Source of the DNA: Lytechinus pictus
Lineage: Eukaryota
Direction of reading: 5' to 3'
Assembly: GCF_037042905.1 (NCBI RefSeq)
Contig: NC_087245.1
Span: 34,350,001 to 34,414,000, forward strand
DNA length: 64,000 nt
Shown: positions 1 through 64,000 of the stretch, in pieces
Layout of the letters: each line of letters begins with the position of its first letter
How positions within the stretch are numbered: position 1 is the first letter of the stretch
The notes under the pieces: model-generated
Seen by the model: only the letters and a program-made list of their open reading frames with translations
Databases searched by the model: none
Told to the model about the DNA's origin: nothing
Translations under genes and position numbers: made by a program

Positions 1-1
1 T

Positions 2-3000
2 GTCAAGAGAACAGGCAATCTCTATGTGAACGATTCTTGACGCAAGACAAGTGAATAGACATGCATATCTCTTCACCTCACTGCGTCCCCTCTTAACCAT
101 GAAAGGCCCAAAGAAGTCCACCCCTGTAGAGGTGAACGGTGGTTTATCTGGTGTCACTCTCTCAGCTGGAAGATCTGCCATGAACTGTTCACCTCGACGG
201 GAACTTCTCTTTCTGCACTTCATACACCTTTGAAGTACCTTGCGAACAGTGGCTCCTCCTCTGACTATCCAGAACCTTTCTCTTATGGCTGATAAGGTTA
301 TGACCGCTCCTGAGTGCCCAGCCTCTTCATGATAGTGTTGGATAATCAAGTCAGTCACATGATTATCTCTTGGGAGTATAGCAGGGTGTTTTGCATCTTC
401 TGCAAGAGTAGATCTTGAAAGTCTACCACCAACTCTCAGTACTCCACCAGTGATGATGGGATTCAGTTTGTCCAGACGACCTGAGGCCTTTTGCCGCCTT
501 GTTGGTTCCCCTGATCCAGTCATCACTTCTGAAGGAAATGATCTCCGCTGAACTTGTTTAGTAATTTCAAGTTCTGCCTCTTTCAATTCCTCTGCAGTGA
601 GTCCTCGAGGTAGCCTTGCTGCTGCATCTCGATTTCTCAAGAACATCTTATACCGAAGTATCAAAGCGAAGGCTCTTTTGAGTCTATTCCAGGATGAATA
701 CCTGGTCAACAGTTCTTGCACACTGTCATTTGTTACGACAGTGTTCACATGAACTCTGTCTTTCTTTACTTCCAGGTCATCCTTCTTCAGTTCTCCCAAG
801 ATGGCTGGAGAAGATGGCCAGTTTTCTTCCTCTTGTTTGAGGAAGTCGGGTCCTGAGAGCCATCTTGGATTCGTGATAAGATCTTGAGCCTTTAAACCTC
901 GCGATCCATCATCAGCTGGATTGAGTTTAGTGTTCACATGTCGCCACTGGCTCAGTTCTGTTACCTCACGAATCTTAGCAACTCTATTTGCTACAAAGGT
1001 ATGGAACCTTCGGCTCTCATTTTTGATGTACATGAGAACAGAAGTTGAATCTGTCCAGTACGTTTTGGTAGCAATCGGTAACCTTAATTCCTCTTGAATC
1101 ATGTGATTCATGTCAACAGCTAGTACAGCTGCTGCCAATTCAAGCCTTGGTATTGAGGTGACCTTCAAGGGACTGAGTCTAGACTTACCACAAACAAATG
1201 AGCAATGTATGCGACCAGCAGAATCCACTAAGCGTAGGTAAGCCACTGCTGCATACCCAAGCTCTGATGCATCGCAGAAATAGTGGAGCTGGTAAAGTAC
1301 TTGATCTTCAAGTACTTCTGGTTTGAGACATCTTGGTATCTTGATCTCTGTCAGTCTGGGAAGATCATCAAGCCATTCTTGCCAGGTCTGGAGATCCTTT
1401 TCATCCACTGGTTCATCCCATGCTAGACCTTTCTGGCAGATTCCTTGCAGAAGAACCTTGGCTACCAAGATGAAAGGTGCTAGGAACCCAAGGGGGTCGT
1501 ATAAAGAGCTTACCTTAGACAGTATCCCTCGCCTGGTTGCAGGTCTGTCCTTCAGACTCACCTTAAAGCCGAACTTGTCGGAATCGACATCCCACAACAC
1601 TCCTAGCGTTCTCTCGATTGGGAGAGTATCCAGATCCATATCAATTACAGATGGAGCCTTTTCTGTTTCAGGTATTGAGTTAAGCACTTCTCTACTATTA
1701 CTTACCCATTTTGTTAAGCGGAATCCTCCTTTCTGCAGAAGACCTCTCAGTTGCTGGACTAGCCTCACCCCATCTTTGTCAGAGGGCACTGATTTGAGGC
1801 AGTCATCAACATAGAAGTTGTCCAGCACTGTGTTGACGACGTCTTCCTCATATTCATGTCGGTTATCTTCTGCAGTTCTTCTTAGAGCAAATCCTGCGCA
1901 GCTTGGTGATGACGTTGCACCAAAAAGATGCACCTTCATTCGATACTCTACCGGTTCTGTGGCCAGGTTACCATTTTCCCACCATAGGAAGCGGAGAGCA
2001 TCGCAATCTTTCTTCGGCACCTTTACTTGATGAAACATTGCCTCTACGTCACCAACAACTGCCACAGGTTCCTGCCTGAATCGCAGGAGTACACCAACTA
2101 AGCTATTGGTGTGGTCGGGTCCTTGCAGCAATGTGTCATTTAGTGAAGTTCCACGATACTTTGCTGCACAGTCGAACACAACTCTTACCTTGTCAGGTTT
2201 GTGAGGATGAACGACCGGATGATGAGGGAGATACCATGTACAGGAAGTCTGAAGATTTTCTTCCTTCTCCTGTCTTGGCACCTTCTCCGCAAATCCCTTC
2301 TCAATATAACCTTGGACAGTCTCTGTGTACTTGACAGCTAGATTAGAATCCTTCTTCAGCCTCCTTTCCAAGTACTTAAGACGGACTTCAGTCATATGGC
2401 GATTGTTCTCAAGTCCGGGGTCTGGATACTTCCAAGGTAGCCCTACTTCATAGTGGCCATCGACGAGCTTGATGCTTTCCTGCATGAGTTCTCTCGCTCG
2501 CATGTCTTGGATGGACTCTCCCATCCTTCCTGGATTATCCTCAACCACATGGTCTAACTCCCAGAACTTCTTGACCTGGCTTTGAAGCCTTTCATCTTCT
2601 AGCCGGGCAAAGTTCACATGGAAGGCTGTAGTTTCCTTAGACCTTGTGGTTGGCCCCATTAGCGTCCAACCTAGAGGGCAGCGTATCGCATAAGGTTCCT
2701 TCCTTTTCCCTCTCCTCTGTTCCAGGACCCAAAACGCTTCAGGGGTGTCGGCTCCTATGAGAAGCTTGACCTCCGTTGCGTCAATCGATGGGAACTCAAT
2801 ACCTCTTAAGTGTCTCCACTTAAGAAGGTCCTTGTTGTCTGGAATCAGAGAATCGGAAAGCGGTAAGGACTTCACTGTCCAGACACGTGGAATATCCAAC
2901 TCTTCCTTGTCATGGATATCCCTGACCTTGAGGCTGACCTCTTCACCTTGCTGGGAATCAACCCCATTGACAGTTGTGAGTTGAATTCGCCGTGGTGACC

Positions 3001-5062
3001 CTGTCATCCCAAGGTCTCTTACCAAATCCTTGGAGCAGATTGATATATCGCTCCCTTCATCTAGTAAGGCCCATGTCTGTACTTCACGTCCATTACCTTG
3101 GACCTTCACTGGCAAGACCCTTAGACTTACCTTTCTTTGTGAAGTTACACTGCTGTAACAGTCGCCCGCTTCTCTGCTAGAGGCTTCTTCATCTGAACTA
3201 CCGGCCCCGGTGTCTGAGTTGGATTCTTGGGAATTGCTAGACTTCTTGGGGTTAGCTTTGTCAAGTTTTCTTTCCTTGAAGAAGGATGCAGGAGCATGAA
3301 GAAGGGTGTGATGCTTCCGTTGGCATCCCTTCTCAGTACATCTAGATTTCATCATGCATCCGGACGACATATGCGAAGTTCGGAAGCAGTTATCACACAA
3401 CTTGTGCTTCCTGGTAATGTTCCTCCTCTCTTCGAAGGATTTCTTGACAAAGTTCCTACAGTCCTCTAGGTTATGCCGCCCAGAGCAGCAAAGACAACTT
3501 CTATCGCTCTTTGCTTTAGACTTACCTTTACCAGCTGTGGGGTTGCTCTGAGTCGACATTGTTGTTACCTTGAACCCTCCTTTTGGCTTTGAGGATTTGT
3601 CAGATGGTTTGTTTTTCGATTTGCCAATGTTTTGGCCAAACAAATTACTTGATAACTGGGCAGACTCCTCAATGAACATAGTCATGGCTTCAAACGTTGG
3701 AGCCATGAACCTGGTCATCATTGAGTGCGCCCTCCTTGCCCACTCGGACTGCAAGTGGACCGGCAAGAGCTGTTGGATGCGCAGAAGGTTTTCTGTGCTA
3801 TCCATGTCGGCTCGATAATTTCCTTGCGACAAAACCATCTGACATTTCCTCATGCCGCGAGCAAGGTCCCATAGTGCTTCACCGTCATTTGGTCTGATGG
3901 GCTGACGACTTAGCACCTTTTTCATGTGAGCAGTGGCAACCATGTATGGCTGCCCAAATTGATTTTCTAGAATATCCCTTGCCTTTTGGTATCCGGTCTG
4001 GGGCCCTAGGAAGACACAATTTTCAATGCTATCCTTAGCCTTACTACTACAGTATTGTATTAAATACGTTAGCTTAGCCCTATCATCACTTATCTTAGAA
4101 GCTACAGTGGCGTCAAAGCTGGAAATGAAGGCACAATAATCTAATGGGTTACCATCGAATACTTTCATTTCCGGCTTTGGCATGTTCATCACTAAGTCCA
4201 AAGCGTTAAACATTTGAGTCATGTTAGACATGGCTGCACCATCCCCCTTGACACTTTCTACCTTTACCCCTATCCCAGTGTATTCTGGGGCATTTGGATT
4301 CAAATTTGTTACCATGGGGACATGTGCAGCTTCATCAAGAGAATATCTATTATCCCTTGTTTTGACATCATTAAAAGTAGAGTCATTAACATGTATCTTA
4401 TTTGACTTATCTACTCTTCCTTGACATTCATCGTCCGATTCTTCCTCAAGACACTGAAGCTCAACTTCAGCAGCCGCGATGTCCTTGTCGGCTTCCATCG
4501 CCGCAAGCTTCTGTTCAAGCTTCAATTGTTCTTGTTTAAGTTCATGGGCCTTTGCCATGTGCTGTCTATTGAGGCGTGCAACAGCCGCCTTGGCTCTTGC
4601 TTCTCTCAGTCGTGCTGACGATGTCGAGCTCGCTACGGTGAACCGCGATGCCTTGCTACTCGACGATCGGGAAGACCGCACTGACCGCCTGTCGTCATCG
4701 ACGTCGCCGTCAACGTCGGCTGACCGACCTCCCACGTCAACTCTTTTCTCCGCTGCTTCCATCCAATCTTGTAGTCTGACTCGGAACTCTCGATTGTTCT
4801 CGACATTTCTCTCGAATTTCTCTGACGCAGCCCCCGCTTCTGCTCCACTCAACTCGCTTATGTATTCATCGCTTTTTTCCTTGTACGAGGTGAATACCCT
4901 TTCGAGCTGGAGATGCTTTTGCACGACTGCGTCCTTATTTTCGAAGTCTGCCATTAAAACCTCTAGTTCCTTGTAGAGTCGGGATAATGTCCCTATGTAT
5001 CCCCTACATGAATGCTTCAGCGAAGTGACGTTATCATCATTTGAAAAATCTGAATCTGCCAT
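2..5062 (-). CDS. BEL/Pao LTR-retrotransposon gag-pol polyprotein (runs off the window edge inside the integrase)
   Basis: Starts MADSDFSNDD at 5062 and is in the same frame as the integrase at the window edge (EQFMADLPAERVTPDKPPFTSTGVDFFGPF...CLFTCLASRIVHIE). Domains in BEL order: Gag Cys/His knuckles (CLCCSGRHNLEDC, CDNCFRTSHMSSGC, CTEKGCQRKHHTLLH, ~3290-3500), protease WALLDEGSD (~3045-3075), RT NFYVDDCL (~1795-1820), RNase H LHYFCDASELGYA (~1250-1290), integrase HHCC (~215-340). Confidence 0.95.
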   Translation of the reverse strand, partial: MADSDFSNDDNVTSLKHSCRGYIGTLSRLYKELEVLMADFENKDAVVQKHLQLERVFTSYKEKSDEYISELSGAEAGAASEKFERNVENNREFRVRLQDWMEAAEKRVDVGGRSADVDGDVDDDRRSVRSSRSSSSKASRFTVASSTSSARLREARAKAAVARLNRQHMAKAHELKQEQLKLEQKLAAMEADKDIAAAEVELQCLEEESDDECQGRVDKSNKIHVNDSTFNDVKTRDNRYSLDEAAHVPMVTNLNPNAPEYTGIGVKVESVKGDGAAMSNMTQMFNALDLVMNMPKPEMKVFDGNPLDYCAFISSFDATVASKISDDRAKLTYLIQYCSSKAKDSIENCVFLGPQTGYQKARDILENQFGQPYMVATAHMKKVLSRQPIRPNDGEALWDLARGMRKCQMVLSQGNYRADMDSTENLLRIQQLLPVHLQSEWARRAHSMMTRFMAPTFEAMTMFIEESAQLSSNLFGQNIGKSKNKPSDKSSKPKGGFKVTTMSTQSNPTAGKGKSKAKSDRSCLCCSGRHNLEDCRNFVKKSFEERRNITRKHKLCDNCFRTSHMSSGCMMKSRCTEKGCQRKHHTLLHAPASFFKERKLDKANPKKSSNSQESNSDTGAGSSDEEASSREAGDCYSSVTSQRKVSLRVLPVKVQGNGREVQTWALLDEGSDISICSKDLVRDLGMTGSPRRIQLTTVNGVDSQQGEEVSLKVRDIHDKEELDIPRVWTVKSLPLSDSLIPDNKDLLKWRHLRGIEFPSIDATEVKLLIGADTPEAFWVLEQRRGKRKEPYAIRCPLGWTLMGPTTRSKETTAFHVNFARLEDERLQSQVKKFWELDHVVEDNPGRMGESIQDMRARELMQESIKLVDGHYEVGLPWKYPDPGLENNRHMTEVRLKYLERRLKKDSNLAVKYTETVQGYIEKGFAEKVPRQEKEENLQTSCTWYLPHHPVVHPHKPDKVRVVFDCAAKYRGTSLNDTLLQGPDHTNSLVGVLLRFRQEPVAVVGDVEAMFHQVKVPKKDCDALRFLWWENGNLATEPVEYRMKVHLFGATSSPSCAGFALRRTAEDNRHEYEEDVVNTVLDNFYVDDCLKSVPSDKDGVRLVQQLRGLLQKGGFRLTKWVSNSREVLNSIPETEKAPSVIDMDLDTLPIERTLGVLWDVDSDKFGFKVSLKDRPATRRGILSKVSSLYDPLGFLAPFILVAKVLLQGICQKGLAWDEPVDEKDLQTWQEWLDDLPRLTEIKIPRCLKPEVLEDQVLYQLHYFCDASELGYAAVAYLRLVDSAGRIHCSFVCGKSRLSPLKVTSIPRLELAAAVLAVDMNHMIQEELRLPIATKTYWTDSTSVLMYIKNESRRFHTFVANRVAKIREVTELSQWRHVNTKLNPADDGSRGLKAQDLITNPRWLSGPDFLKQEEENWPSSPAILGELKKDDLEVKKDRVHVNTVVTNDSVQELLTRYSSWNRLKRAFALILRYKMFLRNRDAAARLPRGLTAEELKEAELEITKQVQRRSFPSEVMTGSGEPTRRQKASGRLDKLNPIITGGVLRVGGRLSRSTLAEDAKHPAILPRDNHVTDLIIQHYHEEAGHSGAVITLSAIRERFWIVRGGATVRKVLQRCMKCRKRSSRRGEQFMADLPAERVTPDKPPFTSTGVDFFGPFMVKRGRSEVKRYACLFTCLASRIVHIEIACSLD

Positions 5063-5101
5063 CCTTATTATTGTCTGGCAATTGCAAACTTATGTGACTT
5101 C

Positions 5102-6621
5102 TGTTAACAAATTAAGCCACAGGAGTTTAAAGTAGGATGGTAGTTTATAAATTTGATGGTCGATATTCCGAACGCACTAGAAATAAACAGTTCAGGCACA
5201 CAATTCCATACAGTTATGCTTCATTTAATCACAGCAATCAACAATGCTCCAAGTATCGCAGCAGTTCACAAATCATAAGCAAAAGATGTAAACAGTTTAA
5301 TAACTTGACGGAGTTGAGCGTAAATGAAGTATACAGATGAATAATTAAACGACGAACAATTGTACAGAATAGTGAACAGTGTAGTGAACGAAGCTAGTAA
5401 ATGAACTGAGTGTAGTAAGCGAGTGTATTGAGTGAGTGGTTTGCTGAAATATAAGAAAGAAGATAAACATATGATAAATACATGATTAACAATCATTATC
5501 AAACAACTAACGACAACAGAATATCTTCTTGATAACTAGTAAAACATAAACAAGACTATAACAATCTAATACATATCGCTCAGGTATATATACAATGATG
5601 ATACAACATAATAACTAAAATATGAACTTAAACTCATCATATACCAAAGATAAATCGGTACTAACTGTAATCCTAATACTACTAAACACAAGCGGTTGTG
5701 TAAACAGACCCCAGTCATGGTCAGAACTTCGTACCCATGGCAACCGTCAAGTTGACAGCCTTGCCACAACTTTTGCCCATTGACAAATCTGTACACTCCA
5801 GAACAAAGACGTAATAGTAGGTGCACTTGTGTGTGTGCATGTATATGGTCAAACTTTCTCTTTCTCTCTCTCTCTCTCTCCGTCTCTCTCACTCTAGCAA
5901 TCCTCTTAGGAAACCTCATTTAGAATTACTAATACATGTATATCAAATACTAATAATCAGAGTAATGTAATGTCTATTAACTTAATTACACATAAGAGAG
6001 ATGCATTAATTCATATACATTATTACAATCAGAACCAGAATTTCTCCCTTCTTAACTTAAAGAAGTATTATATAACATTAGGCGGAGTAGTATATATACT
6101 CGACTGAGATGCAGTCATCACAACTTCATGACAAACAACAATATTTATGGTTTAAATACAGAAGAAAGTCCCTTTAACTAGTACAAGATTATCAGTACAA
6201 ATATGTATAAAGTATACAAATAATATAATTTCAACTCACCAATTGTTTGACCTCCAAATCTATGCAATTTTCTTCAAGTTTTATAACAAAATGGTGAACA
6301 CGTCTTGACTGTGGAACTTTCCTTTGTCTTCTGATGCCAAGTGGGATAACTTTGTGGTATCTCCTATTTCTTGGTATCTCTGAGTCATGTTTAATTTGCA
6401 TGCTTGGCCAATGTGTTGACCAATTGGATTACTGTTGCTACCTGATTATACACTGGGCATGGTATACTTGACCAACCAGAATTAGTACATTTAGAAACAT
6501 TTTGTCACCAGGAGAGGAAAGTGAGATCCTAACCAACAGACACAAAATAACTTTGCACACAGGTAACTTTGTTCATTAATAGGCTTAGGTTTCAGACCCT
6601 ATTATATTTCATGCCGCAACA
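5102..6621 (-). mobile_element. Putative 5' LTR / leader of the BEL/Pao element
   Basis: Minus strand begins TGTTGCGGC at 6621 and has ...TTAACA at 5102, giving TG..CA ends with a TGTT/AACA inverted repeat, 40 nt upstream of the ATG. No canonical PBS seen, and the second LTR is outside the window, so boundaries are tentative. Confidence 0.35.
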
Positions 6622-7203
6622 ATAGTATTGGAATAAAAGTAATAAATATATCATGATGCCATTATGGGTAAAAGATAAAGGAGATGGGTTTCAGTTTAGC
6701 CGCTCTCCCTTCACATTTTTTGTTTTGTTTTTGTTTTGTTGTTGTTTTGTTTTTGTGTGTCGTTTATATATAATATCTTTATTCAGATTGTTGTACATTA
6801 AGTATAAACGTAGAGACTTCATTTTTTGTAGTCTTACAAAATATGGAGATATAAATATACATATTTTTTATTATGGGATAGCCTATTCACATCTTTTTAA
6901 ACAAATTATTTTATAAATCAATTTTATTATCTGCTAAGAACTTAAAAAGTCTTTATGTTTGGATTTTTTTCATGATGATCATACAATACCGCATTATTAT
7001 ACAATAAATACATGCGAAATTAACCATTTTTTGTTTTTATTATGGGTTATGATAATCTTTGTTCAAAAAATGTTTATCAGAATATATATTTCATTTCTTA
7101 TATTGCTATATACATGTACTTCACTTTATTTTGTATATTTTATTTATTACACTTGTATGTATGAAAAATGTGATATTATCTGAATAAAGGCTAAAAAGCA
7201 TTA

Positions 7204-7208
<5 letters not shown>

Positions 7209-7289
<81 letters not shown>

Positions 7290-7384
7290 GTATATATAAA
7301 TGTGTAAAGTTATACATGTACAACTGCTTTGGCAACTCTTTTATTTAATATATATTTAATATATGTATATATATATATATATAT
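7209..7384. repeat. Interrupted (TA)n microsatellite
   Basis: Long tatata runs with occasional substitutions. Confidence 0.9.
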
Positions 7385-7747
7385 AGCAGAAGACGGAAGT
7401 GAGCCGAGGGTTCTTTTCAAAATCTGATACTTTATTTCATCAAGTAATTTCATAAATAGGCGATTATAAATCATGATCATGCACTAAAAACACATACTAG
7501 TAAGCATAACATGACAAATAATGTTTTCCATGGGGGAGGGGGGCAAGATGCGTAAAAAATTAATTTGAATAAACTCGAAAAAGAGGGAAAGAAGCAACGG
7601 AGCTTGTCATGGGGCCACTTGTGCATTTTCTGAGGAGAAATTGGATTTGGTGCACAATTTTGTGAAAATTTTCTTTAGAAAATGTAAGTTTTAAAAGTGT
7701 CTGCCACCCCCCTCCCCCTTGCTTCAGTAAACTCATCAAGCTCATCA

Positions 7748-7988
7748 GGGCCCCGTCTTACAAAGAGTTGCGATTGATCCAATCAATCATAACTCTATGC
7801 AAATCCATCACTGTCGTAATTTTTTCTACAGGAAATTTGCAAAATATCCTTTGTAAACAATGAATTTATGGATATACATTCATATCTAGAATTTTTTTGA
7901 ACAAACATGCATTTTATATGTTGACATTGCTGGCCGTCCATAGTTGCGATTGATCGGATCAATCGCAACTCTTTGTAAGACGGGGCCC
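7748..7988. mobile_element. MITE with TIR GGGCCCCGTCTTACAAAGAGTTGCGATTGATCC; related copies at ~48977-49251, ~49250-49495 and a half copy at ~49930-49964
   Basis: About 30-bp terminal inverted repeats visible at both ends; family recurs in the window. Confidence 0.8.
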
Positions 7989-8667
7989 TAATTGCCATTT
8001 TTCAAGAACTCACAACCATGTCACATTCTCTCATGATAACAAAAAAACAGCAAATTTTGGAACGGAACGTGTAATATATGGAATTTCAATATTTAATAAA
8101 ATACTTTGTTATATTACATATATCAATCATTCTACTGCTGTCATCCACAAATTACCATCACCAAATAGTACCACATGATCAGCACGCTTGTACCAATGTA
8201 AAGAAAGCTTGCATGACAAAAGGGTAAATCTAACTTTTAGAGCTTGTACCTAAATATTAATGAATATTTTAATAAATTTACCAGAATATTAAAGAGTAAC
8301 TCCTCAGCTTCTCATCAATACCAACAATAATAATAATTGTCATTTATATAGCGCTTCCTCAATCTACGACTGCTCAAGGCGCTTAAATAAACATTGTTGT
8401 TGACTAGACTATTGCATACCCGTCAACATTTAGAAATGCAAAACCCAAACAACCTATGGCCAGGGGGTCCAGGGGACTGACTAAGCCCCGGCGGGGTCCA
8501 GGAGCAGACCGCCATGCGGGTGTCAAGAAGGCAGTTCCCTCTGAAAGTCCTGTATTTTAGCAACTGTAACCCCAAAGGATTGGGCCATTAAAGATGTATC
8601 AAGGACTTTGGGGCATGAATGTGTCTATGGCAGTTTTTGTTGTTGCGGTTTTGAAAGTTGAAAATCA

Positions 8668-8849
8668 GGGGGCCGTTTCATAAGGCTGTTCGTAAGTTAA
8701 AAACGACTTTAAGAACGACTGGTGATCCTTTCTTGTGGTAAAAGGTATTCACCATTGTTCATTGGTGATTGTTTTGCGCGTCAGAAAGGTTCACCAGTCG
8801 TTCTTAAAGTCGTTCTCAACTTACGAACAGCTTTATGAAACGGCCCCCA
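8668..8849. mobile_element. ~175-bp palindromic MITE (Harbinger/Tourist-like, CWG flanks); other copies 27868-28039, 28042-28212, 50677-50826, 61099-61270, related 63142-63310
   Basis: TIR GGCCGTTTCATAAAGCTGTTCGTAAGTT...AACTTACGAACAGCTTTATGAAACGGCC, flanked by CAG/CTG. Superfamily assignment inferred from the 3-bp flank and G-rich termini. Confidence 0.8.
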
Positions 8850-11063
8850 GGACAGTTAGTGGAACACGACTGTGAAACATGTAGAGGGGGTACTGCATGC
8901 ACTGGAGCACAGTAAAGGATACACAAACTTCAGGATATACCAACTGGTCTAGGCAGGAGCATCATTACAAATACTCATCTCTACCTAAAGGTTTCCACAT
9001 TCATTTATTCAGACAGTCATATATGATGTCAGTGGCATAGGTAGAAAGGTATGAACAAAAAGCCTAGGAATTCCCTTTCATATCACTGTTTTTTAATGCA
9101 TCTAAACATATATTGCCATTTTATACCGATTTTATTTTTGTATATTTGTAAACCCCGACTAGTGAGGAGAGCTTCATAACAGAAACTAGTTTTTCTTTTA
9201 GTCATCCTCAGGCACTAGTCGGTGGTAATTTCTCCCTCTTGTACATATTCTTTTTGTCTTTTGCCTGGAAATAAAAAAAATAAAAAAAAATAATAAAAAA
9301 GCTAAATTCTAATCAATAAGATCAATATAATTCACTCTCTACATTTGGATAGTTATTCTGAACAATACAAGTGATGTACTTTATGGAGTATTGCAAGTTG
9401 GGGATAACCTTATATTCATTGTATCTATGGTGATTTCACATGGTTGTAGATATCTACTTTACAATTTTAAAGGTAATGAATGATATGAACTGTCTTGACT
9501 TTTTAGAAATGAAAGTGGAGGAATGATGAATACAGAGAAAGATGCACACAAATGAAAATTGTTCTCAAAACTTATAGATTTGAAACAATAAAACATTTCA
9601 TTAACTCTTTGCACGCTGAATTAAGTTTTTTTTGGGATAATAATGACAATTGTTTCCATGTTATTTCCTTTAACTCAAGATTTCCATATTGCACCATTGA
9701 TACTTATTATTATCTAGATGTTATCCAAGAACTATTGCCTTTTATTAGCTTATCTAATTTGAAGGTAGGGGAGAAAACTAATTATTACTATTGATGTATT
9801 TATTTGTACGAATGTGCAAGATTGCAACATCAACGCGCAAAGACTTAAAGAAAAAAACTACTCACGTTCCTCAAATTATTACTCACCAATTATTTTAACA
9901 ACAAAGGACATGGGTTTTAGAGTTGATTTCATGAATTTATACATGTAAGCAACTTGAGGCACTTGTTTACATTTATGGATTTTTGGCAAACCAGTTGACA
10001 ATCATAAATATAACATAAATTGCATCAATAAATGTACTTACACTATAGAGGATATCAATTTGAGAAAAATCTAAATGACTATTTTAAGAATTCTCTTACA
10101 TTTAAATAACTATAGCGGGGTGTAAAATAGAGATTTGTCTAAGATTAATTTGGCGCATTGCCCCAAAAGTGATAGGACCAGTTTGGGGAAGGGTTTTCTC
10201 TCCAGAAAGTGTGCCAATATCTAAAGGCTATCACAATGCACAACAAGGAGATGAGGGGGGGGGAACACGCACATGCATCCTGTGCCTCCTTGGCTCAAGA
10301 TTTGTAGAAGCACCATATCAAATCTGATTATTGGTTTGCAGTCACCATGCCCTGGTTTGTGAGAACATACTCTAGTGGTTTGAATATTGAATGAGCTTCA
10401 CTGAATTCACTTAGCAATTGATGAGCAAATACAGGCATTTGGGCTTGATTTTTCTCAAGATTCATAGAGTTGGTAAAAATTAAATTAGAGACTGTACATA
10501 AAGACTAGATTTCTGAGAACGGCCCATTCAATAAATGAATATTGATTTTCTAGAATTTTGAATATATCATTTTCATCAACTTTTCAATGACATTCTCTTT
10601 TATTTTCATTGTCTTCCAATACCTTATCATTTTAGAGCCTTGTCTATACACAATATAATTCTTTAAAGATCTTGATAATGAAATTTGAATGCAATCTTTA
10701 TATCACACACTCATATCCTTTTTTTATTTCATCTCATCTTTTACAAGCAGTCACTTTAATAGCAGGGATGCCAGTCAGTCACTGGGACTGAACAGATGCC
10801 TGAACAAATCAAAGCCCCATGTAGGCTTTATAATGAAAAGCCTAAAAAGGATGGGGAGTTTTCAGGGCCTAAAGCAGGCAAAGAGCCCAAAGACTGGCAT
10901 CCCTGCTTTAGACAGTTTCATTCTCTTTCAAACTTACGGGCACCTTACCAAAAGCCAGGGTAGTGCCTTTCACACAAGAATCCGCAAGGAATCTCTTCAT
11001 CGATGTTCCTCATATTTATCAAACAACAAAATGGTGAATGCAAGGAAAGCAGCAGTAAAAGAG

Positions 11064-11357
11064 ATAATAATAATAATAGTCAGTTCTTGTATAGCGCATA
11101 ACACATTATGAATAACGTCTCTATGCGCTTTCAAAGGACTTGGATATTATTATCCCGGCTGTAGCTCAAGCAGCTAGCTTCCAGCACTCGGCATTTCAAG
11201 GAATAAATTCCTGCCAGGTACCTATTCACCTCACCTGGGTTGAGTGCAGCACAATGTGGACAAATTTCTTGCTGAAGGAAACTACGCCATGGCTGGGATT
11301 TGAACCCACGACCCTCTGTTTCAAAGTCTGGAGACTAATCCACGGGGCCACAACGCT
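11064..11357 (-). mobile_element. tRNA-derived SINE
   Basis: Minus-strand head with A box (TGGCCCCGTGG) and B box (GGTTCAAATCC), a central body, and a 3' end GCGCTATACAAGAACTGAC(TAT)n of the L2-type tail form. Confidence 0.75.
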
Positions 11358-11574
11358 GTCTTAATAACAGGACTTCTGCAGTAAGACACAGCACATACTT
11401 CTGGTAAGGTCCCTTTCATCTCTGGAAGAGCAAAATAATTTCCTGTTTCTTTTTAAAAATCATTCATTTAGTGTGTTACATCTCTCTTCATCTTGATGAT
11501 AGAATACACATCTGATATCTCTGCTGGAGCAAAGTTCCCTTCACTTGCAGTGTCCGTGATAACAAACAGCGCCC

Positions 11575-11621
11575 TCATAAGTTGCTTTTCCAACGGAACT
11601 TCTCATCTGATGCCACCCTCA
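11575..11621 (-). CDS. LACTB2: LACTB2 exon 7 (last coding exon, (V)RVASDEKFRWKSNL*)
   Basis: Acceptor ttaactag; phase 1 matches exon 6; TGA at 11577-11575. Total CDS 870 nt = 289 aa plus stop. Confidence 0.85.
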
Positions 11622-11954
11622 CTAGTTAAAAAAAATAGGAAGCAAAAGAAATGAGATTTATTGAATTATCTTATTACAGCATATTTACCTTTCATATTAT
11701 ACAATATATAATCATTGTATTATATTATATGCAATCTACCAAAACAAAATAAATTCTTCAGAAAATATTTTGCAAAACTATTTTCCAGTTTAAAATCTAC
11801 ATGTATATAGAGATCAGTACACTTCACATAATGGTGGGGTAATTTCAGTGATAAGATGACCCTCTCCAATTAATTGCTGTACAAATTCTTTTTTTTTTCT
11901 TGGTTCCTTTTTTTTCTTGGAGGGTTGTAAAGCTATCCCTGCAAATCATCTTAC

Positions 11955-12036
11955 CAATCTTTCCTTCTTTCTGTAATTTCTCTAGATGATGTGAGACATT
12001 CCTTGCAGCAGCAGGGTGAAGGATCTCTGGTGTTTC
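11955..12036 (-). CDS. LACTB2: LACTB2 exon 6 (ETPEILHPAAARNVSHHLEKLQKEGKI)
   Basis: 82 nt, AG/GTAAG flanks; HL-KL-KEGKI resembles the LACTB2 C-terminal domain. Confidence 0.9.
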
Positions 12037-12829
12037 CTAAATGGAACAAAAGAAAAATAATTGTTTTTGTTTTAAAGATGAAGATCAGCAGCTATAACAG
12101 CTCTAGCCATTTGACAAGCCATTGTGATGATGATCCACAGCATTTATATTGCGTCATATTTCTGTTAAAAACATTCATAGGCGCAGGCTCATCCAATTAA
12201 GCTATTAAACATCTGCTTGAAAATAAGTGAGTTTTGAGAGGAGATTTGAAGAGTTCAATGTCAATTTCACGGAGTGAAGGAGGGAGGGAGTTCCAGAGGC
12301 CTTGTGACTATAATTCCTCGTCAAGTAGTTGCCGAGACGAGACTAGCCAATCCTCACCATTGATGCTGACGACGCCATGGAACTGGGTACATTCGCTTCG
12401 GTGGTACAGGGTTTACTGATCCCAACAACATGCTTGTTGATTGGCCGCTACCTCTCAGGTGGCGATCGCGCCTTTCACGATTAATCTTTTTTAGTTGGTA
12501 GGCGTGGAGCCTTGTCTACAGCACCATCTCACTTCCATACATGTAACTAATCAAGTCTGGGTACCGTTTCATAAAGACTTGTTATGATAACGAATGCACA
12601 ATTTCTATAACAAGTTTACCATCAGCCAATCAGATTGAAGGATTTCAGTAGCTTTAAACATTTATTGCAAATTTGGTATCATAACAAGTTTTATGAAATG
12701 GACACAAGACCACATTCCTATAAACCCTTAATGCAAGTTTATTATCAGCCAATCACATTGAATGATTTTAGTAGCTTTGAACAGTTATCGTAACAAGTTT
12801 TATAAAACAGGCCAATGAGGGGACAATAA

Positions 12830-15800
12830 CCCTTTGCGTGCGACGGGCTTCCACAGAAGCCCAGCGAGTCGTTCACTTAGCTACGACGGGCTTCTACAGA
12901 AGCCGAGATTTGTTTGGTTTAATTCGATGAAGTTTTTCAGCTTTTTCGTAATTGTTTTGTACTAAAACCTTTCCCACTATTTCCTTTATAAACCTATTTC
13001 GACAATCAAATGAAAAAAATATACAGCTACGTGGAGAAAAATCCCTAAAATAGGAAATCATTTCAACTTTACCCGAATTTTTCGTTGGAGTCAGACGGTG
13101 AGGATAAATTTTGTGACGTGCACGTACGCGCGCGCACACTAGGCCTGATCACGTGATTTGTTCTGATCACGTGATTTGATCCATATCGTTGTTCTGAAAG
13201 CCTAAGCTAAAATCTTTTCTGGAAGATCGTCACGTAATAACCTACGCGTTTATTCACCATTTTCCGGTCTTATTTATTTCATCAAGACGATATCACTCTA
13301 GAAAGAATGATATCTCCTTGGTTTCATCGATCGATTGTATTTTCAGAAAAACAAAACGCTTGTCATGTCTTAGTACTTTGAGCTGACCTTGGTGCACTTT
13401 TGAACTTTTTGCCTCCCCATCATCCCTCTTCTTCTCATTATTTTTGTCTACTATTAAAAAAAAAAGAGAAAAGAAAGCAGTTAAGCACACCATTCATCTT
13501 CTGCTCTTTTCAAAAAGGAAACGTCCATGTAGTTCATGATATCGGCACTATCCAAACAAAAGAATGTCTGGGCGGCCACTCAAACAAATTCCTTCCGAAA
13601 AGAGCAGGATACAGATGGTCAACGCCCCGAACAAAAGGAAGATTAGTGTATATCGGCAGGATGACCCGATGAATGCTTTTCGTACTTAGCAATACAAAAA
13701 GCTTTTATGAATACTTTTTTTTCGACCAACATACCTATCAAAAAAAAAAATGTCCCATTTACCGATAACACAGGGGCTTATGACATCCGTCAGTGGTTCA
13801 TATTGCATAAAAAGCGCTTCCCCTGGATGATGATGCATATAAGGATGAACGAAGAATCATTTAGGGAAATTATATTTAAAAATATATGTTCAGATGTCAC
13901 GGAGAACGAGAGAGAATGAAAGACAGAGATAAAAATGAAAATAGACAAGTGCGCTGTTGCTAAAATTCCTTGAATATCTACTTAAACGAATAACAACATG
14001 ACTTTATTTTTTGGTTAGATTACTTTAAAAAAATCCCACAACGTTTGTTTGTCGCAACTCGGTCCTCAGACCCTTGCCAAACTGATGACTTTTTATCATT
14101 ATTCTTGTTTGACCTTGCCCCCCCCCCCCCCGATGGAAATGTTCTGACCTACACTCTAATATTGCTTGTTTGTCTCCTCTCTCCGATTTTCTGTTTTTAA
14201 TTGCGAGTAACGCAGTAGAAAAGATGAGAATAAAGACCGTCCTGGCCACTTCATTTCCCCGTTACGACCCCCCCCCCCAAAAAAAAAAAAAAAATCGCAT
14301 TTGGGGCGCTTACTATGGTTAGCATATAAACCAAAATATTTGGAAAAAAGATGTTATACATGCAGGGACAGCATTTTTTTTTATTGTGCAGGGGTTGAGC
14401 AGCTGCTGTGGGCGGGGGTGAAGCGGCTAAAAAAAATCACAATTTGTTAATTCATGTCATTTTACAGAATGAATTTATAATAGGTTAGGTTTTAGAAGCT
14501 TTTCATCTTATTTCCGCGAAATGGAGGAAATAGAATGATACAGGATGAGAAATTACGTTTAGGCACCCCCTATAAAGAAAACACGTTTGTCTGGCGTGTC
14601 ACGCGATAGAACCCTCTCAATCCTACAAACTTTTATTTATGTGTGGCCTACACACCTCCCCCCCCCAAAAAAAAAAAAATATATATATACCGATCCAAAT
14701 TTTATGGATTTTCCTACTTTTTCGCCAATTTCTTTTTTTTTACCGGCGAATAGCGTGGAAGAAAAGATTCATAGAGGAAAAAAGTTTCAGTGACTGCAAA
14801 CAATCATTTGGGGCGCTTACCCTGGTTAGCATGAAAACTAAAATATCTGATTTTTTAAATAAAAAAAACAGAGAAAGGGAAAACGAGGAAATCCCTAATT
14901 GGTACCGTTTTATAAATACATTATACATGTACATTTTATATTGACAAATGCGCAATCATTTAAACATTTACCATCCGTCAGTCAAATAGAAGGATTTCAG
15001 TAGCTATCTAGTCTTATTGAAAATTTTATATAAAACGGGCCCCTGGTAAATGTTTGACCCCCCTCCCGCTTTCTCTCGTTTTCTCATCCGATATTGCTCT
15101 TATTTTTGTCTTCTATTTCAAAGGAAACAAACAGAAAATAAAGGAATTTAGAACACCGTTTATCCTCTGCTCTTTTGAAAATGAAAACGTCCATGCAGTT
15201 CTTGATCTCGGCACTCCCCAAACAAAAGAAAGTCATGGCGGCCGCTAAAAAAATTCCTTATGAATAGAGCAGGGGACAAATAGCCAACGCCCTGAATAAA
15301 AGGAAGATTAGTGTATTTCGTCAGGATGACCTACTGAATGCTTCTCGTATTTAGCAATACAAAAAGCTCTTAGGAATACTGTTTTTCATATTAGGACAGT
15401 AACATTAAAAAATTAAATGATTACTCATTTTATATTGACAAACCTGCTTAAGCTTAAGACATGGCAAATATTGGAAAAAGATGTATAAATAACAGGGGCC
15501 GCTGAGCGTGTTTTTTATAATGGAGGGGTTGAGCTGAATGTAGAAGGGAGTGATCCGGCCCCTAAAAATCACAAATTTATGGACTTCGCGTTTTTGTATA
15601 CGTTTGCTGAATGGGGGGGGGGGTGGACTGACGCCTCCTACCGACTCCAATGCATCTGTATTTAATTGAACGATTAAAAGATAGAGACAAAATGGTATAC
15701 ACATCTTTCATGGTTTATTTATTGCTTTTGTTTTCGGTTGTGAAAAAATCTAGAACGGTTAGAAAATGAATAAATGAAAGAACAAAATAAAACACTTTTA

Positions 15801-16754
15801 AATTAAAAGCATCTAAATTAATTTTAGATGCTACAAATTCTATAGATGAGAATAATTTACTTTCTCTCATTGTGGCGAACAGTAATCGGTAGCATGGTTA
15901 TTTTGGAGGGAAAAGGGAGATAGAAAAATGAAACGTAGAACGAGACAACTTGGGAGAGCGTTGGGAGGTATTACAGATCCACTGTTTGAGTCACATTTAC
16001 CCCCTTCGCTCTTTGAAATTGCAACAGGATAACAAATCGAAGACTGGTATGCAATCTTCAGAAACAAAATTATATTTTATTACAAGCTATAATTCATGAA
16101 AAGAAGAAAATAAAGGCGATTTTTAGTGAAACATTGAGGCCACCGTCTTGAAGCCCAGAAGCCAAAAATCACAAAATAGTTTCGGACTTTCGTTGCGCAG
16201 CATCATCGTCGTACTTGCAAGGGAATATTCACCCTTTTTTATTCATTCTGGAAATAAGGTACTTGGTATGCTGTGATTTCACCCAAAACGGACTTTCGTC
16301 GTAATTATACACTTTGCAAATGATCTGTATACAAGGGGGTAAAGAGACCATTCATGAGTAGCGTGACTATAGGCAATGAAAAAAGCACCAGAGCAGACGA
16401 CAAAGCGGTATCGATCGAACTCGACTTGTCCGCGCGTGCTGATTGCCCTTACGCATTTTTGTACACAGTGCCTATTGACTTGGGAAAAAGCGAAAATTTG
16501 ACAAAATAACACGACTTTTTCATCTTAAATTTCTTAACTATTCTGTTGATTCGAGAAGCGAGACCTTTAATTCTAGTTAGAAAAATGTCTGATCGTTCAT
16601 CTTTACATTTACAAAAAATCCTGAAAATACTTCAGTTTGGCGCAATTAGCAATAGATTAGGAAAACACCGCCACAGATCCAAAAACCAGCAATGTACAAA
16701 AACGGCTCCGCCGCAGGGAGAGGTATCCGGTTTCACGGGCCCGCACGCAAAGGG
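12830..16754. mobile_element. Non-autonomous or decayed piggyBac-type element (~3.9 kb) in LACTB2 intron 5
   Basis: TIR CCCTTTGCGTGCG at 12830 and CGCACGCAAAGGG ending 16754, flanked by ATAA / TTAA; internal duplication 13490-13720 ~ 15155-15385; no intact transposase ORF. Confidence 0.75.
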
Positions 16755-17104
16755 TTAACATCTCAGTTACACATCAGAAAATACAACAAAATGATGTGCA
16801 TGAAATCAGCAAGCATAAAAAAACTGACCATTACTTAATGAAGCAAGCAAGTCTTGAATTCAATAATTACATTTTTTCAACAGAAAACCAAGAAGAGATT
16901 ATCTATTAGACTAAAGATCAGTACAGTTTTGTTATATTATGAATCAAACTATGAAATCTAAGAAGAAAAAAATCTGCATAAAATACACAACTGTAGCAGT
17001 CATAGTTAATCTTGGTTTGAAAAATTGGTTCAACTTGGGTGAATATTCGTGAAAGTTTACCCGTATTCGAAAAATGTGGGTGACTTCTCATACATTTGTA
17101 AATA

Positions 17105-17420
17105 ATAATAGTCAGGTTTTATATAGCACAGGAAAGAATAAGATGTGTTGGCGAGTTCATTTTGTCGAGATGAATAAGTACTAGTAGGATATTAAGAACC
17201 GTTTTGAATTTTTTAACAGAATCAATTGTTTTCAGGGAGTTTGTTCCATGAAACGGGGGCTGCATGAGCAAATGCATATTCACCGTATAATTTTGTTGAT
17301 ACTGGAGGAGCGATTAATCAATTCTTACTTTGTAAACAGAGATGACACGTTGGCTTATAGACAGTAATCATTCAAGTATGAAGGAACAAGTCCATAGAAA
17401 CATTACATTGACTCTATTTG
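17105..17420 (-). mobile_element. Decayed L2/CR1-group LINE 3' fragment
   Basis: Minus-strand remnants CFYGLVPSYL and YGEYAFAHAAPVSWNKLP, typical of the L2 ORF2 C-terminus, followed by a (TAT)n tail. Confidence 0.6.
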
Positions 17421-17654
17421 TAAACCAAATACAGTCAAACCTCAAGCAACTACCTGTATTGAGGGAAAGCCTGTCTGTAAAGACCAAAATTTGGTTTCCA
17501 ATGAATAGATTCCCCCATTGAAACATGGATTGGGCGATTCCATGTTCTAGAAAAGTCAGCCATTTTCAAAAAAATTTCAACCTGCTGTCCAAACAAATGA
17601 CGAACTTCAATTTGTTTTGTGGTAATAATAAAGTACTATTGGGTAATCATGTAA

Positions 17655-18505
17655 AACAAGTGGGGCGCCTCTGGCAGTCTCACCTGCATTACGTGATTCA
17701 ATAAAGCAGCAGTGCTGACTTTGAAAACTGCTATAAAATAATTATTCACAAAAAACACCATTCACATAATGATACAATATTATGTTCATTGACCCTGAAT
17801 GACATTTGACCTTGATCATGTCTTATCAGTGATACTTAATTACCCCTTTGTCCAAAATTCATTAACTATATCCATAAACTTTGAAAGTTATGACTTAATA
17901 ATTACCTCCAACATGGAGTTCATTGACCTTAAATTACCTTTGACCTTGGTCATGTAACCTGAAACTCACACAGGATGTTCAGTGATACTTGATTACTCTT
18001 ATGTCCAAATTTTATGAATCAGATCCATAAACTGTCAAAGTTATGATGGTAATTCAACAAATACCCCCAACTTGGCCAAAGTTCATTGACCTTAAATGAC
18101 CTTTGACCTTAGTCATGTGACTTGAAACTCAGGCATGATGTTTAGTAATATTTTACTACCCTTATGGCCAAGTTTCATAAACTAGGTCCATATACTTTCT
18201 AAGTTATGATATTTCAAGACTTAACCTTAGGTTGAGATTTCGATATTGACTCCCCCAACATGGTCTAAGTTCATTGACCCTAAATGACCTTTGGCCTTTG
18301 TCATGTGACCTGAAACTCAGGCAGGATCTTCAGTTATACTTGATTAAGCTAATGTCGAAGTTTCATGAACTAGGTCTATAAACTTTCTACTTCTGCTGTC
18401 AATTCAAAAACTTAACCTTCAGTTAAGATTTGATGCTGACGCCGCTGCCACCGCCGTCGGAAAAGCGGCGCCTATAGTCTCACTCTGCTATGCAGGTGAG
18501 ACAAA
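17655..18505. mobile_element. Helentron/DINE-like non-autonomous repeat with internal ~135-bp tandem units; further copies 28675-29360 and 31958-32914
   Basis: All three copies begin AACAAGTGG and have subterminal inverted repeats GTCTCACCTGCAT / ATGCAGGTGAGAC, a GC-rich hairpin near one end, A-run flanks and a variable number of TGACCTTTGACCTTG-containing units. Confidence 0.7.
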
Positions 18506-19149
18506 AATGACAACCAACAAAGATATGTTGCCCATGGGTGAATTACAGGTGAAAATATTGCGTATCGTACAGGACATTTCTGAGTCCCGTACGACACACA
18601 ACATGTTCACCTTTAATCCACCCATGATCAAACATTTTTTATTGGTTATCAGCTTTTTACATGACTACCCACTTATTACTTTAATATTGACAAAAAAAGA
18701 AAATTGTATCGCTCAAGTATTCAGCTAAAAGAATTATAAATTGTTGTCAAAATGTCTCGTATGACATGTATGGAATAGCCTCATTAAAGAAACCTGTCTA
18801 TAAAGGTAACCTGCTCATAAAGACCACTTTTCTTGTCTCCCTTGGATGGTCTTTATATGCAGGTGGTTGTTTCATAGAGCTGTTGCTAAGTTACGAATGA
18901 CTGGTGAACCTCTCTTTGGAACTATATCAACACCAATGAAATGTATCATTTACCATAAGAAGGGATCACAAGTCTGTCATAAAGTTGATCGTGACTTACA
19001 AACAGCTTTGTATGAGAACGCCGACAAGGTTTTACTGTACATATGAATGTAGTTTGCTGTACAAACCCTTCGCTCAAGGAAAGGGATCCAAACATGCAGC
19101 CTAATGTCCCTGCCAATGACTGTCTTGTAGAAGGCTCTGAAACTATCTG

Positions 19150-19545
19150 ACGTACAATCACCAGCATCTGGTTGTCGCGTACGTTTGGGTTTAGGGGTCA
19201 AGCGCTATTGCCAGTTAATTTTGATAGTGTGCTTTTGAGACAAGGGTGTTGATATCCAAACTTTCAAGTTTGAGTTTGAATACTCCTATGTCTTTGGAAT
19301 TTCTGACATCCTCACCAAGAAGGTTCCATTCCGGGATGGTCTTGGGATACAGGGAGTGTCGGTAGCAGTCTTTATTTGATCTAATAAGGTTGTATTTGAG
19401 AGTTCCCTTTTGTCTGGTTCGATATCTACAACTGGTTGGGTTTAGAGATTGAAGGTGCGCTGATATGTTGGAGGGTACAAATCCAACGGCAAGTTGTATT
19501 TTGCTTGTCTGGTGTGAAAACCCTGCTGTTGATCAAAGTTGCAAT
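19150..19545 (-). mobile_element. 5'-truncated non-LTR retrotransposon (CR1/L2 group) 3' end
   Basis: Minus-strand reading RTRQKGTLKYNLIRSNKDCYRHSLYPKTIPEWNLL...FKLKL...* matches the S-F/Y-P-R/K-T-I-x-x-W-N ORF2 tail motif. Confidence 0.7.
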
Positions 19546-19604
19546 CATGGTCTGTGCCTGCAGTGCAGACTAAAATCAATGAGGGTCCAAAGAGGTAAAC
19601 TTAC

Positions 19605-19829
19605 GGTGTAGATGATCTTGACCAGATCCATGGCATCCATGTCTTTACCATCGTGTTCCCGAAGGACCGCACTGATCTGGCTCTCCCGCAGGTTACGATG
19701 GTCAATGTACATCTGGAGCTTGGGCACGGCGTCATCCACTATGGGACCATGGCCAGGGTAAAGCCGAGAGGGGTTGATGGAGACGAGCAATTCCAGCGAT
19801 TTCATGTATGTATACAGGTCCTCGAACAC
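19605..19829 (-). CDS. LACTB2: LACTB2 exon 5 (VFEDLYTYMKSL...LYPGHGP...KIIYT)
   Basis: 225 nt, phase 0/0, AG/GTAAG flanks; MBL motif PGHG. Confidence 0.95.
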
Positions 19830-20240
19830 CTGAGAGAAAGAGAGAGAGAGAGACAGATGTAAAGGAAGGAAGGAAGGAAGGAAGGAAAGAAAGAAAGAAA
19901 GAAAGAGACAGAGACAAAACATCAAAATCAGATCATCAAATGTTCTAAAAGATTTATTGCATAAATCAATATCATTGTATTCCTGCACAGAACACGAACA
20001 GGGTAATGAGAAAATAATTCACAGATTTTTATATGAATAGTGAAATTAACAAGATCTGAACTGGTTTGGTTGAAGGGAAACCATATCATGCAGTTTTATT
20101 CTTATCTATAGTATTTCTTTTTTTTATTTGCTGCATAGGCCTTGATTCAACCAAGATGGTACACAGTATTACCATTCAGCGGACTGTAAAATCCTTATGA
20201 TATTATGACGGTTAATACTACTATCTAAACAAATAGTGAA

Positions 20241-20728
20241 TAGGCATGAGTTCGATGGTTCGAGATTTCACAAGAGGTGAAATAAAGATGCTCTATTCAA
20301 CGAGGCGTTAGCCAAGTTGAATAGAGCGTTTCTTTCACCGAATGCGAAATCTCGCACCATTGCACGATTAAGAATATTCGGTATTTGTGTTGTACAACGC
20401 CTCGGAATCTAGCTAAAATATGAAAAAAGTTTTTCCCTGCAGTAATCTATGAAAAGGGAGCAAAAATATTGAAAGCGAAAGGCAAAATCCCACAAGCCGG
20501 GCCCACAAGTGCGCGTCTTGGGCAGCATTGCGCATTTAGCCAGCATGCTATACGCATATTACACCTTCATTTTTACCGAGCGCAATGAATTAAATCGCAT
20601 TGTGACGTCACCTCCTAAAGCCGTGCAACGGTACATTTTGGATGGTACGTCGTGTGTTAACGGTACGAATGTTTGACATTCAGCCTCCCATTTGGTCGCG
20701 TACAACAAGCTAAAGTAGGCGTTGTACA
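20241..20728. repeat. ~490-bp interspersed repeat; second copy at ~57085-57563
   Basis: Two highly similar copies (AATAGGCATGAG...GTTGTACAATA) with an internal hairpin GCTCTATTCAAC...GTTGAATAGAG. Confidence 0.8.
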
Positions 20729-20756
20729 ATACCATCTATAAAGTGGTAATACTTAC

Positions 20757-20859
20757 AGCTGTGCCTTCTCCCAACACACAATCACCAGTAAAGACAGCAT
20801 TCTCCTCCTCTAGTACTAACACCATATGGTCATCAGTATGGCCGGGTGTGTAGACAACC
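20757..20859 (-). CDS. LACTB2: LACTB2 exon 4 ((R)[34 protein letters not shown])
   Basis: 103 nt, AG/GTAAGT flanks; MBL motifs TPGHT and GD. Confidence 0.95.
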
Positions 20860-22534
20860 CTAAAAATAAAGAAAGAGAGGACTAATTTAGAATGGCAGCT
20901 GATCAACGCATATAAAGTACTGAATTAAAAATTACCAGGGAAATATGCTTATGTTTATGAATCTCGAGTCAAAGGGCAACTGATGTGTTTCTTCAAAAAT
21001 GCATGACAATAAATGTAATCTACTTTAATTTAATTTAAATATTACTGAGATTTTAATGCCCATGTTTTCATTTTTTCATTTCATTTATTGTTTCTGCAAC
21101 TTTTTCAAATACAAAATAACAAAGAAAATACATAATACATAACAAAATATATAACAATAAAAAATATGAACAGGGTTGTATTTTCGATAACAATGATTTT
21201 AAGAAGGTTGCATGTGAAACTGAACAAAGAAATATAATATCATTACAGATATATCAGTGTCACAATGAAATGCATTTATTTCATTTATTCATTTTTCCCC
21301 AGCAAAGCTTGCTTTATATTTTCTTCTAAGTTTCACTCCAAGGCCAGGTTGCTAAGAGCATGGAGGTAAAAGGAATGGAGAGACAACGATATTCAAATGG
21401 CTTCAAATTTCTGAAGAAGAACAAAGGAATATTTAGGTGCACTGGTAGCCTTTGGTGACAACCTATGATGCCGCCAGTTTCATGCAAAAATTGAAAAGTG
21501 ATTTGTGTTGAAAATAGATAACTGGGATATATCCATGTTTATTTGAGCACAAAACATAGATATTGAACACAAGAAAAATGCACATCAAAGGTTTATTGTT
21601 TCCTAACATTGGGCAAAATATTGAATGATAACAGTTTTAACAGTTTTAATAATTTGACATTTCAAAAAATCAACATTTTAAGAAATGCCACAAACTTCCT
21701 CACTATAAAAATGTTATGATTAGTTTGTTGAAATACATTGATTTGTGATGCTGTGTGTCAGATCTGCGGCAAAATGTGGCCAGTCGAGTATAAATATCAA
21801 ATCATATTTTAAGAAATATTGCAACATTTATTTTCACTGTCCCCTGTAAAAGTGAGGCAGCGTTAAGTAATTATCATTATTGTATTACTGTATTTCGCCT
21901 GTAAGTCTATAGTTAGGCAGGAATCTTTTGTCTACAGCCTGCAAGAAATATGCAATGAAACACATGTGTAACATATTTATCATTGTGGCATCAAAGTGGC
22001 TATAAGGGGAAAATGTTTGATGGTTCTCCAAGTCTTCAAACTCCTTGCTAAGAGACAAGGAATAGATCTTATCAACAATGTGAAGTGAATGAGAGATGTG
22101 TGTGAGAGATTCTTTTGCTAGAACTTAATAGGATAATGTACATATCTCTTGTGTGTTGTCTACAGGGTAGTAAATTTTTTATAGGCCCTGTTTAGTTGAG
22201 CTCAATGAGCCTTTCTTTTTAACAACTGCTTGTGATACTTTGGGGAATTAGAAAATTGGGAGAAGACCCCAGTGGCTTTCCAGTAGTTTTCTTGGCATTG
22301 CATCTTTAGACTTTGTGAAGCACACATATTGCAGTCTGAGGGAGACGCCATTTTGGCTGACATCTTGATATAACTTTCAATTTCAACTTTAAATAAAAAA
22401 GCAGCTATTTTGATTGATATAGCAGCCTTTTGACTGACATTTGCTGAAGCTTTTACAAGCCTGTATGAGGTCAGATCTAAGCAGAATTCATGTTATTTTT
22501 TATGCCTGTATTGAAGAAGCCATCGCTTTTGGAC

Positions 22535-23172
22535 CATAGTCTCTTTCTCGATTCTCTGCCCCTATCTAATTCAAACTGACAACAAACAGATTGGCCTAGC
22601 TTTAGATACCTTGTAGCCTCCAACCTACCACTCCCGGCCTCGGCGATTGTGACACGACAGTCATCAGCTCAGCCTCAGCTCATGCAACCTCGACCTCACC
22701 TTCACCAAAATAGATCCTTGATCACAAAAGAAAATTTTGGACCATAGCCCCTTTCTCGATCCTCTGCCCCTATCTACTTCAAACTGACTACAAACAGATT
22801 GGCCTAGCTTTAGATACCTTGTAGCCTCCAACCTACCACTCCCGGCCTCGGCGATTGTGACACGACAGTCATCAGCTCAGCCTCAGCTTGTGCAACCTCA
22901 CCTGCACCACGATAGATCCCTTGCTCACTATCACTTTGATCACAAAAGAAAATTTTGGATGACAGCCCCTTTCTCGACCCTCTGCCCCTATCTACTTCAA
23001 ACTGACAACAAGCAGACTGGCCTAGCTTTAGATACCTTGTAGCCTCCAACCTATCCCTCGCGGCCCCGGCTTTGGCGATTATGACACGACAGTCATCAGC
23101 TCAGCCTCAGCTCATGCAACCTCGACATCACCTGCACCAAGACAGATCCCTTGCTCACTTGATCACAAAAGA
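22535..23172. repeat. Tandem repeat, ~3 units of ~220-230 bp
   Basis: GGCCTAGCTTTAGATACCTTGTAGCCTCCAACCTA...GACACGACAGTCATCAGCTCAGCCTCAGC occurs three times. Confidence 0.85.
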
Positions 23173-24403
23173 AACCAGCAGGTTCGAAGCGCTGTATGAC
23201 GTGTGCTGCACCGTACATGATCGGTCCATCGCCCCGACCTGGTGACTAGCTCGCATTGTACCGACGACCATCACGTCAAACAATGATGATCACTTGCATA
23301 GCTCTCCCCGTAACCAATGGGAAATATCATGATCTCCCAACTAAAGATGGTTCCAAGATCGGGATAAATCAACATTTAGATGATTTCCAGAATTGGGACA
23401 TTTTCCCAAGGTCGTGTCGATTTGGACTTTGACCAATGATACGAAGTACCTGACTTCAAAGGAGGTTTTCGGCTAGCAAGCTACCAGACAGATAACTTGT
23501 TGTAAAGAACAATGAGAGGAATATCAGAAACTCTTTAGAATTGAGATCGGAAATACAGACATTACTTTTTTTTTAAGATGACTGAACAGTTGATTGATGG
23601 TATTGAGAAGAGTTATTTTAAATTTGGACCCTGGTGAGATTGTAAGATGTAGGATTGTAGAGTTTTGAGCTAGAGATTAGTTGAAGATCTAGGCTCATGT
23701 TTGAAGATGTAGAAGATTTTTTAAATGTGATCACAAAATGTATTCAGAGATATTATGGTGTGAAGAAAAATTCTATAAAGACGGATCAATACAGGGTCCT
23801 TTTAAAGGAATTTTTGGCAGAGTTACAATTGTGAAAAGAAACGAAACAAAGTTAAAGGTTTAATTGAGATTTTTGAAGGGTGTTGTTATTATAGATGAAA
23901 GTGTGATACACTAAGATGTTGAAGATTAGTTTTTACTGATTAGATCAGTGCAGGATCCTTTCAGGGATATTGTATTCAGAGACAGGTTGAGTTTGATATT
24001 ACAAATTGGATCAATACATGATCCTTGGGTTTTCTTTTAATTGTGAACCGGTGAATCAGAGTGATAGGTTGACATCACTTTATCGTTTGGCTGTGTTAAT
24101 ACTATTTTTTCCACCAAATTGAACTTCAAAGAGAAATGTTTTGATATTGGAATTTTTGTATACTGAAATGAATTGTAAATTGTGATTTGGTACACACTGA
24201 GTTTATCTGACTTTTATTAGAGTCCAACCATGTGACAATCAGATAAATATAACAACAAAAAAGGTGAATGGTCACTTGATAATACAAAAACTTGGAGAGT
24301 ATGAATTAAACTTGGATTTGGGTCAACTTGAGGGAACTGAAAGCTCATAGATAATTCATATCCTGAGCCACACAAGACAATGCATAGATACAGGGATACT
24401 CAC

Positions 24404-24530
24404 CTCAATGTAGCGCCCTCTGTTGTGACCTTCTCTCCATCTTGAAGGTAGTTGTATGTGAGCTTATCTCCATTGATTGTTTCTGCTTGATATGGGTGGC
24501 GAGGCAGCTTTGAAACCTTGACATTATTCT
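24404..24530 (-). CDS. LACTB2: LACTB2 exon 3 ((E)NNVKVSKLPRHPY...YLQDGEKVTTEGATL)
   Basis: 127 nt, CAG/GTGAGT flanks, phases consistent with neighbours. Confidence 0.95.
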
Positions 24531-25223
24531 CTGAATAACACAAATAAAAGAATCAAATATTCAAGCAGAAATCTTGCATCACATTGTTTTACAAGTTGTT
24601 CAAATTCATGGATCATTTTGTACCATTAAGAAAGATTTCATCATAATTGCATTTGAATTTTCAAACTCCATTCAAATTGTAAAACCAACCCTCAACATTC
24701 ATAAATATGAGTAAATTCATAGAAAGCTGAAAATATATATTTTTAAAGTATATATTCTACTGCACCACCGGTACACATGTATATTTTTCCTGGTGCCTCA
24801 TTTGATAAAATCTTGCAAAACTTTGCCATTATGGACACTATCACTAAACATTAAAAAAATGAAAAGCTATGTAGCAAGATATTGAAAGAAATTCAATTCA
24901 ATTCACTTTATTCACATCCATTAAAAAATATACAACATACAATATTATATGAACAATAAGAAACAATCAAATTTGATCAATATGATCATGCTTGAAAATA
25001 ATTATTTTCTGTTACTTACTAATTTGCTTTATTATATTCTTATATATCTTTTATATTTATTAACTCTTTATTCATTCATTCTTTTCCATTATCTATTTTT
25101 ATAATCTCACTTCCTTTTATTTCATTTATATTTATATTTTTTTGGTGGAGGGGGGGGGGGCAGCCCTCTCCCTTTCAACACCAGGGCTTAACTTGGTAGG
25201 ATAAAAAGAAGTTGGCAGCTCAC

Positions 25224-25387
25224 CTAACTGAAGTTCTTGAAAGATATCATCAATGCCACCTACATGATCGTGATGCCAATGAGTTAGAAGAATCTCTTGT
25301 ATTGACGTCCCATTCTCAGCCAGAGTATTCCTCAGATTCTTGAGAAATTCAGGTTTGTTTTCTTCACCAGTGTCGATCAACACTCTC
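25224..25387 (-). CDS. LACTB2: LACTB2 exon 2 (RVLIDTGE...ILLTHWHHDHVGG...LQL)
   Basis: 164 nt, TAG/GTGAG flanks; metal-binding HxHxDH motif THWHHDH. Confidence 0.95.
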
Positions 25388-25563
25388 CTATAGACAAACA
25401 CACAGAAATGCAATTCAAAGAGAAAGTTAATCAAAACTGAATTACCTGGTAGGTACAGCACTAGTCTGCAGGCACAGACACTTGGTTTTCGCAATTCGCA
25501 TAATGCAGAGTCTGAAGTAGTAAGACTACAAAGACAGAGGCCATATTCTGAAGTCAGGTTTAA

Positions 25564-26167
25564 AGGGATGGTCCAGGCTAGAGATATTTATATCTCAATA
25601 AATAGAGTAAAATTCACAAAGCATAATGCTGAAAATTTGATCAAAATTGGATAACTAATAACAAAGTTATTGAACTTTAAAGATTTGCATTATTCCGGTG
25701 AAACAGTTCTAGGCAGGTCTTTATGAATATTCATAAGATGTGCCCATGATGTCATATCTCCACTTGTTCTTTGGTATTTCATTATATGAAATTAGGTTTA
25801 TTCAAAATATTTCTACCAAGAACTAAAACAATTGGATTGACCACTGATTAAGTGCATTAGTTATTTATTGTCACAACTTATTCCATCATAATGGAGACAC
25901 ATCATTTACACATGTATGAAAATATGAAACATTTATGATTTCATATAATAACATAAGAAAAGGGAAAGTGGAGATGTGACATCATCAGCCCACCTAATGA
26001 ATATTAATGACAATGTGCATATAACTGTTTTCACAAAATATTTACAAACTTTAAAATTCAATAACTTTGTTATTTGTTATCCGATTTTCATGAAATTTTT
26101 AGCATTTTGCTCTGTGAATTTTACTCTTTTTATTTAGATATAAATATTTTCAGCCTGGACCATCCCT
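25564..26167. mobile_element. ~600-bp MITE with TTAA target duplication (Kolobok-like); copies 30194-30777, 43743-44336, 54412-55607; related families ~27058-27639, ~55705-56299, ~59668-60160
   Basis: TTAA-AGGGATGGTCCAGGCT...AGCCTGGACCATCCCT-TTAA; purine-purine termini with TTAA flanks. Confidence 0.8.
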
Positions 26168-27779
26168 TTAACTTAGACCATGGTCTAACACTGTGCTAAA
26201 ATTATGGGAAGCCAAAAGTGTCAAAATTTTTATTAAAGTTGTATACTGTTTCTTATGTTTACTGTGCTCTTTCCTGATTCATCGATGGTGCAGACAATAA
26301 TCTATTTATACTTCCTACACAATTTTGAATGATTTGAGAGCCAAATGAGGTAAAATATTATCTCTCTACTGTTAGTGGTTTATGTAGCAATTGGCTATCC
26401 ATACTTCAACCACAACTTTAAACCTGAGTTTAAGTTAAACCCGACTTCAGAATACGGGCCATAGCCTTTAGCATCTAGTCTTTACTCTAGACTTGTTATT
26501 GGTTAAAGTGTCAAATATGAGTCTGAGCTAGCAGACTAGTTGAGCACTACAGTCAATACTGCATCTAAAGCCCGGCCCACACTATGCGATTCGTTGCGAC
26601 TCGATTCTTTAATATATATCGCATTTTGCATTAAATGAGAATGTTCCAAGAAGTAAGAATATTTCATTTGAAGTTCGGCATTACAGTGAACATTAGAAAT
26701 ACTGTATGGACCAATGAGTTTCACAAACTCTGGAGTTACCAAATACCGGGTAATAATCCATTCTTCATGAAAGTTCTGGACCTAGAACCACCATGGAAGG
26801 CATTTTATCAACATATTTCATCTAGACAGGTCCACATTTTAGAATATGTAGGCTCACAAAAAGTGCCTTAGGCATTCAATCGATCAGAGGAAATTCAAGG
26901 GTGATGAATTTGAAAAACTTGTTTACCAAACTTGATTTTGATTTCAGCTTTTCCTTAAAGGGCAAGTCCACCCCAGAAAAGGGTAGATTTGAATCAAAAG
27001 AGATATTTTGATGTCTTCATCCTCAAACAACAAAATGCTATTCAGCTTTTCCTTAAAGGGCAAGTCCACCCCAGAAAAGGGTAGATTTGAATCAAAAGAG
27101 ATAAATCAAACAAGAATAATGCTGAAAATTTCACCAATGTCGGATGTAAAATAAGAAAGTTATGACATTTTAAAGTTTTGCTTATTTTTCACAAAACAGT
27201 TATATGCACAACTAAGTGATATACAAATGAGTTGTTGATGTCACTCACTATTTCTTTTGTTTTTTATTGTTTGAATTATACAATATTTCAATTTTCACAG
27301 ATTTTTTTTTACGATAAGGTCCCTATTGGTTGTACCACAAAATGTTCAAACAATTGTAATTCCACATGTTCAGGGAGAAATAAAACCTTGTTTCTCATTA
27401 TAATAAGGAGAAAATTGCAATATTCAATATTTCATATAATAAAATACAAAAGAAATAGAGTGAGTGATGTCAGTCCTATCATTTGCATACCGACCAGGAT
27501 GTGCATATAACTGTTGTGAAATTAAGCGAAACTTTAAAATGACATAACTTTCTTATTTTACATCAGATTTTCAGTGTTATGCTCATTTGATTTTTCTCTT
27601 TTTTTTCAAATCGACTTTTTGTCGGGGTAGACTTGTCCTTTAATATGGACCTGTCTATCAAATCTGGAAAGTTGTCATATATGACATATCTGTTTGGTTT
27701 TCATACGCTCAGGAGCACAGACACCTGACTGTTACTATGGTAACTATCAAATGACAATGACAACCTCTGAGTGCTGATA

Positions 27780-28249
27780 GATTTCAGGTTGTATTGGTCC
27801 CTTGCAGATGACCAAGACTGGAATTGTTTCCTAAAACTCTCCATCTCCATACAACTTACAAGACCAGGTGGGTGTTTCATAAAACTGTTCGTGAGATAAG
27901 AACGACTTTAAGAACGACTGGTGATCCTTTCTTTTGGTAAATGGTATACATATAGGCGATGGTTTAGCGCGTAAGAAAGGATCACCAGTCGTTCTTAAAG
28001 TCGCTCTTAACTTACGAACAGCTTTCTGAAACGGCCCCCTGGTGGGTGTTTCATAAAACTGTTCGTAAGATAAGAACGATTTTAAGAACGACTGGTGATC
28101 CTTTCTTTTGGTAAATGGTATACATATAGGCGATGGTTTAGCGCGTAAGAAAGGATCACCAGTCGTTCTTAAAGTCGCTCTTAACTTACGAACAGCTTTA
28201 TGAAACGGCCTCCTGATACTTGAGATATGCTACAAATATAGACTGACAT
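27780..28249 (-). pseudogene. Decayed third copy of LACTB2 first coding exon (exon 1c), split by a tandem MITE pair
   Basis: MSVYICSISQVS (28249-28214), then two MITEs, then VWRWRVLGNNSSLGHLQGTNTT* (~27855-27785); homologous to exon 1b; stop codon and no matching donor. Confidence 0.8.
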
Positions 28250-29858
28250 TATTGATTGTTTGTTTTTTATTTCTACGTTCAAATAATAAAATATGAAATG
28301 TGACATAATTATGTCATGTGCAATATACAAAATAATCCATAACATAAACAATATAATCATAATACTGTACATTTATGAATACAAAATAAAGATGTGAGCA
28401 TGGACTTGACTTTTTGATAATAATCATAATGGAAGCTGATTACAGCTCAATACAGCCCTACAGTATATTGGTATGCTACACATGGAATAATATGATGGTA
28501 CCATCATCTTGCCAACTTCCTGTTTTAATATCAATAACATATAATCATTTGCAATTTTCACAGATAGGGCTGAATGATCTTAATTGTAGCAATACAGGAA
28601 TTGAAACTGAAAGGGATATTCTATTAAGCTAAAAATAATATGACTTCAAAAAACGAAATGAGAGCAAGTTGAACAACAAGTGGAATGCCTCTGGCTGTCT
28701 CACCTGCATCACGCGATTCAATATAGCAGCAGTGCTGACTTCGAAAACTACTATGAAATAATTATTCACAAAAAACACCATTCATATAATGATACAATAC
28801 TACGTTCATTGACATTTGACCTTGATCATGTGACCTAAAACTTGTCAGTGATACTTGATTACCCCTATATCCACATTTTATACACTATATCTATAAACTT
28901 TGAAAGTTATGACAGCAATCTAATACATGTAATTACCTCAAAATGGCCAAAGTTCAATGACCTTAAATGACCTTTGACTTTGGTCATGTGACCTGAAACT
29001 CGCACAAGATGTTCAGTGATACTTGGTTACTCTTATGTCCACGTCTTATGAACTAGACCAATACACTTACAGAGATATGATGGTAATTCAACAAATACCT
29101 CCAATATGGCCAAAGTTCATTGACCTTAAATGACCTTTGACATTGGTCATGTGACCTGAAACTCAGGCAGAATGTTCAGTAATACTTGATTAACCTTATG
29201 GACAAGTTTCATGAACTAGGTCCATATACTTTCTAAGTTATGCTGTCATTTCAAAAACTTAACCTTAGGTTAAGATTTGGTGTTGACGCCTCCGCCTTCG
29301 CCGCTGCCGTCGGAAAAAGCGGCGCCTATAGTCTCACTCTGCTATGCAGGTGAGACAAAAACATAAACATTTTTGTAAAAGACCAACAGGCCAACAGACT
29401 AACAGGAAAATTTGTCACTAGGTCTCTCCCATACTTTGTTCAGGCATGACAAAAATATTATATAGTGTAAATAAATAAACACATCAATTAAAATATTTTT
29501 TTTATCAAACTTGTATAATGAAACGCCCCATAGTTGTTGAATTCAAAAGTAAGACATGTAGCCCATACTATTCCTTGTATGAAATCTTGATTATTCACTA
29601 TTTATATGTCTACAGAGGAAAATATCTTTCTTGTAACAAAAGAAGTGAAAGCGATGAAAGTTATGATGATTTACATTCATTCTTATTTCTTAAGAACATT
29701 TTAAAGATCTAAACATATTATCTGTTTGCAGAACCTCTGATCCAAATATCACCCACCATGCATTCTTCTGATAGAAACTAAATATTGTACATCCATCAGT
29801 AGATGTACTCTATCTACATCCTACACAATGACCGATTCATAATTTTATGACACAATAC

Positions 29859-29980
29859 CTGTTCCCAGAGCCAACCAGGTAACAATTAGTCCCTTGCAGA
29901 TGACCGAGACTAGCATTGTCTCCCAAAACTCTCCATACAAGTTCAGATACTCGAGACACGTTAGGAATGTATGCAGACAT
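29859..29980 (-). CDS. LACTB2: Candidate alternative LACTB2 first coding exon (exon 1b): MSAYIPNVSRVSELVWRVLGDNASLGHLQGTNCYLVGSGN(R)
   Basis: 122 nt from ATG to AG|GTATTG donor; same length and phase as exon 1a; no stops; 20 of 40 residues identical to exon 1a. Confidence 0.75.
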
Positions 29981-32900
29981 GATTGAAGCTGTTACTAGGC
30001 TGTGTGATGCAGGGCAATCCTATACTGGTTTGCTGGAAATGGAATAATGTGATGGTACCCTTATCTTGTCTAGTCATTTGGATCTTCACCGTAGCTATTT
30101 CATTTGATCCAATAAAGCCAACCCTTTCAGTTTGTGTACATACCATCAGGAAAGTGTTTCACAAAACAAAATGCCAGTGATTCTTACTATTAAAGGGATG
30201 GTCCGGGCTGAAAATATTATATCTAAATAAATAGAGTAAAATTCACAGAGCAAAATGCTGAAAATTTCATCAAATTCAGATTACAAATATGGTAACGAAG
30301 TCATTGAATTTTAATGTTTATCAATATTGTTTTTAAACAGTTGATATGCACATCGTCATGAATATTCATAAGGTGGGCTGATGATGTCATATCCCCACCT
30401 TCCTTTTTCTTATGTTATTACATGAAATCATAATAGTTTAATATTTTCACATGTGTAAATATGTCTCCATTATAATGAAATAAGTTGCGACAATAAATAA
30501 CTAATGCTCTTAATCAGTTGTCAATCCAATTGTTTTAGTTCTTGGTAGAAAATTTTTGAATAAACTTAATTTCACATAATAAAATACAAAAGAACAAGTG
30601 GGGATATGACATCATCAACCCACCTAATGAATATTCATGAAGACATGCCTAGAACGGTTTCACCAGAATAAGGCAAATCTTTAAAATTCAATAACTTTCA
30701 ACAAATTTTCAGCATTTTGCTCTGTGAATTTAACTCTATTTATTGAGATATAAATATCTCCAGCCTGGACCAACCCTTTAAACTAGTTCTTGTAAATTAC
30801 TGAAATCCTTGAATCTGATTGGCTCAGAGTAAATTTGTCAGTGGAAATCACAGATGCTTCATGAAAAACTCTCCAGATGTTTGGATGAGAATTACATTGC
30901 AAGGACATGTGATCACTGACAAAGGAGAAGTTTCCCTTTATTTAGGTTCTTCTCAACTGGTGTATTTTCATCGAACGATGTAAATCATTATGCTGACTGG
31001 GGGCATAACGCCTGAGATTTCCCTGATTTACAACTATTGAGTTATAGTTAAAATTCAATTCTTAAAATGATGATGATCAATGATGATAATGAAAAAAGTG
31101 GTAATGATAAATCAAGGGATTATACATAAATAAAACAATCATGACAATGATTTTGTTAATAACTACGTTAAACGATGATGACAACAACACTAGTTTGTAT
31201 TACTATTGATTAATTCACACACAATAGCGACATCATTTTGTTGATGGTTGCCGAAAGTTAAAGAAACGCATTCGCTCTTATGGATTTTGATTGCATCCAC
31301 TTGCAGATGTTTGAATAGCAAGCGAGAAAGGAATCAGTCTTCAAAATGAACTTGTATTAGCTTTCATTGCGTTGTGTTGTATTTAAATACGTTCGGACAT
31401 TTTGCAACTGAACGCAAGCTAAGAAACACAAATGTGTGGGCCAGGTTTTAAAGAGAAATTAAGTCCAAATATATATAACTTTAAAGGTGAATAGAGTAAA
31501 ATTAAATGTGATAGATTGTTTGGAGAAAAAAGTAGGAATATATGACTGAAAGCGGAAGTGTTTAATTACTTTTTAATGTCTACGTGTAGACCTGTATGCT
31601 AATATTCCAATTACAATCACTGCCTTCTTGCGGAACTCTCACCATAAAGTACAGATGCAGCATTTGATTAGGAGAACAAAAAAAAAAGGAATCGTGCCTT
31701 GATTAAAGAAAGCTAGACAAACATGCAAAATCAACTTCATTACGATGTGAATTGCATTATGCAGAAACTTGGCTTGTGCGAAGCTATATTTACTTGTCAT
31801 TCTGAAACTTCATTTTTTCTACATCAGTCAGATCTTAATCTAATCACTTTTTGAGTTTCAGAAAAGTTAAGTTTGTAAGTGTGCAATTGAGTTTGAAATC
31901 CCTTTGAAAACTTTCATCTCCAAAATGGTATGAAATGATCACCATGAAATAATAATAACAAGTGGAATGCCTCTGGCCGTCTCACTTGCATCACGCGATT
32001 CAATATAGCAGCAGTGCTGATTTTGAAAACTACTATAACTCGCACAAGATGTTCAGTGATACTTGGTTACTCTTATTTCCACGTTTTATGAACTAGACCA
32101 ATACACTTATAGAGATATGATGGCAATTCAACAAATACCCCCAACGTGGCCAAAGTTCTTTGACCTTACATGACCTTTGACCTTGATCATGTGACCTGAA
32201 ACTCGCACAGGATGTTCAGTGATACTTGATTACTATTATGTCCAAGTTTTATGAACTAGACCAACACACTTTCAAATTTATGGCTGTAATTCAACAAATA
32301 CCCCAATTTGGCCAAAGTTCATTGACCCTAAATGACCTTTGACCTTGATCATGTGACCTGAAACTTGCACAGGATGTTCAGTAATACTTGATTACTATTA
32401 AGTCCAAGTTTCATGAATCAGATCCATAAACTTTCAAAGTTATGATGGTAATTCAACAGATACCCCCAATTCGGCCAAAGTTCATTGACCCTAAATGACC
32501 TTTGACCTTGGTCATGTGACGTGAAACTCATGCAGGATGTTCAGTGATACTTGATTAACCTTATGTATAAGTTTCATGAGCTAGGTCCATATATTTTCTA
32601 AGTTATGATGACATTTCAAAAAACTTAACCTTAGGTTAAGATTTTGATGTTGATTCCCCCAACATGGTCTAAGTTCATTGACCCTAAATGACCTTTGACC
32701 TTGGTCATGTGACATGAAACTCAGGCAGGATGTTCAGTAATACTTGATTAACCTTATGGCCAAGTTTCATGAACTAGGTCCATATACTTTGTAAGTTATG
32801 CTGTCATTTCAAAAACTTAACCTCAGGTTAAGATTTGGTGTTGACGCCGCCGCCGCCGTCGCCGTCGGAAAAGCGGCGCCTATAGTCTCACTCTGCTATG

Positions 32901-33419
32901 CAGGTGAGACAAAAATTGGGCTCAGGCTTAGCTCAGCAGGCTCTGAAATTGGATCCTATTTAATTGGAGGATTTTTTTTTTGATAGACAATATATGGAAT
33001 GAATCTACAAAGCCTAAAACAAAAACAAACTCTCTGATTTGTCCTTATTGTCCATCTTATTGGCTGAAAGTTAGATTTTTGTGGGTTGGCTTTCAGTCAC
33101 TCCATAACCTTTGAAGGGAAATCATTCTTCTGAACTCCTTAATGCTAGGCTTACTTTTTATAGCCTAATTATTTCCACTAAGTTCTTCAGTTGGGCTCAT
33201 TTAATTGAGCAACTATGTTAAAACTTGGATCTATTACCAGATTAACAACTAATCACTTTAACAGAATGTCAACCTCTCGTTGCATTGTAACCTCTTTACT
33301 TTTCAATGATAACAATTAACAGTACAAACTACAATGAATTTAGAATACCATGTACCAGCTTCAATTTTCAACAAGGCCTATAACTTTCAAGTCTAATTCA
33401 ATTTATAATAAAAATAATA

Positions 33420-33700
33420 TTAACTGGATTTATATAGCGCTCTTTCCAGAGGATACAAAGTGCCGTTAATGGTATAAGACGAGTTTTATATTGTTTATAG
33501 TTTATACAGGTGTGTTTTAAGATGTTTTTGAAGAGGTCAAGAAAAAAGATGTTGGGAGTCTGTTCCAAAGTCGGGGGGGCAAGAGATTGAAAAGAATTGA
33601 AGCCGGCATGTTGACTGGATTTACGAATGATAAAGGAAGGAGCTGATGTAGAACGAAGAGAGTATATTGATCTTTGTTGCTGAAATAGTGAAGAAACAGT
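33420..33700 (-). mobile_element. Decayed L2-type LINE 3' fragment
   Basis: Frameshifted remnants YSLRS...SFQSLAP/RLWNRLP...HLKTHL and a GCGCTATATAAAT tail. Confidence 0.6.
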
Positions 33701-35309
33701 CATGTCTAGACAGTCTACATCATTGTCTTCAATATTCATTGTAGACTGAAATTGTTGTGAAGTGGTCAACATATTCGGGTTCCAGTTTTTATTTTTCTTC
33801 TCAGATCTATATCTAGGCCTTCATCATCTAGATCTAGCATACATGTATGTCATTCAGGAATCACATTTCCTTGGTCACAGATTTCCACATCAGGACAACA
33901 GTAGCATCTACATGTATGGTCCTAACTTTTGCTGAACATTACTGCTACATCTCACTGAATTGCAGTCTCAGTCAAATTCTTCATTTGGGACTAGATCTAC
34001 ATTTTGTACTAACTTTATAAGTATACTTTTTAAGTCATAATGACATTTAAAATACTTAGCCTTAAGATCTCGCTGCCTCTGCCACCTGCTATGCAGGAGA
34101 GACGAAACACTCATTATAAAGCTATTTCAATTTGTACCCAGATGTATGACTGTATAATTCATATCTAGACATAGGCCTATCCCACCCTCATCCCCAGTGT
34201 TATTTTATGGCTTGTATAGCACTGCCCAGAGAAGAAATCTTCATTCATTGTGTCTAAACCAGAAGTATTAATTCCACAACAATCTTTCTCTATTACACGT
34301 TACTAATAGTCTACATGCATATATACAATAAAGATAAGTCAGACTCAGAGATTTACAATCTTTATTATTAATTGCTAGAGGGTTAGCACATCTCATGATG
34401 GCCATGTTCTTTCTTCCTCAAAATGTACCACCACTGTTGGTATAGTGACGTATTGTATTACCGGACACTATCATGATTCCGGACGCTCATATTACTGCGC
34501 ACGAAAACAATTTCGTACCGTAAGACTTCCACAATTCAATTTCACAGAGCAATACATAGAACAGGATTGCAAAAACAAGGCGAAAAAATCCAACCTTTAC
34601 CTTATTTATCTCTAAAATGACAGAAAATGCTTAAAATATCAAATAACATAGTTTTGCATTAACAATTGATATATTTTCCAACAGAAATATGGGTCTGATC
34701 TGCCGAATTTCAATCTCGTCCGCTCCTTCGATCGAATGATGAGGTGTGGTGTATTGTGGGTGATCGTCGACGGCTAGTTCTCAAGGTACCCGTGCGCAAG
34801 GTTTTCCGTGAGTATATAGAGCCGTCGACGATCGGCAGCGCATCGATAGAACTTGATGAGCGTCACGATACGAACGAGCATAATAGAAAGTTCCATGAAA
34901 CATGCAGCTAACAAGAAAAAATAAAATAAGTTATCAAACACGAATTTATTACCAACATCTGCTCAGAATCGATATAAAAACAGCAAACAAAAACTTAGAA
35001 TTTACTCATGATATGATATAAGAAGAAAAAATCACACAAATTTGTTCTTACATCATTATAATCAAGAATATCTTTACCCGTCCGGCGCGCGTCCGGAATC
35101 ATGATGTAATTTGTCGCAAGTGCGATGCAAAGAAAATGGTTGGTAAATATAAAATAATTTTACCATATTCATAATTTTCATAATATTTGGAATAGCTAGT
35201 GCGAATTTTTCTTGATTGTATTTCCTCTAGTTGTCGGTTTTAAAGGACTGAAATAAAGGTGTCCGGCAATAGGATACACTGCCATACAAATAAACTCAGG
35301 AAATCCGTC

Positions 35310-35680
35310 TTCCTCCCACTCTTTCTTTAATTCATTTTTCTTTTTTCTTTCCCTTTCTAGTTTCTTTTTCTTCTTTCTTAACTTTTTCATTGTATTCATT
35401 CATTAATTCTTTTATTTCATCCTTCTTTTATCTTTTTCATTCTTTATACTTTTTCCTTCTTTTACTTTCTTTCCTTCTTTCATTCATTCTTTATTCCTTC
35501 CCTTTTCTTGCTTTAATTCACTTTTCTTTCTTCCATTTTAGTTCATTTCTTACTTTTTTATTCTTTGTTTATTTTAGACCTTTCTATTTCTTCTTTCTTT
35601 CCTTCTTTCACTATTTTCTATTATTTTTATTTTTTCCCTTTTTCAGATTTCTTTCTTTCTTTCCATCCTTCCTTCCCACT
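35310..35680. repeat. Pyrimidine-rich (TTTC/TTCC) low-complexity tract; similar tract 40343-40625
   Basis: Degenerate tttc/ttcc/ttca repeats. Confidence 0.85.
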
Positions 35681-36512
35681 AGTACCAATGAGGTCAATAC
35701 ATAACAGTAATGACCTCATAGGTGACAATACAGAATATACCGGTTGATGTTTCCTGCACCCAGGGGCCCGTTTCTCAACACATGGACAAGTTAGTCATAT
35801 CTTTATCCACCAACCACGGAGTTAGTTCCAATCTTACTAAACCTGTTTCTCGAAAGGTTTCCTAACTAGAATACCTTGATATCGATACTATCGGTAGAAA
35901 GAGCAGACGAGACGTAGCCTTAGTCACAAAATAGCATAATATTCAAAAAGAAAAATTATGACAAAATTGCAAATATTGTGATAAATTGGGAAATAAATCT
36001 TTTCAAAATAATAGCACAGGTGAATTATGCATCATACATACTTAGACCATGAAGACTTGAGCATTCAATTGCAGAGAAAATTAAATTATGAATAATTCCT
36101 TTCATGACTAAAAAATCACTTGTGGACGTTGAGATTGGGTACCCCCGGGATATCCAATTTTAATAGTTTACGAAAGTAAACCATAACGGTTTTCTTTGTA
36201 AAATGATGATAATTATGCGGTCTTTTACGATTCCGAACGTCATCAAAATACAGTTCAACGAAACATTTTTAACCATTGATACCGAAACATACGATATTTG
36301 ACAAATTATATGCATAAATTAGAGATAGAATTTATCCAACTGTTAATAGGGGTCTGAAAACACCAAATACGAGTTCAGTTATGGATGGCCTGACGTGGTA
36401 GAATATTTATCGATTAAATCATTTTACTATTTCAAAATGAATGGTTTTGTGGCGTTTTACCAATAGTTTTTATAGTTTCTTTGTATTATAATTATCATTG
36501 ATTGCATTAACA

Positions 36513-39406
36513 TAGTGCTGCAAGTCAGGCGCCATGTTCGGGTTCGGCAAGGTTCGGCAGAAATTTGCCGAACATTGGTTCGGTTCGGGGTTCGGTAATG
36601 ATAGACTGATATAAAGCTATAGTTCATTCAGGTATACGTAGCGTACCGGTAGACAATTTGTACTTGATTGACTGCATGTGCTCGCGTGTACCTCTGTCAC
36701 ATCAAACCATTTTATCTCTATCTTGTTGACATGAAACTATGAAAGTTATAGCGCTCAACGAATTGTTATCTCGAATTTGATTATCTGATGACAGATTTAT
36801 TGGGTAACTCACAGTTCTAAAATGGCGACTCTTCCTAGTCGTCCATACCTGGACCACACTTTGGATACTTGCCAAATTAACTACGCTCGTACTCGTACCA
36901 GCTAGCTAGGCCAGAATGTGCAGTCCCCTTGTAGCGGGACTCTGAGCTCATGAATATTTATATATACAGTCCGGCCAAACGTGATTGGCAATTGCATCAC
37001 ATACGAGGCGGCCAGCGCCAGTGCACTGAACTGTAGGCATAGTAGGGCCAGGGGCGTGTCGAAGAAAGCGTGCTTATGTAATGCGCCTTTCGCTAATTGG
37101 CTCGATGGGTGAACTAAACCACCAATCGCATGTCGCTGATTGTCGCATCGGTACATACAGCCCAGTCAGTCCGCAAGCCCCTGTGTTAATGAGCAAATGA
37201 GCAAGATTTATCCAAGTCCTCTCGTGGCTGAATTCATGTCCCTGCAAAATCTCGTGAATTGTGAGACTTTCTTTTTCAAGGAATTTAACCACTTTTTCCT
37301 TGAGTAATATTGATTATTTTTGTACCATGGGCAAGAGTAAATGTTACCCTTTTATATTGGTCATTTCTTTTGAATGAAATATTTTGATAAATAAGTGAAT
37401 TTTTTACCTGAAAAGATGCATCAAACAGAATTTTCTTCCTCTGTTTTCACTTGCAAATTGTGCAACATTTTGTGTTTTAGGCACCAACATTATTTATATC
37501 GTCAGAAAGCTCAAACTCTATACTTTCTTACAATGTCACTCTTGATATGTGGCATCTTTTAGATGGGTCAGCAGCCAGTTATTTCCATCAAGATGCAAGA
37601 CGAGATTTCTGAAATTTCTGAGTAACATAAAATCCAGAGTTCTGATTGGCTGAATACTGTTTTCAAAACAAACAGGCGCGGGTAATTTGAAGAGATTACC
37701 ACATGGTGAGTGTGACCTTGCAGAGGCCCAGTGTGGGGAACATTGGAATTTGCGTGGGTGTGTGGTCTGTATGACCAATCAGAGCGCAGTATTCTTGTTT
37801 TTGAGCTGCAAAATGTACTTGGCCTATGAAAAGCTGGCTGCTGACCCATCTAAAATACATCTTCTTATAAAAATTATATCATATTAAAGCTTAGATCTTC
37901 AGCTTTATCATGATTTAAAAATCATTTGTGCCCAAACAGAAATTAAGTGTGAAAACAACTACTTTTGTTGCATGAAAAAAAATATTTTGTTTCATGTTTT
38001 AGATCAAAAGTTTTTCCTATATTACAACATTCTTTTAAAAATCCAAACACATGACCTAAAAGAATGATTCTTCTTCTTTACAAAGATACCAAAAACATGA
38101 AATTTGGTCAATATTTAGAGCAGCAATGGCCGAATAAAAAGAGGTGTTTTGGTTCGCACCAAGCTCATTAACTATGCAAAAACCCTCTTGTCATGAATAT
38201 CACTTGGATAAAAGAAGCTACTTTTTCAGGGCTTGCGGACTGACAGAGCCACGTGCTTTGTCTGCTCGCGAAACTCAGCTCACTGATTGAAGAGCAATTC
38301 CCGAGATTTCTATGATTTCATTGGTCAGATTTCATTCGACCATGAACATACAGACCAAGTGGGATGCAAAGTTTTACGACTGTAATGGGACAGGGGGAGT
38401 AGAGTGATCATCGAATTGTTTATGGTTAATTTGAGAAGTTGATAAGAAAGGGAAAAAAAGTAAAGATTGGGGGTCATTTTCCCCCAAGAGATGAATGTTT
38501 CCGCATGGCTTTATCTTCATTCAACTTGTCAACGAGGGGAAGGGGATCTTGCTATATGCTATACCGTAATCATTCATGAGTGTTTGATTTTTATTTTCAT
38601 CTGATTGTTAATAATAAAAAAGATAACTTCTCATTTCTATATTATTTGTTTTGCGTCTCTCCTTAACAGTCACTCACTTTATTTCCCACTTTCACTGGAT
38701 CTCTCGTTTTCAAAACTCTTTACTTCTCCCTAAAATCATGAAAACTAGACAGTAGCGAGCCGACACCTCAATAATAATGTCAATCACCTCAATCAGATCT
38801 TTATTCTCCGCCGCAACAATACACGAGTTACGATCTTAATCACATCGTATCGTAATTCGTAATATTAATGGTACTTCATCTTTCACTTTCAGTTTATTGA
38901 GCTCGTTCATTCAAAATACTTTGAAGATTTTCAAACAAGAATCTTGTTCGCCACCTAAAAACAACAATATTTTAGATAATTAGATTTAACCAATTAACAC
39001 TCATACAGTTTTGGTTTTCTTTACCATGCTTCGGCGATTCGGCCACAGAGCGAGAGATGATGAAAGCCAGTAAAATGATTATAGCGCAAGCTCGCGCAAC
39101 GTCATTCATCGGATCTCCTTTCTTAATCAGGGCCGTAAAAACCACAATGTCAACATGAAAATGAAAACAAAGTCTAGTAACCGCAAAATGAGCGCATACT
39201 TCCAACATACAATTGCAAAGAAGATTAAATAGAGAATGCGCAAATATAATGATTAGAAAGGGTGTAAACTTATAAGTTTATTAGCTGAAAGCCGTTTTTT
39301 TTTTTTTTGCCGAACTTCCGAACCAAGTCTTAGTGTTCGGTTCGGTTCTGTTCGGTTCGGAAGTGCCATGTTCGGCGAACTACCGTTCGGTTCGGCTACA
39401 GCACTA
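36513..39406. mobile_element. hAT-like non-autonomous element nested in the Harbinger-like element
   Basis: Termini TAGTGCTG / CAGCACTA, 8-bp flanks CATTAACA / CATTAACC, GTTCG(G) subterminal repeats at both ends. Confidence 0.7.
37163..38246. mobile_element. TIR element with 4-bp flanking duplication (AGCC), nested in the hAT-like element
   Basis: CAGTCAGTCCGCAAGCCC ... GGGCTTGCGGACTGACAG with AGCC on both sides. Confidence 0.65.
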
Positions 39407-40713
39407 CATTAACCCACTTGTTTTGTGATGTAATTTCAACCTCTATGATTGATTACGTAAGATTATAATTTTAAAATTTCTATGCGCTTTTGCATGTCAT
39501 AGTCTACCCACGTGATGCCACTACGTCATTAAGAAAGAAGTTATGACAATGACATGTTCGGAGCTGTCATAAATATTTAGTGAGGTTGTTGTACCCGATC
39601 TTGGTAAAGAGGGCTTCATGAAACGGTTAGCGGACAAGTAGCTCACTATCTCCGATTTAGTCAAGAAGTTAGACTTATGACGGTGTTGAGAAACGGGCCC
39701 CAGGTATTTAGTTATATTACTCATTAAATACGAGTTGTGTGCAGGTCTGTTCCTTTTTCTTTTATCAGAGGGTGAAAATGGACATGTTATTTGGCCAGGA
39801 GGCTCCTAGAGAGTAAAAATCATTTACTAACGTATGCTTAATCTCAACAGAGCCAGGGATTTCTTCCCATTCATCTGCACGTACCGCCAAAAAACCTGAA
39901 ACTTTCGCCCCCAAGATTTCTACTTTCCTTCTAAAAGATCTAGCCCTAAATCATGTAGATGGGATACAACTTCATTTCCGACATTTCTACGATATTGATT
40001 TCATTTTTAACTAAGAATTCATTAAAAAAGCGAGAAAAATGCTTGGCGACAGCACGCAAATCGCGCAATTTATAAAGAACGTGTAGCTGTCTACCGCAAC
40101 AAGGCTTGTCCCAGGAGTTGGGCCAAATTCGTGAGAAAATTGCCGAAATATCATTATCAACAAAAGAACTGGTGAGTACCGATTCAACATTATTAATTTG
40201 TTGAATATTTATAGTCTAGCCAGGCCCATCTATAAAGATTATCACAAATTTTTTGTGATATTCATGCTTAGGTCTCGGCTAGGGCGGCCCAAATTGAGTG
40301 GAGTCCCACTTATTCAACATAAAAGTAGGCGTCTAGCCTAGTGTTCCTTCCTTCGATTTATTTCTTTCCTTCCTTCCTTCTTTCTTTCTTTCATGACTTT
40401 GGTTTCTTTTTCTTTCTTCCTTCCTTCCTTCTTTCTTTCTTCATTAGTTCATTCCTTCCTTTCTTTCTTTCTTATTCTGATTCTTTCTTTCCTTCCTTCC
40501 TTCTTTCTTTCATGACTTTAGTTTCTTTCTTTCTTCATTCTTTCCTTTCTTCTTTCTTTCATGAATTAAGTTTCTTTTTCTTTTATTCATTCCTTTCCTT
40601 CTTCCTTCCTTTCTTTTTCTCTTTCTTAGAATTTGACACAACACAGATTATTAGCGAGTGGGACTACACAGACAAACATGAACGACTTTATTAAAGCGAT
40701 TTTTTAGGCCTAC

Positions 40714-40835
40714 CTTGTACCAGTGCCAACAATGTATGTATTGGTGCCTCGAAGAGTCATAGGTCCAGGGTTACATCCTAAAACTCGAATGATTCGAGCT
40801 GAAAGTCGTTCGATATTTGGAATTACGGTACTCAT
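40714..40835 (-). CDS. LACTB2: LACTB2 exon 1a ([40 protein letters not shown])
   Basis: 122 nt, ATG at 40835, AG|GTAGG donor; [18 protein letters not shown] is the canonical LACTB2 N-terminal motif. Confidence 0.95.
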
Positions 40836-41109
40836 TTTGCCGCAGAAACTGAGATCTTTCTCTGTTCCTCTTGCGCTCTCTCTCCAGTTTCACGCATTTT
40901 CTCGGTGTAAAAATCTCGTTTTACAAAATACAACCACATTACTAGTGTAGGCGCCATACAGTAGAGATATCTGCGAAGATTTCCGGTTTGTTTTGTCTTG
41001 ACTTGATTAAGCTGATAATCATACTGTTCTTTACATTGCAATCGCCGTTGATTACCAATCGATGTGAATTTGTCATGTTTTTCAGATCTGTCTCTGGACC
41101 ACGGCAAAG
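40836..41109. promoter_or_regulatory. Divergent intergenic / bidirectional promoter region between LACTB2 and STK3/4
   Basis: Only 274 bp separate the two oppositely oriented start codons; locally CpG-richer than the surrounding DNA. Confidence 0.6.
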
Positions 41110-41123
41110 ATGACTTCAACAAG
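41110..41123 (+). CDS. STK3: Hippo/MST kinase coding exon 1 (MTST-S)
   Basis: AAAG-ATG context, AG|GTAAAA donor, phase 2 matches the next exon. Confidence 0.65.
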
Positions 41124-41751
41124 GTAAAATGATATTTATTGGAGCAAGGATCGGGTAATATGTGTGACGTGTTTTGTAGAAATGAACAAGATTTCATATA
41201 CCGGTAGGTACCACACACAGATTTGTATATGTGGGCACAGGTTTCAAAAGTGGATTCGGCCTAGCTTAGAAACAACAACCACAACGACTAGATCTAGTCC
41301 ACTCTTTTTAATTCTCACCAATAAATCATAAAATGTAATATCTTCAAATGAGAGAAAACATATTTAAATTAACAAAACAGCCATATTTGTTCGGTTAGAC
41401 AACACTCAGTTGACGACATCGCGACATGGTTGATAATTGATTTTTATAAACGAATAGGGCCTATTCGTTTAGCGATTGATAATTGAAGCCATTTTTAAAT
41501 TATTATTTTGATTGTTCATCATGTTCATGTATTTCAAGACTTTTATTTTAATTTTGTTTTCAATTTGCCTTAGAAAATGTTACGATACTTTGTATGAAAA
41601 CTTTATAATATATGTAACTTGCATGTTTGTAAAATTGATTACAATTCTGCCTTTGGCTGCGATGATCTTTTATTAATAAACTATTTTATCGATCCTATCT
41701 ATCTATAACAGTATCATTATCTCATGTCAAAAATCCTTCTCTCTTGTGTAG

Positions 41752-41832
41752 TATGTTGAAGAGACTAAGTGAAGATGCACTCACTAAGGAGCCTGAAGAG
41801 GTGTTTGATCTCCTAGAGAAATTGGGAGAAGG
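41752..41832 (+). CDS. STK3: Hippo/MST kinase exon 2 (MLKRLSEDALTKEPEEVFDLLEKLGEG)
   Basis: 81 nt, TAG/GTGAGT; typical MST1/2 N-terminus. Probably the single co-orthologue of STK3 and STK4. Confidence 0.95.
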
Positions 41833-43397
41833 GTGAGTAAAGTGTCTTACTTTGGATCCTAGGGCCGATTGCCCAAAAGGGTCTTTGCAAGAATTGCCTC
41901 TCGCGTCGCCCATTTATTATGCGCCATGTGAAACGCATTTTAAATAAAATACCTGCAAACATATTTTATTTGTCGTTTAACAAAATCTTTCTTTATAAAA
42001 TGATGTGATATCTCTTGAAATTGTATTAAAAAATGATTTAAAAGCTAGCTGAATTTTTTTTATTTGTTTATCTTAAATTTCAGGAACATCCTGCATATAG
42101 CTTATCATAAAAGATGGGTGACACGAAAGACAGTCCTTGGAAAGACCCTTTTGTGCAATCGGCCCCCATCTACTTCTAACAACGTGTTACAATTTAATTA
42201 AGCTTTATAAATGGAGCATTGCAAGAAAATGTTGAATAGAAAATTGTTTGATTAAAATGTTAAAGTAACAAAATATTAATGCTATTGATTTATTATTTTG
42301 AAATAAGACATATGTTTAACTACAACTTAATCGATGACTTGAATATGAAAAGCCAATGATGAGTTGTGTTCAAACATTTTTTATTGAACCAGAGATGAGT
42401 TTGGAGTAATAATCTTATTACCAATAAATATTGTCATTACAGAAACTACTGTTGGGTCTCTATTACTGGAAATAATGTCACTCTTTATATGATGAAACCC
42501 TACCAAAAAAAAACTCATCGACTTTATTTTTGTCATTTTATACTTGTTATATGTGTTGTGTAACTGTGGCAAACACGTTTCTCTATTAAAGCTAAGGCCC
42601 CAACCTAGTATAACACTCCTAAGGTCACTCTTCCCTTGTCTCCTATGATGTTCCAGTTGAAATCAAATCTCAAAAGGTCTCCTAAAATAAACAAATATAA
42701 ATGAAGGAGGAAACACACAAAGTAACACAGATCTTTACAATTGATATCAATGACATCGTTGGCTGTACTTCAAAATCTCACCTGTGCCAATGCAACCAAA
42801 TCATTGATTAATTCAATCAATTAGATGTAAGGAAATCATTGTGGTCAACCAAATACACTCTAACTGCTATTGATCAAGAACCAATGGAAGCATGGAAGGA
42901 TGGTCATAACTCATGAGATAGTTCTGCATATTAATAAGTACTATACAATGTTAACATAAAAACTATACAATGGATAAACTAGGAAGCATGACCAAGGGGA
43001 CATTGAATGAGAGAATGGAATGCAGTGAACCTGGTGAAATTCTGTTGCTATGTCAGGGATATAATGTATGTGGATCGTATTGATTCGATGAAGGATGAGG
43101 TCATTATATGGAATATTAATTAACAAATTAGATGTAAACATTGAAGTCTGGAAAGCAAAATGTTAAGGCAGGTAGTGAATAAATCCAGAAAATTTGACTT
43201 GCACTAGATGCCTATGAAAATGGCACCAAGGCTTGTGAATAGGGGATCAGCAACCATTTTCGTCACATGTAGATGACCTTCAATTCATTTTTAGGCCCCC
43301 AAAATAGATAATGATCAATAATCACTTCAGCAATTCGTTGCATATTGAAAAGTCGTAAAATAAGTTATTTTCTAATGTTTTTTTTTTCCTTTCCCAG

Positions 43398-43578
43398 TTC
43401 CTATGGAAGTGTATACAAGGCAATGCACAAGGAGTCTGGTCAGGTCTTGGCCATCAAGCAAGTACCGGTAGATACAGACCTACAAGAAATCATCAAAGAA
43501 ATCTCAATCATGCAGCAATGTGACAGCACTTACGTTGTCAAGTACTATGGAAGCTACTTCAAGAACACAGACCTCTGG
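43398..43578 (+). CDS. STK3: Hippo/MST kinase exon 3 (SYGSVYKA...LAIKQVPV...YFKNTDLW)
   Basis: 181 nt, CAG/GT; Gly loop and catalytic Lys (AIK). Confidence 0.95.
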
Positions 43579-44954
43579 GTATTTATACAAAATTTCATCA
43601 CATTTTATTCTTCTTTTTTTTCTACATTGTCTCAGACTTATAGACCCATATTCTGAACTTGGGTTTGATTTAAACACTGGACTGGTCTAAAGTTGTGGTT
43701 TGATTATTGAGAGCCATTTATGTCACATAAACCTTTTAATAAAGGAATGGTCCGGGCTGAAAATATATCTAAATAAATAGAGTAAAGTTCAAAGAGCAAA
43801 ATGCTGAAAATTTTATCAAAATCGGATAATAAATAATGAAGATATTGAATTTTAAAGTTTATCAATATTTTGTGAAAACAGTTATATGCACATCATCATG
43901 AATATTCATTAGGGGGGCTGTTGATGTCACATCTTCACTTTCCTTTTTCATATGTTATTACATGAAATCATAAATGTTTCATTTTTCATACATGTATAAA
44001 TGATGTGTCTCCATTATGATGAAAAAAGTTGCGACAATAGATAACTAATGCATTAAATCAGTTGTCAATCCAATTGTTTTAGTTCTTGGTAGAAAATTTT
44101 TGAATAAACCTAATTTCTTATAATAAAATACGAAAGAACAAGTTGGGATATGACATCATCAGCCCTATCTAATGAATATTCATAAAGACATGCCTAGAAC
44201 TGTTTCACCTGAATAATGCAAATCTTTAAATATTCAATAACTTTGTTATCCGATTTTGATCAAATTTTCAGCATTTTGCTTTGTGAATTTTACTCTATTT
44301 ATTGAGATATGAATATCTCCAGCCTGGACCATCCCTTTAAAATTATAGCTCAATTTATCAACTCATTGCAATTCAAATCATTCTTAAATGTGTAGAAGTA
44401 ATGAAAAGACAGTTGTCTCTACCATTAAAGATTGAGGAAAGAGAGCAGTAAACGTAAAGAAAAACTATATCTGCAAAATGTGTAAATTTTTGGCTTCCCA
44501 TAATTCATGCACTGAGGTAGACCAGGGTACAAATTAAACTGGGTTTCCGAATATGAGCTAAAGAGTTTTTTTTTTTTTTTTAATGTTTTTATTGAACAAA
44601 TCAAAACAAATCACAAACAATCACAAGCAATCAAAGCATTTACAAAATATTGTATCATTAAACAACAAAAAAAGAGAGGAAAAAAAAAAAAAAAAGGCAG
44701 CCTTTTTATATCCAATCTTACATCAGCTCTAATCAGAGCCAAAGAGTTACGTTTATGAGGGTAATTTTTTTTCAAATTAAAGAAGAAATACATGAGGAAT
44801 CATTTGGATCATTTAGAGGCTATTAATTTCATTTGAATCTAAAAAAATGACTTTTATGTACATCAGTATTTTGTGTACCTTTATAATCATATCAAGTTAT
44901 ATGATAAGTTGTTCATGTTTCGCCAACAATACCTCAAGGATAATCATAGGCAGA

Positions 44955-45030
44955 CTGGGTGGGATTTGAACCCATGACCTCTGGATTAATTACCAGACCA
45001 GTGTCATAACCACTAGACCACCGGAGTGCC
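44955..45030 (-). mobile_element. tRNA-like SINE head remnant
   Basis: GGTGGTCTAGTGGTTA (A box) and GGTTCAAATCCC (B box) on the minus strand, without a proper cloverleaf. Confidence 0.5.
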
Positions 45031-45932
45031 CTTCTTGATCTGGGTTCTGGATATGAAATCATATCAACTATTTGCTGTTAAATTTCCTGTGTAAGAAAAA
45101 AGTATTTTCTTACATAAATAAAGCAGTGAAATGATTTTATGGGATATTCTACATGTAGATCAGCAGGTTCATGTGGATTAATTTCTGTTCAGTGTAATAG
45201 ATTTAAAATCCCAATCTTACATCTTTTATTTTCATAATTTTTTCATGGAATATAAATGTGAGGATATTGTATTTCACCTCATCCTGTGTTTTGTAATTCA
45301 TTCGATTCCCCAAAGCTTACTCATACATTGAAATTATAGGAAATATTCCATGAGCCATCTTTTAATTGTTAAGCTATGGTCCAATTTTCATATTTTTTAA
45401 TGGAATATAAATGTGTGGAGATTCTATTTCACCTCGCCCTGTGTTTTGTAATTCATTCAATTCCCCCAAAGCTTACTCATACATTGAAATTATAGGAAAA
45501 ATTCCATGAGCCATCTTTTTAAATTGTTATGCTATGGTCCAATTTGTTCATCATGGATTCCACTGATGAGATTAAAAGCTATAGTCCAGGGGAGCGTTTC
45601 ATGAAAGGACTTGTCGGACGTTTTATCCGACAAGTCATGTATTATCCGACAATTACCATAGTAACAGTGACTCTCAGCCAATCAGAATTACGGAAAGTTG
45701 TCAGATCAGACAACTTGTCGGACAAAAATGTTAATGAAACGCTCCCCAGGCCCTGGTAATAAATCTTGAAAGTTATATATCTTGGGACTGAAGGAGGAGG
45801 GGGGGTTCTGTTCATATACAAAATAAAAGTGTTCTTAAAGCCCTCTGAGCTCTGATCAATCCCAAGTGGCATGGACATTTAATTGTACATGTTATGAGTT
45901 CACTGTATTTTCTTCTCTTGTTTCTCCTGAAG

Positions 45933-45995
45933 ATTGTAATGGAATATTGTGGAGCAGGTTCGGTATCAGATATCATGAGAAGAAGAAATAAAACG
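45933..45995 (+). CDS. STK3: Hippo/MST kinase exon 4 (IVMEYCGAGSVSDIMRRRNKT)
   Basis: 63 nt, AG/GTAAGT; hinge region. Confidence 0.95.
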
Positions 45996-46333
45996 GTAAG
46001 TATCTGGGTGCAAATGTAAAGGCTTATAGATACTAAAATGGTTAAGTTAAGTTGTATCTCGCAGAGGGAGCACAATAGTATAAAGTACTAAGTATGTATT
46101 AGTCAGGCCAGTGCACACTTTATGATTGCTTGGTGCCCCAATTTCGGGATGATATGTTGCCTTTGAACATTTGATGTAAACGTTGGATCATCAGACATCC
46201 TATAGTCAAAGTTCTGAATAGTTATCTATTAAATTCAAGCTCGTACTCTTCCTCTCTTTGTCTGTTATCCATTCAAATTTGGATTTTCTGTAATTTTACT
46301 GTATTTGTCTTTTTATGTTTCTGTTTTATTTAG

Positions 46334-46498
46334 TTGAGTGAAGCTGAAATAGCAACTATTCTCTACTCCACTTTGAAAGGCCTAGAGTATCTCCATTTCA
46401 TGAGGAAAATACACCGAGACATCAAAGCAGGAAACATACTTCTCAACAATGAGGGCAATGCTAAACTCGCTGATTTCGGTGTTGCGGGGCAGCTCACT
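46334..46498 (+). CDS. STK3: Hippo/MST kinase exon 5 (LSEAEIA...[12 protein letters not shown]...[10 protein letters not shown])
   Basis: 165 nt, TAG/GTAAGT; HRD and DFG motifs. Confidence 0.97.
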
Positions 46499-47056
46499 GT
46501 AAGTCCTTGAAAAAGCCTTCTCCAGCTTTAGATTTGTGCTTTTTCGATTATTGCATTTTCTTTCTATCTACGTACTCTCCATTGTAATGTACTCAAACTG
46601 CAGAGTTGCAATCTCATTTTGAAATAATGTATTTAATGATTTAACCTTGCAGCAGTCAAACTTTAGGATAAACTGTCTCTTGAAATAAGATTAAACTCTC
46701 CTCACATTGATGATTGAAACTAATTTTATTTGCAGGAGCTCTTGATCATCTCTTTTTTTTTAGAATTATGTCTCACAGTGAAAACAATATATCTCTTTAA
46801 TTAAGAATAATTAAAAAGGTATGCTATAATTATTAACAAAAATGTGAATTTGGCAGTTTCAGTCGACGATGGAACTTCCTGTGCGCAGTGTTGTTAGTCT
46901 TTTACAGAGTGTCTCTTTTCTCTTTTCTTGCATCAATCAAAGCATATTCTATTTTGCAGACATTTGTAGCAAATTTTGCACAGAGCCAAGTCAAGGGGGA
47001 AAAGAATAGCGTAGATAGATGATCTTCATTATTTCCTTCAGGATACACTGCTATAA

Positions 47057-48113
<1,057 letters not shown>

Positions 48114-48764
48114 GTGTTTGAATTCTTGATGTTATGGTGGTATGCAATTGATACCTCAAATTTCTTCATTATTATCTTGATGTATGAATGACCACCCTAT
48201 CTGTGCGTAGCTGGAAAGGTAATATTGATTCTGAATCCTAGAAAGTTGCTAACTGCTTTTAGTGCATTTCATTTCCTGATTTTATAGTCGTCCTCTGTAT
48301 GGAATGATTTTGATTTCGGAAGCTGAATCTTGGACAATTCCCCCGTATACATTGTCACTACATCCGACTTACCAAGTACTAGGTGGGATGAATATTGTGT
48401 GCCAAAGACTAATAAAGTGAGATCCATATTTATGAAAATAATTTCCCTTGTGTGATTAGTATTCATGTATGTATATATTTATAACCACTGGAAGTGGGGC
48501 AGAAGGAGTATTGCCACAGTTATCCAGTTAACTGCCCCTGACATTCCAGTGGTTAATTTCTATTCCTATTGTTCATTCTTTGATATTTGAATTGAATGTA
48601 TTCATTATGTAATTTTCTTTTTGCCAAACGAATATTATACTAGTAGTTGAGCAGCTATCTAGTTACCTCTTTTATCCAAAAATGACAAACTCAAAATTCT
48701 GGTCAGAGTTGGTTGCAACATAATCACAATATGCCTCTGTCTTGAATTTCACCATCTCGTACAG

Positions 48765-48902
48765 GCGATCTTCATGATCCCGACAAAACCTCCTCCTACG
48801 TTTAGAGATCCTGAGAAATGGTCTCAAGACTTCATTGATTTCACATCCAAGTGCCTGATCAAGAGCCCAGAAGACAGAGCAACAGCAACAGATTTATTAC
48901 AG
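48765..48902 (+). CDS. STK3: Hippo/MST kinase exon 7 (AIFMIPTKPPPTF...RATATDLLQ)
   Basis: 138 nt, CAG/GTAAGT. Confidence 0.95.
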
Positions 48903-50096
48903 GTAAGTGCTGGTCCGGGCAAGGTGCCACAAATCAAAGTTCAGGGCCCCACCTTACAAATAGTTACAATAGATCTGGGCCCCGTCTTACAAAGAGTAAC
49001 GATTGATCCAATCAATAGTAACTATGAAAATCCATCAGTGTCATAACTTTTTTCCAGGAAATTTGCAAAATGTCCTTTGTAAACAAAGGAGACCACACCA
49101 AAGTGTCAAGAAATCAATGAATTTATGGATATACATTCATATCTACAATGTATATATTTTTTTAACAAACATGCATTTTATATGTTGACTTTGCTGGCTT
49201 TCCATAGTTGCGATTGATCAGATCATTTGCAACTCTTTGAAAGACGGGGCCCTGATCAACCTCAACTATATGGAAATCCATCAATGGCATAATTTTTTCC
49301 TCCAGGAAATTTGCCCAATGTTCTTTGTAAACAAAGAAAAGCACACTAAATTCACAAGAAATTGAATAGAAATATGAATAGACGATATATCTCGAAAATA
49401 TTTTGAACAAACATGCGTTTCAGATGTTGACGTGGCTGGCTTTCCATAGTTGTGGTTGATCGGATTAATTGCAAGTGTTTGTGAGACAAGCCCCAAGAAT
49501 ATCTGTGTATTAAAATAAATGCCAGAAGAGTTAACAATCTGTGCCGGCCACACAAAAACATTGTAAGCGTTCACAGAGCTCTAACAGTAGGCCCAGTTTC
49601 ATCTTTCGTATTGTGATATCAAGATGTGAATAACTTGTTGTTGTGACATTAGGCATCCCTGCAACTATACCAGTTGTAACAGGGCCCGTGTTAGCGGATT
49701 GTTAGCACTAACGATGTGTCTGTGCAGCGGGTACTGAACATGAGTTCAACCTGAATCAAAGGAAAAGACATCCAAATTTTTAGCTGTCTAGATTAAAAAG
49801 GGGGTCAAGTGATTCTGGGAGAATAATTATAATTTCTGAGAAATTGAAAAAAACTCTTTAAGTATCATTGACCTTAAATTCCAATCCCTTAACTACACAG
49901 ATTCAGGTCAATCAAAATTTTAGTTTGAAACAAATCTATCGCAACTCTTTATTAGACGGGGCCCAGAAGTCAAACATGAGCAAAATTCCAGCATGAAAAA
50001 GTTTTGATATTCCATACAAAATTTATGATAAACTAGAGATTGAAAAACTGTTTCTGAAAACAAAGCTCGATTATTCTGCTTTCTCTGTGTATCTAG

Positions 50097-50210
50097 CACC
50101 CGTTTGTTAGGGATGCTAAACCAGTTTCAATTCTCAACACTATGATCAACGAGGCCAATCACATCAGAGAGAGAGAAAAGCTCAAGGAAGATGATGACGA
50201 TGAAGGATCT
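50097..50210 (+). CDS. STK3: Hippo/MST kinase exon 8 (HPFVRDAKPVSILNTMINEA...EDDDDEGS)
   Basis: 114 nt, TAG/GTGAGT; end of kinase domain. Confidence 0.92.
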
Positions 50211-52589
50211 GTGAGTATTATGAAATATTGTCTAAAAATAATAAGGTTTTTCTCTCTTTTTTGTGTGTGTTTTGTGTTGAATGTGGAGTCATTTTAAAAG
50301 GTCAGGTTCAGAGGCAGTGATTTTCCGTTTCTTAAAACATGTAATTTAATTACAGGCTTGATTCAAAATGGAAATTTCATAGAAAATGCACACAGCAAAC
50401 AGCATGAATTCTGTGTTGCAAAGGTATTAAGTTTAATGAATTTTTCCTTATGAAAAGAAAAGGACCACAAAGGAAATTTTTTTTTATTTACCGCTATACC
50501 GAAAATCACTGTCCCTACAGGTTTACTACAAATATATGTCTCATTTTTTGTTGAGTAAATGTGTGTGTTTACGTTTCATTAACTCATCCAACTGAATATT
50601 CATGTCTCCTCATGGGTACTAGAGGCATGTTCTTTGCTTGGTTGTCCATTCATCCATCCAAGTGTGAACAGGTCCAGGGGCCGTTTCATAAAGCTGTTCG
50701 TAAGATAAGAGCGAATTTAAAAAAATTTAAGAACTACTGGTGAACCTTTCTTACGCGCTAAGCCATCACCAATGATGACCAGTCGTTCTTAAAGTCACTC
50801 TTAACTTACGAACAGCTTTATGAAACACATACGTTGGCCACATACGTTGCTTCATGGGAAAGGGTCCATGCCATGTGGGTAGAAAATGGGTCCAAAAGAT
50901 ATTCCCTTGACATCACCGTGTCTCAAGAAAAATGTTTCAGATTTCTACAAAAGGGAGCAAATGGCATATGAACTGTTAATGGTTTTAAATGATGTGTTCA
51001 CCATTTAGAATTATGTAAATTGGAGACACACTTTGCTTATTTACAGGAAATTGCATCTACGGCACTTGCTTCCTTTTGTCAGATTGTGATTTTGAAGGAC
51101 TGCTACTACAATGCAAAGTAAATTTCATAAGAAAATTTCTTTGACTTTAGCTGAATTATCCTTAAAGATATCTTAGAAGATGTCCAATTAGATTTATATA
51201 TATATATATATATATATATGATATAGACATCAACAATGGGTGACATAGCAGGAAAGTCACTCTGAATCATTTATGAATATAGAGTTGATATCTTTTTAAT
51301 AAATGTTTGACAATAATAATCATTTGTGTAGTTGTTCCAACAGAATCTAACATAATATACAACAGAATGACATGTTGCATTAAAAATATGATAGAATACA
51401 TAAGGCTCCCCCCCCCCCCGATGCATTCTCGAAGGTGCCTTGAAGGAAAAAAAATGGAATTTAAAAATTCCTGTATCGAACTCTGGGCAATGTAGCAGGG
51501 GATATCTTAAACATCATATAGTTGTATAAAAAACAAACAAAATCAGCAAATTATATGCTTAAAGTCAATAAATTGCAAAATTCATATGAAATCAGACGTT
51601 GCTAGCATGTCTCAAAGAAATAGCATGCAAATGAGAGAAAATAGCAGAAATTTTGTGGAATAATTTGCATTGAGAAAGCTTTTGCGGAATGAATTAAACG
51701 GTAAGTTTCAAAATGTTGTTTAAAAAAAAAACAGTGATGGAAATGAAGTTCAATCTAATTTACATTGTACGGAATATTCTGTGTTGTGATGTAGGCCCTC
51801 ATCATATGTAGATAAGGCTTGTTTAGACACTGCGTGACAAAGTTCAGGAAAAAAGTTCAACAATATTGTTTATCATCCTGTACATGTAATTGTACTCGTA
51901 ATTTTGGACAAATTTCCTTTTTTTTCAGATTTAATTGATGCATATACTTAATATTTATATACATCAGGGCTCCACACTAACTCTTTTTTTCTACTGGTCC
52001 AACCTGTTCATGTCGGACTGGTCAGTAGATACCCAGTTTTTCCATTTTTTACTGGTCCGCACCTCAAATTTACTGGTCCCCCAAAATGAAGAAAAACATA
52101 AAAAAGACTTTATTTTATTTTCTGGTCTTTTATTGCTTCTATTGCCCCCCCCCCAAAAAAAAACAACATACAAACAGTACACACACACAACATAATTCAC
52201 GAGAGCCATATCTCAACTTTGGAGAGCCATTTTTATCATTTACAAAAGTGGAAAAAATATAATTTTTATCAGTTAGATATATTTTTTACTGGTCATGTCT
52301 GACCAGTAAATCTGGCTATTTCAGAAAAGTTCTGGCCTAACTGCAATTTTTACTGGTCTGAGACCATCGGACTGGTGCCAGTGTCGCATGCTGTATACAT
52401 AGTTGAGAGATTTTCTGCACAATGTCTTGACAATAAAATGTTGTTTGGCTTTAATTCCAGGCTTAAGTTTTTTTAGTGGTGTCTGTACATATACATGTTC
52501 ACACTAACATTTTTGAAAATCATTAATAATTTGATGTGCAGTGACATACATGTACAATTTGTATTTCTCCCTAACATGTGTTTTCTCAG

Positions 52590-52619
52590 GATTTTGAGGA
52601 TGATATATACACCATTGTG
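52590..52619 (+). CDS. Candidate 30-nt cassette microexon A (DFEDDIYTIV)
   Basis: CTAAC branch-like motif, TTTTCTCAG acceptor, GTG|GTAAGG donor, phase 0/0 as required in this intron. Confidence 0.5.
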
Positions 52620-53814
52620 GTAAGGTTGTGCATGCGTCAAATGCGAGAATCATGGAATCATTCAGCATAATGTTCCCTATAGAGGTCCTCTGTCCGTTAA
52701 AAAGAACAATCATGTTTGCGATTGCATCAGGGCATATGCACTTGTCCTTGTCAGCGTTCATTTTCCATCCAGTTGTTAAAACAACCAGGCATGATGAATT
52801 CAGATCGAGTATTTATTTCCAAATTCATTAAGTAGAACACATAATAATGAATAAAATATACATGTATTTTAGATTTAATGTGCATACTGTTACATACACC
52901 AGTGTCTGCCATTTTGCTCAAAATGTATTTCATAGGAAAATGGATTTCAATGCACTTAGAGATATCAAACAGGTACATTGTCTGGTATGGCTATTATTTA
53001 GTATGAAAGCTGTTGTTGATCAACTGCACTGTTTGAGAGAAGAAATGTTAAAAATTATACATTTTTGGTTTCATTTGGTCTTTTTAATATGTGGGTTCTA
53101 AAACCTGGATTATAATTCTGATTTATATAATTGTTCTTTACTAGGAGCATGTTAACATGTGAAGAGTTAAATGTATATCAGAAATAAATAAAATTAAACA
53201 CTAATCTAACATGATTGCTCTACATGTATTTAATTACAGAACATAATGTAAACAAGCTTAGATACTTAAATATAAGAAAAGTTTAGATATTTTACTTATA
53301 AGACTAAGATAATGATAACAGTTGTAAGGTCCTCGTATGAAGCATTTTTGTGATTAGAAATGCATAGATTATTCATATCAAATAATAACTACCTGTAATC
53401 TAATAAAATAAAAACTAATCTGATTGATCTATATTTATTTCATTAAAGAACATTTATGATGTAAACAAGCTTAAAAATAAGAAAAGTTTAGATATTTTAC
53501 TTATGAATGAGAGGATAATAATATTTGTAAGATTGTCATATGAAGCATTTGTATGATTTGAAATGCATAGATCATTCATATCAAATCTATATGAAAATAG
53601 AAATAGAAATTAATCACATACATACTGTAGAGCTCAATTCCTTTCTTTTCTCCCTTGTATCAAAAACCAATTTAAGAGACTGACAAGATAACAATGAAAT
53701 GTACAACATGCATGAGGATAAAATGCAAGTTTTTTGTGATAATTGCTTGGTATAAAAAAGAAGCAATCATATGTATGATTCTACATCCTGTTTAGTCATA
53801 CTAGGGAAAGACAT

Positions 53815-54252
53815 AGGTTCAAATTCACAAAGGTGGTTTTGAAAACCCACGGTTATGTCCATGGTTTATGCAGATTTCCTGTATAAATTACGCCTACATG
53901 TATTTTACCGCGTATATTAGAAAATGTCCAATGCTGATGCGCGCTTTTGTCACAGTGCGCCAAACTGATGCCTGTTGCCGTTGTTATCCACGCTATTTTA
54001 TTAATGAGTCCACTGTTTTGAATTAATGAGTCCACTCTTCAGACAGTAGACTCATGAATGAAATAGCGTACCGTATCTAACCATGGTAACAGGCGTCAAT
54101 TTGGCGCACTGTGACAAAAGCGCGCATCAGCGTTGGACAATTTTTATACACGCGCCCGATACCCGCTAAATTAAGCGTAATTAATACAGGAAATCTGCTT
54201 AAACCATGGACTCAACCGTGGGTTTTCAAAACCACCTTTGTGATTTCGGGCC
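53815..54252. mobile_element. ~435-bp long-palindromic (foldback) MITE
   Basis: TCACAAAGGTGGTTTTGAAAACCCACGGTT... is mirrored at the other end, with pairing extending nearly to the centre. Confidence 0.8.
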
Positions 54253-54614
54253 ATAATGTTTTATTAAGATTTGATAGAATCGGTCATTGATATTTGGCGA
54301 CATAACATTCTTTTGCATGTGCTGCATTGTGTGCATGATAAGATCTTTTGATTTAGGATAATGAATTGACCAAGGCCATTTGACACAGAGCTTCATTGAT
54401 ACTGATTTTAAAGGGATGTTCCGCGCTGAAAATATTTATATCTTAATACATAGAGTAGAATTCACTAAGCAAAATGCTGAAAATTTCATCAAAATCGGAT
54501 AACAAATAATAAAGTTATTGACGTTTAAAGTTAAGCAATATTTTGTGAAAACAGTCGTCATGAATATTCATTAGGTGGGCTGATGATGTCACATCCCCAC
54601 TTTCCGTTTTCTAT

Positions 54615-55230
54615 AGGCCCCAATTACACAGAACGGAGACCGTTGAAAGACCACTGAAAGACTTAAAATTGATGAGGTCTTACAGCGGTCTTCAAGATCA
54701 CTGAAATTTGTCATCTCTGTGGAATGGCTCAGAAAGACCCCTCAAAGAACTCTGAAAGACTGATGGATATTTCTTGTCTTACTGGTCTTAGAGTAGTCTT
54801 TCAATGGTCTTTCAGAGATCTTTTATGCAACAAGTGATCTTTCAGAATTCTTTCCATGGACTTTGCCTGGTCTTTCAATGGTCTTTCAATGATCTTTCAA
54901 TGATCTCTCAGGAGTCTTACAGTGATCTCTGCAAAAATCTTGAGAGACTGCCGAAAGATCATTGAAAGACTATTAAGACCTTTGAAAGTTCATCGAAAGA
55001 CTGCTGAAAGACCGCTGAAAGACCACTGAAAGACCATTTTCTTGTAAGACCGTTGTAAGACTGTTTTGAACTGTTTCAAAAAGTTTTGGAGCCCATGAAG
55101 ACCACGAAGACCGCTGAAAGATTGGTCAGGACTCGTGTAAGACCTCAAAGACCATTGTAGGTTCATTGAGAGACCTCTGTAAGATCGACCAAAATTCATG
55201 GTCTTTGAAAGGTCTTTCAGCGGTCTTGCT
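54615..55230. repeat. Insertion of direct and inverted GAAAGACCACT-like short repeats inside a TTAA MITE
   Basis: Interrupts the 54412-55607 copy relative to its ~600-bp siblings. Confidence 0.65.
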
Positions 55231-57984
55231 TTATTACATAAAATCATAATTTTTTCATTATTTCATACTTGTGTGAATAATATATCTCCTTTATAATGAA
55301 ATAAGTTGCAGCAATAAATATCTAATGCACTAAATCAGTTTTCAATCAAATTTTTCTAGTTCTTGGAGGAAAAAATTTGAATAAACCTAATTTCATATAA
55401 TAAAATACAAAAGAACATGTGGAGATGTGACATCATCAGCCCACCTAATGAATATTCATGACGACTGTTTTCACAAAATATTGCTAAACTTTAAAATTCA
55501 ATAACTTTTTTATTTGTTATCCGATTTTGATGAAATTTTCGGCATTTTGCTCAGTGAATTCTAATCTATTTATTAAGCTATAAATATTTTCAGCCCGGAC
55601 CATCCCTTTAAGGTTGATGATTATGTGTTATTGTACACAATACTCGATGCAATCAATCTTAAAGACTTTGATCTGATGCAAAGGTTTGTATCACAGGACC
55701 TTAAAGGGAAATCCAGCCTTGGCCATAAAATGTTGTGTTGGGAAGGAGAAAAATAAATTAAACAGAATGGTGAAAGTTTGAAAGAAATTGGTCAAGCAAT
55801 AAGAAAATTATAGCTGCTTTAAAATGGAGATCACTAATACTATGTAGATTTCAAATTGGCAACTGGGTAAGTAAATTATGACAAGGGGCGAGGACAACTT
55901 TCCCATAGGCCATGTACTTTATTATCAGGGATTTGTGGTTTTCTCCTAAGTACCCATTCCCCTGGGGCAGTAATCTAAATATAACCCAGGTAGTATATTG
56001 TTTTATGTTCTCATGAAAGAAAAATATAATTTGAAATAAAAATTTTGGGAAAAATGACATTTTAGCCATAATATGTATTGGAGTACATGGAAGAGTAGTC
56101 CTTGCCGTACATCAATATAACATCCCATATGTGGCCAATTTGAAGTCTCCATGGGTATAGTGATTACCAATATTTACAACTTTTAAAATTTCATAACTTT
56201 CTTGTTGTTTGTCCAATATTGTTCAAACTTTTACATATCAACTTGTCTGATTTTTCTTTTCCTTATAAAAACAAGTTTTTATTTGGGTTGGATTCCCCTT
56301 TAAGTCAGTAGTGTAATGGAGTTTCAACTGGAATAGACCAGTTCGTAGTTAACTTACTTCATGGACAATTTTGGTCAAATGACCTTTCATTTCTTTCATT
56401 GTGATAGGCAGATTTCAAAGCAAGATATTACATAAGCATGCCTTACATAGCCAGAAAGAAATTGAATAGACCAGGTGACTAGAATAGCACACCAATGAAC
56501 ACTATTTTGTTGCATTACTACTTTGAATGCATGTTGTATAATATACTGCCAAACTGAAATACCAGTCGTTCGTGGAGTCGTGGACACATTGTTGTTTTTT
56601 GTGGATGTTAATGAAAAACACAAAAAGAGAATAATCAAGACATCAAAGTTGGTGCTTATCTCATTAAATTTTAAACCATCATGTCACTTTAGTACAAATG
56701 ACCTTCGGGCTTCCTCTCTGATCATGCGCAGAATCTCCTGATCATGCGCATAGTGGAACTACGAACTGGCTTATTGAAGAGTCTAAATTACCACCTGAAT
56801 CAAGCCAACCCCAAACTGAGATCAACTTTTGAACTCATTTTAATGAGTTTAACATCCATAGGTGGTGCATTCATCTCAAGGGGATGTATGTCACAAGTTG
56901 ATATAATGAATTTTGGAATGTCTTTAACATAATATAGGATTTATTTCATTTATAAAACGTAGTTGGGCAGAGTGTGATTATGAAAATGTAAGAAATTTTG
57001 TCGTTTAAAAAGATAACATATTTGACTCTTGAAATGTTTATACCCTTATTGCCATTACTTCAATACAATACAATATACAAATAACAAATAGGCATGAGTG
57101 CGAGATTTCGCATGAGGTGAAAGAAAGATGCTCTATTCAACGAGGCGTTAGCCTAGTTGAATAGAGTGTTTCTTTCACTGAATGCGAAATCTCGCACCAT
57201 TGCACGAATAAGAATATTTGCTATTTGTGTTGTACAACGCCTCAGAATCTAGCGAAAATATGAAAAAAGAAGAGTTTTTCCCTGTAGTAATTTATGAAAA
57301 GGGAGCAAAAATTTTTAAAGCAAAAAGCAAAATCCCACAAGCGCACGTGACCTAGGGCAGCATTGCGCTTGTAGCCAGCAAGCTATACGCATATTTCACC
57401 TTCATTTCTTACTGAGCGCAATGAATTGAATCGCAATGGGACGTCACCTCTTCAAGCCGTGCAACGGTACATTTTGGATGGTACGTCGTGTGTGCAACGT
57501 TACGAATGTTTGACATTCAGTCTCCCATTTGCTTGCGTACAACAAGCTAAGTAGGTGTTGTACAATACAATATAGTGCTCTTCACAATTATTGTATCACA
57601 TCGCTTTTGTGTGCAAAATCAAAATGGTGAAAGAAAAAAAAATACATACATAAATAACAAGTAAATTAACTATTAAAAAGAAATGTCTTTAATGACCGCT
57701 GAAATGCTTCCAGATATGATGATTCACAGATGCAGCGGGGTAGCATCAGGTCCATGTTCAAAGCAAGCATTGGGCATTGATCCTTGACCCCATCCTGACT
57801 TATTCCAATCTAGACCTTTCAGTTTCCACTATTTAGGCATACTGTTTCAAATGTAATTGTAAACTTCATTTTCATGAGATAAAAACAATTTTCATTCTTT
57901 CATATAATCAGTCATTTTATAAGAAGTACTGGCAAAGGTTAGAGAGTAATTTACATTGATGTATGTTTGTTTGTTTTTCCGGGG

Positions 57985-58541
57985 GGGGGGGGGGCACTTT
58001 CATTGACGAGTGGATACCATGCGCAACCAAAAAAACACGTAAAAAGGATGTCTTTTTCAAGATACATGTAGGGCACGTTACGTACGTAACGTAATAAGGG
58101 TGTCAAAAACACTAAAATAATGAAAAAAGGGTATCTATTTGGCTATGAAAGCTATGTGTTTAGGGTCAAATTTGCAAGGGTATAAAAAGACTAAAATGTT
58201 TCTTATAAAGGATGTACTTTTTGCCCCAACACTCCGCGTTTTTTAGAGTACGATTTGCGCGAGGTGTGGGAGGTGGGGCCATATACTAAATCCAATGATG
58301 TAGGAAAACCGACGACCGACGTCCGTGACATAACAAATTAAAATATCGCTATACTTGTTTAAGGGTTCAATTTAGGGAATACTTGCCAAGCGTATCGTTT
58401 TGTTTCCAATACTTGTTAAGGGTAGGGTTTCACATGCCAATACTTGTTAAGGGGTGCATTTCAGAATATGGAAAATACGTGTTTAGGGTGCTTTCCGAGA
58501 CCCCATGGTCGCGCATTGTATCCACTCGTCAATGGAAGTGG
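57985..58541. mobile_element. ~550-bp TIR element
   Basis: CACTTTCATTGACGAGTGGATACCATGCGC ... GCGCATTGTATCCACTCGTCAATGGAAGTG inverted repeats. Confidence 0.7.
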
Positions 58542-59195
58542 AAGTTTCTTCAAATATTCACATTAGAGAGTAGGCCTATATCCATGTGAGGTACACTTGT
58601 ATGGGGTAGTGATTTATTTCTTGAATGATTCTAATTGCCAATCAACAATATTCAGTGTAAAATACATAATTGATAAGCAATAATGATTATCAAATATTAT
58701 TTTTACTGTGCGAACGCATTTGTTAAGGAATGAGCGAGACAATGGAGCATCCTGTATGTGTTCAGACGGATCTGATATGAAATCTCTTATATAGCGCTTT
58801 TTTCCCTCAGCAGTCTGCAATCAAGAAAACTGGCAAAACAGTCCAAAGACTGAAAAATCCAGTTTACAGTATAAACAAAGGCAAAATACAATATTCATAG
58901 TGATGAAATATAAGCAAAAAATTACGACCAACCATATCATATTACACAATCATTAAATATATACCAGGAAAAAAAACCATGAAATTTTTTTTTTTAAATA
59001 CCATTTTGATCGATGAAGCATGTACAAACGTCAAGAAGTGTGAAGGTGTAATTCGAACAGAACGCAATTAGGGCATTAAAATTTCATTATTGTGGTCAAG
59101 CAGTTCTGTCAAGTATGATAAAGTCGGGTTTTGAAATGGCAAATTAACGTTGAACATTGCATTCTTTCTACTTGGTTGTCATGGTTACTAACCAG

Positions 59196-59225
59196 GAGGA
59201 AGAGGAGGATACGGAGGTTAGACTG
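59196..59225 (+). CDS. Candidate 30-nt cassette microexon B (EEEEDTEVRL)
   Basis: TACTAACCAG acceptor, CTG|GTAAGC donor, purine-rich body, phase 0/0. Confidence 0.5.
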
Positions 59226-61741
59226 GTAAGCCAATCAGAATTCAAAGAATTTAGTATGCCAAGGAATCAGTCCAGGAATGCTTTTTTTAACAAAGTTATT
59301 TTCAGCATTGCATGCTTCCTAATTTCAGTTGACTCCCACACAAAAATTTGTGTAACTTGCTTTCAAAAGCTGATCCATGAATGTTTTATTTTGCATGTTT
59401 TTTTAAGTTGTTATTGGAATGCATATGTATCAAAGCAAGTGTGTGATTAATGATGTAAAATAGGATTTTTCAGTATTTTTCCTTAATTCTAAAATGCAAA
59501 CTTCATACATTGTTTTTTATGATATTTGCAGTAATTATGATTTAATTATATTGACTAAAGTTTATGAAATGTATATCATTCATGATATGGTATTTTATTT
59601 CTCTGTATCGTACATACATGTACTAATGTTTGTCATAAAGTGATAATTTTAAGATGCATCTATTTAAAGGGGAAGTTCACCCTGACAAAAGTTTGTTGTA
59701 AAAATGGCAGAAAAAAAATAATAAAAAATAATTTGGAGGTTGAGGAAAATCCACCAAAGATTTAAAAGTTATTAGAATTTTAATATTTTGATTTGTGATG
59801 TCATATGCAAGCAGCTTTGACATATATCATAAAGTAAAAATACAAATCAATAAAATGTCATTTAAAAAAAAAATTAAAATGGTTTTTATTTTACCTTTAA
59901 TATATCAACAAATTATTGTACACCCACTCCTGAAAGAAAGAAAAAAATTTCATCATGAACCATAACAAAATTGAAATTTATGCATTTTATATTACCATAA
60001 CATATGGGGCAGCTGCTTGTATATGATGTCACAAATCAGAAAGTTAAAATTCCAATAACTTTCTTCATCTTTGAAGAATTTTCCTCAAACCTTCATCAAT
60101 ATATTTTATTATTTTTTTGATATTCTTACGACAAACTTTTCTTCAAGGTGAACTTCCCCTTTAAGAATCAAAATTATTATTTTTATCATGTATTTATTTT
60201 GGTTTAGTTGAAGTTTGATGCTAATGATGTATAACTAAATCAAGAAAATGTTATTTAATGTTCTTTTTTTAATTTTCTTTAGTTTATTGTAAAGAAATGT
60301 GCATCTTTTTCCTTGCATATATTAAAACTGCTGTATTTTTTCTTGAGCAAGTCTTTCTTTTCAGCAAGCAAATTTCTGTAAATTAATAATTAATACTTTG
60401 GCAGCAGGACTTTTTTGTTCAAAATATCAAGTTGTTATGTATATAATATTTCTTCATATTCCAAGTTAATTTACATCTTTATCTTTCTGTGGTGTGATAC
60501 ATGTAGATGACTGTGCAAGGGTTTACATTGCTTTGTAAATCCCTATTCAGAATACGCATGTATACCAATTTTCCATATTTGATAGAGCAAATCCAAATAT
60601 TTAGAGAAAGCCAAAAACTTTTATCCATATGACCCTTTGTCCCTCTTTTTGTGAAAGTTTGTCCATAGGTTTGTGTAGATAAGTTATCAATGTCCCTATT
60701 TTCAATGTGTACTTGCAATGATGGTAGACCATGAATATGCATGGTAGCATATACAAATTGATATACAGAACAAGCAAATTGGTGTTATCAGAATATTATT
60801 TGTAAATGGTCAAAGGACATGCAAGCAAAAAAAAAATAGTTTGTGTTTAGAGACAACATGCGACTGTGTAAGAAAGCCTTTGATCTACTGTATACTCTGA
60901 AAGGTCTTTCTAATAAAGAGATAAAATCAATTTTGACTATTCATGACTGATATTCATTTCTTTCATATAGAAAATTATTTTCAACCTATCATTATTAATA
61001 TTGCAAAATTTTAAGAATCACCTTAAATTAATCACTCAGTCTGTTTATAAGACAGCACCAGTGTTGGATCTAGCCAGGTTGAACACAATACCATTTCAGG
61101 GGGCCGTTTCATAAAGCTGTTCGTAAGTTAAGAGCGACTTTAAGAACGACTGGTGATCCTTTCTTACGCGCTTAACCATCACCAATGAATATACCATTTA
61201 CCACAAGAAAGGATCACCAGTCGTTCTTAAAGTCGCTCTTAACTTACAAACAGCTTTATGAAACATCCACCAGGGGCCATATTTTTTTATGCACAATAGT
61301 CGACCTCTCAAAATTGTTGTGTCCAATGCGGCTGGATCCGCGTCTGGAGAGCACCAACTCTTTGTATTTTAAGAAGCAGATTGGTTAAAATTCATATTTA
61401 GTGATTTGGTCAATTTCTGTTACAAATTGCTACAATTAGCTCATATTGTGGCTGATCTATTTGAATTCTTCAAGAAGCTGTGAGCACCGAAATCGGTAGC
61501 CTGGTTTACTAGTAGCTGGGGTAATATAGGTATGCCTTGAGCATATTGCTTGGTCCTATAGCTTAAAACATACACTCAGTTGTTCAATTAAATGCACCTG
61601 TAAGTGTATGTCAAACCGTGTACCATATAAAGTTACTATTGAATTTGAATATTAAGTGTTTTTTTATAGTACAGCCCCACATGTTGCAAAATCTGTTATA
61701 CTTTTCTAACTCTACTCCTTTTATCTTTCATTTGATGACAG

Positions 61742-61934
61742 GATGATGAGGATGTTGACAGTGGAACCATGGTAAGAGGGAAAGCCCCCGTGATCGGTGA
61801 TGACGACAACGGTACCATGATCATCAGTGGCTCGGCAGGGAACACGGCAAACACCTTCATTGAACATGAGGACGTAACGGACATTGATAGTGGAACCATG
61901 ATTGAACATGGTACAATGATTGATCATGATAGTG
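61742..61934 (+). CDS. STK3: Hippo/MST kinase exon 9 (DDEDVDSGTMVR...GTMIDHDS); linker with caspase-like site
   Basis: 193 nt, CAG/GTGAGT; EDVD-SGTMVR corresponds to the MST1 DEMD-SGTMVR region. Confidence 0.9.
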
Positions 61935-61970
61935 GTGAGTTCACAGAACTTTGTTCACTATTATATCCTT

Positions 61971-62543
61971 GGTTACACTTCGTAATTCCGAAGGTTCGTA
62001 ATTCCGAAGATTCTTTATTTCGAAGGTTCGTAATTCCGAAACACGTAAATTGCCTATACCTCGATGTTCGTTAATCCGAAAACATAAAAGGGTTCGTTAA
62101 TCCGAACATTTGTGGCGTTATTCCGAAGGTTCGTTATTCCGAAGGTTTGATAATCCAAAAACGAAATAAGGTTCGATGTTCCGAAGGCTCGTTAGTTCGA
62201 AAACGAAATAAGGTTCGTTGTTCCGAAGGTTCGTTAATCCGAAAACGAAATAAGGTTCGTTGTTCCGAAGGTTCGTTAGTCCGAAAACCAAACAAGGTTC
62301 GTTAATCATTACGTTTTCGGACTAACGAACCTTCGGAATTACGAACCTCATTTCTTTTTCGGATCAACGAACCTTCGGAATTACGAACCTCACTTTGTTT
62401 TCGGACTAACGAACCTTCGGAATTACGAACCTCATTTCGTTTTCGGGCTTACGAACCTTCGGAATTACGAACCTTCGGAAATACCAACCTTCGGAATAAC
62501 GAACCTTCGGAATAACGAAGCTTCGGAATTACGAATGTATGCG
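61971..62543. mobile_element. Foldback-like element made of inverted TTCCGAAGGTTCG tandem arrays, with 8-bp TSD
   Basis: ATATCCTT at 61963-61970 and 62544-62551; left arm (TTCCGAAGGTTCG)n, right arm (CGAACCTTCGGAA)n. Confidence 0.8.
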
Positions 62544-62545
62544 AT

Positions 62546-62812
62546 ATCCTTGATACTGGAGCTATGATAGAACATGGTACAATGATTGATCATGATAGTG
62601 GTGAGTTCACAGAACTGTTCACAGAACTTTATGCACTATTATATCCTTGATAGTGGAGCTATGATAGAACATGGTACAATGATTGATCATGATAGTGATG
62701 AGTTCACAGAACTGTTCACAGAACTTTATTCACTATTATATCCTTGATAGTGGAGCTATGATAGAACATGGTACAATGATTGATCATGATAGTGGTGAGT
62801 GTATAGAACTTT
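62546..62812 (+). repeat. Three extra tandem copies (~97 bp) of the exon-9 3' end plus donor
   Basis: TTGATAGTGGAGCTATGATAGAACATGGTACAATGATTGATCATGATAGTG-GTGAGT repeated; the middle copy has GT mutated to AT. Confidence 0.9.
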
Positions 62813-63750
62813 ATATTGCCCTCTCAGTCTTTTCATCCTATGGTATTCTTTTCTTTTGTGTGACCAGGACATGGGAAGTCTTCAGGACAGTTACCATAGT
62901 AACAATCAGACCCCACTGCTTGTCAGCCAATCAAAATCGAGGAAAGATGTCAGACTAACAACTTGAGTTCAGTTCTGAAAATCTAATTTCTGAGCTCTCA
63001 AATGATGTCAATTATGGAGGCGATCATATGAAACACGCTAGTGCATTGTTAGGATGCACTGCATATTTTATTTTAACGCTCTTCTATTGTGATTGGCATC
63101 TAAAAAACTTATTAAAAGTTACATATATTTACATCCCTGTTGGGTGTTTCATAAAGCTGTTCGTAAGATACGAATGACTTTACGCACGACTGGTGATAAT
63201 TTCTTGTGCTATGTAATATCCTTATGTAATTGAGTTATGACATAAGAACATGTTCCAGTCGTGCGTAAAGTCATGCGTAACTTTACGAACAGCTTTATGA
63301 AACATCCACCAGATATGTACATTTAAACGCACTTATTTAGTTATTTTGAGATTTGAAGAAACAAAAATTCTGTCATTCCAGTTCATATTTTACATCTTTA
63401 ACTGACTGTCAGTCTATGCCAGAGATACAGTTTCTACACAAAGTGAGTGCATCCTTCACAAAAAAACATATTTCACCGTAGCTCATCATCAAAATGATAA
63501 GCTGGTATAAAGAATAGAGAACACCGGATAGGATACCTCATTTTCTTTTGACAATAAAGCATTTGTTCCTATTAAAAACAAAGATCCATACATATTGTGT
63601 ATATTTTTTGTATAAACATACATGTATCCATAGAGGGTATGATGTACATTGTGTACTCACTCCTGAAGGATATTGTACATGCTCAGAGACTATTGCGCAA
63701 TAATGGTTTGGACATCATCTCACATGAATGTTGTTTTTTGCATCATTTAG

Positions 63751-63993
63751 GGACCATGATAGAACATGGCACAATGATTGACCACGATAGCGGGACCATG
63801 ATCGACCACGATAGCGGGACCATGATCGACCACGATAGCGGGACCATGATCGACCATGATAGCGGCACGATGGTGGACCACGACAGTGGGACGATGATCA
63901 AACATGGAAGTTTGAACGACCTGGAATCCAATATGGGCACCATGGTTATTAACAATGATGACAGCGATTCGGGTAATGACGGAACGATGAAGA
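63751..63993 (+). CDS. STK3: Hippo/MST kinase exon 10 (GTMIEHGTMIDHDSGTM... DLESNMGTMVIN...DGTMK); gene continues past the window
   Basis: 243 nt, TAG/GTAAGT, phase 1/1; GTMVIN and GTMK are conserved MST linker motifs; contains a 24-nt coding tandem repeat. Confidence 0.9.
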
Positions 63994-64000
63994 GTAAGTA

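What the first reader, a model, noticed from the sequence alone, without database searches (positions are those of the whole stretch)
29859..29990. Intact, diverged duplicate first coding exon: LACTB2 may have two swappable N-termini
Seen: inside the 15-kb intron 1 lies a 122-nt ATG-to-donor segment with the same length and splice phase as exon 1a and no stop. It has 20/40 identical residues concentrated in the core (IPN, RVLG-N, L-GTN-Y-VG-G), while the conserved loop CNPGPMT is replaced by DNASLGH. A CAG acceptor sits 8 nt upstream of its ATG, so including both 1a and 1b would add 130 nt and shift the frame. Known: human LACTB2 is a mitochondrial MBL-fold endoribonuclease, and this N-terminal segment is part of the fold. 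Inference: an old exon duplication kept under selection, giving a mutually exclusive isoform with an altered loop or altered targeting on a shared catalytic body.
Basis: partly seen in the sequence, partly recalled or inferred. Interest (0 to 1): 0.85.

Follow-up and report, generated by a model that had tools for sequence, protein, structure and literature searches.

The report
Sea urchin LACTB2 swappable first exons
Sea urchins make their single LACTB2 enzyme with two or three interchangeable front ends, and the alternative one, conserved between urchin genera, replaces an otherwise near-invariant loop beside the active site and the likely mitochondrial address, so one gene may yield enzymes with different substrates or locations.

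Summary
Confirmed. Exon 1b (29980-29859, minus strand) is a real alternative first coding exon of the only LACTB2 locus found in this sea urchin genome. The isoform is already in automatic RefSeq annotation: identical in Lytechinus pictus, 39/40 in L. variegatus, 34/40 in Strongylocentrotus purpuratus, which also has a third N-terminus. Contigs from two probable RNA runs stop matching at the 1b donor. One shows the geometry of a 1b-to-exon-2 junction, although no junction was listed directly. Both read through the CAG at -8, so 1b is probably promoter-driven rather than spliced in. 1b keeps the fold (TM 0.94 to human LACTB2) and the core residues, but fixes D21, G26, H27 and C33, seen in 0 of 187 canonical homologues. 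It also loses N-terminal positive charge. A decayed copy of 1b lies 2 kb downstream. Best reading: an old exon duplication that swaps the loop next to the zinc site, and probably the targeting, on a shared catalytic body. Function is untested. The kind is known (N-terminal tandem-exon substitution); I found no paper on this case. The scan noted the same layout earlier in an unrelated potassium-channel gene.

The parts
40714..40835 (-). Exon 1a coding part, canonical N-terminus (40 codons + 2 nt), in a CpG-rich region (o/e 1.06) head-to-head with an STK3/4-like kinase gene
   Evidence: antisense reads upstream
29859..29980 (-). Exon 1b coding part, alternative N-terminus (40 codons + 2 nt)
   Evidence: contigs X1 record 1 and X4 record 10
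29981..30073 (-). Minimum 5' UTR of 1b, contiguous with the genome, no ATG inside; CpG-poor region (o/e 0.28). The true start is not mapped
   Evidence: (X1 record 1, 0 differences)
30190..30783 (.). Inverted-repeat element (MITE-like, repeated in the window) just upstream of the 1b leader; it bounds the unique promoter stretch to about 120 nt unless the element contributes
27793..28511 (-). Decayed duplicate of 1b ('1c'): UTR copy 28511-28425, start-codon piece 28255-28215, a 174-nt x2 repeat insertion 28215-27867, loop piece 27844-27793 (46/52 nt identical to 1b); the end of the exon and its donor are missing
25224..25387 (-). Shared exon 2 (motif I Asp46 and HxHxDH motif II)
   Evidence: X4 record 9
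24404..24530 (-). Shared exon 3
20757..20859 (-). Shared exon 4 (His145, Asp164)
19605..19829 (-). Shared exon 5 (His199; His216, Arg217, Arg220)
11955..12036 (-). Shared exon 6 (winged-helix region)
11575..11621 (-). Shared last coding exon, ending in Ser-Asn-Leu, a PTS1-like tripeptide
   Evidence: PMC8919083 passage lists SNL as predicted PTS1 of zebrafish Lactb2

Best explanation
The first coding exon of LACTB2 was duplicated in tandem in an echinoid ancestor. The copy (1b) has its own promoter and 5' UTR inside intron 1 and splices to the common exon 2. Each transcript therefore carries one 40-residue module: strands 1-3 of the metallo-beta-lactamase sandwich plus the loop 21-29 that ends at Gly30 beside zinc ligand His199. 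After a burst of change the 1b module was fixed and kept under purifying selection. It keeps the structural residues and replaces the loop, so the same di-zinc site most likely works under a different lid and prefers different substrates. The module is also the uncleaved putative mitochondrial signal, and 1b has lost its net positive charge, so a shift to cytosol or peroxisome may come with it. Shown: exon anatomy, single locus, cross-species conservation, transcription up to the donor, retained fold. Inferred: own promoter, regulated use, changed substrate, changed location. I put the existence of an expressed, selected isoform at about 0.93; the confidence below is for the loop-function mechanism.
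For: RefSeq isoforms with the 1b N-terminus on an unchanged body exist in L. pictus (XP_054755530, matches the window exon for exon), L. variegatus (XP_041470073, 39/40) and S. purpuratus (XP_011667293, 34/40). Between genera the body is 89.8% identical, 1a 37/40 and 1b 34/40. In a neutral simulation P(>=34/40, no stop) is 0.004 at 0.2 and 0.0002 at 0.3 substitutions per site (the distance is assumed, not measured). One locus in the genome: 7 of 7 matches to a full-length query lie in the window. Run X4: the 1b contig has 27 unaligned letters on the exon-2 side, and the exon-2 contig begins at 25389, the AG shared by 1a and 1b. That is the 30-nt overlap expected of a spliced fork with 31-letter words. 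Depths add up: 1b 22.8 + 1a about 28 against 49.8 shared. Run X1: contig 29858-30073 with 0 differences. 1b residues D21, G26, H27 and C33 occur in 0 of 187 canonical homologues and A23 in 1 of 187, yet are the same in all three urchins. The 1b branch has 12-16 unique changes against 2-5 for 1a across six outgroups. Models of both isoforms have the same strands; the 1b model matches human 4AD9 at TM 0.94. The Gly30 carbonyl supports His199 (PMC4770246 section 20). Net charge of residues 1-27 is 0, 0 and -1 in 1b, against +2 or more in 178 of 187 canonical proteins.
Against: No 29859-to-25387 joint was listed; the joint table was filled by repeats (765 rows not shown), so the junction is inferred from contig geometry and RefSeq models. 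X1 and X4 are only guessed to be RNA, although a unique intron bin had depth 0.69 and 0. In the two raw RNA runs 1b is minor: depth at most 4.7 and 1.5, against about 28 and 17 for 1a. Contig depth is a poor measure of expression. No coordinates were available, so loop-to-zinc distances were not measured. The loop is the least confident stretch in both models (pLDDT 61 in 1b, 73 in 1a). None of the nine mutations in PMC4770246 section 23 touches residues 1-40, so the loop's role is untested. Position 25 differs in all three species (L, H, P). No activity, localisation or peptide data.
Confidence: 0.55

Rival explanations
1. Targeting switch: what selection keeps is the loss of the uncleaved mitochondrial signal. 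1a goes to mitochondria, 1b stays in the cytosol or follows the shared C-terminal SNL to peroxisomes, and the loop change is secondary.
For: Human residues 1-27 are the predicted, uncleaved targeting signal (PMC4770246 passages). LACTB2 is also found in peroxisome proteomes and zebrafish SNL is a predicted PTS1 (PMC8919083 passage). Both alternative urchin types lose Arg14 (177 of 187) and net positive charge.
Against: Changes such as P23A, T27H and T33C do not alter charge, yet are fixed in three species. Fungal homologues with long N-terminal extensions keep Arg14 and Arg17, so these arginines may be structural. Myc-tagged rat LACTB2 stayed cytosolic. No targeting predictor was run.
Confidence: 0.2
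2. Expression-only subdivision: 1b gives LACTB2 a second, regulated promoter free of the bidirectional promoter it shares with the kinase gene. The peptide only has to fold, and both proteins do the same job.
For: 1a lies in a CpG-rich region head-to-head with an STK3/4-like gene; 1b lies in a CpG-poor region. The apparent 1b share differs between runs: about 45% in X4, 23% in X1, at most 14% and 8% in X21 and X23.
Against: A new promoter does not need a new coding exon with five near-invariant positions replaced and then held constant between genera. S. purpuratus keeps a third, equally distinct version.
Confidence: 0.13
3. 1b makes an inactive or weak isoform that acts as a binder or decoy, because the new loop disturbs the Gly30-His199 support or blocks the site.
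For: The loop has lower confidence and loses two predicted beta-bridges in the 1b model. His27 is a new potential metal or substrate contact (inference).
Against: All seven zinc ligands are on the shared exons, and Leu28, Gly30, Thr31 and Asn32 are kept.
Confidence: 0.09
4. 1b is a pseudo-exon with leaky transcription that annotation pipelines picked up.
For: Low depth in two raw RNA runs. The neighbouring copy 1c shows that such duplicates arise and decay here.
Against: 34/40 identity, same length and phase between genera; simulation; contrast with 1c, which has insertions and no donor.
Confidence: 0.03

Closest known systems
RefSeq isoforms of sea urchin LACTB2-like (XP_054755530, XP_041470073.1, XP_011667293.2; third type XP_003724707.2)
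   Same: Exactly this exon and isoform, present as automatic predictions.
   Different: They carry no comment on homology of the exons, the loop or function. No paper in the searched library holds both 'sea urchin' and 'LACTB2'.
N-terminal tandem exon duplication-derived substitutions (39 human cases; protocadherin and UDP-glucuronosyltransferase clusters, PLEC, KCNAB1; PMC8373072)
   Same: Homologous first coding exons, alternative promoters, one shared body, conserved across species.
   Different: 'lactb2' occurs 0 times in that paper's main text (its supplementary table was not seen). Here the module is only 40 residues and supplies core strands, an active-site loop and the putative import signal at once.
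Human LACTB2 (PDB 4AD9; PMC4770246)
   Same: 54% identity, TM 0.94, all zinc ligands, winged-helix tail.
   Different: No homologous alternative N-terminus among the non-urchin proteins inspected. The canonical loop is replaced in 1b.
Fungal metallo-beta-lactamase-type thioesterases (AptB type; PMC5591372) and the L3 flap of subclass B1 beta-lactamases
   Same: The listed ligands His153, Asp172, His207 have the same spacing (19, 35) as His145, Asp164, His199. 1b residues 8-166 align to positions 8-159 of the subclass B1 profile, and the model aligns to BcII from its first strand. That 21-29 equals the L3 flap, and that this flap shapes specificity, is recalled knowledge.
   Different: No evidence that 1b acts on thioesters or beta-lactams; scores are far below family cut-offs.

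Membership tests
LACTB2 | MBL motifs I-V (D46, H77, H79, D81, H82, H145, D164, H199) | tested here: met
   All invariant in the 69-sequence alignment led by the 1b isoform
LACTB2 | MBL fold plus C-terminal winged-helix domain | tested here: met
   PF00753 and PF17778 above cut-off; TM 0.94 and Z 38.4 (rmsd 1.9, 288 aligned) to 4AD9
LACTB2 | Canonical N-terminal loop with Pro23 and Thr27 (186 of 187 each) | tested here: not met
   1b has Ala23 and His27 in three species; met by the 1a isoform of the same gene
LACTB2 | Uncleaved N-terminal mitochondrial signal | tested here: inconclusive
   Only net charge computed: 0 to -1 in 1b, +2 in 1a; no predictor or localisation
LACTB2 | Single-stranded RNA endonuclease activity | not testable with these tools
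   His216, Arg217 and Arg220 lie on shared exon 5; activity needs an assay
N-terminal tandem exon duplication-derived substitution | Homologous coding exons in tandem within one gene | tested here: met
N-terminal tandem exon duplication-derived substitution | Each exon joins the same downstream exon in separate transcripts | tested here: met
   RefSeq isoform pairs in three species and fork geometry in X4; the junction letters themselves were not displayed
N-terminal tandem exon duplication-derived substitution | Alternative promoter use | tested here: inconclusive
   At least 93 nt of contiguous leader; contigs cannot show a start, and an upstream non-coding exon is not excluded
N-terminal tandem exon duplication-derived substitution | Conservation across species | tested here: met
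   39/40 and 34/40; not listed among 3 Diadema proteins
Mutually exclusive internal exons (strict sense) | Both exons are entered through a splice acceptor from a common upstream exon | tested here: inconclusive
   Two contigs read through the CAGs at 29989 and 30000; a weak TAG at 30070 near the X1 contig end remains possible
Fungal MBL-type thioesterase | Hydrolyses an ACP-bound polyketide thioester for a partner synthase | not testable with these tools
   Only ligand spacing compared; no partner or expression link found

The most novel reading that the evidence does not exclude
The 1b isoform has changed enzyme class: with the new loop and His27 beside the di-zinc site it is a small-molecule hydrolase or thioesterase outside mitochondria, for example for acyl-CoA in peroxisomes or for release of echinoid polyketide pigment precursors, while 1a stays a mitochondrial RNase. 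One gene would then switch between an RNase and a metabolic hydrolase by promoter choice alone, with a third version in S. purpuratus.
Probability: 0.13. Interest if true: 0.82.

Novelty: new member of a known kind. Interest (0 to 1): 0.5.

Why it matters
LACTB2's true substrate and home are unsettled: it is reported as a mitochondrial RNase, appears in peroxisome proteomes, and a tagged rat form was cytosolic. Its first 27 residues cannot be deleted without losing solubility. The urchin gene offers natural, selected replacements of exactly this segment on an identical body. Comparing two or three isoforms therefore tests directly what the loop does and how an uncleaved signal embedded in a fold is read. 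The intron also shows exon birth and death side by side: 1a, 1b, the decayed 1c and the S. purpuratus third type. The architecture itself is a known kind and the isoform is already in databases, which caps the surprise.

Tried and rejected
Search with the 1b peptide against longer proteins: 0 of 5 candidates scored. This is explained by 90% clustering, which hides 1b isoforms behind 1a representatives. Search of 1.84 billion representatives: 14 hits, 11 canonical-type LACTB2 N-termini and 3 repeat-driven false matches; none with the 1b loop. Clustering makes this weak evidence of absence. No RNA holder on record was listed in the run search; not used as evidence. The joint table was swamped by repeats. 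A degenerate 1b pattern found 0 matches in metagenome contigs. An intact orthologue of the S. purpuratus third exon was not found in the window or genome; 1c was rejected as that orthologue because its loop is of the 1b type. Horizontal origin of 1b: the loop resembles bacterial MBL hydrolases such as 2ZWR, but identical length, phase and start context with 1a favour duplication. Pigment-cell link: 0 papers; supplements of PMC7455242, PMC8683087 and PMC10396339 gave 0 hits, but only 15.7, 8.6 and 68 thousand characters were held, so the large gene tables were probably not seen. A paper on the urchin polyketide synthase was not held. dN/dS could not be computed: no DNA of orthologous exons was available. 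No complex prediction was run, since no binding claim is made.

Full report
Observation. The segment is as described. On the minus strand 29980-29859 is a 122-nt ATG-to-donor segment without a stop, the same length and phase as exon 1a at 40835-40714, and 20 of 40 residues are identical. Nucleotide matches by codon position are 23, 27 and 15 of 40, and only 9 of 20 same-residue codons are identical, which fits an old coding duplicate. The CAG at -8 would shift the frame, but a CAG ending at 30000 would add 141 nt in frame with no stop through exon 2.

The gene. Six shared exons follow (25387 to 11575) and match RefSeq protein XP_054755530.2 of Lytechinus pictus exon for exon. All 7 matches to a full-length query in the 812-Mb genome lie in this window, and the 1b peptide finds 3 places: 1b, 1a and a decayed copy. 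So 1b has no other body to belong to.

Other species. Cluster look-ups showed that the isoform is already predicted in RefSeq. The 1b peptide is 39/40 identical in L. variegatus and 34/40 in S. purpuratus; between the genera 1a is 37/40 and the body 89.8%. Under neutral substitution such conservation has probability 0.035 at 0.15, 0.004 at 0.2 and 0.0002 at 0.3 changes per site, but 0.21 at 0.1 (5000 runs each, no indels). The true neutral distance was not measured; I recall it as well above 0.2. S. purpuratus has a third N-terminus (XP_003724707.2), 23/40 to 1a and 22/40 to 1b, with no intact counterpart here. The three Diadema proteins and the starfish, brittle star, sea cucumber, crinoid and hemichordate proteins listed have canonical-type loops. 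Of 56 further cluster members from vertebrates and arthropods, 37 had an exon-1 motif and all 37 were canonical; 19 lacked it. Annotation may simply miss such exons elsewhere.

Transcription. Four runs were laid on 24200-41400; 4 of the 23 listed. Repeats filled the joint table and no 1b junction was displayed. In X4 (organism B, 5 differences in 148 nt) a 202-nt contig covers 29858-30005 without gaps and has 27 unaligned letters on the exon-2 side. The exon-2 contig begins at 25389, the AG shared by the ends of 1a and 1b. These lengths give the 30-nt overlap expected where two first exons merge in a graph of 31-letter words. Depths add up (22.8 + about 28 against 49.8). In X1 (organism A) a contig matches 29858-30073 with no difference and leaves the genome at the donor. 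Both contigs read through the CAGs at -8 and -19, so 1b has its own leader of at least 93 nt. X1 and X4 are only guessed to be RNA, but a unique intron bin had depth 0.69 and 0. In raw runs X21 and X23 the 1b bin has sense-strand reads only, at most 4.7 and 1.5 deep against about 28 and 17 for 1a. Use seems to vary between samples, but contig depth is a poor measure. Exon 1a lies in a CpG-rich stretch (o/e 1.06) head-to-head with an STK3/4-like kinase gene; 1b lies in a CpG-poor stretch (0.28).

What the exon changes. I compared residues 1-40 with 187 canonical homologues: 206 proteins stored, minus 7 alternative isoforms, 4 excluded rows and 8 without the anchor motif; the set is redundant and rich in vertebrates. 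1b keeps all 10 positions invariant in that set, though several are invariant by construction of the anchor. It has D21, G26, H27 and C33 (0 of 187 each), A23 (1), W16 (2) and L14 (6), all identical in three urchins. Relative-rate counts give 12-16 changes unique to 1b against 2-5 unique to 1a. AlphaFold models of both isoforms have the same strands (8-10, 15-19, 31-36); the block 21-30 has pLDDT 61 in 1b and 73 in 1a. The 1b model matches human LACTB2 at TM 0.94. In the human structure residues 1-27 give the first two strands and are the predicted, uncleaved mitochondrial signal, and the Gly30 carbonyl supports zinc ligand His199 (PMC4770246; passages and sections 20 and 23 read). The swapped loop thus ends at the active site. 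Profile and structure alignments place it in the region of the subclass B1 flap; that equivalence and the flap's role are recalled, not measured. Net charge of residues 1-27 is +2 in 1a, +2 or more in 178 of 187 homologues, and 0 to -1 in 1b and the third type. The shared C-terminus is SNL, a predicted peroxisomal signal in zebrafish; LACTB2 has been seen in peroxisome proteomes, though tagged rat protein stayed cytosolic (PMC8919083, passage).

Age and turnover. On a 40-column tree the 1a exons of Lytechinus, Strongylocentrotus and Diadema form a clade (98/99) that excludes 1b and the third type. Arg29 is shared by all echinoid 1a, while 16 of 16 outgroups and 1b have Gln. A duplication after the Diadema split is rejected at p-AU 0.02; a single echinoid clade is not rejected (0.09). 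The groups were named after seeing the tree and long branches are involved, so this is only a hint that the duplication is older than that split. The copy 1c (28511-27793) repeats the 1b leader and loop but is split by an AT-rich insertion and a 174-nt double repeat, and lacks the exon end and donor. It shows what an unselected copy looks like.

Mechanism and rivals. Shown: anatomy, single locus, conservation, transcription to the donor, retained fold. Inferred: own promoter, changed substrate, changed location. I favour a functional loop swap (0.55) over a pure targeting switch (0.2), a pure expression split (0.13), an inactive isoform (0.09) or a pseudo-exon (0.03). The first two can both hold.

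Relation to known systems. This is an N-terminal tandem-exon substitution, a class with 39 curated human cases (PMC8373072, passages; supplementary table not seen). Searches for 'sea urchin' with 'LACTB2' or 'beta-lactamase-like' gave 0 papers, as did 'LACTB2' with 'thioesterase' and 'polyketide'; none of the 15 papers listed holds 'LACTB2'. Subscription journals are mostly not covered. PMC4819959 and PMC5591372 were read as passages.

Verdict. Real, conserved and expressed; a new member of a known kind, already present in automatic annotation but apparently undescribed. Interest 0.5, because it offers a natural test of LACTB2's substrate and targeting. The boldest reading, a promoter-driven switch from RNase to metabolic hydrolase, has probability about 0.13.

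Noticed in passing
window 47226-48113 (+): The 3' part of a kinase exon of the STK3/4 (Hippo)-like gene, with its donor, is repeated in tandem 7.4 times (119-nt unit, 94% match). The first copy is part of the intact exon; of the next six, three keep the frame and three are frameshifted, and the last is partial. Spacers are too short to be introns. Recent amplification or assembly artefact.
   Followed up: partly
window 40846-46500 (+): An STK3/4-like kinase gene starts head-to-head with LACTB2 exon 1a; opposite-strand reads appear just upstream of 1a, suggesting a bidirectional promoter. The family name rests on recalled motifs.
   Followed up: partly
window 27793-28511 (-): Decayed duplicate of exon 1b. 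Its start piece shares Ile8 and Gln10 with S. purpuratus 1b and its loop shares Leu25 with this genome's 1b.
   Followed up: yes
P0042 (S. purpuratus XP_003724707.2): A third homologous N-terminus with its own loop, sharing Trp16 and Cys33 with 1b; apparently absent from this genome.
   Followed up: partly
P0057/P0061 and P0060/P0070: A crinoid and a hemichordate each have two LACTB2 proteins on equally long contigs with different loop residues: possibly whole-gene duplication reaching a similar end.
   Followed up: no
window 11955-11900 (-); P0001, P0037, P0038: L. variegatus models end by reading through the last intron and lack the SNL tail; an annotation artefact or a second C-terminus.
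   Followed up: no
window about 500-4300 (-): GC-rich stretch whose translated snippets look like a Pao/BEL-type retrotransposon (label recalled).
   Followed up: no
window 17826-18209, 28810-29361, 32037-32915: A 163-nt tandem repeat family with very deep, almost single-strand RNA coverage in the raw runs (up to about 3100), probably from copies elsewhere.
   Followed up: no

Follow-up and report, generated by a model that had tools for sequence, protein, structure and literature searches.

An optional microexon in the linker of a sea urchin Hippo kinase and a candidate docking motif on the kinase side of its predicted caspase site

In the Hippo kinase, the linker is both the docking place of activating (MOB1) and inhibiting (SLMAP/STRIPAK) partners and the place where caspases cut. 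The window analyzed here, a 64 kb stretch of Lytechinus pictus DNA, contains the Hippo (STK3/4) gene, and an initial annotation had proposed a microexon in intron 8 that would insert ten residues next to the caspase site. Is this exon real, is it used, and what would it add to the kinase? Urchins and starfish split approximately 450–500 million years ago; an optional six-residue motif kept since then points to a cell-type-specific input to a kinase at the core of growth control. Without a mechanism, the exon would be one more conserved microexon.

A short cassette exon in intron 8

Querying with the downstream exon brought up STK3/4 proteins of sea urchins, and the L. pictus isoform X1 protein matched both the window and the sequence that follows it at every residue, except at one split codon. 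With X1 mapped to the window, all junctions around the two cassette exons described below, A and B, are in phase 0. The upstream constitutive exon (50097–50210, forward strand; X1 residues 271–308) encodes the end of the kinase domain (...DDDDEGS) and is covered by sense RNA reads. It is the eighth coding exon, so exon A indeed lies in the intron that the initial annotation had called intron 8. The downstream constitutive exon (61742–61936, forward strand) is defined by the skipping joint 50210->61742 and by alignment to mammalian MST1/MST2. Neither a second Hippo copy nor a second copy of exon A was found: the exon 8 query and the exon A query each matched the genome once, in the window itself.

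Exon A (52590–52619, forward strand, phase 0–0) is 30 nt long and encodes DFEDDIYTIV, residues 309–318 of XP_063957126.1. It is preceded by TTTTCTCAG, whose last letter is at 52589. The stretch 52571–52589 (forward strand) comprises a branch-like CTAAC (52571–52575), putative in its use, followed by a pyrimidine tract and a CAG acceptor. On the other side are a GTAAGG donor (52620–52625, forward strand), whose junction is implied by RefSeq isoforms, and a TGCATG, a putative Rbfox-type element, at +10 (52629–52634, forward strand), 9 nt past the exon. All of these elements lie where they had first been described, and the proposed in-frame insertion between DDDDEGS and DDEDVDSGTM is confirmed.

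We searched both strands of the window for comparable sites, using filters chosen post hoc: YAG, a pyrimidine tract, a branch-like motif, a stop-free length of 9–51 nt divisible by three, GTRAG, and TGCATG within 100 nt. Seven sites passed the basic filter, and exon A was the sole site with all features. No site with all of its features occurred in 300 simulated introns, in which candidates per intron numbered 0.49 with the basic filter, 0.037 with the branch motif and 0.01 with TGCATG. With its canonical AG/GT sites (CAG/GTAAGG) and frame-preserving length, exon A is a microexon by the ≤51 nt definition; its 30 nt exceed the stricter cut-off of 27 nt used elsewhere. We also considered whether exon A or B arose as a duplicate of the other, or of the start of the next exon; this was not established (codon-shuffle p 0.05–0.15).

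Neural microexons controlled by Srrm3/4 (eMIC) carry a UGC close upstream of the acceptor, and the last 50 nt upstream of 52590 contain no TGC. The downstream side offers a different candidate. Human alternative micro-exons show an enrichment of TGCATG on their downstream side (PMC4317164), and UGCAUG is present in the downstream intron of both exon A (52629) and exon B (59309 and 59392). By analogy, inclusion of exon A would probably be aided by an Rbfox protein. A Fox-1_C search of the L. pictus genome gave no match, and its control likewise matched nowhere.

Other parts of the gene are repetitive or alternatively spliced. Positions 47226–48113 of the window hold 7.4 copies of a 119-bp unit that contains kinase exon 6 sequence (its 3' part, with the donor) and run into the intron, and positions 62544–62800 hold 97-bp repeats of the 3' end of exon 61742–61936, including its donor. 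A joint that goes back 42 letters (61926->61885) was found in 20, 24 and 11 reads of RNA runs X21, X22 and X24 and in none of X23; it probably leads into the next exon, which is repeat-like, or reflects an allele of different repeat length. Just past the window (approximately 1541–1630 of L002), an alternative donor shortens the penultimate coding exon by about 30 residues ahead of the SARAH domain; L. pictus, L. variegatus and S. purpuratus models all show it.

Isoform models and RNA reads

Exon A is part of predicted isoforms in four species. It is present in two of the four full-length L. pictus models (X1 and X3, both with A and B; the other two have B only), in two of three L. variegatus models (X1 and X3, with A but no B), and in two of four S. 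purpuratus models (X1 and X4), where it reads DFEDDMYTIV. One of three Asterias rubens models (X1) has a 14-residue insert ending in DMYTIV, followed by a B-type insert. RefSeq models bearing the exon include XP_063957126.1, XP_063957143.1, XP_041467896.1, XP_011667289.1 and XP_033640262.1, all of them automatic predictions. Relative to L. pictus, the peptide is identical at 10 of 10 residues in L. variegatus and 9 of 10 in S. purpuratus; the match to A. rubens covers the last six, which are identical to those of S. purpuratus, giving a common core of D-[I/M]-Y-T-I-V. The starfish exon (AFVKGDEHDMYTIV) is unlike the urchin exon in length and start and was therefore, we infer, not copied by homology. 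From linker composition, a six-residue urchin–starfish match at that fixed position has a chance probability of ~4e-9. These isoforms bear out the original call of a conserved in-frame cassette adjoining a caspase-type site.

The motif was missing from 16 of the 23 echinoderm records tallied, among them every fetched model of Diadema, A. amurensis, Acanthaster, Patiria, sea cucumbers and crinoids; absence from models is weak evidence. It occurred in none of the non-echinoderm proteins among the 214 fetched, a set made from the best 120 of 1196 hits with the clusters of 20 of those hits expanded, hemichordates not among them. Of two metagenome pattern scans bearing on intronic conservation, one gave no hits, and the two hits of the other had no splice context and were judged to be chance.

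A second 30-nt cassette in the same intron, exon B (59196–59225, forward strand; EEEEDTEVRL, X1 residues 319–328), had also been pointed to and, by way of isoform models, is real in the same sense as exon A. All four full-length L. pictus models fetched contain it, one B-containing protein derives from a 2.3 kb Logan transcript contig, and two TGCATG elements lie 3' of it (59309–59397, forward strand). Besides L. pictus and S. purpuratus, four starfish species and a Diadema model carry B-type inserts, and sea cucumber models have an unlike 10-residue insert. The starfish and Diadema orthologues (P0138, P0140, P0141, P0136, P0024 and P0010) encode DEVD-G or DEAD-G, which we take to be a caspase-3-type site; it is absent from exon B of Lytechinus and Strongylocentrotus, where it would have been lost. 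A read-through peptide in Diadema, VSQSD, resembles the window's intron after exon B (VSQSE), hinting at conserved donor-flanking DNA. Unrelated optional inserts occur at this junction, before the caspase site, in marsupial STK3 (16–17 residues; P0072, P0129, P0185) and in the nemertean Lineus (11 residues; P0103, P0178). The intron 8 position seems to gain cassette exons repeatedly.

The RNA reads present a different picture. Runs X21–X23 belong to one study and were used at ~6% of each run, on the sense strand; in all, 5 of the 24 listed runs were used. The joint that skips both cassettes, 50210->61742, is covered by 27, 45 and 23 reads in X21, X22 and X23 (95 in total) and by 9 in X24, and in X22, 41 loose read ends past exon 8 match the downstream exon with an agreement of 0.98. 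This form is not among the four full-length L. pictus models fetched. Repeats dominated the alignment that gave these joints, 669 of which fell outside its listing, and exon A is judged on a narrower one made with X21–X23 and the contigs of a run numbered X1. With reads aligned on 50060–52760, exon A had a depth of 0 in X21, X22, X23 and the contigs of run X1, as did the whole of 52335–52760 in all four; the exon B bin had a depth of 0 in each of the runs X21–X24. Both alignments placed pieces of 22 letters, so a piece of a 30-nt exon would have been expected to show. The inclusion joint 50210->52590, which had been put forward as a check, drew 0 reads against 95 for skipping in three runs of one study, and inclusion of exon A in these samples is below ~3–4% (0 of 95 reads, 69 start places). 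Skipping is real in RNA; inclusion is represented by predicted isoforms from four species. Because skipping in the reads is combined with deep conservation, inclusion is likely tissue-restricted. Exon 8 itself carries two segregating letters in these data, at 50198 and 50171, with C>A in 15 of 37, 33 of 51 and 4 of 24 reads; the first, 50198, is the D/E change of an older truncated model, P0014.

Could exon A instead be a real but neutral spacer, or a rarely used site that predictors took from noise? The 95 skipping reads with no inclusion would suit this explanation, as would the unrelated marsupial and nemertean inserts, by which the place evidently tolerates insertions. We nevertheless consider it improbable, since six residues were held across the urchin–starfish split while the acidic linker around them drifted, and the models of four species agree.

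A further proposal was that skipping of the donor would give a truncated kinase. The read-through frame itself exists as described: 16 codons, VRLCMRQMRESWNHSA, run from the donor to a TAA at 52668–52670 (52620–52670, forward strand). We judged it to be intronic and not a used isoform. Its length is chance-like, as 35% of simulated intronic frames run at least 16 codons, and neither reads nor models support its use. Together with a 3' end in intron 8, such a product would mimic the caspase fragment, and an AATAAA does lie at 52850; this nearest signal is, however, one of 15 in the intron. Depth was 0 over the read-through and through 52608–52760 in all four runs, which counts for little given that exon A itself is off in these samples. 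None of the seven exon A-bearing proteins among the 214 fetched ends by read-through, all continuing into exon B or exon 9. Two truncated urchin models, P0014 and P0010, use read-through of other donors, and both look like assembly breaks: the assembly offers no second locus for P0014, and P0010 lies on a 27 kb contig with the remaining gene on another. A stop without 3' cleavage would, in addition, likely make the transcript an NMD target. The cleavage-mimic isoform thus found no support in reads past the donor or in any A-containing model ending there, and we regard it as very improbable.

What exon A would add to the linker

Within the downstream exon, the predicted caspase tetrapeptide EDVD is encoded at 61748–61759 (forward strand), and the first Thr-Met motif comes after it. 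In the fetched mammalian proteins, the urchin EDVD-S (D334 of X1) aligns with DEMD326 of MST1 and DELD322 of MST2, and caspase cleavage of MST1 at D326 is documented (PMC11804562, PMC4929427). Exon A had been suggested to tune this site, and it could do so as an acidic spacer or exosite beside the cut: it adjoins the site, inserting six residues before the predicted P1, MST1 is cut at the corresponding D326 (PMC11804562), and the DEVD-G/DEAD-G of starfish and Diadema exon B means that intron 8 does bear on caspase sites. The adjacency stands, but the tuning is weakly founded. The insertion falls ahead of P6, and P6–P1 all come from the downstream exon, leaving the tetrapeptide unchanged; exon A contains no [DE]xxD-[SGA] site, and its conserved part is YTIV, not the acidic stretch. 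We give tuning of cleavage little credence. The residues of exon A would instead remain with the kinase fragment.

This placement leads to the reading that we prefer, at a probability of roughly 0.45: exon A is an optional, frame-preserving exon that may add a phosphothreonine docking motif to the kinase fragment, ahead of the predicted cut. A motif match points to a likely MOB1-type dock. According to PMC5461540, MOB1 prefers pThr with hydrophobic residues at +1 to +3, MST1/2 prefer Thr with a hydrophobic residue at +1, and T353 of MST1 is a high-affinity site. The sequence T-I-V-E resembles the T-M-I-E of T353. The T-I-V of exon A has the hydrophobic +1 and +2 of that consensus (PMC5461540); +3 is acidic rather than hydrophobic, E with exon B or D without it, and T353 also has E there; its +2 residue is not the lysine preferred by the kinase. 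T-I is found naturally at orthologous linker sites, as GTII in S. purpuratus and GTIV in Biomphalaria. I-Y-T-I-V-E/D does not match the SLMAP FHA consensus E/D-G-pT-M-x-R/K given in PMC5663475.

A possible mechanism has three steps. Inclusion would be turned on in a limited cell type, probably with the aid of an Rbfox protein bound to the UGCAUG that follows the exon. The kinase would autophosphorylate T316 (codon 52611–52613, forward strand), giving pT-I-V-(E/D), which would fit the MOB1 pattern of pThr and hydrophobic residues. After cleavage, only the A-containing fragment would retain a dock, because the predicted cut at D334 comes ahead of all 13 linker Thr-Met motifs of X1. Another Thr-Met (residue 285) belongs to the last kinase helix, and S. 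purpuratus and starfish do not share it, so that the cleaved kinase would owe its sole conserved dock of the linker type to exon A. Residues 307–483 have pLDDT < 50 in a predicted structure that is poor overall (mean pLDDT 52).

Other points also count against the docking motif. For a full-length protein that has 13 docks already, one more makes little difference, and the MST2 sites nearest the N terminus contributed little to MOB1 phosphorylation (PMC4511216). Furthermore, because MOB1 does not need residues before pThr (PMC5461540), a MOB1 dock leaves the invariant D-x-Y unexplained. The main rival accordingly places the working residue at the tyrosine (codon 52608–52610, forward strand): the acidic D-[I/M]-Y-x-x-V would be the target of a tyrosine kinase and, once phosphorylated, of an SH2 domain, or would act unphosphorylated as a Yxx-hydrophobic sorting signal. 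This tyrosine is invariant in all seven exon A-bearing sequences and is the only one in the first 200 linker residues of L. pictus (in the isoform with B alone, the next are Y473 and Y481). The acidic residues before it, together with I/M at -1 and V at +3, are in keeping with Src-type and SH2 patterns. This is a match of pattern, however, and T, I and V are equally invariant and fit the linker's own Thr-hydrophobic grammar, leaving a tyrosine motif the less probable reading.

The two cassettes may also be considered together. Kept since the urchin–starfish split, exons A and B could form a splice switch on the caspase-released Hippo fragment, in which A would leave a MOB1 dock with tyrosine-kinase input on the kinase side, so that the fragment still signals to MOB1/LATS, and B (DEVD-G/DEAD-G, in starfish and Diadema) would add a second, stronger cut behind it. 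We offer this combination as a long shot.

Comparison with known systems

The exon is already in automatic annotation and its microexon class is known; no description of it was found in the literature, in a search with subscription papers and bioRxiv supplements outside its scope. The six supplementary files of PMC5703972 gave no match for Stk3, Stk4, Hippo, Mst1 or Mst2, names in place of which urchin exons may carry other identifiers. RefSeq predicted isoforms of echinoderm STK3/4-like proteins carry this exon, or an orthologue of it, at an identical junction, in automatic models with no regulation or function attached.

Like human RBFOX-type micro-exons (PMC4317164), exon A is ≤51 nt, a multiple of three, optional and followed by TGCATG. 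It differs in belonging to an invertebrate deuterostome, with no vertebrate orthologue of the peptide among the fetched proteins and a putative role for Rbfox. The urchin EDVD-S sits at the DEMD326/DELD322 position that releases the N-terminal kinase fragment of MST1/2 (PMC11804562 and PMC4929427); urchin cleavage is a prediction, and a splice-made mimic of that fragment is unsupported. The pThr-Met linker motifs of human MST1/MST2, which dock MOB1 and SLMAP, likewise have Thr followed by hydrophobic residues in an acidic linker (PMC4511216, PMC5461540 and PMC5663475). Exon A differs from them in having T-I rather than T-M, a tyrosine at -1 and optional splicing, and, whereas all seven MST2 sites (T325 onward, in the same sources) follow D322, it lies N-terminal to the caspase site.

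Follow-up and report, generated by a model that had tools for sequence, protein, structure and literature searches.

Why does the Hippo kinase gene of the sea urchin Lytechinus pictus encode 13 Gly-Thr-Met (GTM) motifs in its linker, and which binding partner would so many sites serve? These questions were examined in a window of 64,000 nucleotides (contig NC_087245.1, positions 34,350,001 to 34,414,000). Multisite docking through phosphorylated Thr-Met (pTM) motifs, together with a rheostat between MOB1 and SLMAP, has been published for MST1/2 and fly Hpo (review, PMC6131212), and the physiological meaning of the TM redundancy in MST2 was stated as unknown by Ni et al. (PMC4511216). Searches of the open-licence literature listed no report of an expanded Hippo linker in echinoderms or cnidarians. 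The mechanism is already known; the natural expansion described here is real, its peptide is selected, and the gain is a test case.

Gene structure of the Hippo locus

The window holds the 3' part of a Hippo/MST1/2 gene on the + strand. The kinase-domain exons (41753-50210) lie at about 41753-41833, 43398-43578, 45933-45995, 46334-46498, 47159-47326, 48765-48902 and 50097-50210, and encode an N-terminal Ste20-type kinase nearest to MST1/2 with the activation loop TDTMAKRNT. The corresponding L. pictus STK4-like protein in RefSeq (P0033), annotated there as an ordinary STK3/4, has a linker that agrees with the translated exons of the window, and its best PDB matches were human STK3/STK4, which filled the top ten rows at E values of 1e-159 or lower, MST3/4 following at 1e-95. 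P0033 also aligned to the SARAH domain of MST2, and its cluster representative carried PF11629; the window ends before the HS motif and the SARAH domain, which are known from P0033 alone.

Two optional acidic 30-nt micro-exons of phase 0 (52590-52619 and 59196-59225, + strand), present or absent among the RefSeq isoforms, sit just upstream of the linker. The former ends in YTIV, which also occurs in the Asterias isoform P0036 and possibly marks a conserved Tyr site. The preliminary description of this DNA had called the two linker exons 9 and 10; both exons exist as described, but the numbering omits the micro-exons, and it is retained below only as a label.

The linker exons and the 24-nt array

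Exon 9 (61742-61934) and exon 10 (63751-63993), both on the + strand and bounded by canonical AG/GT ends, meet at a phase-1 junction that splits a Gly codon, and together encode the 13 GTM motifs in one open frame. The count given earlier was thus reproduced by in-frame translation and agreed with the RefSeq linker of L. pictus. GTM matches in the window DNA comprised these 13, three in intronic copies and two unrelated ones, compared with a mean of 5.3 and a maximum of 11 after shuffling, and 20,000 shuffles of the 145-residue linker gave a mean of 1.5 TM and at most 8, against the 13 observed.

Exon 9 carries sites 1-4. Site 1 is of the T325-like SLMAP type with Arg at +3, site 2 has hydrophobic residues at +1 to +3, and sites 3-4 make up the first of two 14-residue blocks; these blocks, already noticed earlier, flank the intron and encode the same peptide, their DNA differing at 6 of 43 nt. 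Exon 10 carries sites 5-13 and contains the 24-nt coding tandem array (63774-63899), whose 8-residue unit is of the MST2 T349 / MST1 T353 type. Tandem Repeats Finder (TRF) gave 5.2 copies with 88% matches. The array is real, but "near-perfect", the earlier wording, holds only for the first three units, which are 0-1 nt apart, the last two of the five differing by 3-6 nt. Site 11 (63888-63896) has Lys at +3 in Lytechinus and Asn in S. purpuratus. Site 12 (63936-63944) and site 13 (63981-63992) are the equivalents of MST2 T364 and T378, the latter showing the full SLMAP consensus after joining to the next exon.

In its kinase-linker-SARAH layout, and in the equivalents of T325, T364 and T378 and the HS motif at near-identical spacing, the protein resembles human MST2 (PMC4511216, PMC5663475). 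MST2 has seven pTM motifs and one HS motif; the urchin protein differs in having 13 TM against those seven, the extra sites being tandem T349-type copies, and in having its linker exon split by an intron. The roughly twofold excess over MST2 reported at the outset is correct, and arises because one motif has been copied in tandem.

The AlphaFold model placed residues 307-485 in coil with pLDDT<50 and began a helix at residue 486, at the HS motif, so that the predicted linker is disordered and carries several TM dipeptides, as in the phospho-docking linkers of MST1/2. A single HS motif, FLEHY, follows site 13 by 16 residues in P0033, beyond the window, within the 15-20 residues characteristic of such linkers. 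A folded repeat of the beta-solenoid kind was also considered and set aside, the low-confidence coil of the model speaking weakly against it.

Type of docking site amplified

The docking-site logic assigned to the TM linker is borne out by the human MST1/2 literature. A 15-mer around MST1 pT353 (pT-M-I-E-H), lacking an HS motif, bound MOB1A at 280 nM and was the best stand-alone site tested, the consensus from the MOB1 array favours hydrophobic residues at +1 to +3 although Glu at +3 is tolerated in T353, and Lys at +2 is preferred by the MST kinases (PMC5461540). For SLMAP the preferred motif is E/D-G-pT-M-x-R/K, and the sites it uses are T325, T336 and T378 (PMC5663475).

The pT353-like site, single in MST1, occurs eightfold in the urchin linker: the context pT-M-I-E-H is exact in two copies, and the other six have D for E or V for I, while the residues upstream are S/H-G in the urchin and A-N in MST1 (PMC5461540). 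The residue at +3 of these eight copied sites is Glu in two and Asp in six. Positions +1/+2 are hydrophobic in 12 of the 13 sites, although the MOB1 array consensus also prefers a hydrophobic +3, and Lys at +2 is missing from the repeat units. Arg or Lys at +3, on the other hand, was found in none of the eight copied sites and in only three of all 13 (sites 1, 11 and 13), of which site 13 alone fits the whole SLMAP consensus. It had been proposed that the repeat multiplies docks for both MOB1 and SLMAP; the acidic +3 residues place the copied sites off the SLMAP consensus, and this part of the proposal was not supported.

To classify sites, a hydrophobic +2 with a non-basic +3 was taken as MOB1 type and a basic +3 as SLMAP type, a rule that on MST2 recovers T349, T356 and T364 as well as T325 and T378, but fails to capture T336 or the dual role of T378. 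By this rule the ratio of MOB1-type to SLMAP-type sites was 10:3 in the urchin and 3:2 in MST2. Across 105 Hippo proteins the number of SLMAP-type sites stayed at 0-3 regardless of the TM total (rho 0.18), whereas that of MOB1-type sites followed it (rho 0.87, a value partly built into the class definitions and drawn from non-independent rows). Since the copied sites would suit MOB1 and fit SLMAP poorly, the expansion is predicted to have raised the MOB1-type sites (10 versus 3) and left the SLMAP-type sites at 2-3.

Selection on the repeated peptide

Across the units in the window, six of 8 residues and two of 6, silent changes numbered 11 and replacements two, where a silent share of 0.18-0.24 was expected (P 3e-7 to 9e-6; part of the silent excess could come from gene conversion or CpG decay). 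The large excess of silent over replacement changes indicates that the peptide is selected. The Thr residues at the positions of MST2 T325, T364 and T378 were invariant in all 26 aligned proteins, the array having been inserted between T325 and T364, and the T364 and T378 equivalents lie 31 and 16 residues from HS, compared with 29 and 15 in MST2.

Distribution of the expansion

The best 120 of 1376 kinase-matched proteins were surveyed, 105 of which were parsed and 15 dropped; the rows are non-independent (isoforms, many mammals) and, having been picked by similarity to the urchin kinase, lean towards urchin-like kinases. Three rows of the tree were badly trimmed (19% filled), none bearing on the argument. 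TM number ranged from 2 to 14 across these Hippo proteins. The count across deuterostome orthologues suggested in the preliminary description turned out high in urchins (8-14; Diadema 8, L. variegatus 12, L. pictus and S. purpuratus 13, with 14 in P0001 through a point change at unchanged unit number), starfish (10 in three genera) and sea cucumbers (8-10; Holothuria 8, Apostichopus 10), but was only 4 in two crinoids, including Anneissia. Amphioxus had 6 and Styela 5.

Fifteen of the 105 rows had at least 8 TM, namely 11 echinoderm proteins and four from one jellyfish clade that contains Sanderia. The starfish and sea cucumber linkers (P0036, P0007, P0010, P0012, P0013) share with the urchin an 8-residue period at an equivalent place and carry 8-10 TM, but have fewer copies and a homogenised unit of their own in each lineage. 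Eight residues was the commonest spacing in every non-crinoid echinoderm row with at least eight sites, which ruled out a separate unit length for each class. Judged from these comparisons, the echinoderm array is old, its 8-residue period being found in urchins, starfish and sea cucumbers and not in crinoids. Because each lineage has its own homogenised unit, a single old expansion with turnover and parallel expansions both fit.

The jellyfish-clade linkers (Sanderia malayensis P0020; P0053, P0014, P0022) likewise carry 8-10 TM with tandem GTMIE just upstream of the T364 equivalent, but with a 7-residue period in P0020 and P0053, irregular spacing in P0014 and P0022, and no sites with R/K at +3. 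As this clade stands apart from the echinoderms, with 3-4 TM in the rows that are its sisters, its array is a second expansion.

A homologue search with the SARAH domain alone returned 11 echinoderm rows, all already in the kinase-based set, and the urchin-type array was absent from all four loci found by a metagenome scan. Among 150 representatives at 50% identity, 108 were parsed, most without HS or SARAH, and 8 TM were counted in P0013, P0198 and P0268, which we treat as a lead only. The distant Ste20-type kinases P0268, P0198 and P0250 have 6-8 TM after the kinase domain, P0250 carrying TM in a tandemly repeated unit of 10 residues. Recurrent gain of TM motifs may extend far beyond animals.

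Transcription and copy number

Two RNA runs from a related organism covered exon 10 at a depth like that of a kinase exon: the summed depth of its bin was about 10 and 6, compared with 4.1 and 4.6 for a kinase exon and 0.2 or less for two unique intron bins, and its DNA depth was single-copy. At fixed positions in the exons these reads disagree with the window, and their source looks like a sister species. P0001, a 576-residue Logan protein, carries both linker exons in frame, and the size of its contigs, at most 2309 nt, points to a spliced transcript.

Urchin species differ from one another by one or two array units (TM 12, 13 and 13-14). Within species no length difference was seen, two accessions each of L. 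pictus and of L. variegatus being identical (very few sequences, perhaps non-independent) and the RefSeq sequence of S. purpuratus and Logan P0001 having equal unit numbers. The idea that repeat number acts as a copy-number-variable rheostat therefore went unsupported, changes being seen only between species and none within species in the few sequences compared. That a length-polymorphic minisatellite should tune Hippo output between individuals through its alleles seems to us most improbable. It is true that three units are only 0-1 nt apart, which implies recent turnover, that the I-I-I-V order of L. pictus contrasts with alternating V-I in L. variegatus and S. purpuratus, and that over 63588-63999 a related organism's contig shows 29 gaps, which would accommodate the loss of one unit. 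Same-species sequences nevertheless share their unit number, few and perhaps non-independent as they are, and one unit in 13 is a weak lever because binding is redundant and one-at-a-time (PMC4511216). A better lead than an individual copy-number rheostat is the type-specific amplification of MOB1 sites in at least two lineages.

Proposed mechanism and alternatives

We consider it probable that the array is a selected, redundant phospho-docking array biased to MOB1. One phospho-docking unit would have been copied in tandem upstream of a fixed T364-T378-HS cassette, within a predicted disordered linker between kinase and SARAH domains. By analogy with human MST1/2, the activated kinase would phosphorylate the Thr of each TM, and each copied site would bind one MOB1 via its pT pocket while fitting the FHA domain of SLMAP poorly. 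The likely effect would be a sturdier, phosphatase-buffered capture of MOB1 relative to STRIPAK feedback, presumably fixed at the level of species or class and not by single repeat alleles.

This proposal is weakened by work on MST2, in which MOB1 is bound by no more than one pTM at once and the four working sites are those nearest to the single HS; Ni et al. proposed a limit on the distance to HS and suggested phosphatase buffering (PMC4511216). The working MST2 sites lie within 44 residues of HS, whereas only 3 of the 13 urchin sites lie within 47, so that most urchin copies are distant from it. Those MST2 sites that fail, however, also depart from the MOB1 sequence consensus, so that distance may not be the cause. 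Since the urchin copies mostly fit in sequence yet lie far from HS, they could separate a distance-to-HS model from a sequence-consensus model. A bolder version, which we put forward as doubtful, is that Hippo linkers have repeatedly and selectively amplified an HS-independent MOB1 site, with SLMAP sites capped at three, several MOB1 molecules loaded at once and the ratio of the two site types serving as an evolvable dial between activation and STRIPAK feedback; its scope would be echinoderms other than crinoids and, separately, jellyfish.

Tolerated slippage, by which function depends on the equivalents of T325, T364 and T378 alone and the other units form an innocuous acidic spacer, free to expand because the linker is disordered, would accord with a TM number that varies from 2 to 14, with crinoids that manage on 4, with the position of most copies past the HS distance that worked in MST2, and with two further tandem duplications of exon ends in the Hippo gene. 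We regard it as unlikely, since silent changes far outnumber replacements among the units, the TM core has been retained in urchins, starfish and sea cucumbers, and a jellyfish clade expanded a GTMIE-type unit at the equivalent place. It also seems quite improbable that the copied pT-x-x-D/E sites serve a phospho-reader outside MOB1-to-LATS signalling, such as another MOB or a +3-Asp FHA protein, or that they soak up phosphatase as decoys. Some FHA domains prefer pT-x-x-D, and six units have Asp at +3; the phosphatase buffering suggested by Ni et al. (PMC4511216) would suit a decoy, and every human MOB except MOB2 binds the MST1 phosphopeptide (PMC5461540). The +3 residue, though, differs among lineages (D, E, T) while +1/+2 stay hydrophobic, which better suits MOB-type reading.

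The preliminary description had further suggested that the repeated DHD-S adds caspase sites. L. pictus has five IDHD-S and one VDHD-S, and Asterias has IEHD-S and VEHD-S. Caspase-3/7 cleave after D-x-x-D followed by a small residue, a pattern from which the units depart in reading I/V-D-H-D-S, nearer to VEHD/LEHD. VEHD is a preferred caspase-6 scaffold (PMC9977399), and MST1 is cleaved at D326, also by caspase-1 (PMC11804562). The two jellyfish-clade arrays checked have no such sites, however, and the Apostichopus units have Asp at P1', so that the feature is not shared among the expansions and is incidental at most. An equivalent of the D322/D326 site, EDVD-S, moreover already lies upstream, and a single cut suffices to remove SARAH. 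We accordingly hold it very improbable that the chief role of the array is to supply caspase sites (I/V-x-H-D then S) for release of the kinase domain.

With the MOB1-biased docking array as the preferred reading, the linkers compared here form a natural series of sites (crinoid 4, human 7, starfish 10, urchin 12-14, jellyfish clade 8-10) that differ mainly in one site type, and could be used to test whether site number or site type sets Hippo output.

Intronic repeats and neighbouring sequence

The intron between the linker exons (61935-63750) falls exactly between the two 14-residue blocks of identical peptide. The open frames P0011, P0016 and P0018 and the locus L004 carry the whole linker unbroken, and the mid-linker intron therefore looks like a gain in urchins. 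It contains three copies, each of 97 bp, in which the 3' end of exon 9 is repeated together with the donor site (62544-62800, + strand). The first Thr is changed to Ala in all three, which points to one event, and the donor is gone from the middle copy. Copies 2 and 3 have a weak AG that could yield a 39-nt in-frame cassette with one extra TM, but only copy 3 has both this AG and the donor. The last copy runs on into intron sequence that is also present in the related organism's contig.

A foldback-like high-copy element (61972-62543) with 16/42-nt subrepeats in inverted arms is inserted at the junction of this duplication; it is intronic, lies outside the coding array, is flanked by a 9-bp direct repeat (61963-61971 and 62544-62552), and had very high DNA depth in reads of the related organism. 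Another exon-end duplication in the Hippo gene, a 119-bp tandem array at 47226-48113 (7.4 copies, 94%), consists of the 3' part of kinase exon 47159-47326 plus its donor and extends into the intron. On the minus strand, positions 20700-25300 of the window contain exon-like frames with HWHHDHVGG and TPGHTDDH, which suggest a neighbouring LACTB2-like gene of the metallo-beta-lactamase fold.
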